A program made the position numbers and the translations under genes. The notes under the pieces were generated by a model. That model was not told the origin of the DNA. It did no database searches and saw only the letters and a list, made by a program, of their open reading frames with translations. A stretch of DNA of 47,727 nucleotides. Origin: Anaerolineae bacterium. Lineage in GTDB: Bacteria > Chloroflexota > Anaerolineae > 4572-78 > NAK82. Positions within the stretch are counted from its first letter, which is position 1. Every line of letters starts with the position of its first letter. The DNA lies in the NCBI GenBank assembly GCA_049969215.1, contig JBMFPH010000003.1, positions 1 through 47,727 on the forward strand. Direction: 5' to 3'. Below are positions 1 to 47,727 of the stretch, piece by piece.

Positions 1-81
1 TAGCGGAACAGCCGGACCGGGGTCTGAGCCTCCTTTTGTATCCGAGTGGAGAGAGCTTCCCCTGAGAACTGAAAAGCCCTG
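1..81 (+). mobile_element. Right end of an ISAs1-family IS: transposase C-terminal fragment (1-65) plus right TIR (65-81)
   Basis: AGAACTGAAAAGCCCTG (65-81) is the exact reverse complement of CAGGGCTTTTCAGTTCT (47321-47337), which precedes an ISAs1 transposase. The frame from base 3 reads AEQPDRGLSLLLYPSGESFP-stop (TGA 63-65). Confidence 0.85.
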
Positions 82-126
82 GGAGTACTTGCGCCAAGAG
101 ATCGTTACCAGGCAATGGGTGCCTCC

Positions 127-160
127 AGCCGAGCCGCGCGCGTGAGCAAGCGGCTTGGCT
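127..160. terminator. GC-rich hairpin downstream of the FGGY kinase gene, possible terminator
   Basis: AGCCGAGCCGC (127-137) pairs with GCGGCTTGGCT (150-160), one G-U pair. Confidence 0.4.
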
Positions 161-199
161 TTCCGCAGAGCAACCCCCATAGCCAAATCTGCGGCGGGA

Positions 200-1759
200 T
201 TACAACGCAGCCGGCGGCGTCGGAAGTTCCGCCAGCTGATGGAACACCTGATCCCAATCTTTCATCAGCGATGCGTACAATGCAACAAAGGGTTGATAAA
301 ACGCGTGGTACTCTGCGCGCGGCTCGATGCGCGCTGTCTCTTGCACAAAGCGGCGTGCGGTCGCTTTCAAGTCATCGAACACTCCCACCGCAAAGCCAGC
401 CAGTATCGCGGCACCCTGCACGGCATACTCCTGGCGGTTCAGTCGCACATATGGAACGCCCAATACATCTGCTTTGATTTGATTCCAGAGCTGACTGACC
501 GCGCCACCACCGATCACACGCACCTCCTTGAACTGCAGGTCGGGCAGTAACGACTTTTCGATCCCCATATAGGTGGCATACTCAAACGCGACCGCTTCGA
601 GCGTGGCGCGATAGAGGTGCGCTTTGGTGTGGCTCCAGGTGAAACCCAGCCACAGGCCGCGCAGGTCGGGACGACTGGGGCACACACTCCCGCCCAGGTG
701 GGGCAGGAAGATAAGCGAATCACAACCGGCGGGAACGTGGGATGCCATCTCGTCGAGCAGTGCGTAGACACTTTTGCCTTGTTGTATCGCCTGTCCCTTT
801 TCTTCCTGTGCGAGTGTGTCACGGAACCAGCGTAAGTTCAGGCCACCCCCATTGATATAACCCAAGGCATACCACAGGTCGGGGGGCACCAGATGTGCCG
901 TGAAGAGCGTCCTATGCCGCACATCAGGCACATACCGATCGGTGCATATGGAGAGGACAGAGGCGGTTCCGGCCACATCCAGGACGATCCCAGGCTCAAC
1001 CATCGCCGCGCCCAGGAGTCCAGCAGCCTGATCGCCACACCCGGCCGCAATAGGGGTACCGGCGAGCAAACCACAATCACGCGCTGCCTCTTCGGTCACC
1101 CGCCCGATGATTTCCCAAGGGGGCACAATGCGCGGCAGCTTTTCTAATGGTACCTCGAAGAGGGAGAGCAGCTCCGCATCCCACGTGCATTTGACCGTGT
1201 CGCAGAAGGAAGCAAAGTTCAGATGGGTATAATCAATGTAAGCGTCGTCGCCCTTGAGGCCGGCCATACGTCCGGCAGTATAACATACCGGCACCACAAA
1301 TTTGTGCACGCGGGTGAACACCTCTGGTTGCTCATGCTTCCACCACAGGATTTTCGGTCCATGGCAATAGCTGGGCGGCCCCCCGGTGCGCTCGATGATG
1401 AGGTCGGCGTACGGTTGCATCATCTCGATATAGGGCTTACAGCGGGTGTCCAGCCACGAATCGTAGGGGGTGGGGGTGTTCCAGTTTGCATCTATGGTGC
1501 CCACACCCGCCATTTGTCCATCGAAGGCAATCGCCGCCACATCGCGGGGGTGGACGTGGCTTTTTTCGAGACACTCACATATGGTGCGCATCGAAGCAGC
1601 ATAGAAGTCATTCGGATCCTGCTCCACCCAGCCTGGGCGCGGATAATAGAGCGTTGACTCCTCATAGGCGCTGGCAATCAAATTGCCAGAGACATCGAAG
1701 ATGGCTGCTTTGGTGCCCGTGGTGCCTAAATCAACTCCGATCAGGTAGGGTGCGCGCAT
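200..1759 (-). CDS. FGGY-family carbohydrate kinase (xylulokinase-like)
   Basis: Motifs GVDLGTTGTK, DGQMAG, WLDTR, GCGDQAAG, GGGAxSxLWNQIKAD; 519 aa; GGAG RBS. Confidence 0.92.
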   Translation of the reverse strand: MRAPYLIGVDLGTTGTKAAIFDVSGNLIASAYEESTLYYPRPGWVEQDPNDFYAASMRTICECLEKSHVHPRDVAAIAFDGQMAGVGTIDANWNTPTPYDSWLDTRCKPYIEMMQPYADLIIERTGGPPSYCHGPKILWWKHEQPEVFTRVHKFVVPVCYTAGRMAGLKGDDAYIDYTHLNFASFCDTVKCTWDAELLSLFEVPLEKLPRIVPPWEIIGRVTEEAARDCGLLAGTPIAAGCGDQAAGLLGAAMVEPGIVLDVAGTASVLSICTDRYVPDVRHRTLFTAHLVPPDLWYALGYINGGGLNLRWFRDTLAQEEKGQAIQQGKSVYALLDEMASHVPAGCDSLIFLPHLGGSVCPSRPDLRGLWLGFTWSHTKAHLYRATLEAVAFEYATYMGIEKSLLPDLQFKEVRVIGGGAVSQLWNQIKADVLGVPYVRLNRQEYAVQGAAILAGFAVGVFDDLKATARRFVQETARIEPRAEYHAFYQPFVALYASLMKDWDQVFHQLAELPTPPAAL

Positions 1760-1875
1760 TGCCTGGTCTCCTTTTTTTCATCTCGGGCTTACTCTATCGG
1801 GATCTCATTTTCACAGATGTCATCCCGTGCACGAATCTTACGGACGCGCTGGCAGTCCGAGCGTTTGCCGTGTAG

Positions 1876-2844
1876 TCATTCTCGCAAAAGGTGTTCGATC
1901 TCCCTGCTGTGGACGCGATAATGCCGGGCTAAAGCGTTCAGCACCATGCGCAGATCTTCGGGCAAAGGTGCCTTCAGTGACAGGAGTTCCCCCGAAGGGT
2001 GTTCGAAAGCGAGTTGCCAGGCATGCAGGAACTGACGTGGCATAGCGACCTGCTCGTGCCGACGGCCATATATCCGGTCGCCGGCCACCGGTATGCCCAA
2101 CCAGGCTAAGTGGACGCGAATCTGGTGTGTGCGCCCTGTCTCCGGGTTGACGCGCAGCAACGTGTAGTCTCCCAACGTCGCCAGCTGCTGATAAGCGGTA
2201 CGCGCCATACGTCCCCCCGCTATAACCGCCATACGCTGTCGCCGATTGGGGTCACGCCCCACAGGTGCCTCGATAACCCCCTGGGGTGCCGGGGGACGAC
2301 CGTGCACCAAGGCCATGTAGGTCTTCTGGACGCGGTGTTGCTTAAACTGTGCGCGCAGATGCTCCAACGCCCGTTCGGTCTTGGCAACAACGAGGAGACC
2401 AGAGGTGTCGCGATCCAAGCGATGGACGATTCCGGGGCGGTCGGATCCGCCTGTGGCCAAAGTGGGGCAATGCGCCAACAGGGCATTCACCAAGGTGTCG
2501 TGTGTGTGCCCAGCGCCGGGGTGCACCACCAAACCGGCCGGCTTGGCGATCACAAGCAGCTCCGCATCTTCGTAGATGATCTCTAGGGAAAAGGGCTGAG
2601 CTACGAGCGGTACCGCGGATGGCTCCGGCGGGATGCGTAACGTGACCTGCATACCCGTTTCCACCAACATGCCCGGCTTGGTCGATCGACCATCTACAGT
2701 GACCAGGCCAGCACGAATGAGTTGTTGAATGCGCGAGCGCGACAGCTGGGATAGTACGCGTGCTAGGTAACGGTCGAGGCGTTCTCCCGATTGTTCGATC
2801 TTCAGCTGGATCACTTGGTGGTCCTGCGACAAAGGAGACACCAC
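1876..2844 (-). CDS. rluD: RluA-family pseudouridine synthase (RluD-like, S4 domain)
   Basis: ERLDRYL S4 domain; KPAGLVVHPG, catalytic HRLDRDTSG and GRTHQIRVH motifs; lies downstream of lspA, a common arrangement. Confidence 0.93.
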   Translation of the reverse strand: MVSPLSQDHQVIQLKIEQSGERLDRYLARVLSQLSRSRIQQLIRAGLVTVDGRSTKPGMLVETGMQVTLRIPPEPSAVPLVAQPFSLEIIYEDAELLVIAKPAGLVVHPGAGHTHDTLVNALLAHCPTLATGGSDRPGIVHRLDRDTSGLLVVAKTERALEHLRAQFKQHRVQKTYMALVHGRPPAPQGVIEAPVGRDPNRRQRMAVIAGGRMARTAYQQLATLGDYTLLRVNPETGRTHQIRVHLAWLGIPVAGDRIYGRRHEQVAMPRQFLHAWQLAFEHPSGELLSLKAPLPEDLRMVLNALARHYRVHSREIEHLLRE

Positions 2845-2876
2845 CGCATCAGCAGAATGTTACGGTATGGCTACGC

Positions 2877-3170
2877 TCAGTGACGAGCTCTTTCATCCGA
2901 ACGGTGCAATCCGGCGGCACGGGCCAAAGCATAGCGAGCGGCACTCGATTGACGGCCACCGGCATTGCGATAAACCTGTTGGCGTTGCACCAGATGATGG
3001 GCGAGGAGCAGACGGCGCAAACGGGAGATGCCAGAGACCGGTTGTGCGCGCAGCCAGCGGCCGAGAAGAGCAGCACGGGCTCCATAACGTGTCCAGCCAT
3101 GGCGTGCCAATGCTACCACAGCATCAAGTGGCCTGGGAACCGCTGAATCCGAACTGGCTTGATCGTTCAC
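2877..3170 (-). CDS. Hypothetical small Arg/Ala-rich protein
   Basis: 97-aa ORF filling the lspA-rluD gap; its GTG start overlaps the lspA stop (GTGA). No recognisable motif. Confidence 0.35.
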   Translation of the reverse strand: MNDQASSDSAVPRPLDAVVALARHGWTRYGARAALLGRWLRAQPVSGISRLRRLLLAHHLVQRQQVYRNAGGRQSSAARYALARAAGLHRSDERARH

Positions 3171-3712
3171 GAACGCACCTCCTCATCCACCTGTGCGTGC
3201 CCTCTTCGCGCTTTCACCCGCTCCATGCGCCATAGCTGATAAATAATCAACAACACCCCGATCGTAATAGAAGCATCAGCAAGGTTGAAAATGGGCCAAA
3301 AGCTGATGTCAATGAAATCGACCACATAGCCGAAGCGCAGACGATCGATCAAATTGCCGATCGCACCCCCCAGTTGCAATCCTAAACTGATCCGGATCAA
3401 CCAATCTTCGGCTGGCAGGTGACGGTAATAGATCACAATGGCAATGACAACGATTATCGCGATAAGAATGAAGAGGCTGCCCTGGTTGGGAAAGAGCCCA
3501 AATGCCGCGCCGCTATTGGTGGTATGGGTGATACGAAAGATCTCCGCAGCTCCGCCCGACCATGGGCTCCACCAGTGTCCTTCGGGAAGCCACGCTACCA
3601 CCCATGATTTGCTGAGCTGATCCAGGCTGACCACAACGGCCACGATCAGAGCCAGCAAAAGAAAGGGCAACGCATCCTTCAACCGCAGGGCACACGCATG
3701 TAAACTTTCCAT
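3167..3712 (-). CDS. lspA: Lipoprotein signal peptidase II
   Basis: LDQLSK, NSGAAFG, GAIGNLIDRL, VVDFI and FNLAD motifs. Start placed at ATG 3712 after GGAG; the ORF is open to 3754. Confidence 0.95.
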   Translation of the reverse strand: MESLHACALRLKDALPFLLLALIVAVVVSLDQLSKSWVVAWLPEGHWWSPWSGGAAEIFRITHTTNSGAAFGLFPNQGSLFILIAIIVVIAIVIYYRHLPAEDWLIRISLGLQLGGAIGNLIDRLRFGYVVDFIDISFWPIFNLADASITIGVLLIIYQLWRMERVKARRGHAQVDEEVRS

Positions 3713-3880
3713 ACTTATATCTCCACCATCGTCACGCCCCACATTGTAATACACGTGCGCAGCAGGTGCAAAGAGGCTAGGAGAGGCACTTCATTTTTGG
3801 AGAGACGCGGTGGAACGTGGTTGCAAGAGGCGATTGAAATCGCCTCTCGAGGGCCGGCGGCACACCCGCTAGGCGCGACT

Positions 3881-4525
3881 TCAGTCGCCGGCCTTCTTGA
3901 TGATGGACTTGATGATGGACAGTGGCACGCGAAGCATATCCCAATCTTCCGGCGTGTCCAGGTCGAACGCCAGGGTGGGGGTGCGCACGATGACCGGTTG
4001 GATGCCCATCGCCTGCGCACTGGCGACGTGGCGGGCAAAACTTGCCGCTCCAAACCGAAACGGGATGAGCAACGGCGGCCGCATCAGCAACGCATTCGTG
4101 CCGATGCCGTGTTGACATGGCGCAATCACCACCGCGGGCGCACCCACTGCCGTATGCAACAACGTGCGCACATCCTCATCGCTGAGAAAGGGCAGATCGG
4201 TCGGCAGGATCAGGATTCCCCCGATGCCACGAGTGAGGACGAACTGACTTGCCTGGATAAGCGCCGCGTTCAGATCATCGCTCTCTTCCTCGATGGGCAG
4301 TCCCCCATACCGTTGCGCGTCTTTCAGCACGTGGGGGTCACGGCTGATCACCACGATGCAGGTGAGATGACGTCGCACCAGGCGCAGGGTGCGCCGGAGC
4401 AGCCAGCGGCTCAACCGTATGCGCTGTTCCACGCTGAGGCAGTCCGCCAGGCGCGTCTTGGCCTGGTGATAGGGCTTGCACGGGATAATGCACGCGATGG
4501 TATCCGAGCAGTGCGGTGTGTTCAT
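3881..4525 (-). CDS. cofC: 2-phospho-L-lactate/PEP guanylyltransferase (F420 biosynthesis)
   Basis: IIPxKxxxxAKTRL, LNAAL, ILPTDLP, GTNALL, FGAASF..H and DLDTPED motifs; overlaps cofD (ATGA). Confidence 0.92.
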   Translation of the reverse strand: MNTPHCSDTIACIIPCKPYHQAKTRLADCLSVEQRIRLSRWLLRRTLRLVRRHLTCIVVISRDPHVLKDAQRYGGLPIEEESDDLNAALIQASQFVLTRGIGGILILPTDLPFLSDEDVRTLLHTAVGAPAVVIAPCQHGIGTNALLMRPPLLIPFRFGAASFARHVASAQAMGIQPVIVRTPTLAFDLDTPEDWDMLRVPLSIIKSIIKKAGD

Positions 4526-5571
4526 CCTTCCTGCAAGGCGAACCGCAGGGTCTCACGCGCCAGACGCGCGCGATCCACCTCATCGCGCATGACGATGTCC
4601 GTCGCCAGGGTACGGATGCCCATCTGGGCGGTGATGGTGGTCGCGCAGGCGGCATCTTGATGGTCCAGCACAAAACCGGTGAGCAGATCGCGATAGTGTG
4701 CTGCGACCGTCACCGGCGAGACTTCCAAATTTAATTCGCGCATCATCTTGGCGGCTGGCCCTTTGAGCGCCTGTCCTGCCACGATGGGGGAGATGGCGAC
4801 GCGCGGTGCACGCACCGCCCCGAGGATGCGGCGCATCGCCGGCAGCGCCAGGATGGGATCCAGACTGACAAAGGGGTTCGAAGGGCCAAATAGGATCACA
4901 TCGGCACTGCGCAGCGCACTGACCACGGCCGATGTGGGTTGTGCCTGTTCGATACCCTCAAAGCGGATGGCGCGTACACGCGGCTGCCATGCATAGCGCA
5001 CGAAATACTCCTGAAACGCCAGCTCGCCCTCGTCCGTGAGCACGCGCGTGTGCACCGGGGCATCGCTCATGGGCAACAAGTTCTGGCGCACGCCCAGTAA
5101 CAGGCATAGCTGCTGCGTGACCCAGGTGAGCGGAAACCCTTCGCGCAACCATTGGGTGCGCAGCAGATGAGTGGCTATGTCACGGTCACCCAGGCGAAAC
5201 CAGGTGGGGGCTTCGTAGCGCGCCAGCATGGCCAGTGCATTCCAGGTGTCGTCTTTGATGCCCCAGCCGGTCTCATGGTTCACCAAACCAGCGAGGGTAT
5301 ACATCACTGTGTCCAGATCGGGTGAGATATGCAATCCCAGGTGTTCAAAGTCGTCGGCTGTATTGACCACGCACGTCAACCGTTCAGGGGGCAATAGCTG
5401 TGCCAGCCCGGATGCCAGCTTGGCGCCGCCAACCCCTCCAAGCAAGGCTACGACGTTGACATGAGAAATTTGATCCGGAGTCTTTTGCGTCGCCGGGGCA
5501 ATCTGCTCGTCTGCGTGTACCCCTGTACTCATAGATGGGTGCTCTGATCCTTTTCCGTGGGCTTGGTGCAT
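4522..5571 (-). CDS. cofD: 2-phospho-L-lactate transferase (F420 biosynthesis)
   Basis: LGGVGGAKL, VNTADD, ISPDLDTVMYTLAG, LGDRD, FQEYFV, PSNPFVS and KGPAAKMM motifs. True start may be 5532. Confidence 0.95.
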   Translation of the reverse strand: MHQAHGKGSEHPSMSTGVHADEQIAPATQKTPDQISHVNVVALLGGVGGAKLASGLAQLLPPERLTCVVNTADDFEHLGLHISPDLDTVMYTLAGLVNHETGWGIKDDTWNALAMLARYEAPTWFRLGDRDIATHLLRTQWLREGFPLTWVTQQLCLLLGVRQNLLPMSDAPVHTRVLTDEGELAFQEYFVRYAWQPRVRAIRFEGIEQAQPTSAVVSALRSADVILFGPSNPFVSLDPILALPAMRRILGAVRAPRVAISPIVAGQALKGPAAKMMRELNLEVSPVTVAAHYRDLLTGFVLDHQDAACATTITAQMGIRTLATDIVMRDEVDRARLARETLRFALQEG

Positions 5572-5675
5572 AGTGTATCCCCTGTAGGGAGAAAGCCAAA
5601 ATGCTGGCTGGTTGCCCTGCCCAGGGTTTCTCTCGATGGCATGTTCGGATTCATTGCAGCCCAGCCTCGCTCAAC

Positions 5676-6662
5676 TCAGCTTGGCTGGAGCAACTTGAGC
5701 GCATACAGGGCACGCAGCGTGACCCACTTGTTGGCATGGCCGATCGCGCCGAAGCGAGCCCAGCTCTTGCCGGGCGTGTGCTCCAGTGCCCATCTACCCT
5801 TCGCGATCTGTTTGTCCAGCAGCCAAGGAATACAGTCTCGTACATAGGGATGGCGCGCATAGCCTGCGAGTGCCAGCACGGTCATCGCCTCAAGCAGGTC
5901 AGCGTGTTCTGTCAGCGGGAACGTTAAGGTAAACCATAACGGGCTCACAACGCCATCCGCTGCCGGGTATGCCGCTCTGCGCAATGGGACGGACACGAGC
6001 AGATCGATTCCGCGCTCGATCGCCGCAGCAACTTTCGCCGTGCGCTTTTCTGCATCCAGTCCCAGGAAGGCATTGAGCACTTTCACAGCGCCCCAGGCGC
6101 ACGGCAACCCTGCGTTATGGGTGCAACCAAACCCATGTTGGAGGATATCCGACGCTGTTGCTTCACACGTCTGCACCACGCGGGGATCGTCCGCGTAACC
6201 CAGCTGCTGCAACGCCCACAAAAGGGCACCGTTGAGGCAATGGAATGCCGCGCGAGGGGCCCGGCCGGCGATAAAGCGGCCATCGCGGGTACGCCGGCCC
6301 TTCTCCAGCACGTGGTCACAAGCACGTCGCAGCGGCGGAATGGGTGGCGTACCCAGCTGGGCGAGAAATATGATTTGCCACATCGTGGCACGATAGCGGG
6401 GACTGGCTGATGCTCCGGGCGCGATCCAGTAGCCGCCCTTTTGCATGTCAGCAGAGGGTGGATATTGCGCTTCCAGGATGTGCCGGGCAGGCGGTGTGTC
6501 AGGGATGGCGCGTTGGGCAGCCTGCACTTCCGGGGCATCCGGTGGGAGTTCCCATAACTGTGTCAGCGTCAGGTAACGCGCCGAGGGATTTTCCTCTTCC
6601 AGCAGCCAATCGAGTGCCCGATCACGCAAGGTCGAGTAGCACTCCGTCTCTTTCATCGTCAC
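5676..6662 (-). CDS. Prenyltransferase/squalene-cyclase-repeat-like protein of unknown function
   Basis: DWLLE..NPS.RY, QY...G.W, W..I.LAQLG, CAWGAVKVL, WLLDKQ...G.W and NKWVTLRAL patterns typical of this uncharacterised alpha/alpha-barrel family. Confidence 0.65.
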   Translation of the reverse strand: MTMKETECYSTLRDRALDWLLEEENPSARYLTLTQLWELPPDAPEVQAAQRAIPDTPPARHILEAQYPPSADMQKGGYWIAPGASASPRYRATMWQIIFLAQLGTPPIPPLRRACDHVLEKGRRTRDGRFIAGRAPRAAFHCLNGALLWALQQLGYADDPRVVQTCEATASDILQHGFGCTHNAGLPCAWGAVKVLNAFLGLDAEKRTAKVAAAIERGIDLLVSVPLRRAAYPAADGVVSPLWFTLTFPLTEHADLLEAMTVLALAGYARHPYVRDCIPWLLDKQIAKGRWALEHTPGKSWARFGAIGHANKWVTLRALYALKLLQPS

Positions 6663-6690
6663 ATATCCGATCCCCGCGTCTCCCTACCGC

Positions 6691-7476
6691 CTAGCCATCT
6701 TCCAGCACGGCGCGCGCCTGGTGGAGCACCGCATCCAGCATCTGGGGCGTGAGCCGTCCGGTCTGGGTATTCTGGCGGCTGGGATGATAGGAGGCGATCA
6801 GGTGGATCGGTGTATCTGTGTCGTGGTGCTCCAGATGGCAATGTAGCGCGTGGGCGAAACGCAGTCGAGGGACATGATAGCCCGATCGCTTGAGCAACTC
6901 CAGGGATGTAGCAAAGGCGAGTTGACCCAGGGCAAGCACAACCCGTGTTCTGGGCAATAATTGCCACTCCCGTGCCAGGAATGGGCTGCACGCAGCAATT
7001 TCGTCCCTCGTGGGGCGGTTGGCGGGCGGGGCACAGCGCACGATCGCGGTGATGAACGCGTCGTAAAGCGTTAGCCCGTCGTCCGAATGGGTGGCATAGG
7101 GCTGGTTGGCGAAGCCGGCGCGGTAGAGGGCAGCATAGAGCGTGTCGCCGGAGCTATCGCCGGTGAACATGCGGCCAGTGCGGTTCGAGCCGTGCGCGCC
7201 CGGTGCCAGCCCCACGATTAACAGGCGCGCCTGGCGGTCACCGAAGCCCGGCACCGGCCGGCCCCAATAGTCCCAGTGGCGATAGGCAGGTCGCTTGTCA
7301 CGCGCTACCTGCTCGCGCCAATCCACCAAGCGCAGGCAACGGCGACATTGCACAATCTGCGTGACCAACTGTCGCCATTCAGGCGGCAATTCCTCACCCC
7401 ACCCGTTAGCCTGTGCGTCTGAGTCGCATGCACCTTTTGGATGCGACGCAATGGGCACGCGAATTGGGGGCACCAT
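6691..7476 (-). CDS. Uracil-DNA glycosylase, family 5 (UdgB-like, 4Fe-4S)
   Basis: CRRC, WGRPVPGFGD, GLAPGAHGSNRTGRMFTGD, RCAPP and YHPSRQNTQTG motifs. Start placed at ATG 7476, just after the upstream stop. Confidence 0.92.
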   Translation of the reverse strand: MVPPIRVPIASHPKGACDSDAQANGWGEELPPEWRQLVTQIVQCRRCLRLVDWREQVARDKRPAYRHWDYWGRPVPGFGDRQARLLIVGLAPGAHGSNRTGRMFTGDSSGDTLYAALYRAGFANQPYATHSDDGLTLYDAFITAIVRCAPPANRPTRDEIAACSPFLAREWQLLPRTRVVLALGQLAFATSLELLKRSGYHVPRLRFAHALHCHLEHHDTDTPIHLIASYHPSRQNTQTGRLTPQMLDAVLHQARAVLEDG

Positions 7477-7477
7477 C

Positions 7478-10400
7478 TCACCCTTCTTCTTTACTGCCGG
7501 CAGCTTCCAGAGGCGGTGGAAACTCCAGCAGCCGATGATTGTCCGAGTCCACCACCAGCAGGTCGCCGTCTGCCTCGAACGCCATCCCCAGCGGCAGAGC
7601 GAAGGAAGCCATATCGGCGCCATATTGGCCGAAGCTCAGCAGGAAAGTGCCCTGTGCGTCGAAGACGAGGATGCGGTAGCGTTCCGGATCGCTGGCGTAC
7701 ACATTCCCCGCACGATCCACCCGCACATAGGGCTTGTTGACCACCGAGGTGCTCTCCCAACTTTCGATGGCCCATTGGCGCAACGGGGTCATATCCGCGG
7801 AGAAAGCCTGGATGCGGCGGTTCCAGGTGTCCGCCACGTAGAGGGTACCGTCGGGAGCGAAGGCTAGGCTGGTGGGTTCGTCGAAGCGTCCGGGCAGAAT
7901 GCCGGCGCCGCCCCACTGGGCAATGAATTCTCCATCTGCGGTGAACTTCTGGATGCGCTTGTTGCCGGTATCGGCCACGTAGATATTGCCCTCTTCGTCT
8001 ATGGCGATGTCACGCGGCCCCCAGAAACCACCGGGGTCGCGGTCGATCTGCCCGCCGGTGTCGACGAAGTATCCCCACGCAAAGAGGAACGTGCCTTTCA
8101 GGTCGAAGACCTGGATGCGATGGTTCCACGTGTCTGAGACATAGACGCGGCCCATCTCGGTGTTGACCGCAATCCCCCATGGCTCCTGAAATTGACCGGC
8201 GCCGCTGCCGCTACTGCCCCAGCTGCGCACCGCATTGCCCTGGGCATCCAGCACCTGGATGCGGTTGTTGCCGCTGTCCGCCACATACCAGAGGCCATCT
8301 GCTCCCACGGCGATGGCGCGCGGCGTCATAAACCGGCCGGGGCCGTTGCCCTGGCCACCAATAGCACGTTTTGCGCGGATCTCCTGGTGTTTCACGGCAT
8401 ACGGTTCGGTGGGCATCTCAGCCAGCGCTGGGCCAGTATGGTAGTCCCATAGCTGGTTCAGCACGTCTTTGCGCACATACATGTAGAAGCGGTGCACATA
8501 GGGCCATTGGTTCTTAGGCGTCTTGTGGCGGTGATAGAAAAAGACTTCCCAGAGCGCTTTACGGTTCTCGAACACCTCGTTCCAGGCGGCTTGGCGTCCT
8601 GCCGGATCATCGGGCAACGTGGCCGGCACAAAGTAGGTGTGCCATATCTTGATCGGAGACTGTTCCTTGTAAGTCTCCAATGGCCACCACACCAGTCGGT
8701 AGTTAAAACGCACATAGTTGTCGCCGAGGTAGGGTGTCACCTTGCCCTCGTTGGAGGGCCCCACGATGACGATCGGTGCTTCCAGCTGTTGTCGTGAGGG
8801 CGAGTCTCCATAGTAGGTGCGATTGGGGTACTCGCGGAAGTACCACTCCAATGGCCAGGTGGACTCGTTGTCGTAAGCCACCTTGATCAGCTTGTCACCA
8901 ACGGTGCGCCGCGATATGTCCTCGATTTGGCGCATCGCCAGAGTGACATCGGGCGCGCCGTGGGCATAGAAGAGGTACTCGCTCACATCGTCATAGTTGA
9001 TGAACGACACCAGCCAGGACGAACGGGCGGTGAAGACCGCCAGCACGATCAGCACAACGAGAAAAGCGACGCGCGCCGCCAGGAATCCCCCCAGCCGGCG
9101 TCCGTAGTGGATCAATCCATACATCAGCAGGCCGACCACCACCAGGCTGCCCAGCCATTGGCCAGTGTCGCGCAGATCGAAGAGGGAGTAGCTGCGGAAG
9201 GGTTGCACGCTCAATAGCGCGACCAGAGCTAATGCCGTCAAGGGTAAGAGCACAGCGAAAAGCACGCCACCATGTTCCCAAAGGGTTCGCCATCGCCCCT
9301 GCAGCCCTGCAAACACGCGTTCACAAGTCCAGGCGGCCATAAAGATGAGCGGCAGACTCATATGGGTCGTAAGCCAAGGCATCTTCTCGCCCGCCCAGCT
9401 ATAGATAAAGATGGCATCAATCACCCAATACAAGGCGAAGGCGGGGAAATAGACGTGCAGGACGTCCTCCACATCTGCGGCAACCGAGGGGGCGGATGGC
9501 TTCCCCTCTATGATGGGCTCACGTTCCAGTGCAGCGGGACGAGTGACGCGCCAGCGGCGGATCAGGTACCATATGCCGCCCGCTGCCCCAATGAAAAACG
9601 GCAGGAACTCATACAGCGGGAGCAACATCAAGTAGTAATACCAGGGCTGGCCGCCGCGCTGCACGTCTTGCTGGCTCAGCCAGTAGTAAATCGCCCCCCA
9701 TGTGCCGGAGACCAGGCCATAGGGATTGGTGAAGAACGTCGTGTAGAGCGTTACAAAGATGATAGCTCCGATCAATACGGCGATACCTACCTCGCGCAGA
9801 GGCAGGGAACGCACCGCTTCGCTCATAAGGCGAACAGGGAATAGCTGCACGCGTTGCTTCTCGAGCGGCAGCGTTTTGTCGGTGACGCTCAGCGCCAGCG
9901 TGGTGGCAGCGAAGAAGAGGCCAGCGGCCAATACGAGCAGGTGGATCACCTTCCAGGCAGCTCGCATGTTCTCTTGGGGCACTGCGCTGGCGCCGCCAGC
10001 AAGGCCCCCCACCAGCTGCTGGAGACCGCTGATCACCTGGCGCGCCATGTTGGGCGGTTGATCTAATGGGACAGGGCCGGCATTGCCGAAGGTGAGCCAC
10101 AACGCGATTATCCCTATCACTACCAATGCGGCGGTGCCGATCCAAAAGAGACGACGACGTTGGGTCAGTGAAAGGTTTTCAACCAATATGGTCGCCGCAA
10201 TGAAGGTGAGCCCGATAAAACCATGGATGTAGGCGATCTCCATGACGGTCAATGACAACACGACTGCAGCGGCACCGATATATAGCCAGCGCCTCATCCG
10301 CAGGAAGTCGCCCCGTTGCCAGGCGGTCAGGTAGTGGAACAGGCTGACATACATGACCAATGTGAAAACTTCATTGAAGATGTCGTGACGCAGGTGACGG

Positions 10401-10852
10401 CTGTATTGGGTGATCACCGGAGAAATGAGGATCATGGTGGAAGCGGCTATGGCACCAAGGCGCCCCAGCCAAGGGCGAAACCAGTAGGGCAGCATCACCA
10501 AGGCCACGCCGAACAATGCCACACCGACACGCCCTACAAAGTTGTTGTGCCCGAACAAGAAGAAAAGCAAGGCATTGAACTCAAATAAGAAGGGGCCGTG
10601 CATCATGGGATCGTGGCGATACCCCTCGCCATTGTAGAGCTTGTAGGAGTATAACATGTGTAAGCTTTCGTCGTGGCTGATGGCGCGTGATCCCAGATCG
10701 TAAAAGCGCGTGAACACAGCCAGGACGAACAAAAGCCCATATGCGATGGCCTCGCGATGCGCCACGACCCAATGCCACAGGGAAGAGGATGCTATGTTCC
10801 CTGAAGGTGCTGTATTCTGAGCATCTGATATCGCCTTGGAGCTCATAACCAC
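7478..10852 (-). CDS. TIGR03663/Agl23-like GT-C membrane protein fused to a C-terminal NHL-repeat beta-propeller
   Basis: RFYDLGSRAISHDESLH, HDPMMHGP, SRHLRHD, QPWYYY and EKMPW motifs with many TM helices; C-terminal repeats P.gIAV...G.lYVADT.N.RIQ.F. Confidence 0.85.
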   Translation of the reverse strand: MVMSSKAISDAQNTAPSGNIASSSLWHWVVAHREAIAYGLLFVLAVFTRFYDLGSRAISHDESLHMLYSYKLYNGEGYRHDPMMHGPFLFEFNALLFFLFGHNNFVGRVGVALFGVALVMLPYWFRPWLGRLGAIAASTMILISPVITQYSRHLRHDIFNEVFTLVMYVSLFHYLTAWQRGDFLRMRRWLYIGAAAVVLSLTVMEIAYIHGFIGLTFIAATILVENLSLTQRRRLFWIGTAALVVIGIIALWLTFGNAGPVPLDQPPNMARQVISGLQQLVGGLAGGASAVPQENMRAAWKVIHLLVLAAGLFFAATTLALSVTDKTLPLEKQRVQLFPVRLMSEAVRSLPLREVGIAVLIGAIIFVTLYTTFFTNPYGLVSGTWGAIYYWLSQQDVQRGGQPWYYYLMLLPLYEFLPFFIGAAGGIWYLIRRWRVTRPAALEREPIIEGKPSAPSVAADVEDVLHVYFPAFALYWVIDAIFIYSWAGEKMPWLTTHMSLPLIFMAAWTCERVFAGLQGRWRTLWEHGGVLFAVLLPLTALALVALLSVQPFRSYSLFDLRDTGQWLGSLVVVGLLMYGLIHYGRRLGGFLAARVAFLVVLIVLAVFTARSSWLVSFINYDDVSEYLFYAHGAPDVTLAMRQIEDISRRTVGDKLIKVAYDNESTWPLEWYFREYPNRTYYGDSPSRQQLEAPIVIVGPSNEGKVTPYLGDNYVRFNYRLVWWPLETYKEQSPIKIWHTYFVPATLPDDPAGRQAAWNEVFENRKALWEVFFYHRHKTPKNQWPYVHRFYMYVRKDVLNQLWDYHTGPALAEMPTEPYAVKHQEIRAKRAIGGQGNGPGRFMTPRAIAVGADGLWYVADSGNNRIQVLDAQGNAVRSWGSSGSGAGQFQEPWGIAVNTEMGRVYVSDTWNHRIQVFDLKGTFLFAWGYFVDTGGQIDRDPGGFWGPRDIAIDEEGNIYVADTGNKRIQKFTADGEFIAQWGGAGILPGRFDEPTSLAFAPDGTLYVADTWNRRIQAFSADMTPLRQWAIESWESTSVVNKPYVRVDRAGNVYASDPERYRILVFDAQGTFLLSFGQYGADMASFALPLGMAFEADGDLLVVDSDNHRLLEFPPPLEAAGSKEEG

Positions 10853-10888
10853 CTCTTATATCTTAGCGGTTCGGTCCGGTGTGAATCG

Positions 10889-12769
10889 CTACTTTTCTGA
10901 TATGTTTGCAACGGAGGGCTGTCTCACCCACAACACTACCTTTTCGAGCTGCTGAGGCTGCGGCTCGCGCAGCAGGTACCAGCGAATGAATGCGGTGGCC
11001 GGCATAGATGTGGGTTGGCCATAGTTGCGCACGACGAAGTCTTGACCTGCATATGGCTCATCTGTCAACAAGGCGCCCTCTGGCGCGAGAACGACCTCGG
11101 GAAAACGCGATGCCGTGCTCGAAGACGCTCCTTCCATCGGAAGCTGCTCCACTTTACGAACCCAGCTCACGTTGGGGAATGCACGCAATTGCCATTCTAC
11201 AGCCGGGCCAACGCCGCGGCCGGCTAAAATCTCGACTAGATAGGGGTCATTTGCCTTCCTGACTGAAGCGAACTGCAGCACGGTGACCAGATCGCGCAAT
11301 CCCTCACCTGCGGACGCACGCACCAAGGGCTGAGAAGCGTCTGCAACCGGGGTATAGTTGAGACGCACCGCACCGGCGACATGAAACAGGAACAAGGTGC
11401 CTGCCATCGCGAGCATTATGCCGCGTAAGGTAGAGGCACCGTCATGCCATTGCCAAAAGGCCACGATCAACACGACAAACATCCCGATGGCAGCCAATGG
11501 TTGCCAGATAACCCCATAGTTGCTCGCGTACATCATGAGCGTAATGTAGGCAAAGGCGAAAACGGTCAAGCAAGCTGCTACTACGACCCCTTCGCGTTTC
11601 CAGTCACCTTGTTTCCACACCGTCTCCACGAGCTTCCCTATTGCCAGGCCAGCCAGCAACGCCGCTGGCCACAGGGTCAGGAGCACTTCCCCCGCAGAAC
11701 GACCAGGACGTAATACATCCAGCAATACACCGCCACAAAACCACCATGCCAACCACAGATCAAGGGATCGACGGCGTGCCAAAACCATCCCCAGGCCAAA
11801 TAGGCCAGCCAGAAGGGTGAGTGGGTCGTAAAGACCCAGCAACCACAATGCCGGATAAACGGGGCTCATCTCATGGGATGCTGGGAGGGCGCTTCCCGTC
11901 GCAGGGGCAAAACCACGCAGCCACATTTCTATCTGATCCACCATCATCGGCAGACCATCCTGATTGACAAACAGCCCGTTGGCAACTACCAGCACGGCGA
12001 TCAGAACCGCTATCAGCGCCCCGCGTCGAGCCGTCAGGCCGGCAATTATCTCACGCAGCCATACGGCATGCTTCCGACAGTGAGTCACCCATAGGGCTCC
12101 GCTGAACGTCAGCAGCAACAGGATCATAGAACCCGCCAACGGCGAAGAGACCACCATAAGCGCCGAGCCGACCACCACGGCGATCGCCCCGAGGTGATGC
12201 CGACCATCCGCTCCGTTCGCCACACGAGTGATCCCGATAAACCATAACGCGGCTCCTGCTACGATAAAGATGTCCCCATTTGTGGTGCGGGACAGATATA
12301 ACGCCGAAGGAGAGAAGCATACGAGCACCCCCGCGCATAGAGCACCGATGCGTCCCAGAGGACGACGCAACCCCATGGGCACCAACACCAGGAACACGCC
12401 TGCTATGGCCGAAGCGAGCCGTGCGGTGAACTCGGTGGCGCCCCATAGCGCAAACGCGACCAGGCCTGTCGTGGTCAGAAGCGGGCTGTAGTCCCTCCCC
12501 GTGGTCTGCAAGCCCTGATAGAGCTGCCAGCTCACCAGTGCCTGAGCTGCTTCGGTGTCCGACAGGGGACGCGCGCCCAAATCAGCCAGCCGTGTTGCCA
12601 ATGCCAGGGCGATGATCACCGCCCACGCCACGATTTCCATCTTGCTCAGCGTGGCACCTGGCGCGGTCGCTGGCTGCCGCGAGATCTCTGCGGATATGTG
12701 CTCTGGACGGTGAGCGTGTTGTGAACCTGGAAATTGCTCAGATGTTGGCATTATCGGTAAGAGCGTCAT
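10889..12769 (-). CDS. Second TIGR03663/PMT-like (GT39, GT-C fold) membrane protein, divergent paralogue
   Basis: RLADLGARPLSDTEA and SPSALYLSR parallel the N-terminus of the neighbouring gene; multiple TM segments; VEWQLR resembles the neighbour's LEWYFR. Confidence 0.7.
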   Translation of the reverse strand: MTLLPIMPTSEQFPGSQHAHRPEHISAEISRQPATAPGATLSKMEIVAWAVIIALALATRLADLGARPLSDTEAAQALVSWQLYQGLQTTGRDYSPLLTTTGLVAFALWGATEFTARLASAIAGVFLVLVPMGLRRPLGRIGALCAGVLVCFSPSALYLSRTTNGDIFIVAGAALWFIGITRVANGADGRHHLGAIAVVVGSALMVVSSPLAGSMILLLLTFSGALWVTHCRKHAVWLREIIAGLTARRGALIAVLIAVLVVANGLFVNQDGLPMMVDQIEMWLRGFAPATGSALPASHEMSPVYPALWLLGLYDPLTLLAGLFGLGMVLARRRSLDLWLAWWFCGGVLLDVLRPGRSAGEVLLTLWPAALLAGLAIGKLVETVWKQGDWKREGVVVAACLTVFAFAYITLMMYASNYGVIWQPLAAIGMFVVLIVAFWQWHDGASTLRGIMLAMAGTLFLFHVAGAVRLNYTPVADASQPLVRASAGEGLRDLVTVLQFASVRKANDPYLVEILAGRGVGPAVEWQLRAFPNVSWVRKVEQLPMEGASSSTASRFPEVVLAPEGALLTDEPYAGQDFVVRNYGQPTSMPATAFIRWYLLREPQPQQLEKVVLWVRQPSVANISEK

Positions 12770-12787
12770 TTTTCAGCGTTAGGTAGG

Positions 12788-13567
12788 TCATCGGCAGGGG
12801 CTTGGGATCTCTTCGTGCGGCGCGCTGTGTCCCGATGGCTGGTAGCGTTGGGAATATAGTGTTGGCTGGTACTCGGCCCTTCGGCTGGGACATCCCTCTA
12901 ATGGGCAGAGTTGACAACTTTCAAAAGCGCTCTCAGTTGGGAATATGAGACCTGAGACAGACTTGGTGGGTATCATGAGCATGTGTTCGGTCAGCTGCAC
13001 CCCAATGCTCTGCGGGGCAGTGCCCAATATGCGAAATAGCGGTTTTTGCTGCCCCAACGGCCAATCTGCCAAAGATCCCGGGTTCATTTGTGCGATGCGG
13101 CCCGGACGATAGTGAGTCACAAGATGATCACGCATAAATGCGATGGCACTGCGCAGGGCCAGCTCCTTGATTTGATCGGCCCAAAAGCGATGCAGAATGC
13201 GATCCGAGACGGTCTCACTCCAAGATTCCAGCTCTGTGCCACAGGTTGCCACGAAAGAAAAAACGCGATGCGCTTGTTCCAGGTTGACACGCAATACCCG
13301 GCTGCGCAGTTCGATCCCGTTGATAACCACGCTTTGCTCACCACGTGATTCAATGGGTGCCAGAGCGTAGAATGCTTTGGGTCGGCCGATTGCCAGAGCT
13401 TGGGCAACCATTTCCTTAAGGTCTTTCAGCTCCTCTGAGCGCCCCACAAGGTGGAGCTTCTGCGCCAATTGCACTATATCGATCTGCCAGGGAATAGGGT
13501 CTAAGATGTGCTGCTCCACAACATCTCGCCTTTGCAGGGACATCGGATTGACGGCCACTTTCCCCAT
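12788..13567 (-). CDS. Stand-alone B12-dependent methionine synthase activation-domain-like protein
   Basis: FVATCG.ELE, MNPGSLADWPLGQQ, IGVQLT...LMIPTKSVSG and C-terminal CQLCPLEGCPSRR motifs. Start may be 13543. Confidence 0.82.
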   Translation of the reverse strand: MGKVAVNPMSLQRRDVVEQHILDPIPWQIDIVQLAQKLHLVGRSEELKDLKEMVAQALAIGRPKAFYALAPIESRGEQSVVINGIELRSRVLRVNLEQAHRVFSFVATCGTELESWSETVSDRILHRFWADQIKELALRSAIAFMRDHLVTHYRPGRIAQMNPGSLADWPLGQQKPLFRILGTAPQSIGVQLTEHMLMIPTKSVSGLIFPTESAFESCQLCPLEGCPSRRAEYQPTLYSQRYQPSGHSAPHEEIPSPCR

Positions 13568-13575
13568 ACTATAAT
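13548..13575 (+). promoter_or_regulatory. Sigma70-type promoter for scpA, probably leaderless
   Basis: TTGACG (13548-13553)-N16-TATAAT (13570-13575); the GTG start is at 13582. Confidence 0.65.
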
Positions 13576-13581
13576 GAGCCT

Positions 13582-14433
13582 GTGAACAGCTGGCAAATCG
13601 CTCGCGCTAAAGAGGCATCCGCAGGTTATAGCACCGACCACACCTATCAGGTGACCTTGCCCTCGTTCCAGGGGCCGCTTGACCTTCTGCTGCACCTGAT
13701 CGAGCAGGAACAACTTGATATCACCAAAGTGGCACTCGCCCAGGTGACAGATCAATATCTGCAGTACATTGCCACCCTGCAAGAGGTCGATGCTGACCTT
13801 CTCAGCGATTTTCTGGTGATCGCCGCGAAGCTGGTGTTCATTAAATCGCAAGCTTTGCTGCCCAAGCCCCCTATGGACGCCTCCCATCGCGAAGAAGAGG
13901 AAGATGTTGGCGACCAGCTGGTGCGTCAGTTGCGCGCCTATCGACAGTTTAGACAAGCTGCGCAAATACTGGTGAGGCGCGAAACGCTCCACCTGCGCAG
14001 TTATGTGCGCGTGGCTATGCCCAGGGTTCTAGAGCCCCATTTGCCTCCAGGCGAAATCAGCTTGGAAGATCTGACTATTGCTGCGCGCAACGCCTTGGCT
14101 ATCCGTTCTCCCGATCCGGCGGTGGATCAGGTAGTGTCTCCTGTCATGGTCACCATTGGGGAGCGCATCGCGTTGATCCGTCAGCTGCTGGAGCGCCTTC
14201 CCCAAGTGACGTTCGGCGCTTTGATGCGTATGTGCACGCGACGCCTTGAGATCATCGTGACGTTTATGGCCGTGCTCGAGCTGATCAAGCAAAACTTCGT
14301 GGACGTGCAGCAGGAGGCACCGTTCGGAGAGATTGTCATCTATCGCCGACCGGATACCCCATCCGGCGCCGATGCGCATGGCACTCTGCCACAGGACGCT
14401 TCTCCTGTTGAAGCGGTCCAGGATGAGGCATGA
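13582..14433 (+). CDS. scpA: Segregation and condensation protein A (SMC kleisin)
   Basis: FQGPLDLLLHLI, VTDQYL, FLVIAAKLVFIKSQALLP, IIVTFMAVLELIK and Q..PFGEI motifs. Confidence 0.95.
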   Translation: MNSWQIARAKEASAGYSTDHTYQVTLPSFQGPLDLLLHLIEQEQLDITKVALAQVTDQYLQYIATLQEVDADLLSDFLVIAAKLVFIKSQALLPKPPMDASHREEEEDVGDQLVRQLRAYRQFRQAAQILVRRETLHLRSYVRVAMPRVLEPHLPPGEISLEDLTIAARNALAIRSPDPAVDQVVSPVMVTIGERIALIRQLLERLPQVTFGALMRMCTRRLEIIVTFMAVLELIKQNFVDVQQEAPFGEIVIYRRPDTPSGADAHGTLPQDASPVEAVQDEA

Positions 14434-14660
14434 CAGACATGTCAGATGCGGTGGAGCCGACTTGGCAAGAAAAGCGGGTTGCGCGGGTGGCGGAGGAGCG
14501 TTGCCATCTCTGTCGACACTGCCTTGCACAACGTGCCTGTCGTATCCGTGCTCTCATGCGCATGGATGAAGACGAAACACCCGTAGTGGATGTTCACCGT
14601 TGCCGTGGGTGCTTGTTGTGTGCGGTGGAATGTCCTTACGACGCCATCGTGCACACGTGA
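14430..14660 (+). CDS. Small 2x[4Fe-4S] ferredoxin-like protein
   Basis: CxxCxxC-x5-C and CxxCxxCxxxCP motifs; ATGA overlap with the scpA stop. Confidence 0.85.
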   Translation: MTDMSDAVEPTWQEKRVARVAEERCHLCRHCLAQRACRIRALMRMDEDETPVVDVHRCRGCLLCAVECPYDAIVHT

Positions 14661-14818
14661 TGGCCTCGCCGATTGGAGACGCGGCGCAATTTGCCTCGAG
14701 CGTGGATTGGCTTGCGTGGGACTGTTTCCCTCTTCGGCGGTCCATCCCGACTGTTCCCTATCGTTGGGGTTGGAAGCCACTGCGTCATCTTGTGCGAAAA
14801 AAATTGGTTCGGAAGGGC

Positions 14819-14847
14819 TTGCAATCGATGAGAGTTCAAGGTATAAT
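14819..14847 (+). promoter_or_regulatory. Sigma70-type promoter upstream of the molybdoenzyme operon
   Basis: TTGCAA (14819-14824)-N17-TATAAT (14842-14847). Confidence 0.7.
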
Positions 14848-15186
14848 TTATCTGTAAACTTGCCGTCCTTGGTGTTAGCTGCATTATCGGTATGGTAGGT
14901 TTTGCATGCACATGTGCAACATGATGACGCGGTCAACAAGGGTTATGGATGGTTCCGCGCATGTTTATTCACGAAGAGATTCCCTCCATATGTGGCTAGT
15001 CGTTCGATCGGTTTGCCGTGGTTTAGGTTGCGTTGTTGGTTTCTGAAGTATTCTTTTCCCAGGGATGAGCACTCTGTGGGTACGCAAGCAGGTTGATGTG
15101 TATCTCGAGAAGGGGGAACATTGAATTCCTGGTTATGAGATGTGGGAGTTTGGAAGACAGTTGGAGGTGAAGAGAAGGAGGAAGCT

Positions 15187-15938
15187 ATGCCCGATACACT
15201 CCAAACGAAAGACATTTTGTTGCGAATGCAAGAGGACTTGCGGCGTGCGCTCGAAAAGCCCCGCACCAGCGTCGCTGGGTGATGGTCATCGACTTGCGCC
15301 GATGCATCGGCTGTCACGCCTGCACGGTGGCGTGTGTCGCGGAGAACAAGCTGCCCCCTGGCGTGGTGTATCGCCCTGTACTAGAGGAGGAATTCGGTAG
15401 CTATCCGAATGCCACCCGGCGTTTCTTGCCGCGTCCATGCATGCAATGCGACAACCCACCGTGCACGCCGGTCTGTCCGGTCCACGCCACCTACCGCGAC
15501 GAAAATGGCGTGGTGGTTGTGGACTATGCGCAATGCATCGGTTGCCGCTATTGCATCACTGCCTGTCCATATGCGGCGCGCACGTTCGACTTCGGCCGCA
15601 CCTATACGGATGGAACAGCAGAAGCAGAGGGATTGATCCTGGGGCGCAGCCGGGCGGATGATTATGAAAGGGTGGCCAATTTTGAGTATGGGCGGCCGTA
15701 CGAGCGCCTCGGAGTGGAAGAATCCCCGATCGGGAATGTGCGCAAGTGTCATTTCTGCTTGCATCGTCTCGCAGCCGGCATGTTGCCGGCATGTACCACC
15801 ACGTGCATCGGACGCGCCACTATGTTCGGAGACGCCAGCGACCCGGATAGCTTAGTGACCGAGATGATCGCGCGTACGAACGTGATACGCCTCAAAGAAG
15901 AACTGGGCACTGAGCCCCGCGTTTATTATCTGGTCTAG
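15187..15938 (+). CDS. 4Fe-4S dicluster subunit (TtrB/SrdB/NrfC-like); apparent frameshift near 15259-15262
   Basis: Four Cys clusters (CIGCHAC..AC, CMQC..PPC...CP, CIGCRYC...CP, KCHFC...C...C). A strong RBS (AAGGAGG) precedes ATG 15187, whose frame stops at 15282; the body of the protein is in the -1 frame (15279-15938). Confidence 0.88.
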
Positions 15939-15950
15939 GGGGAGGGAACG

Positions 15951-17084
15951 ATGGCACTCAAACGCATTGCGTATGCTGCGTGTGTGTTGGCCCTGTTGGC
16001 AGGTGCGTGGGGATTGTATGATCGTCTGGTCTATGGACACCAGCACGCTGCCTATGGCTCTTATGTGGTATGGGGTCTGTGGGTGGCCATGTACTTGTTC
16101 TTCGCCGGGATAGCCGCCGGTGCCTTTATGATCGCCACCCTCGATCTGCTGTTTGGCATCCCGGTGCTGCGCGGCATCGGGCGTCTGGCACTTTGGGTAG
16201 CGCTGGTCAGCTTGGCGGCTGCGTTGCTCTCCATCTGGCTTGACCTGGGGCATATGGATCGCATCTGGAAGGTCTATCTGCAAGGTTCGCCTAGTTCGGT
16301 GATGGCTCAGATGGTATGGGGTTATACCGCGTTTGGCTTTTTGGCCCTTGTCTGCCTGATCCTCGCGCTTACACGGCCGGCCAGCCGATTGTTGCGTGCT
16401 TTGATGATCGTGGGGTTGCCGCTTTCCCTGTTCATCAGCGGCGCGGTGGGTGCCCTGTTGGGGGTACAGGCCAGCCGCATGTTCTGGCATGTGGGCCTGT
16501 TCCCGGTGCAGTTCCCGGTTTTCTCCTTAGCGTCCGGCACCGCGGCGATGCTGGTGGCCATTGGGCTGTTTGGTTCGCGCCAGGATCCGCTGCGCAGTGA
16601 GCAACTGCGTTTGCTTTCTCTGGCTACGGTGGTGTTGACCATTGTGAAGCTCTACTTCTTATGGGCTGACTTCTCACAGAGTATGTACGGCAATGTGCCG
16701 CAGAACGTAAAAGCAGTTGAAGCGGTGCTATATGGGCAATATTGGTGGGCCTTTTGGATTCTGCAGCTTCTGCTCGGCTCGTTGGTTCCCATGGTGGTCT
16801 TGGCGCTGCCCGGTCCGAGCCGCAATGGTCAATGGGCAGGCTGGATGGGGGTGTTGGTGCTGGTCGGCTTCGCTGCCGCGCGTGCCAACATCGTCTTCCC
16901 AGCGCTCACGGTGCCGGAGCTGGAGGCGTTGACCACCGCATTTACCGGACCGCATTTGACGTTCGAGTACTTCCCCAGCCCGATGGAGTGGGCGGTGACA
17001 GCAGGGATTACCGGTATGGCAATATTGGCTTTTCTGATCGGCAACGACGTACTGCCGCTGCGCACAAGGATGGAGGTGGCATAA
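15951..17084 (+). CDS. NrfD/PsrC-family membrane anchor (TtrC/SrdC-like)
   Basis: WGLWVAMYLFFAGIAAG, DLGH..R, SVM, GALLG....R.FW and P...EW motifs; many TM helices. Confidence 0.92.
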   Translation: MALKRIAYAACVLALLAGAWGLYDRLVYGHQHAAYGSYVVWGLWVAMYLFFAGIAAGAFMIATLDLLFGIPVLRGIGRLALWVALVSLAAALLSIWLDLGHMDRIWKVYLQGSPSSVMAQMVWGYTAFGFLALVCLILALTRPASRLLRALMIVGLPLSLFISGAVGALLGVQASRMFWHVGLFPVQFPVFSLASGTAAMLVAIGLFGSRQDPLRSEQLRLLSLATVVLTIVKLYFLWADFSQSMYGNVPQNVKAVEAVLYGQYWWAFWILQLLLGSLVPMVVLALPGPSRNGQWAGWMGVLVLVGFAAARANIVFPALTVPELEALTTAFTGPHLTFEYFPSPMEWAVTAGITGMAILAFLIGNDVLPLRTRMEVA

Positions 17085-17085
17085 T

Positions 17086-20000
17086 ATGGCGACCCAGAAA
17101 AGTGTTCCCCAATCCTACAACGATAAGGAAAGCAGGGTGAGCGCGTTCTCACGGCGTGATTTTATCAAGATGAGCGGACTCATGTGCGGTACGGCTGCCT
17201 TTCTGGGGTGGCGTCCCGACTTCCATCAGCTTGTGGCTTCTCAGGCGGCTGCCACGGAGATCCCGCTGCACTCTCTGGAGAACCAGATTTACACCGTGTG
17301 TCTTCAGTGCAACACGGTATGTGGCATCAAGGTGAAGCTGCTGGACGGCGTGGCAGCCAAGATCGACGGCAATCCCTACAGCCCGTGGACGATGGCACCC
17401 CACCTGGACTATGAAACACCTTTTGCGCAAACCGGAACGGTGGAAGGCGCCATCTGTCCCAAGGGCCAGGCAGGACTGCAAACCGTCTACGACCCATATC
17501 GCATCGTCAAGGTGCTCAAGCGCAAGCCTGGCACCAAGCGTGGCGAGAACCAGTGGATCACGATCGACTTCGACACCGCGTTGGATGAAATCGTCAACGG
17601 CGGGGACCTTTTTGGTGAAGGGCCTGTGCCAGGATTGAAGGAATCCTATGCCCTCAAGGATCCGGCTGTGGCGAAAGAAATGGCTGCTGCTGTCAAGGCG
17701 ATCCTGGCCGAGAAGGATACAGCCAAGAAGCTGGCCTTGGTGGAAGACTTCAAGGTAAAGTTCAAGGACTACCTTGACACTCTGATTGACCCCGATCATC
17801 CCGACTGGGGTCCCAAGAACAATCAGGTGGTCTTCAACTGGGGCCGTCTCAAAGGTGGTCGCAGTGACTTCATCAATCGTTTCATGCGTGATGGCTTCGG
17901 CAGCACCAACACCCACGGACATACGACGGTTTGCCAGGGCTCGCTCTATTTTGCTGGCAAGGCGATGTCGGAGAAGCTGGTCGACGGCAAATGGACGGGA
18001 GGTGACAAATTCTACTGGCAAGGTGACGTGCGCAACAGTGAGTTCGTCATCTTCGTCGGCGCGTCGCCTTTCGAGGGCAACTACGGCCCACCGCTGCGCG
18101 TGCCAGCGCTGACGGTCGGTGCCACCGACAAAGGGCTCAAATATGTGGTGGTCGACCCACGCCTGTCCAAGGTCGCGGCCAAGGCATGGAAGTGGTTGCC
18201 CATCCGCCCCGGCACAGAGGGTGCTATGGCGTTGGCGCTCATCCAATGGGTTCTGGACAACGAACGCTATGACAAAGCCTATCTGGCGGCTGTGAACAAG
18301 GCAGCTGCAGCGGCTGCCGGCAACCCCACCTGGACCGAAGCAGCTTGGCTGGTCAAGCTGGATGAGAACGGCACGCCGACCACCTTCTTGCGCGCGAGCG
18401 AGATCGGGCTGAAGGAGAAGGAGCCACGTCCTCTCTCCACTGACCCGGAGAAGACGTATGAGTTCGATTATTTCGTGACTTTAGTGAACGGAGAGCCAGT
18501 CGCTTTCGACCCATACGCCGATAAACCTGAAGACGCCGTCAGCGGCGACCTGTTCGTCAATGGCATGCAATTGGGCGCGTTCACCGTCAAATCCGTGTTG
18601 CAGATCATCTCTGACGCCGCTCACGAACACACGTTGGAAGAATGGGCGGAGATCTGTGGGTTGCGTGTCACCGACCTGGTGGAGGTGGCGCGCGAGTTCA
18701 CCAGCCACGGCAAGCGCGCCTGTGCCGATATCCATCGCGGCGTGAGCCAGCATACCAATGGCTTCTATAACGTGTTGGCCTGGTACACGCTGAACGCGTT
18801 GATCGGCAATTACGACTTTGCAGGTGGGATGATCAAGCTGAGCACGTATGACGCCGCGGGGAGCAAACCTGGGCAGCCATTCCCCTTGTCCAAGCTCAAT
18901 CCCGGCGCCATGCCCCCCTTCGGCACCTCGATCATCCGCCACGACGCTAAATACCAGGAATCAGTGCTCTATGCACGCTTGCCCGAAGATCAACGCTACC
19001 CGGCCAAGCGCAACTGGTATCCGCTGTCGAGCGATGTCTATCAGGAAGTGATCCCATCCATCGGGGACACCTATCCCTACCCGGTCAAGGCACTCTTCAT
19101 GTATATGGGCTCGCCGGTCTATGCCCTGCCGGCCGGGCATAAGCTGATCGAGATCCTATCCGACCCGAAGAAGCTCCCCTTGTTTATTGCTTTCGACATC
19201 ACTATTGGGGAGACCTCGATGTACGCGGATTACATCTTTCCGGACACAAGCTATCTGGAGCGCTGGGAGTTCAATGGTTCGCACCCATCGGTGCCCTTCA
19301 AGGTGCAGGGTATCCGTCAGCCGGCGATTGCGCCGCTCACCGGTGAGGTGACCGTCTTTGGGCAGACGATGCCACTCAATATGGAGGCGGTGCTGTTGGG
19401 ATTGGCTGAACGCCTCGGTCTCAAGAACTTCGGTCCTGGCGGGCTGGGTGAAGCCGGCGATCTGAGCCACCAGGATGATTTGTATCTGCCCATGGTGGCC
19501 AACGTGGCCTTCGGCGAGAAAGAGGATGGTTCCGACGCTGTGCCGGATGCAGACGCCGAGGAACTACGGCTGTTCGAGCAGGCGCGACGTCACCTGCCCA
19601 AGTCGGTGTTTGACCCCGAACGCTGGAAGCGCATCGTCGGGGAGGCGCTGTGGCCGAAGGTGGTCTATGTGCTTAACCGGGGTGGGCGGTTCCAGAACTT
19701 TGCCAAGGGTTACAAAGGCAACCAAGTAGCCAACCAGTATGGCCGGTTGATCAACATCTACCAAGAGAAGACCTACAGCACCAAAAGCGCCATGACAGGT
19801 GAGCATCTCGTCGGCTACGCCCGCTATTTCCCCGCGCCTGTGGATGTGTTGGGACGCCCTGTCGAAGACGGCGCCGAATATGATCTGCGGCTGATCACCC
19901 ATCGCGAACAGGTGATGACCAAGAGCCGCACCTCCGGCAACTATTGGCTGACTGCGATCATGCCCGAAAACGTCGTGTTGATGAACAGCGCGGATGCCGC

Positions 20001-20355
20001 TGCCCGTGGTCTGAAGACGGGCGACCAGGTGAAGATCATTTGTGCCAGCAATCCGGACGGTGTCTGGGATCTCCACAATGGCGTCCGCGTGCCGATGATC
20101 GGCAGAGTGAAAGTAACCGAGGGCATACGACCAGGTGTGATTTCTTTTGCGCTGGGCTTCGGCCACTTTGCCTATGGCGGGGTGGACTTTCAAATAGATG
20201 GAGTGTTGATCAAAGGGGATTCGCGCCGCACCCGAGGGTTCCATGCGAATGCGGCGATGCGCGTGGATCCTTACTTGGGCAACACACCGTTGGTGGATCC
20301 GGTTGGTGGCAGCGCCGTCTTCTACGACACGATGGTCAAAGTGGTGAAAGTTTGA
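17086..20355 (+). CDS. Tat-exported Mo/W-bisPGD oxidoreductase catalytic subunit (TtrA/SrdA clade)
   Basis: SRRDFIK Tat motif; CxxCxxxC...CPKG Fe-S motif; HTTVCQ putative Cys ligand; [16 protein letters not shown]; C-terminal GFGH.AYG. 1089 aa; B-C-A gene order. Confidence 0.88.
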
Positions 20356-20379
20356 GACATTTCCTCAACCACTAGGGGG

Positions 20380-20440
20380 CGGGGAAGCGTTATCGGGTTG
20401 GATGATCCGCTCTGACCGATGCGCTTCCCCGTATTCTTTA
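20380..20440 (+). terminator. Hairpin after the molybdoenzyme operon
   Basis: CGGGGAAGCG (20380-20389) pairs with CGCTTCCCCG (20422-20431), followed by TATTCTTTA. Confidence 0.55.
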
Positions 20441-20544
20441 TCGAGCATCCTTTGATGTCCTGGGCCTTTTCATTTCTCTGAGGCTGTATCTCGAGTGCTT
20501 CCCCCGACTGGACAATGTGAGCCGTTCGGAATGCAAGCTATAGC

Positions 20545-20584
20545 TTGACTTCCGCGCGCATATATGTTATAATGTTGTTACATT
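20545..20584 (+). promoter_or_regulatory. Promoter of the GntR sugar operon with a candidate operator
   Basis: TTGACT-N17-TATAAT (20545-20573) with a TGn extension; overlapping near-palindrome AATGTTGTTACATT. Confidence 0.75.
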
Positions 20585-20596
20585 TGGTCAATCGGA

Positions 20597-21364
20597 ATGA
20601 TGGATATGCCTTCTGCTCCTGCCAGCCTGTCTGGTTTGCTCATCGACCGCAACAGCAAGCTGCCACTGTACCATCAGCTCTATGAGATCCTGCGCAGGCA
20701 CATCATCAGTGGTGCCTGGCAACCCGGCGAGATGATCCCGCCCGAGTCGGAATTGGTCCAGCAGTACCACGTGAGCCGCACCACCGTGCGCCAGGTGCTG
20801 GACCTGCTGGTCAAAGAGGGGCTCATCTTCCGCCAGCGTGGTCGCGGCTCCTTCGTGGCATACCCAACTGTGGAGCAGGGATTGACGCGCATCATCAGCT
20901 TCACCGAGGACATGCGCCGTCGTGGCCTGCGACCGGGCACTCAGGTGCTCTCAGCAGAGCTCATCCGTGCACCATCCGACATTGCAGCACACTTGCACAT
21001 ATCCCCTGGGGAGGAGCTGGCTCTGCTGAAACGGCTGCGCCTGGCCGACGACGAGCCGATGAGCATCGAAGAATCCCACCTGGTACACCGTTATTGCCCG
21101 GGTGTGTTGCGCTATGACTATGCCGCCCAGCCCCTGCGCGAGACACTGGAACGCGAGTATGGCATCCGCCTGGTGCGCGCTCGGCAGACCATTCGGGCCA
21201 TCGCGGCGCCGATCATCATCGCGCACCTGCTAAAACTGCCGGCGCGCGCCCCTCTCTTGTACGTGGAACGCGTTTCCTACACCCAAGGCGACGTGCCCGT
21301 GGAGTATCTGCGCTATTATCACCGCGGCGACCGCTACGTGCTCTATGCTGAACTGCAAGGTTGA
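20597..21364 (+). CDS. GntR-family regulator, HutC/UTRA subfamily
   Basis: PLYHQL, IPPESEL..QYHVSRTTVRQ and RGRGSFV wHTH motifs; UTRA domain ending HRGDRY. Confidence 0.95.
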   Translation: MMDMPSAPASLSGLLIDRNSKLPLYHQLYEILRRHIISGAWQPGEMIPPESELVQQYHVSRTTVRQVLDLLVKEGLIFRQRGRGSFVAYPTVEQGLTRIISFTEDMRRRGLRPGTQVLSAELIRAPSDIAAHLHISPGEELALLKRLRLADDEPMSIEESHLVHRYCPGVLRYDYAAQPLRETLEREYGIRLVRARQTIRAIAAPIIIAHLLKLPARAPLLYVERVSYTQGDVPVEYLRYYHRGDRYVLYAELQG

Positions 21365-21444
21365 TCCATCTGGCACCGCTTGGGTTGCCGGATAAACGAA
21401 AGCAGAAAGGGTCATACCATCTATAAGCAAGGAGAAGCGTTGCA

Positions 21445-22404
21445 ATGGACATCGTATGCCTGGGTGAACTGTTGGTGGACATGTTTCCTGCCGAGTATGG
21501 CCGCCGACTAGCGGAAGTCTCGGCATTTTTGCCCAAGCCAGGGGGCGCGCCGGCAAACGCCGCCGTGGCCGCTGCCCGTCTAGGAGCGCACAGCGCCTTT
21601 ATTGGCAAGGTGGGGGATGACGCATTTGGCCACCACCTGGTTGAGGTTATGCGCACCAACGGCGTGGACACGCGCGGCATCCGCTTCGACCGCGAAGCGC
21701 GCACCACACTGGCCTTTATCGCCAAGCCAGATGCCAACACCCAAGAGTTCGTCTTCTATCGCAATCCCGGCGCCGACACGCGCCTGCGCCCGGATGAGCT
21801 GGATCGCGAGCTGCTGCAGGGAACGCGCGTGCTCCATTTCGGCTCACTCAGTCTGGGCGCAGAACCCATTCGCAGTGCCACCTGGGAGGCACTCAAGCTG
21901 GCACGCCAGGGTGGCGCACTGATTTCCTTTGATGTCAATTATCGCCCCTCTCTCTGGGAAAGCCCCCAACAGGCGCTGGATCAAGTCAAATCGATGATCC
22001 CCCACGTGGACCTGGTGAAGGTGAACGAGATCGAATTGGAGCTCTTGACCGGCAGCCAGGAGAGCGCCGCCAGCCAACGCTTGCTCGAGCTGGGTCCCCG
22101 CCTGGTCGTGGTCACTTTGGGACCATTGGGCAGCTATTTTGCAACTCCTGAAGGCGGTGAGCACGTGCCTCCCTTCCAGGTGGAGGCGGTGGACGCGACC
22201 GGGTGTGGGGATGCCTTCATCGCTGGCCTGTTGTGGCAGCTCATCGCCGCTGGGGATTGGCGTGCACAGCTGACCCCGGAACGTTTGCGTTCCATCTTGC
22301 GCTATGCCAATGCGGTGGGCGCCTTGACCGCCACGAAGGTGGGCGTCATCCCTGCCTTGCCCACTGCGGCACAAGTGGAGGAGTTTCTCAGTCAGGTAAC
22401 ATAA
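21445..22404 (+). CDS. PfkB-family sugar kinase (fructokinase-like)
   Basis: GGAPAN, GKVGDDAFG, FDVNYRP.LW and DATGCGDAF motifs. Confidence 0.93.
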   Translation: MDIVCLGELLVDMFPAEYGRRLAEVSAFLPKPGGAPANAAVAAARLGAHSAFIGKVGDDAFGHHLVEVMRTNGVDTRGIRFDREARTTLAFIAKPDANTQEFVFYRNPGADTRLRPDELDRELLQGTRVLHFGSLSLGAEPIRSATWEALKLARQGGALISFDVNYRPSLWESPQQALDQVKSMIPHVDLVKVNEIELELLTGSQESAASQRLLELGPRLVVVTLGPLGSYFATPEGGEHVPPFQVEAVDATGCGDAFIAGLLWQLIAAGDWRAQLTPERLRSILRYANAVGALTATKVGVIPALPTAAQVEEFLSQVT

Positions 22405-22470
22405 CCGATCTCCGCTGCAAACGCGGCGCGGGCTTGGTATATCACGAGAGAAAGGGGTAAAGCATTGCAT

Positions 22471-23307
22471 ATGACGGTGACAACTCAGTTGGTGGATATC
22501 GACGCGCTCAAGGAACGGGCGCGCAGCTTGCGCCTGGACATCCTGGACATGACCACCAAAGCGGCTTCTGGCCATCCATCTAGCAGTTGGTCATGTGTGG
22601 AGATTCTGACTGCGCTCTACTTCGGGGGTATCCTGCGCTACCATCCGGATGACCCCTGGTGGCCTGAACGCGATCGTTTCATCATGAGTAAGGGGCACGC
22701 CGCACCGGCCTTGTACGCCGTGCTGGCAGCGGCCGGCTATTTCAGCCGCGATCTGCTCTGGACGCTGCGCCAGGTGGACAGCCCCGTTCAGGGACATCCG
22801 ATCCAGGGCCTGTTGCCCGGCGTCGAGGCGACCACTGGCTCGCTGGGTCAGGGGCTCTCACTCGGTCTGGGTCACGTGCTAGGGGGACGCCTCAACGGCC
22901 TCACCTATCGGGTGTACGTGTTATTGGGCGACGGCGAATGCCAGGCAGGCCAGGTTTGGGAGGCAGCTATGGCCGCTGCCCACTTCAAGGCGGACAACCT
23001 GCACGCTATTGTGGACTATAACAAGTACCAGGAAACCGGCCCCATCAGCCGTGAGATGGCACTGGAACCCTTCATCGAGAAATGGCGGGGTTTCGGCTGG
23101 CACGTCGAAGAGGTGGACGGACACGATATCGCGGCGTTGATCGAGGTATTGCAAGCGGTGCAACAGGTGGAGGGACAACCTTCGGTGATCATCGCCCACA
23201 CGGTTAAGGGCAAGGGCGTTTCGTTCGTTGAGGCGGACTATACATTCCACGGCCGCGCGCTCACCCCGGAGCAAGCGGCCCGCGCGCGAGAGGAGTTGTT
23301 GCGATGA
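22471..23307 (+). CDS. Split transketolase, N-terminal TPP-binding subunit
   Basis: SGHP, DRFIMSKGHAAP, GSLGQG, GDGE...N and HTVKGKG motifs. Confidence 0.93.
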   Translation: MTVTTQLVDIDALKERARSLRLDILDMTTKAASGHPSSSWSCVEILTALYFGGILRYHPDDPWWPERDRFIMSKGHAAPALYAVLAAAGYFSRDLLWTLRQVDSPVQGHPIQGLLPGVEATTGSLGQGLSLGLGHVLGGRLNGLTYRVYVLLGDGECQAGQVWEAAMAAAHFKADNLHAIVDYNKYQETGPISREMALEPFIEKWRGFGWHVEEVDGHDIAALIEVLQAVQQVEGQPSVIIAHTVKGKGVSFVEADYTFHGRALTPEQAARAREELLR

Positions 23308-24272
23308 GATTGGGAGAAAGAGCTGGACTCAAACCTGCCAAGCCGATGCGCGATGTCTTTGGAGACGCGCTGTTAGAGGTATGTCGGCGCAATCCGCGTG
23401 TGGTAGTGCTCGATGGAGATCTGGGTAATTCCACCAAAGCGGAGACGGTGCGCCACGCCTTTCCTGAACGGTTTTTCAATCTGGGCATTGCCGAGAGCAA
23501 CCTGGTATGCGTGGGGGCAGGCCTGGCTGCTTGTGGATTCATCCCCTTCATCACCAGCTTCTCCTCCTTCCTGCTATGTAATGCCTATGATCAGCTGCGA
23601 CTAGCAATCGCCTTGTCGAATATCAACGCCAAGGTCTTGGGTAGCCACGGCGGTATCACGTTAGGGAAGGATGGCCCCACCCAGATGGGCATCGAAGATT
23701 TGGCACTCGTGGGCGGCATGCCCACTTTCGTGATGCTGGTGCCCAGCGACCCTGCCTCAATGCACAAAGCGGTGCAAGCTGCGGTGGATCACGTCGGGCC
23801 GGTATGGTTGCGCTCCAGCCGCGTGGCGATGCCCCATATCTATCCCGAAGACAACTGCCCATTCTCCATCGGCAAAGCCAACGTGGTGCGCCAGGGCAGC
23901 GATGTGACGATCATTGGCTGCGGCATTATGGTAGCGATGGCGCTGGACGCCGCCGCTATCCTGGCCGAGGAGGGTATCCAGGCACGTGTAGTGGATATGC
24001 ACACCCTGCGCCCGATGGACAAGGAGACGATCGTCGCCGCCGCGTGTGAGACCGGTGCCATCGTGACCGCCGAGGAGCACCTGCTCACCGGTGGCATGGG
24101 CAGCAACATCGCGCGTATCGTCGCTTCCACCCATCCGGTGCCGATGCGTTTTGTGGGACTGGCGGACACCTACACCGAGTCGGGCGACCCTGAGGATCTG
24201 CTGCGAAAGTATGGCCTGACCGCCGAGCACATCGCAGCCGCGGCGCGCGAGGCAGTGGCGGCGAAGCGGTGA
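23304..24272 (+). CDS. Split transketolase, C-terminal subunit
   Basis: GIAESN, DGPTQ, VDMHTLRP.D and EEH...GG.G motifs; ATGA overlap with the N subunit. Confidence 0.93.
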   Translation: MRLGERAGLKPAKPMRDVFGDALLEVCRRNPRVVVLDGDLGNSTKAETVRHAFPERFFNLGIAESNLVCVGAGLAACGFIPFITSFSSFLLCNAYDQLRLAIALSNINAKVLGSHGGITLGKDGPTQMGIEDLALVGGMPTFVMLVPSDPASMHKAVQAAVDHVGPVWLRSSRVAMPHIYPEDNCPFSIGKANVVRQGSDVTIIGCGIMVAMALDAAAILAEEGIQARVVDMHTLRPMDKETIVAAACETGAIVTAEEHLLTGGMGSNIARIVASTHPVPMRFVGLADTYTESGDPEDLLRKYGLTAEHIAAAAREAVAAKR

Positions 24273-24360
24273 GGAGAACTCGATTCTTTTAAGGGGTGGG
24301 TTTTCGGGACATCGACAAGAGGGATGACTCCAACCAAAGCGCGCACGTGAGCAGGCAGGA

Positions 24361-24403
24361 CTCCCTCTCCCTCCCCGGGTGGAGAGGGTTGGGGTGCGGG
24401 GGC
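24361..24403 (-). repeat. REP-like palindromic element (CCCC.CACCCCAACCCTCTCC...GGGAGAGGG type)
   Basis: CCCTCTCC (24363-24370)-N10-GGAGAGGG (24381-24388) stem, followed by TTGGGGTGCGGGGG. Confidence 0.6.
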
Positions 24404-24432
24404 ATATCTGCTCCCTGATGGTCGCGGCTCGG

Positions 24433-24477
24433 ATCAGCACGCAGCCGCGCGGCGAGGGATTGATAACGGGCGATCAT
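24433..24477 (-). pseudogene. N-terminal stub of a probable HEPN (HepT-like) toxin gene
   Basis: ATG 24477 overlaps the inferred ancestral MNT stop (ATGA); MIARYQSLAARLRAD then runs into REP-derived sequence. Confidence 0.55.
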
Positions 24478-24858
24478 AGTTCTATGCCTTGAGTGTTGAT
24501 TGTGATCCAGCAGGCTGGGGGAAGCAGTCTCCAAAGGGATCAGGTTGATCTCGAACTCGGACGCCAGCCGCTCAATCGCGCCCCATGCGCGCCAGAAGTC
24601 GGCCGGCGGAATCCCCTCGGCTGCCAGGTCAATGTCGGAATGCCGACCGAACCGTCTGGGGTCGAGCGCCGAACCATAGAGAACGACGCGCGTGGCGGCA
24701 TATTGCTCCTTGAGCAATTGAGCAGCCGTGCGCGCTACACTCAGCGCGCGTTCGCGACGCGCAGCAGCCGCGCGCACGGCTTGTGCCTCACGTCGGCGAG
24801 CAGTACGGCGATAGGCTTCCATCTGCTCGGGCGTAATGGTGCTTATCTCGCCTGTCAT
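24474..24858 (-). pseudogene. Minimal nucleotidyltransferase (MNT/MntA-like antitoxin), frameshifted near its C-terminus
   Basis: VVLYGS...F...SDIDLA motif. The expected end (ITINTQGIEL-stop, TGA 24476-24474) lies in the +1 frame, so the called ORF reads on to 24289. Confidence 0.78.
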
Positions 24859-24918
24859 ATGGATCACGTCTAACAACCGATCGAATGAAGCCTAATTCTC
24901 CTCGAAAGGAGTATAACC

Positions 24919-26211
24919 ATGATACAACAAGATCTGTTAGAATACCAACGCACGCATGGCCATCCCATCCGTGTCGGCGTCAGCGGCGCCGGCTGGCTGG
25001 GCAGCGGCTTTGTGACCGCCGTCTCCCACGTGGCCGGCATGACGGTGAACGTGCTGGCCGACACAGACGTAGCAGCAGCACGTCGGGCGTTCCTCAACAT
25101 CGGGGTGCCACCAGATCAAATCGTCGAGGCGGACCAACCCGGCCATGCGATGGACGCACTGCGTGCCGGCCGCCGCGTAGTGACCCCATCCTACGGACTG
25201 GCGGCTCAGCTGGAAGATGTGGACATCGTGGCCGACGCCACCCCTTCTCCGGCCATCGGGGCAGAGACGGCGTATGCATGCATCCAGCATGGTAAGGATG
25301 TCGTCATGGTCAACATCGAGGCGGACGTGACCGTGGGGCGCGTCCTGCACAAGATGGCACGCGAGGCAGGCGTGCTCTACACCGTCTCCTCCGGCGATGA
25401 ACCTGGTTGTCTGATGGAGCTGGTCGACTTTGTCAGCACATTGGGCTACGAGGTCATCGTGATCGGCAAGGGCAAGAACAATCCGCTCGATCCCACCGCC
25501 ACGCCGGACACAGTGGCCGAGGCGGCGCGTCGTGCCAACAAAGACCCCTTCCAGGTAGCATCGTACGTGGACGGCACCAAGACGATGTTCGAAATGACCT
25601 GCGCTGCTAATGCCACCGGTTGCGTCCCCATGCGACGCGGGATGGTGGGTCCGGAAGCGAACTTGGAGACCGTGTCGCAAATCTTCGCGCTGCAAGAGGA
25701 TGGCGGGATCACCCCCTTCCCGGGTGTGGTGGACTTCGTGCAGGGCAGCGCGATGACAGGCGGGGTGTTCGTCACTGTGCGCGTCCACGACCAGCGCATT
25801 CGTGACGACCTGCAATATCTTAAAGTGGGCAAGGGGAAGTACTTCACCTTCTTCCGTCCCTATCACCTATGGTTCTTAGAGGCGCCCATCTCGGTGGCGC
25901 GGGCCTGTCTCTATCGTCAGGCGACACTGGTGCCGCTCGACCACCCCGTCGCCGAGGTGATGACCATCGCCAAACGTGACCTGAAGCCCGGCGAGCGCCT
26001 GGACGATTTCGGCGGTTACACCTTCTATGGGTGCAACGACCGCGCCGAGGTGGCACGCAGCCTGAATGCGCTGCCGGTGGGCCTGGCGCCAGGTGCTGTT
26101 ATGAAGCGCGCGGTCGCGGCCGGCAGTGTCATCACATGGGATGATGTCCAGTTGGACGAGAGCCAGATTGTGGTACAATTAAGGCGACGCCAGGATGCAT
26201 TGGCGAGCTAA
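24919..26211 (+). CDS. NAD(P)-dependent oxidoreductase with C-terminal SAF domain (homoserine-dehydrogenase-like, COG4091)
   Basis: GVSGAGWLG Rossmann motif; NIEADVTVG, GDEPG, GKGKNN, DGTKTMFE, FRPYHL and SAF AKRDLKPGE.LD motifs. Confidence 0.9.
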   Translation: MIQQDLLEYQRTHGHPIRVGVSGAGWLGSGFVTAVSHVAGMTVNVLADTDVAAARRAFLNIGVPPDQIVEADQPGHAMDALRAGRRVVTPSYGLAAQLEDVDIVADATPSPAIGAETAYACIQHGKDVVMVNIEADVTVGRVLHKMAREAGVLYTVSSGDEPGCLMELVDFVSTLGYEVIVIGKGKNNPLDPTATPDTVAEAARRANKDPFQVASYVDGTKTMFEMTCAANATGCVPMRRGMVGPEANLETVSQIFALQEDGGITPFPGVVDFVQGSAMTGGVFVTVRVHDQRIRDDLQYLKVGKGKYFTFFRPYHLWFLEAPISVARACLYRQATLVPLDHPVAEVMTIAKRDLKPGERLDDFGGYTFYGCNDRAEVARSLNALPVGLAPGAVMKRAVAAGSVITWDDVQLDESQIVVQLRRRQDALAS

Positions 26212-26235
26212 TTTCTCGTTCAGGAGTCATATCCG

Positions 26236-27150
26236 ATGCCCGCTTCTCCTACTACCGATCAGGTTATCCGCACCGCCCGTCAAAAAGGATTGGTCGTGCC
26301 CGGTTTCAACATCCCCTATCTGCCTATGATGGAGCCGGTTGTGCGTGCCATTGTGGACCAGGATTGTTTTGCCCTGATAGAGACGGCGCGCCTGGAATGG
26401 ATCAAGTTCGAGGCGCGCAGTGCCGCAGCCGTCATGAAAGAGTATCAGAAATGGGCACAGCCCGATTACATGCGCATCCACCTGGACCACGTGCCGGTCA
26501 TCGATGAGGACCTGCAGCGGGTGGACTACCTGGAGATCATCCGTGAGGCGCTCGATCTGGGATATGAGTCGGTGATGGTGGATGGCTCGCGCCTGCCGCT
26601 GGAGGACAACATCAAGGCGACGCGCCAGGTGGTGGAGATGGCGCACCGTCGCGGCGTGCCGGTTGAGGCCGAGCTGGGCGCCGTGATGGGGCATGAGGCG
26701 GGCCCGTTGCCACCCTACGAGGAGCTGTTCGCCAGCGGGAGAGGATTTACCGATGTGGAGGAGGCACGCCGCTTCGCGCGCGAGAGTGGATGTGACTGGC
26801 TCTCCGTGGCAGCCGGGAACATCCACGGCGCTGTATCGGGCATCGCGCGCGATCAGCCCAAAGTCGAGGCGCGCCTCAACCTGGAACACCTTGAAAAGCT
26901 CTACCAGGCGACCGGCCTGCCGTTGGTGCTGCACGGCGGCTCGGGCATCAAGCGCGACAATGTGCTGGAGGCGATCAAGCGAGGCATTGCCAAGGTTAAC
27001 ATCGGCACCGAGATTCGCCAGGCGTATGAGCAGGCTTGGCGTGCCACCGGCAGCATTGCCAGGGCACAGGACGCCTGTTACGAGCGCACCTGCTGGGTCA
27101 TCCGCGACTACTTCGGCATCGCCGGCGACCGGGCGCAGCTGATGGGATGA
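26236..27150 (+). CDS. Class II ketose-bisphosphate aldolase family protein
   Basis: HLDH, SVMVDGS, VEAELG, GNIHG, LVLHGGSG and KVNIGT motifs. Confidence 0.92.
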   Translation: MPASPTTDQVIRTARQKGLVVPGFNIPYLPMMEPVVRAIVDQDCFALIETARLEWIKFEARSAAAVMKEYQKWAQPDYMRIHLDHVPVIDEDLQRVDYLEIIREALDLGYESVMVDGSRLPLEDNIKATRQVVEMAHRRGVPVEAELGAVMGHEAGPLPPYEELFASGRGFTDVEEARRFARESGCDWLSVAAGNIHGAVSGIARDQPKVEARLNLEHLEKLYQATGLPLVLHGGSGIKRDNVLEAIKRGIAKVNIGTEIRQAYEQAWRATGSIARAQDACYERTCWVIRDYFGIAGDRAQLMG

Positions 27151-27193
27151 GCTTCGCGCACCGACCCAATACCTGATCGGTGCATGTGCCATC

Positions 27194-28453
27194 TTACCCC
27201 TGCAGGTAATGCCTTTCGTCCTCGGCGGTCCAGCGGGCTACCGTTAAGATTTCCGCAGTGCGACGGTGTGGATAAACCACTGCCTTACCATCCAGCGCCT
27301 GCGCTTTGATCATCTCCAGAAACTGAGGGGCATGCTCCAAGTCACCGATGCGCGTGATGTGGTTGCTGGCATCCACTTCACCGGCGGCCATCAGCTCCAG
27401 AGTGCGCGCGATATCCCACGGTGAACCGCCGCTGGAACCGGTGACGTTGATCTCCTGGTAGTGGATGATGCTGGTATCAAAGCCGACTACATCCTGGCCG
27501 CGTTTCAGCCCGCCGAACAGATTCAGGACGGCGCCGCGCCCTACATAAGTCTGCGCCGCTTCGATCGCCTTCGCCGAGCCTACTGCCACAATCACGTCGT
27601 CGGCACCGCGATAACCGGTGACCTCATTCACCAGGTTCTTCAGATCGGTTTGGCCGGGATTGACAGTGAGCAACACGATGCCCAGTTGTTCCGCGCGCGC
27701 GGAGAACAGGCGTTGCACGATGTCCAGTCGCTCTTGGATCAGATCGCTGCAGATGATCACCCGCGGGCGATAGTACATCGCCAGCTCTACGTGCATGCGT
27801 CCCATCGCGCCGGCGCCGATCACCACCGTCACACCACCCGGCTTGAGCCCCTTGATGACATTGCGCGCTGCCAGGGGCTTTTCCTGCACCAGATGCACGT
27901 GGTGATCCTGCGCTGAGATGACACACGACATCGGCTCGCTGATGGCCACATGCGCCGCCGCCATATCGGATCGCGGCAATGGCACCAGGCAATCGGCCGC
28001 CAGCACTTCCTCGGGGATGAGGATATACTCGGCCAGATGGCCGGGCAGGGTGTAGCCTACTGCAATTTTCTGAACCCCTTTCCCTCCGTTGCGATAGCGC
28101 TCCATGTGATTGATGGGCGCGTATTCCACCGCCGGCTGGATCACATAGCGTTCACCCACATGATAGCGATGGCGCAGCGCCTCACCGACCTCCACCAATG
28201 TGACAGCACCCTCATCCCCCAGGATAAGGGGATAACAACTGATGTCCCAGCCATAGAGGAGCGGATGCTCGGGGCCTTGCTCGATCAGCTTGATCAGCGA
28301 GGTACAGATGCCGGCAGCATCCACACGCGCCAATAGCTGGTGCGCGCCCGGCCGCGGCGTCGGCACATACTGCACACACAAATGGTCAAAGCCGGCGCCG
28401 TCGAGGGTTAACGCACGCATCTCAGCCGGAATGACAAACTCAGCATTACTCAT
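27194..28453 (-). CDS. MDR/Zn-binding dehydrogenase, sorbose-1-phosphate-reductase-like
   Basis: GICTS, PLILGDEG, EPMSCVI, GAGAMG, IHYQEI.VTGSSGG and GKAVVYP motifs. Confidence 0.8.
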   Translation of the reverse strand: MSNAEFVIPAEMRALTLDGAGFDHLCVQYVPTPRPGAHQLLARVDAAGICTSLIKLIEQGPEHPLLYGWDISCYPLILGDEGAVTLVEVGEALRHRYHVGERYVIQPAVEYAPINHMERYRNGGKGVQKIAVGYTLPGHLAEYILIPEEVLAADCLVPLPRSDMAAAHVAISEPMSCVISAQDHHVHLVQEKPLAARNVIKGLKPGGVTVVIGAGAMGRMHVELAMYYRPRVIICSDLIQERLDIVQRLFSARAEQLGIVLLTVNPGQTDLKNLVNEVTGYRGADDVIVAVGSAKAIEAAQTYVGRGAVLNLFGGLKRGQDVVGFDTSIIHYQEINVTGSSGGSPWDIARTLELMAAGEVDASNHITRIGDLEHAPQFLEMIKAQALDGKAVVYPHRRTAEILTVARWTAEDERHYLQG

Positions 28454-28562
28454 CGTTCTATTCCCTCACCACTGATTGGATATGGCACAGATCGCTCGCG
28501 CTGAGCGAGCCTATGCCACAATTCGCATTGGACGCTCTCACTTTCTCACGAAACGATAGCGA

Positions 28563-29603
28563 TCATCCCAGGATCAGCGCGAGCTCCACGTCATACGTGA
28601 CTGCCTCTCCGGGTTGCAGCATGACCAGAGTGCCGCGTTCACGCTCGGCAACCCGGCCATCCGGGTAGCAATTGCCGGGTTCAACTCCCAATACATACGT
28701 CTCACAGCCGGGCATTTTCCACTCCACCAGGCGCGGCAGGGTGCGCGTGTCAAAGATGACCTCCAGGGTTAACGAGCGCGTCCCGTCGGGCAATGGGAAG
28801 TTTGGATTCTCCACCCGTACGGTAGCTTTGCCGTCTTGGGTGCTCAGCTCTTCGTGGTAGTAGACGCGTTCCTGATAGCCGGGGGCGGGTGCCTGGAAGC
28901 GATCATAACCCTCCAGCGGTACGGATGGATAGCGCGGCTGCACGCGTCGTGACGGGAAATACATCCGTGTCTCCTCGCTCATCAGCGGGAAACCCAGGTT
29001 GAAGTGATAGAGGATCATATGTGGCACCGGCGCGAAGCTGAGGTTCTCGACCACGTCGTGGATGACGATGCGGTTCTGGCCAAGCCAGCTGCGGATTTCG
29101 CGCGTCAGGCGCAGGTGCTCACCGAAGATGATCGCCTCTTCGACGATTCCGGCGATGCGCATTTCATACTCATCACCCTGCCAGCGCCCTTCGGCGACGA
29201 CGTGGCGCGCCGGCAGGTGATGGGCGCGTCCGTGCAAGCCCAATTCCTGGTCACCGTCTTTGCACGGCACACCCACTTGAGTCAAGCCGCAGGTCATGAG
29301 CAGCCCACCGGCAGCCGTGCGCAACCACTCCAGACCGCGTGGATCATAATAGGCAGGATGCACGTCGCCATTGGGCCCCTGCCAGCTGAAAGGAACACCC
29401 GCGAATTCGGCCAGCGAGATGTCCAGGCAACGCTGTGGCGTGACGTAGTAAGCAAGTCCAGCGCCTGTGCGCACCTGAATTTGTTCCACGCCGCCCTCAA
29501 GGCCCTCGGTCAACGCCAAACGGCGTATGCCACCGATTTGCTCCAGTCTGCCGGCACGCGCTTCAACCTCACGTCGCTTCCAGGTACGTCCGTACAATTG
29601 CAT
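28563..29603 (-). CDS. Aldose-1-epimerase-like protein (DUF4432/DeoM-like)
   Basis: R.LDI, GGLL.TCGL, LHGR, MILYHFNLGFP and YVLGVEPGN motifs. Confidence 0.88.
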   Translation of the reverse strand: MQLYGRTWKRREVEARAGRLEQIGGIRRLALTEGLEGGVEQIQVRTGAGLAYYVTPQRCLDISLAEFAGVPFSWQGPNGDVHPAYYDPRGLEWLRTAAGGLLMTCGLTQVGVPCKDGDQELGLHGRAHHLPARHVVAEGRWQGDEYEMRIAGIVEEAIIFGEHLRLTREIRSWLGQNRIVIHDVVENLSFAPVPHMILYHFNLGFPLMSEETRMYFPSRRVQPRYPSVPLEGYDRFQAPAPGYQERVYYHEELSTQDGKATVRVENPNFPLPDGTRSLTLEVIFDTRTLPRLVEWKMPGCETYVLGVEPGNCYPDGRVAERERGTLVMLQPGEAVTYDVELALILG

Positions 29604-29723
29604 GGTGTTGTTCTCCTTTCTGTAGGACTAGTCTAGTTGTTAACGGCTCGTTTCAAACAGCGCAGTGGCAGAAAAGCCTTATCCTTGGGTGTCCCTCGGA
29701 TATTTGTGCCCATAGCGCAGCTC

Positions 29724-29738
29724 CTGTTATGATAACAG
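29724..29738. promoter_or_regulatory. Palindromic extended -10 element or operator between divergent genes
   Basis: CTGTTAT-G-ATAACAG reads TGnTATGAT on + and TGnTATCAT on -. Confidence 0.5.
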
Positions 29739-29770
29739 CCGGACGTACACCTGGCAAACGTTGAGGTACA

Positions 29771-30451
29771 ATGCTACGGTCAACCGAGCCCACACCCCAT
29801 ATGCATGAATGGCTGGATCGCCTGGCGCCCGTGGTGCAAGCGGCTCAAGCGACACTACGTTCGCGCAGTGCCGATGCGGTGGCGCGCCTGAGCGGCTGCG
29901 CGCGCGACGCAGAGGGCAACATGCGAATCACCTTTCTGGGCCGAGAATATGTCATCTCGCCGCATGACTTTAGCGTGTACTCCGCTGTCGACCGTCGTGA
30001 GGCATCTTCCTTCATAAGCAGCTTGATCCTCACCTATCTGGCCAACGCGGACGGCACGCTACCTGCTGGAATCTGGATCAGCTTCCGCGAGCTACCAGAT
30101 GGAATGTTCTATGTGCACGCTTTTCAGAGCTATTCCGGTGGGCGTCTGGTGCGCGAGCTGTCAGGTGGCCTGACCGCTTTTCATCGTGCGGCGCAGCGCC
30201 TTGGAGGACAGGCGCTCGCGCTGGGCAGTGCGGCGTACGCCTTCGAGGTACTTCCTCGCGTGCGGCTAGCTATCGTCTACTGGGAAGGGGATGACGAGTG
30301 TCCCTCGCAGGCCCAGGTGCTCTTCGACCGCAACGCCACGCATTATTTGCCCACTGATGGCCTGGCCATCCTCGGCAGCCAGCTGGTGAGTATGCTACTC
30401 AAGACAGCTGCCCGGGAGACATATAGACCTGACATCTCTAGTGGGAATTGA
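29771..30451 (+). CDS. DUF3786-family protein
   Basis: LILTYL..ADG....G.WISFRELPDG.FY..AF, F.VLPRV....VYW.GDDE.P...VLFD..A..YLPT pattern. Confidence 0.82.
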   Translation: MLRSTEPTPHMHEWLDRLAPVVQAAQATLRSRSADAVARLSGCARDAEGNMRITFLGREYVISPHDFSVYSAVDRREASSFISSLILTYLANADGTLPAGIWISFRELPDGMFYVHAFQSYSGGRLVRELSGGLTAFHRAAQRLGGQALALGSAAYAFEVLPRVRLAIVYWEGDDECPSQAQVLFDRNATHYLPTDGLAILGSQLVSMLLKTAARETYRPDISSGN

Positions 30452-30606
30452 AACTCAGAAGTGGCCGGTGTAAGCGTAGGTTGGCTGTCCGCTGCAAGCG
30501 CTCCAATAGGGTTATTATTCCGCTTCCCCGTGAACTTCTGTCTTTTAGCAGAACGACGATACCTGTAAATTGTCGATTATTGAAAGAATTGCCCCCAAGG
30601 CAAGCC

Positions 30607-30662
30607 TTGACAAGTACACAATTGTGTGATATCTTTTTAGTAATTAAATTCATTGGACTAAA
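30607..30662 (+). promoter_or_regulatory. Promoter and ROK/XylR-type operator of the ROK-ABC operon
   Basis: TTGACA (30607)-N17-TATCTT (30630-30635); operator TTTAGT-N15-ACTAAA (30636-30662); spacer palindrome ACACAATTGTGT (30616-30627). Confidence 0.7.
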
Positions 30663-30696
30663 TAAATCGCTCGTTTCTCTCTGACTGCAAGTTGCA

Positions 30697-31896
30697 ATGA
30701 TGCATCCACAAAGGAAAGCTACGCGCGAGCTCACCAAACTGCACAACCGCCGGCTAGTGTTCACCACCATTTACAATGCTAAACAGATCAGCCGGGCGGA
30801 TATTGCGCGCCTCACCGATTTGACCCCTACCACAGTATCGGGCGTAGTAGCTGAGCTGATGGAGAAACGCCTCGTCGTGGAAGATGGTATGGCAACCCTG
30901 CCGCGGGGCAAGCCGCCTGCTATGTTGCACGTCAACAAGGACGCCTACCATATGCTCTGCCTCGATCTGGCCAAGGCATCATTTCAAGGGGCCTTGGTCA
31001 ATTTGCGTGGAGAAATTCTCTACCAGCGTAGCATCCATTTGGGTGGACGCACCGGGGATGCGGCCCTGTCTGTGGCATTCGAGCTCATTGACTCCCTGCT
31101 GCCTATTGCCAGTAGTCCCATCTTAGGGATCGCCGTTGGTGCACCGGGCATCATTGACCCCGATAGGGGCATTGTGCACCGGGCGGTCAATTTCGAATGG
31201 CACGATCTGCCGCTGCGCCAGATGTTCCAAGAGCGCTATCCAGTCCCGGTTTACATTGCCAATGCCAGTTATGCTGCCGTGTTGGCTGAATATACTTTCG
31301 GCCGTCGCCGTAATGTGCCGGACTTGGTGGTGGTCAAGGTCGGCTACGATGTGGGTGCCGGGATTATCTTAAACGGCGAACCCTTCCTGGGCCATCGCTT
31401 TGGCGCTGGTGAGATCGGCCACATGGTGGTGGTGGAAAACGGCGAACGCTGTATGTGTGGCAACTTCGGTTGTCTGGAGACGGTCGCGAGCAGTCGTGCC
31501 ATCGTCAGGCGTGCGCAGGAGATCGCGCGTGACAGTCCCGCCTCGTTGCTTCATGCGTTCGCGCCCTCGCCGACAAAGCTCGACATCCGAGCGGTGTTAC
31601 GTGCATACGAAGCGGGGGAACCCGCTTTGCAGCCTGTGGTGGCAGAGGTAGGGCACTACCTCGGCCTCGCCATTGCCAACCTGGTGAGCGTCCTGAGCGT
31701 CCCTTACGTGCTGATTGCCGGCAGCGTCTCCAACTTCGGGCAGCCTCTGCTAGATGCTATCACCAAGGAGGTATACGCACGTTCGCTCGCCCGTACCGTC
31801 AGCCAGACAGTTATCGAAACAGCCAGCCTGGGTGCTGAGATCGTGCTGTTGGGTGCAGCGGGTTTGCTGTTGCGCCACGAGATGGGTGTCGTGTGA
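30697..31896 (+). CDS. ROK-family transcriptional repressor (XylR/NagC-like)
   Basis: N-terminal wHTH (ISRADIARLT.LT.TTVS); GIA.GAPG, GAGEIGH and CMCGNFGCLE motifs. Confidence 0.93.
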   Translation: MMHPQRKATRELTKLHNRRLVFTTIYNAKQISRADIARLTDLTPTTVSGVVAELMEKRLVVEDGMATLPRGKPPAMLHVNKDAYHMLCLDLAKASFQGALVNLRGEILYQRSIHLGGRTGDAALSVAFELIDSLLPIASSPILGIAVGAPGIIDPDRGIVHRAVNFEWHDLPLRQMFQERYPVPVYIANASYAAVLAEYTFGRRRNVPDLVVVKVGYDVGAGIILNGEPFLGHRFGAGEIGHMVVVENGERCMCGNFGCLETVASSRAIVRRAQEIARDSPASLLHAFAPSPTKLDIRAVLRAYEAGEPALQPVVAEVGHYLGLAIANLVSVLSVPYVLIAGSVSNFGQPLLDAITKEVYARSLARTVSQTVIETASLGAEIVLLGAAGLLLRHEMGVV

Positions 31897-31900
31897 GAGC

Positions 31901-31950
31901 CAAGATGGGTTCGTGCCTATTAACTCAAGATGGGTTCGTGCCTATTAACT
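31901..31950 (+). repeat. Exact 25-bp tandem duplication
   Basis: CAAGATGGGTTCGTGCCTATTAACT at 31901-31925 and 31926-31950. Confidence 0.95.
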
Positions 31951-32073
31951 ATTGAAAGGGGGTGAGAGTAGCAAAAGGTGTAAGAACAGCTCATAAACAG
32001 GAAAAAGAGCGAGATATCCTGCAACTGATAGCTACAACATTTCAATAACCCAGTAATGGAGGAGGATCCAACG

Positions 32074-33579
32074 ATGAACGAGAAGCGTAAAGCGATTTCC
32101 CGGCGGGAATTTCTGAAGGCAGCTGGCCTCGGCATTGCGGCCGCCGGGGTCTCCACTGTGGTTGCCCAGCCAATGCTGACTCAGACCGCCCTCGCGGCAG
32201 GTGTCCGCCCACGCGCCAAAAAGCAAGCTAAGGAGATCAGGGTGTTAGTGGTGGGTGACCCGTTCCAGTTTGCGTTGGAGAAGGTATTGGACGACTTCAC
32301 GGCTCAAACGGGCATCAAAGTCAACCTGGAGAGCTTAGCCTACGATGCGCTAAACGCGCGGTTAGTGACCTCGTTTGTCAGCCAGACGCCCGACGCGGAT
32401 GTCGTGACCGTGGACGCGATGTGGACCGGCCAGTATTTCGACAACCGCTGGGTTATTTCCTTGAACGATTACATCAAAGCCGACTCTGACGTCAACCTGA
32501 AGGACTTCATTCCTGAGGTGCTGTACTCGCTCAACCTCTGGCGCGGCAACTTTGTGTCTCTGCCCATAGCAGCGTACGGACAAGGGGTGATGTACCGTAC
32601 CGACGTGTTTGAGAAGGCGGGCCTGGAGCCGCCACCCACCAATCCGGATAAGGCTGCCGGTTGGACGTGGGACAAGTACCTGGAGATCGTCAAGCAGCTG
32701 CAGGGGATGGAGATGGATGGCACCAAGCTCTATGGCACTGTGATTGTGGGTGCGCAGCCGGTGCCAATTGTCCACATGTACACTCAGCTGGCCGCCAGCC
32801 GTGGGGTGCGCTGGTTCAAGCACTTCCCCGAGGCGCCATGGGACTTCGAGCCAACTATCAATTCTCCGGAGAACGTCGAGTCGCTCAAATTCTACAAGGC
32901 CCTCTACGAGCTCTCGCCGGCCGAGTCGATCAACTATGTATGGTTCGACGCCGGCACCCGCTTCTCTCAGGGCGACATCGGTATATTCTTCTGGTGGACA
33001 CCCTACTTCTACCTAGTGAAGAACGACGGCTATATGAGTGGTACGCCCTCCAAGATCATCGACAAGTTCGCCGTAGCCTTGCTGCCCAAGCTGAGCGACG
33101 ATGCGCCACAAGTCATCAGCAACGGCGGATGGAGCTTGGGCATTCCTTCCAGCTCGGCCAAGCAGGATGAAGCGTGGCAGTTCATTAAATGGGCCTGCAG
33201 CGCCGAAACCCAGAAGAAGATGGGGCTGGTCAAGGACTATAACTACCAGTTCAGCGACTTTGCACGTGTCTCCCTATACCAGGATACCGAGCTCAAGGCG
33301 ATTTACCCCTATTTGGACACCCAGCTGAAGCTCATGCAAATGGGCAATGGCAAGATCTCGCGTCCACCTATGCCCATCTACAGCACCCTCGAGGCCATTT
33401 ACGGGCTTCAGATCAACAAGGTGCTGTCGGGTGCGGCAACCCCGGAGGATAGCTTGAAAGAAACCGATGCCCTATTCCGCAACGCCCTGACCGGCAATTT
33501 CATGCTGCCCTACAAGCTGGAGAGTTACGACGATACGTTGGAGAACGCGCGCAAGCTGATTGATAGCCTGGCTAGTTAA
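32074..33579 (+). CDS. Sugar ABC transporter substrate-binding protein (CUT1) with Tat signal
   Basis: SRREFLK; F..QTGIKV, MYRTD.F, WTWD, GGWSLGI and AWQFIKW motifs; GGAGGAGG RBS before ATG 32074. Confidence 0.92.
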   Translation: MNEKRKAISRREFLKAAGLGIAAAGVSTVVAQPMLTQTALAAGVRPRAKKQAKEIRVLVVGDPFQFALEKVLDDFTAQTGIKVNLESLAYDALNARLVTSFVSQTPDADVVTVDAMWTGQYFDNRWVISLNDYIKADSDVNLKDFIPEVLYSLNLWRGNFVSLPIAAYGQGVMYRTDVFEKAGLEPPPTNPDKAAGWTWDKYLEIVKQLQGMEMDGTKLYGTVIVGAQPVPIVHMYTQLAASRGVRWFKHFPEAPWDFEPTINSPENVESLKFYKALYELSPAESINYVWFDAGTRFSQGDIGIFFWWTPYFYLVKNDGYMSGTPSKIIDKFAVALLPKLSDDAPQVISNGGWSLGIPSSSAKQDEAWQFIKWACSAETQKKMGLVKDYNYQFSDFARVSLYQDTELKAIYPYLDTQLKLMQMGNGKISRPPMPIYSTLEAIYGLQINKVLSGAATPEDSLKETDALFRNALTGNFMLPYKLESYDDTLENARKLIDSLAS

Positions 33580-33600
33580 GCCGAGGATAATTCTGCTCTA

Positions 33601-33629
33601 GGGGTAGGGAGCTCCTCGCTCCCTACCCC
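33601..33629 (+). terminator. Stem-loop after the SBP gene (mRNA stabiliser or partial terminator)
   Basis: GGGGTAGGGAGC-TCCTC-GCTCCCTACCCC, a perfect 12-bp stem with no U-tract. Confidence 0.7.
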
Positions 33630-33784
33630 AATTGGCCTAAGCCGGTTGGAACCAACACCAACTGCCTAAGTACCCATTAGGGAGCAGTCATTTTTAGGCG
33701 CCAGGGTTCTGAGATTGGGAGACCTCCAGATCTGTGGGAGAATCTTCAAGATCACAGAAATTCACAACCTGGGAGTGAGACATA

Positions 33785-34672
33785 GTGGATGCATTGAGCT
33801 CGCGCAGGGTACTACCTTATCTGTTAGTCTTGCCTTCAATATTAATGTTAATCGGCTTGATCATCTATCCGATCAGCTTTTCGTTAATCAACAGCTTTCG
33901 TCAATGGAACCTGCAGACCAGCCCGGTGCCATTGGGTTTTGTGGGCTTGTTGAACTACCGGATGGTCTTCGAGACCACCCCATTTCTCGATGCGCTGCGC
34001 AATACGTTGATCCTCTCAATAGCGGGTACTTTCATTGAGTTCTGGTTCGGCATGGGCATTGCGTTGCTGCTTGCCTCCCAGTTGAAAGGCACCAACGCGG
34101 TGCGCGCGCTCCTCATCATGCCCACCACGATCGCACCCATCGTGGCCGGGTTTCTCTTTCGCTACATGTACTATGAACGGGGCGGCCTGATCACCTGGCT
34201 ATTGACGCAGGTCGGCTTTCCGGTGCCGGTGCAGGGGTTGTTGGGCAGCTCCTCCACAGCGCTGGCCTCCATTGCCTTGGCGGACGTCTGGCAATGGACG
34301 CCCTTCTTCGCCATCGTGCTATATGCGGGGCTGCTCTCCATCCCCGAAGATATCAAAGAGGCAGCCATTGTGGACGGAGCCACCGGATTGCGCATGTTCG
34401 CCTGGATCACGCTGCCCTCGATTAGTCGCACGGCTATCATCGTGGTGATGATCCGCTTCATGCAGCTCTTTAACATGTTCGACCTGGTACTGGTTTTGAC
34501 GCGCGGCGGACCGGGCACTGCCTCGCGCACCCTGAGCTACAATTTGTATCAGGAAGGGCTGGTCAACTATAACATTGGCGTGGCCGCGGCGATGACATGG
34601 ATTATCGTGATCATCGTCACCATCCTGATCAACATCTATGCGCGTGTAGCTTTTCGTGGCTGGGAGTGGTGA
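33785..34672 (+). CDS. Sugar ABC permease (MalF-like)
   Basis: FVGL.NY, DVWQWTPF, EAAIVDGA (EAA loop) and LTRGGPG motifs. Confidence 0.93.
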   Translation: MDALSSRRVLPYLLVLPSILMLIGLIIYPISFSLINSFRQWNLQTSPVPLGFVGLLNYRMVFETTPFLDALRNTLILSIAGTFIEFWFGMGIALLLASQLKGTNAVRALLIMPTTIAPIVAGFLFRYMYYERGGLITWLLTQVGFPVPVQGLLGSSSTALASIALADVWQWTPFFAIVLYAGLLSIPEDIKEAAIVDGATGLRMFAWITLPSISRTAIIVVMIRFMQLFNMFDLVLVLTRGGPGTASRTLSYNLYQEGLVNYNIGVAAAMTWIIVIIVTILINIYARVAFRGWEW

Positions 34673-34674
34673 CG

Positions 34675-35502
34675 ATGCGCATGTCGATCCATCAAAAAGT
34701 GTTGATTTATCTGGCCATCATTGTGGTGCTCATCTTCTTCCTGGGGCCGATCTATTGGTTCTGGGCATTGTCACTGCGGTCTCCCACGAGCGCCTTTGCG
34801 TCACCGCCTGAGTTCTTCTTCGAGCCGACACTGAACGCCTTTATCTACACTTTTGTCAATCCGGGTGTCAACGCACCGCAGCTGGTTTCCAGCCTGATCG
34901 TGGCCAGTGGCGCCACGTTGTTGAACCTACCCTTCTCGGTGGCAGCTGCCTACGCGCTATCTCGCTTTCGCATGCGTGCCAAACAGTTTCTCATGATGTG
35001 GTATATCAGCCTTCTCATGGCGCCGCCGGTGGTCTTTCTTATTCCCTACTTCATTCTGATGTCCAGCCTGAAGCTGCGCGGCACTTATCTTTCCATGATC
35101 ATCATCGCTCAGACGATCACCATCCCATTCTCGATCTGGTTGCTCAAGAGCTTCTTCGACGAGGTGCCCGTTGATATTGAAGAGGCGGCGCAGGTGGACG
35201 GTGCGAGCTGGTATCAAGCGCTGACGCGCATCACTTTTCCTCTTGCCCTACCGGGCATCATCGTCACGTCGATGTTTGCCTTCGTGTTCACCTGGAACAA
35301 CGTTATTTTCCCGCTGGTTTTGAGCAACCAGAGTACCGCTACCTTGCCGGTGGGCACGCTTAACTACTTTGCCACCACGGGCGCCACCTGGAATTTCATT
35401 GCAGCCACAGCTGTGGTGACGATGCTCCCGCCAATGATTATTTTCCTGGTGCTGGGCCGCTACATCGTGCGAGGATTGACCTTTGGAGCGGTCAAGGGCT
35501 GA
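34675..35502 (+). CDS. Sugar ABC permease (MalG-like)
   Basis: AAYALSRF, EEAAQVDGA, F.FTWN and RGLT.GAVKG motifs; start placed at ATG 34675. Confidence 0.93.
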   Translation: MRMSIHQKVLIYLAIIVVLIFFLGPIYWFWALSLRSPTSAFASPPEFFFEPTLNAFIYTFVNPGVNAPQLVSSLIVASGATLLNLPFSVAAAYALSRFRMRAKQFLMMWYISLLMAPPVVFLIPYFILMSSLKLRGTYLSMIIIAQTITIPFSIWLLKSFFDEVPVDIEEAAQVDGASWYQALTRITFPLALPGIIVTSMFAFVFTWNNVIFPLVLSNQSTATLPVGTLNYFATTGATWNFIAATAVVTMLPPMIIFLVLGRYIVRGLTFGAVKG

Positions 35503-35555
35503 AAACATAACATTGTGCATAAACTTCACCGCGAGTAACAGAAAGGAAACAGACT

Positions 35556-36578
35556 ATGGACAAGGTAGGATTTGGTGTCATCGGTACCGGCATCTTCGGT
35601 GAGAATCATGCCCTGGTGTACAGCCGCCTGCCGGAAGCGAAGCTGGTGGCGGTGTGCGACCTCAATGCAGAGCGGGCACGTGCCATTGCGGAGAAATACG
35701 GTGCGCGCGCCTGGTACACCGACTACGAACAGCTGTTGAAACATTCGGACATTCAGGCGGTATCCATCGCCACGCCCGACTTTGCGCACCGCGACATTGC
35801 TGTGGCGGCAGCGCAGGCGGGCAAACACATCTTGTGTGAGAAACCGTTGGCGACTAACGTGAAGGACGCCCAGGACATCGTTGAGGCAGCACGTCAGGCA
35901 GGTGTCAAGCTGATGGTGGCTTACCACAACCGCGTCAGTCCGCCCTTTGTGGCAGCCAAGCAGAGCGTTGACGCTGGCGAGATCGGCACGCCTGCATACG
36001 GCTACATCCGCCTCAGCAATACCACCTGGGTGCCCATGGAGATGTTGACCTGGGGAAGCAAAAGCTCTGCCCTGTGGTTCCTGGGTAGCCATACCATCGA
36101 TATTATGCATTACCTGTTGCAGGATAGGGTGCGGCGCGTGTACGCGGTTGATCGTGCCGGTATCCTGCATGGCATGGGTGTCAACACCAAAGACTTCCAT
36201 GTGGCGATCGCTGAGTTCGAAAAGGGCGCGGTGGTGACCTTTGAGAACGCCTGGATCCTGCCTCGCAGCCATCCTATGGTCTATGAATTCCGTATGCAGC
36301 TGCTAGGTAGCGAAGGTGCACTGTACGTCAATGCTTCGCATCATGGAGCGATCGAAAAACATGTCGGTGGCAAGGCTTCCTATGCCGATGTGTTTGGTGC
36401 AACACCCACTAGCCGGCATCGTATTGGGGGATTTAATCTGGAAGCTATCGCCCGTTTCGTGGACGCGATCGTGTATGGCGACCCATTGCTTGCAACGGGG
36501 GAAGATGGCTTAGCGGCGGTACGAGTGGCTGCTGCCATCGAAGAATCGGCTGCCACCGGTCGCCCGGTCGACCTATAG
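35556..36578 (+). CDS. Gfo/Idh/MocA-family oxidoreductase
   Basis: GVIGTG, ATPDFAH, CEKP and GSHTID motifs. Confidence 0.93.
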   Translation: MDKVGFGVIGTGIFGENHALVYSRLPEAKLVAVCDLNAERARAIAEKYGARAWYTDYEQLLKHSDIQAVSIATPDFAHRDIAVAAAQAGKHILCEKPLATNVKDAQDIVEAARQAGVKLMVAYHNRVSPPFVAAKQSVDAGEIGTPAYGYIRLSNTTWVPMEMLTWGSKSSALWFLGSHTIDIMHYLLQDRVRRVYAVDRAGILHGMGVNTKDFHVAIAEFEKGAVVTFENAWILPRSHPMVYEFRMQLLGSEGALYVNASHHGAIEKHVGGKASYADVFGATPTSRHRIGGFNLEAIARFVDAIVYGDPLLATGEDGLAAVRVAAAIEESAATGRPVDL

Positions 36579-36597
36579 CGAGATAGAAAGTGCACGG

Positions 36598-36630
36598 CCC
36601 TCCCGCAAGCTTGAAAGCTGCGGGAGGGTT
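36598..36630 (+). terminator. Hairpin ending the ROK-ABC operon
   Basis: CCCTCCCGCA...TGCGGGAGGG stem shortly after the stop codon. Confidence 0.6.
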
Positions 36631-36737
36631 CCCATGCATATGTCTGTCGTTGTGCCTTGGGTCCAATCCCCATAATGGTGATGCGTTATTGCTATCCTAC
36701 TCACCGGACTGCCGATAAACTAAACTCCCACCGCAAC

Positions 36738-36766
36738 TTGCCACATCGCCTCACCAGCCGTATACT
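36738..36766 (+). promoter_or_regulatory. Sigma70-type promoter
   Basis: TTGCCA-N17-TATACT. Confidence 0.55.
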
Positions 36767-36849
36767 TGCCGATGTATGAAGGCCAGAGGCTTCACTGCGC
36801 GAGCGGTCACAACTGGCATATCCTCAACTCCGATCCAGGCAACTAGCCC

Positions 36850-37578
36850 ATGACGATCCTTATCAGATTGATCGCCAATTATGCCATCTGGCTGTACCTG
36901 TTCCTGGTGCTGGTTGCTTTTCTCTTCCTGCGCGCCTATATGGTGGCACGGCGCGAGCGGGATAACGCTATCTTCACTCTGGAACGGGAAGCTGCTAAGG
37001 GACGTATGGCGCAGGCTACCACCGGCTTGCTATTCACATTGGTCGCAGTGGGCGTTGTTTTCTACATTTCCCACTTCCTGGTGGCGGAGATACCTCAGCC
37101 TGAGATCACTCCCACGCCCACCATGCAGATCGTATTCCCTCCTACACCCACCCCGCCTCCATTGTTGCCCACTCCCACACCTACCGCCACGGCAACGCCA
37201 CGGCCTCGCCCTACATTTGTGTCGACTCCAACCGATACCCCCACACCCGAAAAGCCACCCGTAGTACCGGCCAACTGTCCCAATCCTGGCGTGCGTATCT
37301 CGGAACCGGGCGACGGAGCGACCGTGTCGGGTGTGATCCAGCTGGTCGGATCGGCGAATATCCCTGATTTCGAGTACTACAAGTTTGAGTTTCGGGGCAG
37401 TGGATTTGGTGATTGGACGTTCATTCAGCGCTTCGACCAGCCTATCAGCGGTGGTATCTTGGGCGCATGGGACACCCGTTCGGTACCACCAGGAGAATAT
37501 GAGTTCCGCCTCGTGGTGGTGGATAAAACGGGGAATTATCCTCCTCCTTGCGCCTTGCGCCTGATCGTTCAGCCATAA
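36850..37578 (+). CDS. Membrane-anchored protein: two TM helices, Pro/Thr-rich linker, C-terminal Ig-like domain
   Basis: Two hydrophobic segments, PTPTP repeats, I..P..G..VSG.I...GSA and WDT..VP.G.Y..RLVVVD..GN patterns, a Cys pair. Confidence 0.8.
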   Translation: MTILIRLIANYAIWLYLFLVLVAFLFLRAYMVARRERDNAIFTLEREAAKGRMAQATTGLLFTLVAVGVVFYISHFLVAEIPQPEITPTPTMQIVFPPTPTPPPLLPTPTPTATATPRPRPTFVSTPTDTPTPEKPPVVPANCPNPGVRISEPGDGATVSGVIQLVGSANIPDFEYYKFEFRGSGFGDWTFIQRFDQPISGGILGAWDTRSVPPGEYEFRLVVVDKTGNYPPPCALRLIVQP

Positions 37579-37594
37579 AGCGTTGTGTCCATCA

Positions 37595-39217
37595 TCAGTG
37601 GACGTGCCAGATGTGCACCGACTGCCCTGTCTCGTCGTTGAAGGTATGCACGAGTTGTAGGTTGGGGTGTGTCTGCACTCTGTCATAGAATGCCGCCAAT
37701 GGAGCCGGGCGATTCGCGTCCAGTGCCAAATAGCGAGCTCCATAGCGTCGCGCAACCGCCACAACCGTCTCAAGTGGCTCATTGGGCACCACAATGGCGG
37801 GGATGCCGCTGACATACCACCAGCTGGGAGGATCACCTATCATGACCAGCAGATCCGGTTCATGGCGTGCGTTCAGCCAGTCTCTCATTTGAAGATAGCG
37901 TCCGTCGGGCTGCCGCCAGCGCGTGGAAACCACTAACCCGCGGTAGAGAACCAAGCTGCTGACCAGCACAGCCAATGCCACCATGCCTATAGCAAACACA
38001 CGCCGCGCCACATCGAGTTGCCAGTTGGAGCGCAGTGCCACCATGCGGCGGATCACGTCATCTAATCCCACCAACGCGGCAGCATACAGAAAGGGGAGCA
38101 CAGCACTGCCGGAATGGAAGAGGCCACCGCGTGGCCCAGGGAAAGTGAACACGAAAGTCATTATCACGAACAAAACCAGTGCGTAACTGCCCGCCAGCCG
38201 AAACAAGGGATAACGGCGCAATTGCCAGGCACCCCACCCTGCCAGCGGCGCCAGAAAGACCATGCCCCACACAGCCACGACGGTTTGCACGTTCAACCAC
38301 AGCGCTTCCAGCTTGGAGCGCAGAATGTTGTCCCATCCCCAGGCCAGATAGTGTTCCAGCGATGGGGGACGCCCGTAGTGAAACAGGTCGTCGTATTGAG
38401 TGAGCCAGATGGACTGCGCACCGTAGGCCGGCCACGGGGTTCCCATAACCAACATATTGCGTACCATCCATGGCAACATCACGATGATGAAGCTGCCGAG
38501 TATCAATCCAGATGTTCCAAGCATATGCTGGGGTGCACGGCGCAGACGCACAGCTATCCAGAGAATAGATATCCCCAGCAGCAAGACCCCGTCAGCGCGT
38601 GACAGCTGTGCCAGCGCAGCCATGGAACCCGCCAAGACGCACCAGCGTCTGCCATGTCCAACGGTATCCCGCTTAAAAGCTTCCCATGCGCGCCACGTAG
38701 CGATCAGGCACAAGCTGCCGGCCAGGGCAAACGGGGCGAAGTTGTCCGTGTGCGTCCAGTAGGGAACGAAGAACCCGCTAAATATCGCAAGCAACCCGCC
38801 AATCACGGCGTAGAGGCGATACGGCGAGATCAGGCGGGTAACGTAATAGCTGATCAGGGGCAACAGTGCGGACAGAAAGATAAAAGGCACCTGTGCTCCG
38901 CGATAGCTCTGGCCAAAAAGGATCATCCCCAGCCAGGCCAGCAATGTCGGCAGGGGCATCCAGTACAGGTGGCTGGGGTGGGGCAGACCAGGCGGATTGT
39001 CCAGGTAGTTCCACAAAAATGGCTCGTTGAGGCCATTGCCGCGCGCCAGATTGAGCGCGATGTCATAGCTATATGCAGCATCCATATAGCCAGGATGCTG
39101 CATCGGCAGTGTCACCAATCCCCGCACCATCCAGCTTGCCAGGAACAGCCATCCCAGAGCTCTATAGTCTGCCCATTTCAAAACCCGTCTAGAATCATCG
39201 TGCCGTTGTGTCCCCAT
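37595..39217 (-). CDS. GT-C fold glycosyltransferase (GT39/ArnT-PMT-like)
   Basis: YMDAAY...A.NL..G.G, YWMPL, LSRADG and PW..RN motifs; many TM helices. Start uncertain (39217 or TTG 39181). Confidence 0.78.
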   Translation of the reverse strand: MGTQRHDDSRRVLKWADYRALGWLFLASWMVRGLVTLPMQHPGYMDAAYSYDIALNLARGNGLNEPFLWNYLDNPPGLPHPSHLYWMPLPTLLAWLGMILFGQSYRGAQVPFIFLSALLPLISYYVTRLISPYRLYAVIGGLLAIFSGFFVPYWTHTDNFAPFALAGSLCLIATWRAWEAFKRDTVGHGRRWCVLAGSMAALAQLSRADGVLLLGISILWIAVRLRRAPQHMLGTSGLILGSFIIVMLPWMVRNMLVMGTPWPAYGAQSIWLTQYDDLFHYGRPPSLEHYLAWGWDNILRSKLEALWLNVQTVVAVWGMVFLAPLAGWGAWQLRRYPLFRLAGSYALVLFVIMTFVFTFPGPRGGLFHSGSAVLPFLYAAALVGLDDVIRRMVALRSNWQLDVARRVFAIGMVALAVLVSSLVLYRGLVVSTRWRQPDGRYLQMRDWLNARHEPDLLVMIGDPPSWWYVSGIPAIVVPNEPLETVVAVARRYGARYLALDANRPAPLAAFYDRVQTHPNLQLVHTFNDETGQSVHIWHVH

Positions 39218-40362
39218 TTGGCATACCTGTTTATCATCCAGGTAGACTCCGCGGCATGTAGGGACTGAGTCCCACAATGACACGCCAGCTGCCAGCAAAG
39301 TGCCATCTCTTGTATGAAGAGGCTGCCCCAGAGTATGAGGGGAAATAGGTGTGCCAGATACCAGCACCCATCTCCGTACCAGTTGGAAAGCACCGGCAGC
39401 CAGGAGATCGCACTGGTGAGCACGGCGGCTCCTTGTCCCACACGTGCCAGTGCTGGCACTACGAGTAGATAGTGATAGGGATGTAAACAGGGCATGGCAA
39501 ATGTGCCGGCCAGCATCAACATGTCAACGTCTCCACGTGAAAGCCATAACATCACCAGCACGATCGGCAACGACCATGGCCACAGGTGAATGTCATGTGG
39601 CTGCTGCCAGGCAGAAAATTCAGCGATGCTCAATATGTCGAGCGGCCATAATCCCCAAATCGCAATCGAGATTGCCAGCCAGACGATCAAGGCCCAAAAA
39701 TAGCGCTTATTGGCAAGGCAGGCCAGATAGGATACCTGAGGTTTGATAGTAGCCAGAGGTATGAGCCAGGGCAAACCTGTGAGGCCGAAAAGCGCTACCC
39801 CGTCCACCTGTCCCAGAAACAAAACCCAGAATACAGGGAAGGTAAGACATGCACTCACCGCTGCAATGGGTGTGCTTCTCCTCTGATAGAGCGCCAGCGC
39901 CAGACCGGAGAGCGTCAACCCGACCAGAACCGGCCAGCCCAGATAGGCCACCAGAATAATCCAGGGGGGATAATAGGATGTGCCATAGGTGCGTTGGCCT
40001 AAACTGAAGTAATGGCGCCAATCATAGCCCATCAAACCCTCTGGTACAATCCACATCCCGACGATGGAAGAGATGAGGATGCCAGGTAAGGCAAACACCA
40101 GATAGTCACGCAATGTTAGGGATCGGGCTGGTACATTGATCGGTGGAAAAATGAGACACTCCAGGCGCTGCCAGAAGCTGAGCGATGCTGCTTGGCAGTC
40201 TGTTTCTGCGGCAAGCGCTGGCCATAAGGTATGCAGACGGCATAGGAACAGCTTGAGGAATCGCTCCACAGATATCCAGCTTGTTGTTGCAAACCTGAGA
40301 ATGTGCTTCCCAAACGATGCAGGCAGCGCCTGAACTCTTCGCCAACGATTGCTATGATACAC
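39178..40362 (-). CDS. Membrane protein, GT87/DUF2029-like glycosyltransferase
   Basis: DW..Y, YPPW, GQ.D, KPQ and P....Y motifs in a multi-TM protein. Confidence 0.6.
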   Translation of the reverse strand: MYHSNRWRRVQALPASFGKHILRFATTSWISVERFLKLFLCRLHTLWPALAAETDCQAASLSFWQRLECLIFPPINVPARSLTLRDYLVFALPGILISSIVGMWIVPEGLMGYDWRHYFSLGQRTYGTSYYPPWIILVAYLGWPVLVGLTLSGLALALYQRRSTPIAAVSACLTFPVFWVLFLGQVDGVALFGLTGLPWLIPLATIKPQVSYLACLANKRYFWALIVWLAISIAIWGLWPLDILSIAEFSAWQQPHDIHLWPWSLPIVLVMLWLSRGDVDMLMLAGTFAMPCLHPYHYLLVVPALARVGQGAAVLTSAISWLPVLSNWYGDGCWYLAHLFPLILWGSLFIQEMALCWQLACHCGTQSLHAAESTWMINRYAKWGHNGTMILDGF

Positions 40363-40382
40363 CTGGTATATTGTTTGTCACA

Positions 40383-43300
40383 TCAGGCGCACCCATCTTG
40401 TCCCTCCGTATGGGCGACCGGCCCAGTCTCCACAGCGTCCAAGAATCTCTCCACCTGATAACCGCACCGATGCGCCATCTCTTCCCAGCTTTGCAAAATC
40501 ACCTCAACCTGATCTAGCAGAGGGGCTGTCATATCCGGGGACACAGACGGGTCGCAATGAAGGCCGATCTGGGCGGTTAGGTACAACCACCACAGGAGTT
40601 GCTGGAAGGACTCCCGGTGGAACCATAGCACACCTTGATAACGATTCACACCCAAGAACTGCTGGACATCGGTGTCAGCAAACAATGTGCGCAATAAATG
40701 GTCTGCTCTTAGATCCAAGGTGGTCGAAGCGGCCTCGACGGATGAGCGCACTGCCGACGCGGAAGGAAGATCGAACGTCGTCCACCAATCGCCATAGGAG
40801 ACCAGCCATTTGACCCCTAGCACGGCACGCCCGGCTGCCACTTCATCCACTTGGAGCACGCGAGAGAAAGCTTCGCTCAGCCGCCTGCCCAGTCCCCACT
40901 CGTCCATCCAGCTGCGGCTGAGCGTGGCATAGTCGTTCGTATTCACAACTTGAGCTAGCCGGTGCACGATGATCCAGGTATACAGTGTAGCGCGCACCAA
41001 CGGATCATCCGTAGAACAAGCTGCGCGAAAACCTTGCTCCACTGTGCAGGGAGGCTTACAGAGCAGCTGCCAAGCTGTCTCCATCTCGCATCGCAATCCG
41101 GCAAGGATTGCTTGATCGTCCTCTTTGCCGCCGGTGTGTGCTCTGATTGCTTGCAACAACGCGTGCAGGCGTTCCCATAGCATCTCCTGCCACGTCGGAT
41201 CGCCAACGGCTGGCCGGTCCAGACACCACTGGCCTAACAGATACGGCTCCAACAGCGCTTCAAAGCACAATAATACGGGCTGCAACAGCAGCTCGCGCAT
41301 GGCCGCAGTGATGCCCGGCACACCACGCCCGGCCAGATAGGCGGTCAAACGGGCGTAATGTCCTTCTGCATCGTCCTGTACCTGGCGCCAATCGAGAAAA
41401 ACGTGGCGCTTGTAAGCGCCCAGTTCGACGTACAACCCTTGGGAACACAGCTCCTGATTGCTACGAATGTATTCCAGCCCGCTCACATAATCGCGAAAGA
41501 TGGAGAACCAGCCCGGAGCGTGATGCAAGCCCAACCCTTCACCCAGGGTGTCCTGTATCAGACGACGTTCGTCCCCGTGGCCGCCCTTGACGGAGTAGGC
41601 AGCCGAGTTACGAATCCAACCGCGTGCCTCGGCGAAGCGGTTGTTGTAGATGACCAACGCGCGCTCGTCCCCGCAGCGGTTGGAATAGGCAAAGACATCC
41701 TCGTTTACACTGCCGTCCGGACTGAAGAAGTCATACAGACGGAAGTGTTGCACTTCGGAAAAAAGGTGGCGCCGATGCAGCAGGGGGAAGATTTCCCGAC
41801 GATGTCGCTCGATCAACCATTCGTCAGGCTGCTCGTCCCAATAGGCGCGTCGATATTCCATGCCGTACTTCTCGGCAAAACCTTCCACCTGACCATGTCC
41901 AAACATGGGGAGACCAGGCATCGTGACCATCAGGGTGCACACACCGAAGTACTTGTCATCCTTGCCGAACTGATCTACTGCGGTACGTTCATCGGGATTG
42001 TTCATGAAGTTGACGAAGCGTTTGAGGATTTCGGGATCGAACTCCAGCGTGTTCTTGATTACGCTGCGGTATTTAGCGTTTTCTTCGTCGCGCAGCATGT
42101 TCATAAAGGCGCTGTTGTACACACGGTGCATGCCCAAGGTGCGCACGAAATATCCTTCCATCAGCCAGAAAGCTTCGGCCAGCAGCAGCGTATCCGGCAC
42201 CTCTTGAGCGACACGATCCACCACTTCACGCCAGAACTCGTTGGGCATAGCGGCATCGAACTCCGCGCGCGTCATAGCGTGATCGGAACGAGAGGGGATG
42301 TCTCCCCCCGTACCCGGCTCTGGGAACCACAGGCGCTGATAATGCCGTTTGGTGAGCGTCATAGCGGCATCGAAGCGGATGATGGGAAAACGCCGCGCCA
42401 CATCCAAGATGACCTGAATAACCGCTTCGCGCACTTCGGGCTTCAGATAGTTGAGCTGCGCTGTGTCGTTCCATGGCATTCCGGTACCGTCATTGCCGTG
42501 ATAGATGTAACGCACCGCACCGGTCCAGCGATCCAGGCGCTTGAACACTACCGCAGCGTCGCTGCGATCGTAATAATGATCCTCAATGAAAATACCAACT
42601 CGTTCATCCTCAGATAAGTCTGGACCGTTAAAGGTGTAGCTGGCAAAGGGGCTGTAATCCTGGCCGATAAACCAATCAGGATGTTCGATCACCCACTTCG
42701 AGTCAATGGCCATATGGTTGGGCACCATGTCACTGGCCAGACGGATACCATATCGCCAGGCGCGATGGCGCAGATCAAGCAGAGCCTGCTCACCGCCCAA
42801 CTCAGTGGCGATTTGGTATTCATATAATGCATAGGCGGAGGCAGCGGCCTCAGGATTGCCACACAGCTGCTTGATGCGCTGTGAGGCACGGCTGCGCTCC
42901 CATAACCCGATCAGCCATAGTCCAGTGAACCCCCACTCTGCCAATGTAGCCAACTCTTCATCGGGGATCTGATCCAGCCGCTGGATAGGGCGCCCATACT
43001 TGCGCGACAGCTGATCCAGCCATACATGGGTGTTCTTCGCCATCAGCACCAAGCGCGGCATCCACTCACGATCGGGGCTGAAACGTTCCGCCTCCAGCTC
43101 GAGTCCGGTGTACTCATACACGCGCGCCGGGCCCGGGCCCACGAAGACAGGACGCTCTTCCTCACGGATCAAGTCCAAGCTGCCTAACATGCGGAAGATG
43201 TAACGTCCCAATAATGCACCCCAGCGCGTGCGAATATATTCCAGCTGACCGGGCAACGAATAAGGCACAGCCAACGCGGGGCTGCGCAGCATATCCACCA

Positions 43301-43913
43301 GATTCTGGTTGTGCGGACCGAAACGGGGTTGGGTTTCAAAGAACGCATGCAGCTCGGCGATAACTTGCGTATAAGCGGTCTCGCGTTCCAATGGCTCGTC
43401 GTCAAACAGCTCCAAGAAAGGCGCAAAGGCAGGGTTGGCGTTGGCCAGCCAGAGCAACAGCAGCTCTTCGAGGGCAATATTGCGGTGGGGCACGCCATCG
43501 CTCTCACCGCTCAGATATGCATCCAGTCCGATCTCGCGCCGATAAACCGCCAGGGGAGGGAAATCCTCGCCGAAGCGACGCAGCGTCTTCTCCACCGTCT
43601 CCCGTCCAAGGCGTTGTTCCAGCCAGACGAGCGCTTGCGACATCACATTTGGATTCTTGTGCTGACGATACAACTCCACCACATAATGTAGGATCTCATC
43701 GATCAGTCCCATAGCGTTCAGCTGGCCGGCTCGGATTGCCTGTTCGGGGAAACGTGCCAGATCGCGTGTGCGGTTGATGCGCTGAGCAAATAGGCGCGCT
43801 GCGTGAAAATTGGCAAAGATGACGTTACCGCTCAACTGGAAAAGCGACTCGTCGAAACGATAACGCTCTCGAGCCAGACGAGAAACGTGAAATTCTCTTG
43901 TTTCTCTTGTCAC
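40383..43913 (-). CDS. Large GH13 alpha-amylase-family protein
   Basis: DMVPNH, PWNDTAQLNY, catalytic RFDAAM / AEAFW / NNPDE motifs. Start placed at GTG 43913 after GAGG; the ORF is open to 43931. Confidence 0.88.
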   Translation of the reverse strand: MTRETREFHVSRLARERYRFDESLFQLSGNVIFANFHAARLFAQRINRTRDLARFPEQAIRAGQLNAMGLIDEILHYVVELYRQHKNPNVMSQALVWLEQRLGRETVEKTLRRFGEDFPPLAVYRREIGLDAYLSGESDGVPHRNIALEELLLLWLANANPAFAPFLELFDDEPLERETAYTQVIAELHAFFETQPRFGPHNQNLVDMLRSPALAVPYSLPGQLEYIRTRWGALLGRYIFRMLGSLDLIREEERPVFVGPGPARVYEYTGLELEAERFSPDREWMPRLVLMAKNTHVWLDQLSRKYGRPIQRLDQIPDEELATLAEWGFTGLWLIGLWERSRASQRIKQLCGNPEAAASAYALYEYQIATELGGEQALLDLRHRAWRYGIRLASDMVPNHMAIDSKWVIEHPDWFIGQDYSPFASYTFNGPDLSEDERVGIFIEDHYYDRSDAAVVFKRLDRWTGAVRYIYHGNDGTGMPWNDTAQLNYLKPEVREAVIQVILDVARRFPIIRFDAAMTLTKRHYQRLWFPEPGTGGDIPSRSDHAMTRAEFDAAMPNEFWREVVDRVAQEVPDTLLLAEAFWLMEGYFVRTLGMHRVYNSAFMNMLRDEENAKYRSVIKNTLEFDPEILKRFVNFMNNPDERTAVDQFGKDDKYFGVCTLMVTMPGLPMFGHGQVEGFAEKYGMEYRRAYWDEQPDEWLIERHRREIFPLLHRRHLFSEVQHFRLYDFFSPDGSVNEDVFAYSNRCGDERALVIYNNRFAEARGWIRNSAAYSVKGGHGDERRLIQDTLGEGLGLHHAPGWFSIFRDYVSGLEYIRSNQELCSQGLYVELGAYKRHVFLDWRQVQDDAEGHYARLTAYLAGRGVPGITAAMRELLLQPVLLCFEALLEPYLLGQWCLDRPAVGDPTWQEMLWERLHALLQAIRAHTGGKEDDQAILAGLRCEMETAWQLLCKPPCTVEQGFRAACSTDDPLVRATLYTWIIVHRLAQVVNTNDYATLSRSWMDEWGLGRRLSEAFSRVLQVDEVAAGRAVLGVKWLVSYGDWWTTFDLPSASAVRSSVEAASTTLDLRADHLLRTLFADTDVQQFLGVNRYQGVLWFHRESFQQLLWWLYLTAQIGLHCDPSVSPDMTAPLLDQVEVILQSWEEMAHRCGYQVERFLDAVETGPVAHTEGQDGCA

Positions 43914-43928
43914 GGACTCACTACCTCG

Positions 43929-43966
43929 CACCGCCGCTGGCCTTTAATAATAGGCCAGCGGCGGTG
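43929..43966 (-). terminator. 15-bp perfect hairpin between the corrinoid gene and the GH13 gene
   Basis: CACCGCCGCTGGCCT-TTAATAAT-AGGCCAGCGGCGGTG. Confidence 0.6.
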
Positions 43967-44029
43967 TCAACTCCCACAGTTTACGGAGTTCGCTCGCCGA
44001 GATAGCTGCGAAAGGAACTGTTGGGAATG

Positions 44030-44665
44030 CTACGCGACGCCCAGCAATTGTTTTGCCTTGCGCACGGCGCTGCTGGCGTCCGGCGCGTATCCGTCGGCGC
44101 CGATCTCGTCAGCATAATCCTGCGTAATGGGGGCGCCGCCGATCATCACTTTGATCTTGCCGTGCAGCCCAGCCTCTTTCAATGTTTCAATAGTGGTCTT
44201 CATCCCCGGCATCGTGGTGGTCAGGAGCGCCGAGAGGCCAATAATGTCGGCGCGCTGCTCGCGGGCGGTATCGACAAACTTCTGAGCGCTGACATCCACC
44301 CCTAGATCGATCACTTCGAAGCCGGCACCCTCTAGCATCATCTTGACCAGGTTCTTGCCGATATCGTGCAGGTCGCCTTGCACCGTGCCGATGACCACCT
44401 TGCCCAGTGTCTTGACATCTGCCTTCACGAGCTCAGGGCGCAGGATGTTCATCGCGGCCTGCATAGCACGCGCGGAGATGAGCATCTCGGGCACGAACTT
44501 CTCGCCCTCTTCAAAGAGACGGCCCACCTCTGTCATAGCAGGAATGCACGCCTTATGCAGGATATCTTCCGCCTTGATCCCCGCCTTGAGGGCGGCTTCC
44601 GTTTCGGCAGCTGCTTTCTTGGCGTCGCCGTTTAATACTGCGTCGTAAATGCTTTCGAGACTCAT
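44030..44665 (-). CDS. Methyltransferase cognate corrinoid protein (MtbC/MttC/OdmA-like)
   Basis: Cap domain (M..VG..FE.GE.FVPE) plus the B12-binding motif GDLHDIGKN...SALLTTT...IGGAP; 211 aa. Confidence 0.95.
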   Translation of the reverse strand: MSLESIYDAVLNGDAKKAAAETEAALKAGIKAEDILHKACIPAMTEVGRLFEEGEKFVPEMLISARAMQAAMNILRPELVKADVKTLGKVVIGTVQGDLHDIGKNLVKMMLEGAGFEVIDLGVDVSAQKFVDTAREQRADIIGLSALLTTTMPGMKTTIETLKEAGLHGKIKVMIGGAPITQDYADEIGADGYAPDASSAVRKAKQLLGVA

Positions 44666-44784
44666 GGTACCTTTCTCCCTTTCATCTGAGATTTTTGCTT
44701 CTATTTTGTCAACCCACTATCGGGGTAGACATTGCCTTCTTGTTTTCTCCCGGCGGCCGCTCCGCTACTAATGAGGAATTGTGC

Positions 44785-47016
44785 TTATTGATCCTCATCT
44801 GAGCGTGTATATCGCCCGTACTTATGCACCGCCTGAGCCATCACCCACACATTCTGCGCCGGCACCCCCTCCGTAATGGGACCACTGGCGCCCAATACAT
44901 AGCCACCACCGGGTGCCAATTGGGTACACGCCTCTCGGACCGCCTCTTCGATCTTCTCCCAACTGCCATACGCCAAGAGCGAAAGGGGAATGCCCCCTAT
45001 GAAAGCCATCCTACCATGCCATTGGCGCTTCAGGTGCACTAAGTCATTGCATTCCGGTTCCATAGGTAGCACAATATCAAAACCGATGCGCTCCAAGATG
45101 GGCAGCACCTTTTCCATACGTCCGCGCGTGTACAGGCCAACCAGTTTGCCGTGCTCTTTGGCTGGCGCAATCAGCTGCTGCATGCGTGGCACGAACATCT
45201 CCTCGAACATGTCGGGGCGGATCATCAGGCCAACATTGTGCGCGATCTCATCCTTAACCAGCACGAACGCTAGATCGTCCGCAAAACGGTCACATACAGC
45301 GCGCATAACCCGCTGTTGGTGTTCAAGCAGGATGTTCATCAACGTTTCCAGAAAAGGGCGATCGTCATAAAACAGGTAAAGTGCTTCGATCATACCCACG
45401 GCACGCATCGCGCAGTCGAAGAACGAGGAAAAACTGGCCACAATGCCCACCCCAGTGCCCTGTGCTGCGCGCAAATAGCGCTCTAAGACATCCAGTTGAT
45501 CAGCCAACACCGGTGGGGGTTCCAGCTTGTCAAGATCAGTCCAGCTGCGCACCGAGCCGCCCACATAGCATATTGAACCGTCAGAAGAATGGGCAAAGAG
45601 ATTGTTCGGCTGCCAGATGAAATTGCACGCCACCGCGTCCATGCCCAGCCGCACGGCGAACTCCACATGTTCCTCAGGAGTCCCCGGAGGCAAATCGGGT
45701 GTTCGGCTCGGTTGTGCATCGCGCAGTGAGCGCCCCAGTACATACTCGTACACTGCGCGACTTGTCACCCAGAGATTCAAATGGGGCACGCGATCAGCTT
45801 CCTTATGGCGCAGGACGCGTAGTAATCGTTCAACGTTCGACCTATCATAATCGGCGGGTCTGGGAACTTGTCCTGCAAGCTCCCTGTCGGCCAGGTCGAG
45901 ACAAGCGTATCCGGCGTAACGTTCCATCTCACTCAAAGGTTTGATCAACACGCCTTGAAACGTCGGGGTGTGGAGAACGGACAGAGATAAACGAGATTGT
46001 TCATTGGTGTGCTTGAGGTGGTATCCGCATGAGTAGCGCACGATCAAGCGAGTAGGCAACACCACACGACGCGGTGGCAAGAATTGCGTACTGTGCAAGC
46101 GGCTGAAGAGTAGTTGTGCGGCATTACTGCCCATTTCATAACCCGGCTGGGCAATCACGGTCATAAAGGGAAATGAGACTGACAACATTCCAAGGTCATC
46201 GAAGCAAACCAGTGACACATCTTCCGGCACACACAATCCATGACGTTGTAACGCATCCAGGGCACCGAGCGCCAGAGCACTGTTCGCCGCTAAGATGGCA
46301 TCGGGCCGAATCCCTTCATCGAGCAGCTGATTGGTCATATGCGCGCCGGAGACGGCACGGAATTCACCCCGCCGTACCATCTTTGGGTCCACGGGTAAGC
46401 CCACCTCTTGAAGTGCCAAACAGTAGCCGGCCACACAGTCATCGGCAGACGAAAGGGCGACGGGACCCGACAACACAGCGATATGTGTATGGCCCAGCGC
46501 CACCAGGTGATGCACCAGCGCACGCGCTCCGGCTGCCACATCGGTGGTCACGATATCGATATCCCAACCTTGGAAGACCCGTTCCACAGCGACCATCGGG
46601 ATGTTCTGCTCTTGGAGCGGGATCAGATCGCGTGCGCCGGATCCGCAAGGCACAATGATCAACCCCTCGACGCGCTGGCCGAGCATTGTCTGAAGATATT
46701 GCTCCTGGCGAGTTGGGTTCTCGTCGGTATTGCCTAGGAAGACTGCATATCCATGGCTGCGCGCTGCATCCTCCACACCTCGGGCCACTGCTGTCCACAG
46801 AGGGTTGCCGATATCGGGCACTATCAGCCCTAACGTGCCGGTGCGGCGTGAACGCAGGCCACGCGCCACAACGTTGGGGACATAGCCCAGCTCGGCGATG
46901 ACACGTTCCACCGTGTCCCGTGTAGCTGGATTGACACGTGCCGTGCCGTTCAGCACGCGGGATACGGTAACAGGCGAGACACCCGCGCGACGCGCGACAT
47001 CTGCGATGGTGGGCAC
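44785..47016 (-). CDS. LacI/GalR-family repressor fused to a C-terminal UroD/MtaA-like methyltransferase domain
   Basis: TIADVARRAGVS..TVSRVLN HTH, LGYVPN..ARGL and a PBP-type ligand domain ending RYSC. Then DRVP, DEIA....LMI.P..FEE.F.P, FIGGI and GGGYV...EGVP.QN. GGAGG RBS before GTG 47016; one continuous ORF. Confidence 0.88.
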   Translation of the reverse strand: MPTIADVARRAGVSPVTVSRVLNGTARVNPATRDTVERVIAELGYVPNVVARGLRSRRTGTLGLIVPDIGNPLWTAVARGVEDAARSHGYAVFLGNTDENPTRQEQYLQTMLGQRVEGLIIVPCGSGARDLIPLQEQNIPMVAVERVFQGWDIDIVTTDVAAGARALVHHLVALGHTHIAVLSGPVALSSADDCVAGYCLALQEVGLPVDPKMVRRGEFRAVSGAHMTNQLLDEGIRPDAILAANSALALGALDALQRHGLCVPEDVSLVCFDDLGMLSVSFPFMTVIAQPGYEMGSNAAQLLFSRLHSTQFLPPRRVVLPTRLIVRYSCGYHLKHTNEQSRLSLSVLHTPTFQGVLIKPLSEMERYAGYACLDLADRELAGQVPRPADYDRSNVERLLRVLRHKEADRVPHLNLWVTSRAVYEYVLGRSLRDAQPSRTPDLPPGTPEEHVEFAVRLGMDAVACNFIWQPNNLFAHSSDGSICYVGGSVRSWTDLDKLEPPPVLADQLDVLERYLRAAQGTGVGIVASFSSFFDCAMRAVGMIEALYLFYDDRPFLETLMNILLEHQQRVMRAVCDRFADDLAFVLVKDEIAHNVGLMIRPDMFEEMFVPRMQQLIAPAKEHGKLVGLYTRGRMEKVLPILERIGFDIVLPMEPECNDLVHLKRQWHGRMAFIGGIPLSLLAYGSWEKIEEAVREACTQLAPGGGYVLGASGPITEGVPAQNVWVMAQAVHKYGRYTRSDEDQ

Positions 47017-47125
47017 ACTTCCTCCCTCACAACGTACCAGGATAGGGATACTTGGAGCGCTCAAGACCTCTAAGCAGCTCCAAAGAGCTTGTGGGATCCT
47101 ATGTTTTGTACACCTTGCTCAGGAC

Positions 47126-47155
47126 ATGAAAACGATATCATGCTATCGTTTTCAA
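47126..47155. promoter_or_regulatory. Two overlapping LacI-type operators forming an 11-bp inverted repeat
   Basis: TGAAAACGATA-TCATGC-TATCGTTTTCA (47127-47154); each half is a TGAAAACGNTNNCA LacI/CcpA-like site. Confidence 0.75.
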
Positions 47156-47159
47156 ATTC

Positions 47160-47188
47160 ATGATAACAGGATCTTTACCCTATGTCAA
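47160..47188 (-). promoter_or_regulatory. Promoter of the LacI-UroD fusion gene
   Basis: Minus strand TTGACA (47188-47183)-N17-TATCAT (47165-47160) with a TGn extension; operators lie just downstream. Confidence 0.75.
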
Positions 47189-47200
47189 ACCATCAGGATC

Positions 47201-47301
47201 GAGGATGTTGAAAAATTCCTGTGGCTACCCTCTGGCCACTCAGATTTTTGTAGGAAAATAGGCTTATAAAATGGGTAACTCACAAGTTTTTCAACACTCT
47301 C
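47201..47301. mobile_element. 101-bp MITE with 17-bp imperfect TIRs and a 7-bp target duplication
   Basis: GAGGATGTTGAAAAATT (47201-47217) matches the reverse complement of 47285-47301 (GAGAGTGTTGAAAAACT) at 14/17; CAGGATC flanks both sides (47194-47200, 47302-47308). Confidence 0.8.
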
Positions 47302-47320
47302 CAGGATCACCCCCAAAAGC

Positions 47321-47727
47321 CAGGGCTTTTCAGTTCTGTCGTGAGCAGGTATCATTGCGATGATCCGACAAGCACAAAGGAGGGGCAATGGAGAAGAAGA
47401 GTTTGCTGGACTATCTGGGCACGGTGCCGGATCCGCGGCGGCGGCAGGGACGGCGCTATCCCCTGGCCGGAGTGTTAGCAGTGTTGATCCTGGCGGCATT
47501 GCACGGGGAGAGCAGTCTGCGGGGGATGTGGCAATGGGCCCAGGCGCATCAGGATTTGTTGCTCAAACCGTTAGGCTTTGAGGCACGGGGGCGGTTGCCT
47601 GGTTTGACGACGTTGTGGAACTGATTGCGGCGGCTGGACGTTGGGGCGCTGGAGGGTGTGGTGATGGCCTGGGTCGGTGCGTGGGAGGAGGCAGAGGTGG
47701 TGAGCCTGGACGGGAAGTACCTGCGGG
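47321..47727 (+). mobile_element. Left end of an ISAs1-family IS, truncated by the window
   Basis: TIR CAGGGCTTTTCAGTTCT followed by an AAGGAGG RBS and a transposase gene. Confidence 0.9.
47388..47727 (+). pseudogene. ISAs1 transposase with an in-frame TGA at 47622-47624
   Basis: N-terminal VPDPRRRQGRRYPL motif; after the TGA the same frame continues LRRLDVGALE...VVSLDGKYLR, the first DDE motif. Confidence 0.85.

Follow-up and report, generated by a model that had tools for sequence, protein, structure and literature searches.

A widely conserved fusion of a LacI-family repressor to a UroD-superfamily barrel in Chloroflexota, encoded upstream of a corrinoid methyl-carrier protein

The described corrinoid-dependent systems Odm, Vdm, Mtv, Mto and Cdm each combine an MTI, a corrinoid protein, an MTII and an activating enzyme, and their MTIs have the UroD-superfamily barrel that is also present in the protein described here (PMC13222342, accessible part). 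The regulation of corrinoid methyltransferase systems was termed "largely unexplored" in the part of the Discussion of that paper available to us. The substrates of the known systems are methoxylated aromatics, methanol, amines, thiols and halomethanes, and do not include sugars. None of these systems sits in a regulon with a LacI regulator, a sugar ABC transporter and the L-fucose isomerase FucI, as the present one does in relatives, and in none is an MTI-like domain joined to a DNA-binding repressor, as is the barrel studied here (the UX domain). With the LacI/GalR repressors (CcpA, CytR, RbsR, PurR and LacI), the fusion protein shares the helix-turn-helix (HTH) and the type I periplasmic-binding-protein core, as well as a 14-bp operator with a central CG positioned over the transcription start region; unlike these repressors, it continues C-terminally for ~400 further residues, first as a tether and then as a barrel from an enzyme family, and it misses all equivalog cut-offs of the family.

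PutA, BirA, NadR and the MocR-type GntR-aminotransferase fusions are regulators fused to enzymes or enzyme-derived domains. Like them, the protein studied here joins a DNA-binding module to a domain of the pathway that it would control, but the pair of domains is a different one, and the proposed signal would be a protein-bound cofactor carrier instead of a small molecule. The locus also resembles CarH and AerR in that a B12-binding protein is linked to transcription control. In CarH and AerR, sensing is done by the B12 domain, which is part of the DNA-binding protein or binds it directly, whereas the B12 protein studied here is of the type that carries methyl groups and would make contact by way of a methyltransferase-like barrel. 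We found no paper on a LacI-UroD fusion, which agrees with the first-pass annotation, to which no characterised protein with this architecture was known, and the LacI-UX family is uncharacterised; Supplementary Data 3 of PMC13222342 (gene synteny of UroD-family systems) might show LacI-fused members. Neither did we find a paper on anaerobic, corrinoid-dependent demethylation of sugars. Kountz and Balskus described the mlp gene clusters, but these represent a different system: the accessible part of PMC10418091 mentions no LacI, sugars or Chloroflexi.

The window, that is, the whole stretch of 47,727 nucleotides analysed, corresponds to positions 1 to 47,727 of the forward strand of contig JBMFPH010000003.1 (Anaerolineae bacterium, GCA_049969215.1), and its relevant features are given in Table 1. 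The mechanical call of the fusion ORF begins at a TTG at 47064 (44785..47064, minus strand, 759 aa). A GGAGG-type ribosome site (47027-47018) lies immediately 5' of the GTG at 47016, and the length of 743 aa obtained with this start is that of most homologues. The first-pass annotation had described a continuous ORF of ~743 aa composed of a LacI and a UroD/MtaA-like part, and both the GTG start and the Pfam domains bear this out. The LacI-type HTH scores 67 bits with PF00356 (cut-off 27) and the effector core 110 and 111 bits with PF00532 and PF13377; the core obtains 200-215 bits with the CytR, CcpA, RbsR and PurR models, each time below the cut-off of the model. PF01208 (URO-D) matches residues 496-749 (E 2e-20, 73 bits, cut-off 23.9). 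Among 21 fusions, mean column conservation is 0.77 for the LacI part and 0.75 for the UX domain, and drops to 0.45 in the linker. In the full-length model, pLDDT is below 50 over residues 340-409 and the domains adopt no defined arrangement (pTM 0.48); this value and a linker of 65 residues leave no rigid route by which the barrel could act allosterically on the HTH.

Table 1. Features of the fusion locus; positions refer to the window, and residue numbers to the 759-aa frame
Feature	Position	Strand	Details
Promoter-like site (TTGACA, 17 nt, TATCAT, TG extension)	47160..47188	-	11/12 positions matched
Two abutting 14-bp LacI-type operators forming a 28-bp palindrome	47127..47154	.	93% complementary
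LacI-UX fusion gene	44785..47016	-	743 aa from GTG 47016
LacI-type HTH	46873..47010	-	PF00356, E 1e-18, residues 19-64
LacI/periplasmic-binding-protein effector core	46027..46839	-	residues 76-346; PF00532 (E 2e-31) and PF13377 (E 6e-32)
Linker, poorly conserved	45838..46026	-	residues 347-409; ~65 residues, low model confidence
UX domain, UroD-superfamily TIM barrel	44806..45837	-	residues 410-753; PF01208, pLDDT 91
Corrinoid (B12-binding) protein, 211 aa	44030..44665	-	B12-binding_2 and B12-binding, E 2e-23 and 2e-31
Hairpin, perfect 15-bp stem	43929..43966	.	between corrinoid gene and next gene; possible operon end
Alpha-amylase-family protein, 1182 aa	40383..43931	-	syntenic neighbour in window clade

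Two genes wrongly joined by assembly or annotation could give the appearance of a fusion, and in this case the assembly is fragmented (368 contigs) and the gene is close to a contig end. However, the same continuous frame recurs across hundreds of independent assemblies, and the junction near 45850-46000 is confirmed by DNA contigs that were assembled from four public runs, each of a different study, and that bridge it at ~96% identity; the listed indels are intergenic only. These findings refute an artefact, to which we assign a negligible probability. The labels of the runs in which this near-identical DNA occurs name hot-spring and sediment metagenomes, and no RNA run is among those listed. 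The fusion is no singleton either, since HTH, periplasmic-binding-protein core and URO-D occur together in 108 of 120 relatives among the matches listed, and it is contained in one ORF in 60 of the 79 genome loci fetched. The LacI-barrel fusion is therefore real and widely conserved in Chloroflexota.

The promoter-like site preceding the fusion, read from 47188 to 47160, is the only one of its kind on the minus strand within 43800-47400, and the 28-bp operator palindrome begins 6 nt past its -10 hexamer. Palindromic operators of ~14 bp with a central CG near the gene's own promoter are those of a LacI/GalR repressor, and the same motif precedes the fusion gene in 51 of the 60 fused loci, so that the earlier proposal that the gene stands behind its own LacI-type operators holds. 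When the genome containing the window was scanned with a matrix derived from 66 upstream sites in 57 fused loci, 61 sites scored above 11, and the two operators of the fusion were the top-scoring ones. Eleven sites were inspected; apart from these two operators, most lie inside long ORFs, with the exception of C105:2274 and C64:710, each of which is beside another LacI-like gene. Thus, the motif and its position support the prediction that the fusion gene is autoregulated through LacI operators, but a wider regulon cannot be claimed for this genome because the scan gave no further convincing operator.

The corrinoid gene starts 119 nt downstream of the fusion and has its own GGGAG-type ribosome site. 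It had been annotated as a B12-binding methyl-carrier gene directly downstream of the fusion, and its domains agree with this: like the small corrinoid proteins of O-demethylase and dehalogenase systems, its product consists of a cap and a Rossmann domain (PF02607, 82.5 bits; PF02310, 108.9 bits). D98, H100, G103, S145, L147, G176 and G177, which belong to what we take to be the cobalamin-binding motifs (D-x-H-x-x-G, S-x-L and G-G), are invariant in 15 orthologues. The protein misses the cut-offs of the corrinoid-protein families, narrowly for TIGR02370 (209 vs 215.3) and more widely for MtgC_2 (224 vs 370) and MtbC (212 vs 350). Downstream of the gene, the hairpin lacks a following T-run and was not called in the terminator prediction; the changes that it shows in the contigs of relatives affect the loop (43944-43951) and one stem base. 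The alpha-amylase-family gene follows the corrinoid gene in L001-L004, L006 and L007 as well.

A complex of the UX domain with the corrinoid protein, suggested at first pass, was modelled with an ipSAE of 0.77 (best of three controls, 0.00), a pass that may reflect resemblance to solved methyltransferase-corrinoid complexes. Of 80 solved complexes, 58 attain the mark applied, as against 2 of 110 mismatched pairs, counts that hold only roughly here since our own alignments were used for the model. The runs agreed in at least 93% of contacts, with a pLDDT of at least 86 for the partner. The barrel mouth is predicted to dock onto the corrinoid protein at its cobalamin face, and the modelled contacts involve corrinoid loop 96-105, which carries the His ligand, as well as residue 647 of UX, located at the mouth of the barrel. 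On average, the 32 residues predicted to be in contact are less conserved than the UX domain (0.65 vs 0.76), a comparison that is at most weakly negative because the domain average includes buried residues.

MtaA is the best match of the UX domain both by sequence profile (E 2e-25) and by fold (structure 4ay7; TM 0.67/0.76). Structures of UroD, which dimerises, were matched too, and together with the Pfam match and the model confidence these fold matches identify a UroD-type TIM barrel. Nevertheless, the curated MtaA/CmuA cut-offs are missed by far (TIGR01463, 33.9 vs 235.4; PRK06252, 42 vs 244; MtaA_Meth, 35.8 vs 400) and, unlike MtaA, a methylcobamide:CoM methyltransferase, UX comes from a bacterium of the Chloroflexota that gives no indication of using coenzyme M. 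At the positions aligned to the zinc ligands of MtaA, which we take to be H-x-C ... C, the residues are Y-x-R ... G in the window protein and, for the most part, H-x-D ... T in the UX subfamily. This His and Asp are retained in 62 of 127 fused proteins and in all close standalone UX proteins, but they have been lost in the window clade (10 rows; Y/R/G at the MtaA H/C/C positions), and the window barrel is among the very few listed UroD paralogues of its genome that depart from the usual H-x-C/D...H pattern. A His at the third triad position is found in 0 of 127 fused rows vs 45 of 97 standalone rows. We rejected the idea of a pseudoenzyme specific to fused copies, since the closest standalone UX proteins (P0121, L022, L023 and L032) lack the third His as well, so that its loss marks the UX subfamily and not the fusion. 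Absence of zinc ligands does not prove inactivity either, because CdmB is a zinc-free UroD-superfamily MTI and an active enzyme (PMC13222342, accessible part). We also dropped an assignment of UX as an MTII, because MtoA is described as an MtrH homologue, not a UroD-type MTII, in the available part of PMC8630106.

In 24 fused loci, the order is fusion, U2, U3, in some cases a creatininase-like gene, substrate-binding protein and permeases, U2 and U3 being UroD-family methyltransferase-like genes, of which the operons of relatives contain two or three extra copies. In the three loci that were extended, the operon ends with the corrinoid gene, a standalone UX gene and FucI (3/3). Second operators in relatives precede genes for a class II (fuculose-aldolase-like) aldolase, a CUT2 transporter, a UroD-family protein and a pterin-binding methyltransferase. 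FucI is encoded immediately after the fusion in L059, L036, L044, L035, L055 and L050, and in L036 it is followed by S-methyl_trans, RACo and corrinoid genes. The proposal that the fusion keeps corrinoid neighbours thus stands for many relatives, which also have UroD-family, sugar ABC and FucI genes nearby, but not for the FucI-type loci, which have no corrinoid gene nearby. In the latter, UX has diverged (mean identity 42% vs 57% for LacI), so UX may do something independent of the corrinoid protein. No corrinoid, U2, U3 or FucI gene was seen in 18 of 60 fused loci, many of them with short flanks; among the fused loci with at least 7 kb of downstream sequence, eight show none of the four. A diverged fusion is carried by a cultured organism, Anaerolinea thermolimosa IMO-1 (L059).

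In the genome containing the window, the transporter, UroD and FucI genes are on a different contig, where a LacI paralogue without the barrel apparently precedes them, so that the only visible targets of the window regulator are its own gene and that of the corrinoid protein. The FucI of this genome passes the NCBIfam equivalog cut-off (1104.6 vs 775). Unlike the four-component O-demethylase systems, the operon of the window contains neither an MTII (pterin-binding) nor a RACo activator gene; as in those systems, such genes nonetheless exist, at other places in the genome (C249, C274 and C199) and in the regulons of relatives (L012, L031 and L036). Two further genes that had been taken as support add little: the "activation domain" gene (12788-13567) is a marginal match (29.7 bits over 42 residues) 31 kb away, and the DUF3786 gene (29771-30451) lies 14 kb from the fusion operon, outside of it.

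The reading that we prefer, to which we give a little less than an even chance, is that of an autoregulated repressor for fucose or a methylated sugar, with a tethered methyltransferase-derived domain that engages the corrinoid carrier; within it, we infer the substrate, catalysis and signalling, including the direction of methyl flow and the effect of the barrel on repression. The LacI-family repressor would bind the two abutting operators just past its own promoter and thereby repress a two-gene operon for itself and the corrinoid methyl-carrier protein. It belongs to a Chloroflexota family that would govern a combined regulon, composed of fucose catabolism (FucI, the fuculose-aldolase-like gene and a kinase), sugar ABC uptake and a corrinoid methyltransferase set of UroD-superfamily MTI-like paralogues and the corrinoid protein, to which some genomes would add a pterin-binding or homocysteine methyltransferase and the RACo activator. 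The most economical pathway would be removal of the methyl ether from a methylated fucose-like sugar, with the free sugar entering the FucI route; the gene content fits fucose or a methylated 6-deoxyhexose. UX, on its flexible tether, would derive from the enzyme of the set that is encoded beside the corrinoid protein in relatives. Since the window lineage lost the His and Asp, we propose that there it would mainly be a sensor or docking module reporting the presence or state of the carrier, possibly also cross-linking LacI dimers on the tandem operators, with the LacI core reading the sugar. The B12-dependent demethylation of an O-methylated sugar put forward in the first-pass annotation fits the gene context of relatives, but in the genome of the window the transporter, UroD and FucI genes lie elsewhere.

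The barrel might instead be a fully active methyltransferase (methyl-sugar:corrinoid MTI or methyl-corrinoid:acceptor enzyme) merely fused to its own repressor. The protein would then be a bifunctional trigger enzyme, with regulation by way of either the sugar pocket of LacI or the turnover of substrate in the barrel. We consider this on the unlikely side, although UX is as conserved as the LacI part, the UX clade (FastTree tree, with local SH-like supports) includes standalone proteins encoded beside a corrinoid protein, the partners are modelled as docked in the manner of a catalytic complex, and zinc-free MTIs exist (PMC13222342, accessible part). Since the genome of the window contains no further member of the UX clade, the function would have to come from the fused copy; however, eight loci hold a standalone UX paralogue in the same operon, making the fused copy redundant as an enzyme there, the window clade has replaced the His and Asp kept in so many relatives, and repressors are normally far scarcer than catabolic enzymes. 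It is improbable that the barrel is a pocket for a small effector, such as a methylated sugar, or an oligomerisation module making no contact with the corrinoid protein, the adjacency arising from shared regulation alone. The homodimeric CdmB, cited for UroD-superfamily proteins as homodimers (PMC13222342, accessible part), the fit of tandem 14+14 operators to a dimer of dimers, the flexible tether and the FucI-type loci would all agree with such a module, but the complex model scores well above its controls, and corrinoid genes adjoin a standalone UX gene in five loci (L009, L014, L017, L020 and L043) and the fusion in eight.

A switch for light or B12 availability like CarH/AerR, in which the B12 protein acts as photoreceptor or cofactor sensor on the repressor through the barrel, appears very improbable to us. 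The combination of B12-binding_2 and B12-binding is common to CarH, the corrinoid protein matches the CarH model weakly (E 4.5e-11), and the habitat labels of the runs with near-identical DNA are compatible with it; yet this match amounts to 42.5 bits for a cut-off of 400, methyltransferase corrinoid models give 209-224 bits, and the orthologues sit with UroD methyltransferase-like, RACo, S-methyl_trans and Pterin_bind genes.

Polysaccharides of plants, algae and cyanobacteria commonly contain methylated sugars such as O-methyl-fucose and O-methyl-rhamnose, and to our knowledge the sole bacterial route described for the demethylation of sugars is oxidative, by a P450 acting on 6-O-methyl-galactose. 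A regulon joining fucose use and B12-dependent methyl transfer hints at an undescribed sugar demethylation, and it provides a concrete, testable set of genes for an anaerobic, B12-dependent form of this process in an abundant and little-studied phylum. A bolder version, which we regard as rather unlikely, is that Chloroflexota possess an undescribed corrinoid-dependent route that O-demethylates methylated fucose-type sugars and whose repressor would be the first transcription factor to read the state of the carrier (apo/holo, Co(I)/CH3-Co(III)) through a degenerate methyltransferase domain; if true, sugar sensing and methyl-carrier status would be coupled at one promoter. With the fusion regulator, the LacI family would gain a new sensor module, and the protein could reveal how the amount of a corrinoid carrier, costly for the cell, is adjusted to the substrate.

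The minus-strand gene studied here joins a LacI repressor to a UroD/MtaA-like barrel (hereafter UX). The ORF structure, the Pfam domains and the upstream promoter and operators show that the first-pass annotation, which had described a fused LacI-UroD frame upstream of a corrinoid (B12-binding) protein gene and behind LacI-type operators, was correct. Counted from the GTG, the fusion has 743 aa, which is the same length as most of its homologues. In NCBIfam, its N-terminal half groups with the LacI-family repressors CytR, CcpA, RbsR and PurR (about 200-215 bits), none of these models reaching its cut-off on that half, and the C-terminal part gives weak MtaA/CmuA matches (34-42 bits vs cut-offs of 235-400). 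The full-length model (pTM 0.48) contains two confident modules on either side of a linker (residues 340-409), which has a pLDDT below 50 and is the least conserved part of the fusion (0.45, vs 0.77 for LacI and 0.75 for UX).

Features of the fusion locus and of the encoded proteins
Feature	Position	Strand	Remarks
Promoter-like site with TG extension	47188->47160	-	11 of 12 positions match
Palindrome, 28 bp (two abutting 14-bp LacI-type operators)	47127-47154		six bases after the promoter-like site
Fusion ORF	44785..47064	-	759 aa counted from TTG (ORF list)
Ribosome site, GGAGG-type	47027-47018	-	ahead of GTG at 47016 (sequence inspection)
LacI HTH	residues 19-64	-	Pfam
LacI-type periplasmic-binding-protein core	residues 76-346	-	Pfam
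URO-D	residues 496-749	-	Pfam, 73 bits vs cut-off 23.9
Corrinoid protein, 211 aa	44030..44665	-	119 nt after the fusion; B12-binding cap and Rossmann domains (Pfam)

The fusion is neither a singleton nor an assembly artefact. A search with its C-terminal 380 residues against proteins of similar total length gave 296 matches among the 8000 candidates scored, and 108 of the 120 relatives listed combine the HTH, the periplasmic-binding-protein core and URO-D at about 740 aa. These relatives, where named, belong to Anaerolineae, Caldilineales and other Chloroflexota, and their database names are only "LacI family transcriptional regulator" or "substrate-binding domain-containing protein". A survey of one genome per GTDB species yielded 165 stretches encoding a relative; 79 loci (designated L001 onwards) were fetched, and in 60 of them LacI and barrel share a single ORF. 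The junction region is covered by contigs of four public runs from four studies, from a relative about 96% identical, and one 16-kb contig spans 43900-47201 with indels in intergenic DNA only. No RNA runs were among the public runs listed for matching DNA. In L046 (8004-10150) the fusion gene is apparently split into three frames, as a possible pseudogene or through sequencing error.

A corrinoid gene directly follows the fusion only in loci closely related to the window (L001-L007, with identities of 60% or more) and in L025. After this pair, most of these loci carry the same 1182-aa alpha-amylase-family gene. A longer operon begins with the regulator in 24 fused loci; it contains U2 and U3, additional UroD-family members that each show an H-x-C ... 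H triad, often a creatininase/IolN-like hydrolase, and then a CUT1 sugar ABC transporter. Where the flank is long enough, the operon continues with a corrinoid protein 63-68% identical to that of the window, together with a standalone barrel that shares 54-59% identity with its fused counterpart, and L-fucose isomerase (FucI) is the next gene in all three such loci extended. FucI is present in ten fused loci; it immediately follows the fusion in L059 (Anaerolinea thermolimosa IMO-1), L036, L044, L035 and L050, and also in L055, a locus without a fused score in the count of 60. L059 also encodes a CUT2 transporter, an FGGY kinase and GH42, and L036 a homocysteine S-methyltransferase domain, a RACo activator and a corrinoid protein. 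A plain LacI without barrel, about 53% identical, comes first in the U2-U3-transporter operon of L065, L071, L074 and L078. Partner genes of the U2, U3, corrinoid and FucI types were not seen in 18 fused loci, many of which have short flanks. Roughly 30 genomes combine UX with the corrinoid protein.

Several other features of these regions deserve mention. In L059, from a cultured organism, the C-terminal domain (gene at 7962-10022) has diverged to 28% identity and receives no Pfam URO-D call, and the gene is still first in its FucI-kinase-GH42 operon. The CUT1 solute-binding protein has double length (about 925 aa, two SBP_bac_1-like halves) in L017 (13162-15939) and also in L020, L028, L029, L031, L034 and L053. 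In the window, a perfect 15-bp-stem hairpin without a T-run (43929-43966) stands between the corrinoid gene and that for the 1182-aa protein, overlapping the GTG of the latter, and in contigs of relatives most changes fall in its loop. The region 37595-43931 holds the gene for the 1182-aa protein, in which a central alpha-amylase catalytic domain is the only recognised part, and after it a 394-aa and a 590-aa ORF without Pfam or NCBIfam match. Synteny links the 1182-aa gene to the fusion-corrinoid pair in L001-L004, L006 and L007. Three genes at 15279-20355, for a 4Fe-4S dicluster protein, an NrfD-like membrane protein and a 1089-aa molybdopterin oxidoreductase, are unrelated to the fusion finding. 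A transposase-associated fragment (DDE_Tnp_1_assoc, 47388-47624) lies just upstream of the promoter of the operon, and the contig, whose extent is that of the window, ends there, so the original upstream neighbourhood may be lost.

The 14-bp operator motif, roughly TGAAAnCGATAnCA, occurs in 51 of the 60 fused loci, placed 30-170 nt ahead of the fusion, and at least ten loci have an abutting pair as in the window. Within these loci, additional copies stand upstream of other genes: a class II aldolase from the fuculose-phosphate aldolase family in L009 and L011, CUT2 transporter genes in L008, L013, L036, L044 and L066, a pterin-binding methyltransferase in L012, and in L017 a UroD gene accompanied by a CUT2 transporter. 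The positions of these copies place genes for fucose catabolism, sugar uptake and corrinoid methyl transfer under joint control of the fusion family. In the window's own genome (3.4 Mb, 368 contigs), a matrix scan gave no other convincing operator, and this result and the gene layout indicate that the fusion there visibly regulates only itself and the corrinoid protein. Contig C110 starts inside U2 and carries U2, a further UroD gene, U3, a transporter and FucI; contig C64, which may abut it, starts inside a plain LacI paralogue, 54% identical, with its own operator.

The same genome has 33 URO-D matches, among which the fused barrel is the only one of the UX clade, and three to four small corrinoid proteins, one of them adjoined by a RACo activator (C199). 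Several UroD genes adjoin sugar ABC transporter genes (e.g. on C110, C24, C104, C126 and C2), and the pattern looks like a large family expansion in which methyltransferase-like barrels are linked with sugar uptake. On C24 (L108, 810-8602), another unusual regulator, a 568-aa protein with DeoR HTH and DeoR sensor domains plus a sugar-binding Peripla_BP_4 domain, adjoins genes in the order UroD, corrinoid protein, UroD and CUT2 sugar ABC. One standalone homocysteine-methyltransferase domain and two pterin-binding proteins are encoded, and no full-length MetH was seen in this genome; the methionine-synthase-like parts are separate genes, with S-methyl_trans and Pterin_bind each alone (C14, C249, C274). 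There is a weak activation-domain match at 12788-13567 of the window.

The structure that best matches UX modelled alone (pLDDT 91) is Methanosarcina mazei MtaA (4ay7, TM 0.67/0.76); uroporphyrinogen decarboxylases come next. A profile of UX and 53 standalone relatives matches MtaA (E 2e-25) and also CdmB, the chloromethane MTI (a corrinoid-system methyltransferase). MtaA has H-x-C and a later C, which we take to be zinc ligands, whereas the barrel of the window has Y-x-R and G at the aligned positions; by profile alignment, the wider family has H-x-D and H. The H and D are kept in 62 of 127 fused proteins and the third His in none of the 127, a loss that marks the subfamily, because the closest standalone relatives of UX also read H-T-D ... 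T. Y/R/G occurs in ten fused proteins, which constitute the window's clade, and nearly all UroD paralogues of its genome have H-x-C/D ... H or C. In a FastTree of 129 barrel domains, a well-supported clade comprises 47 rows, of which 30 are fused, 13 are standalone and 4 have other lengths; standalone barrels nest among fused ones and the fused label requires at least six changes, although some "standalone" rows may be gene fragments.

These residues bear on the main rival explanation, according to which the barrel is still an enzyme and the protein a trigger-enzyme fusion. The replacements suggest catalytic death of the barrel in the window's clade, but MTIs without zinc are nevertheless active, as PMC13222342 describes for CdmB. 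It is less likely that the barrel is a plain effector-binding or oligomerisation part, or that the system is a CarH-like light switch. The corrinoid protein itself scores with methyltransferase-cognate models (TIGR02370, 209 vs a cut-off of 215.3; MtgC and MtbC, 212-224 bits, below cut-offs; NCBIfam), and it keeps the D-x-H-x-x-G, S-x-L and G-G residues, presumably the cobalamin-binding motif set. A complex model of barrel residues 376-759 with this protein reached an ipSAE of 0.77, vs 0.00 for the best of three controls; 58 of 80 solved complexes attain that mark, as do 2 of 110 mismatched pairs, a calibration that holds only roughly because the model was built on our own alignments. Three runs agree in at least 93% of contacts, with partner pLDDT of at least 86, and resemblance to solved methyltransferase-corrinoid complexes could have contributed to the pass. 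In the predicted complex the cobalamin face of the corrinoid protein, through loop 96-105 (which carries the His ligand), residues 148-153 and 177-184 and cap helix 51-66, sits on the mouth of the barrel. Residue 647, where the subfamily has its Asp and MtaA its Cys, is among the barrel residues in contact. Conservation at the contact positions does not exceed the average of the barrel domain, and the conservation test therefore gives the complex no support.

In summary, a gene for a LacI-type repressor has operators over its own promoter and is co-oriented with a corrinoid gene, and its family is linked throughout to fucose and UroD/corrinoid genes. Following the logic of MTI, corrinoid protein, MTII and activator, as set out in PMC13222342 and PMC8630106, the UroD paralogues would demethylate a transported substrate related to fucose and load the methyl group onto the corrinoid protein, from which it would pass to tetrahydrofolate or homocysteine, and FucI would take up the freed sugar. 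The fused barrel would be derived from the enzyme that partners the corrinoid protein, a copy of which was recruited as a module for docking or sensing on a tether and has probably lost catalysis in the window's clade. Through it the repressor would respond not just to sugar but also to the corrinoid carrier, and the barrel might perhaps bridge two dimers on tandem operators. Each part is of a known kind (LacI repressor, UroD-superfamily barrel, methyl-carrier corrinoid protein), and the fusion is a case of a regulator joined to a pathway-derived domain, also a known kind; no description of this combination was found in the literature searched. The more novel core may be a corrinoid-dependent sugar O-demethylation pathway together with a repressor that reads a corrinoid carrier.
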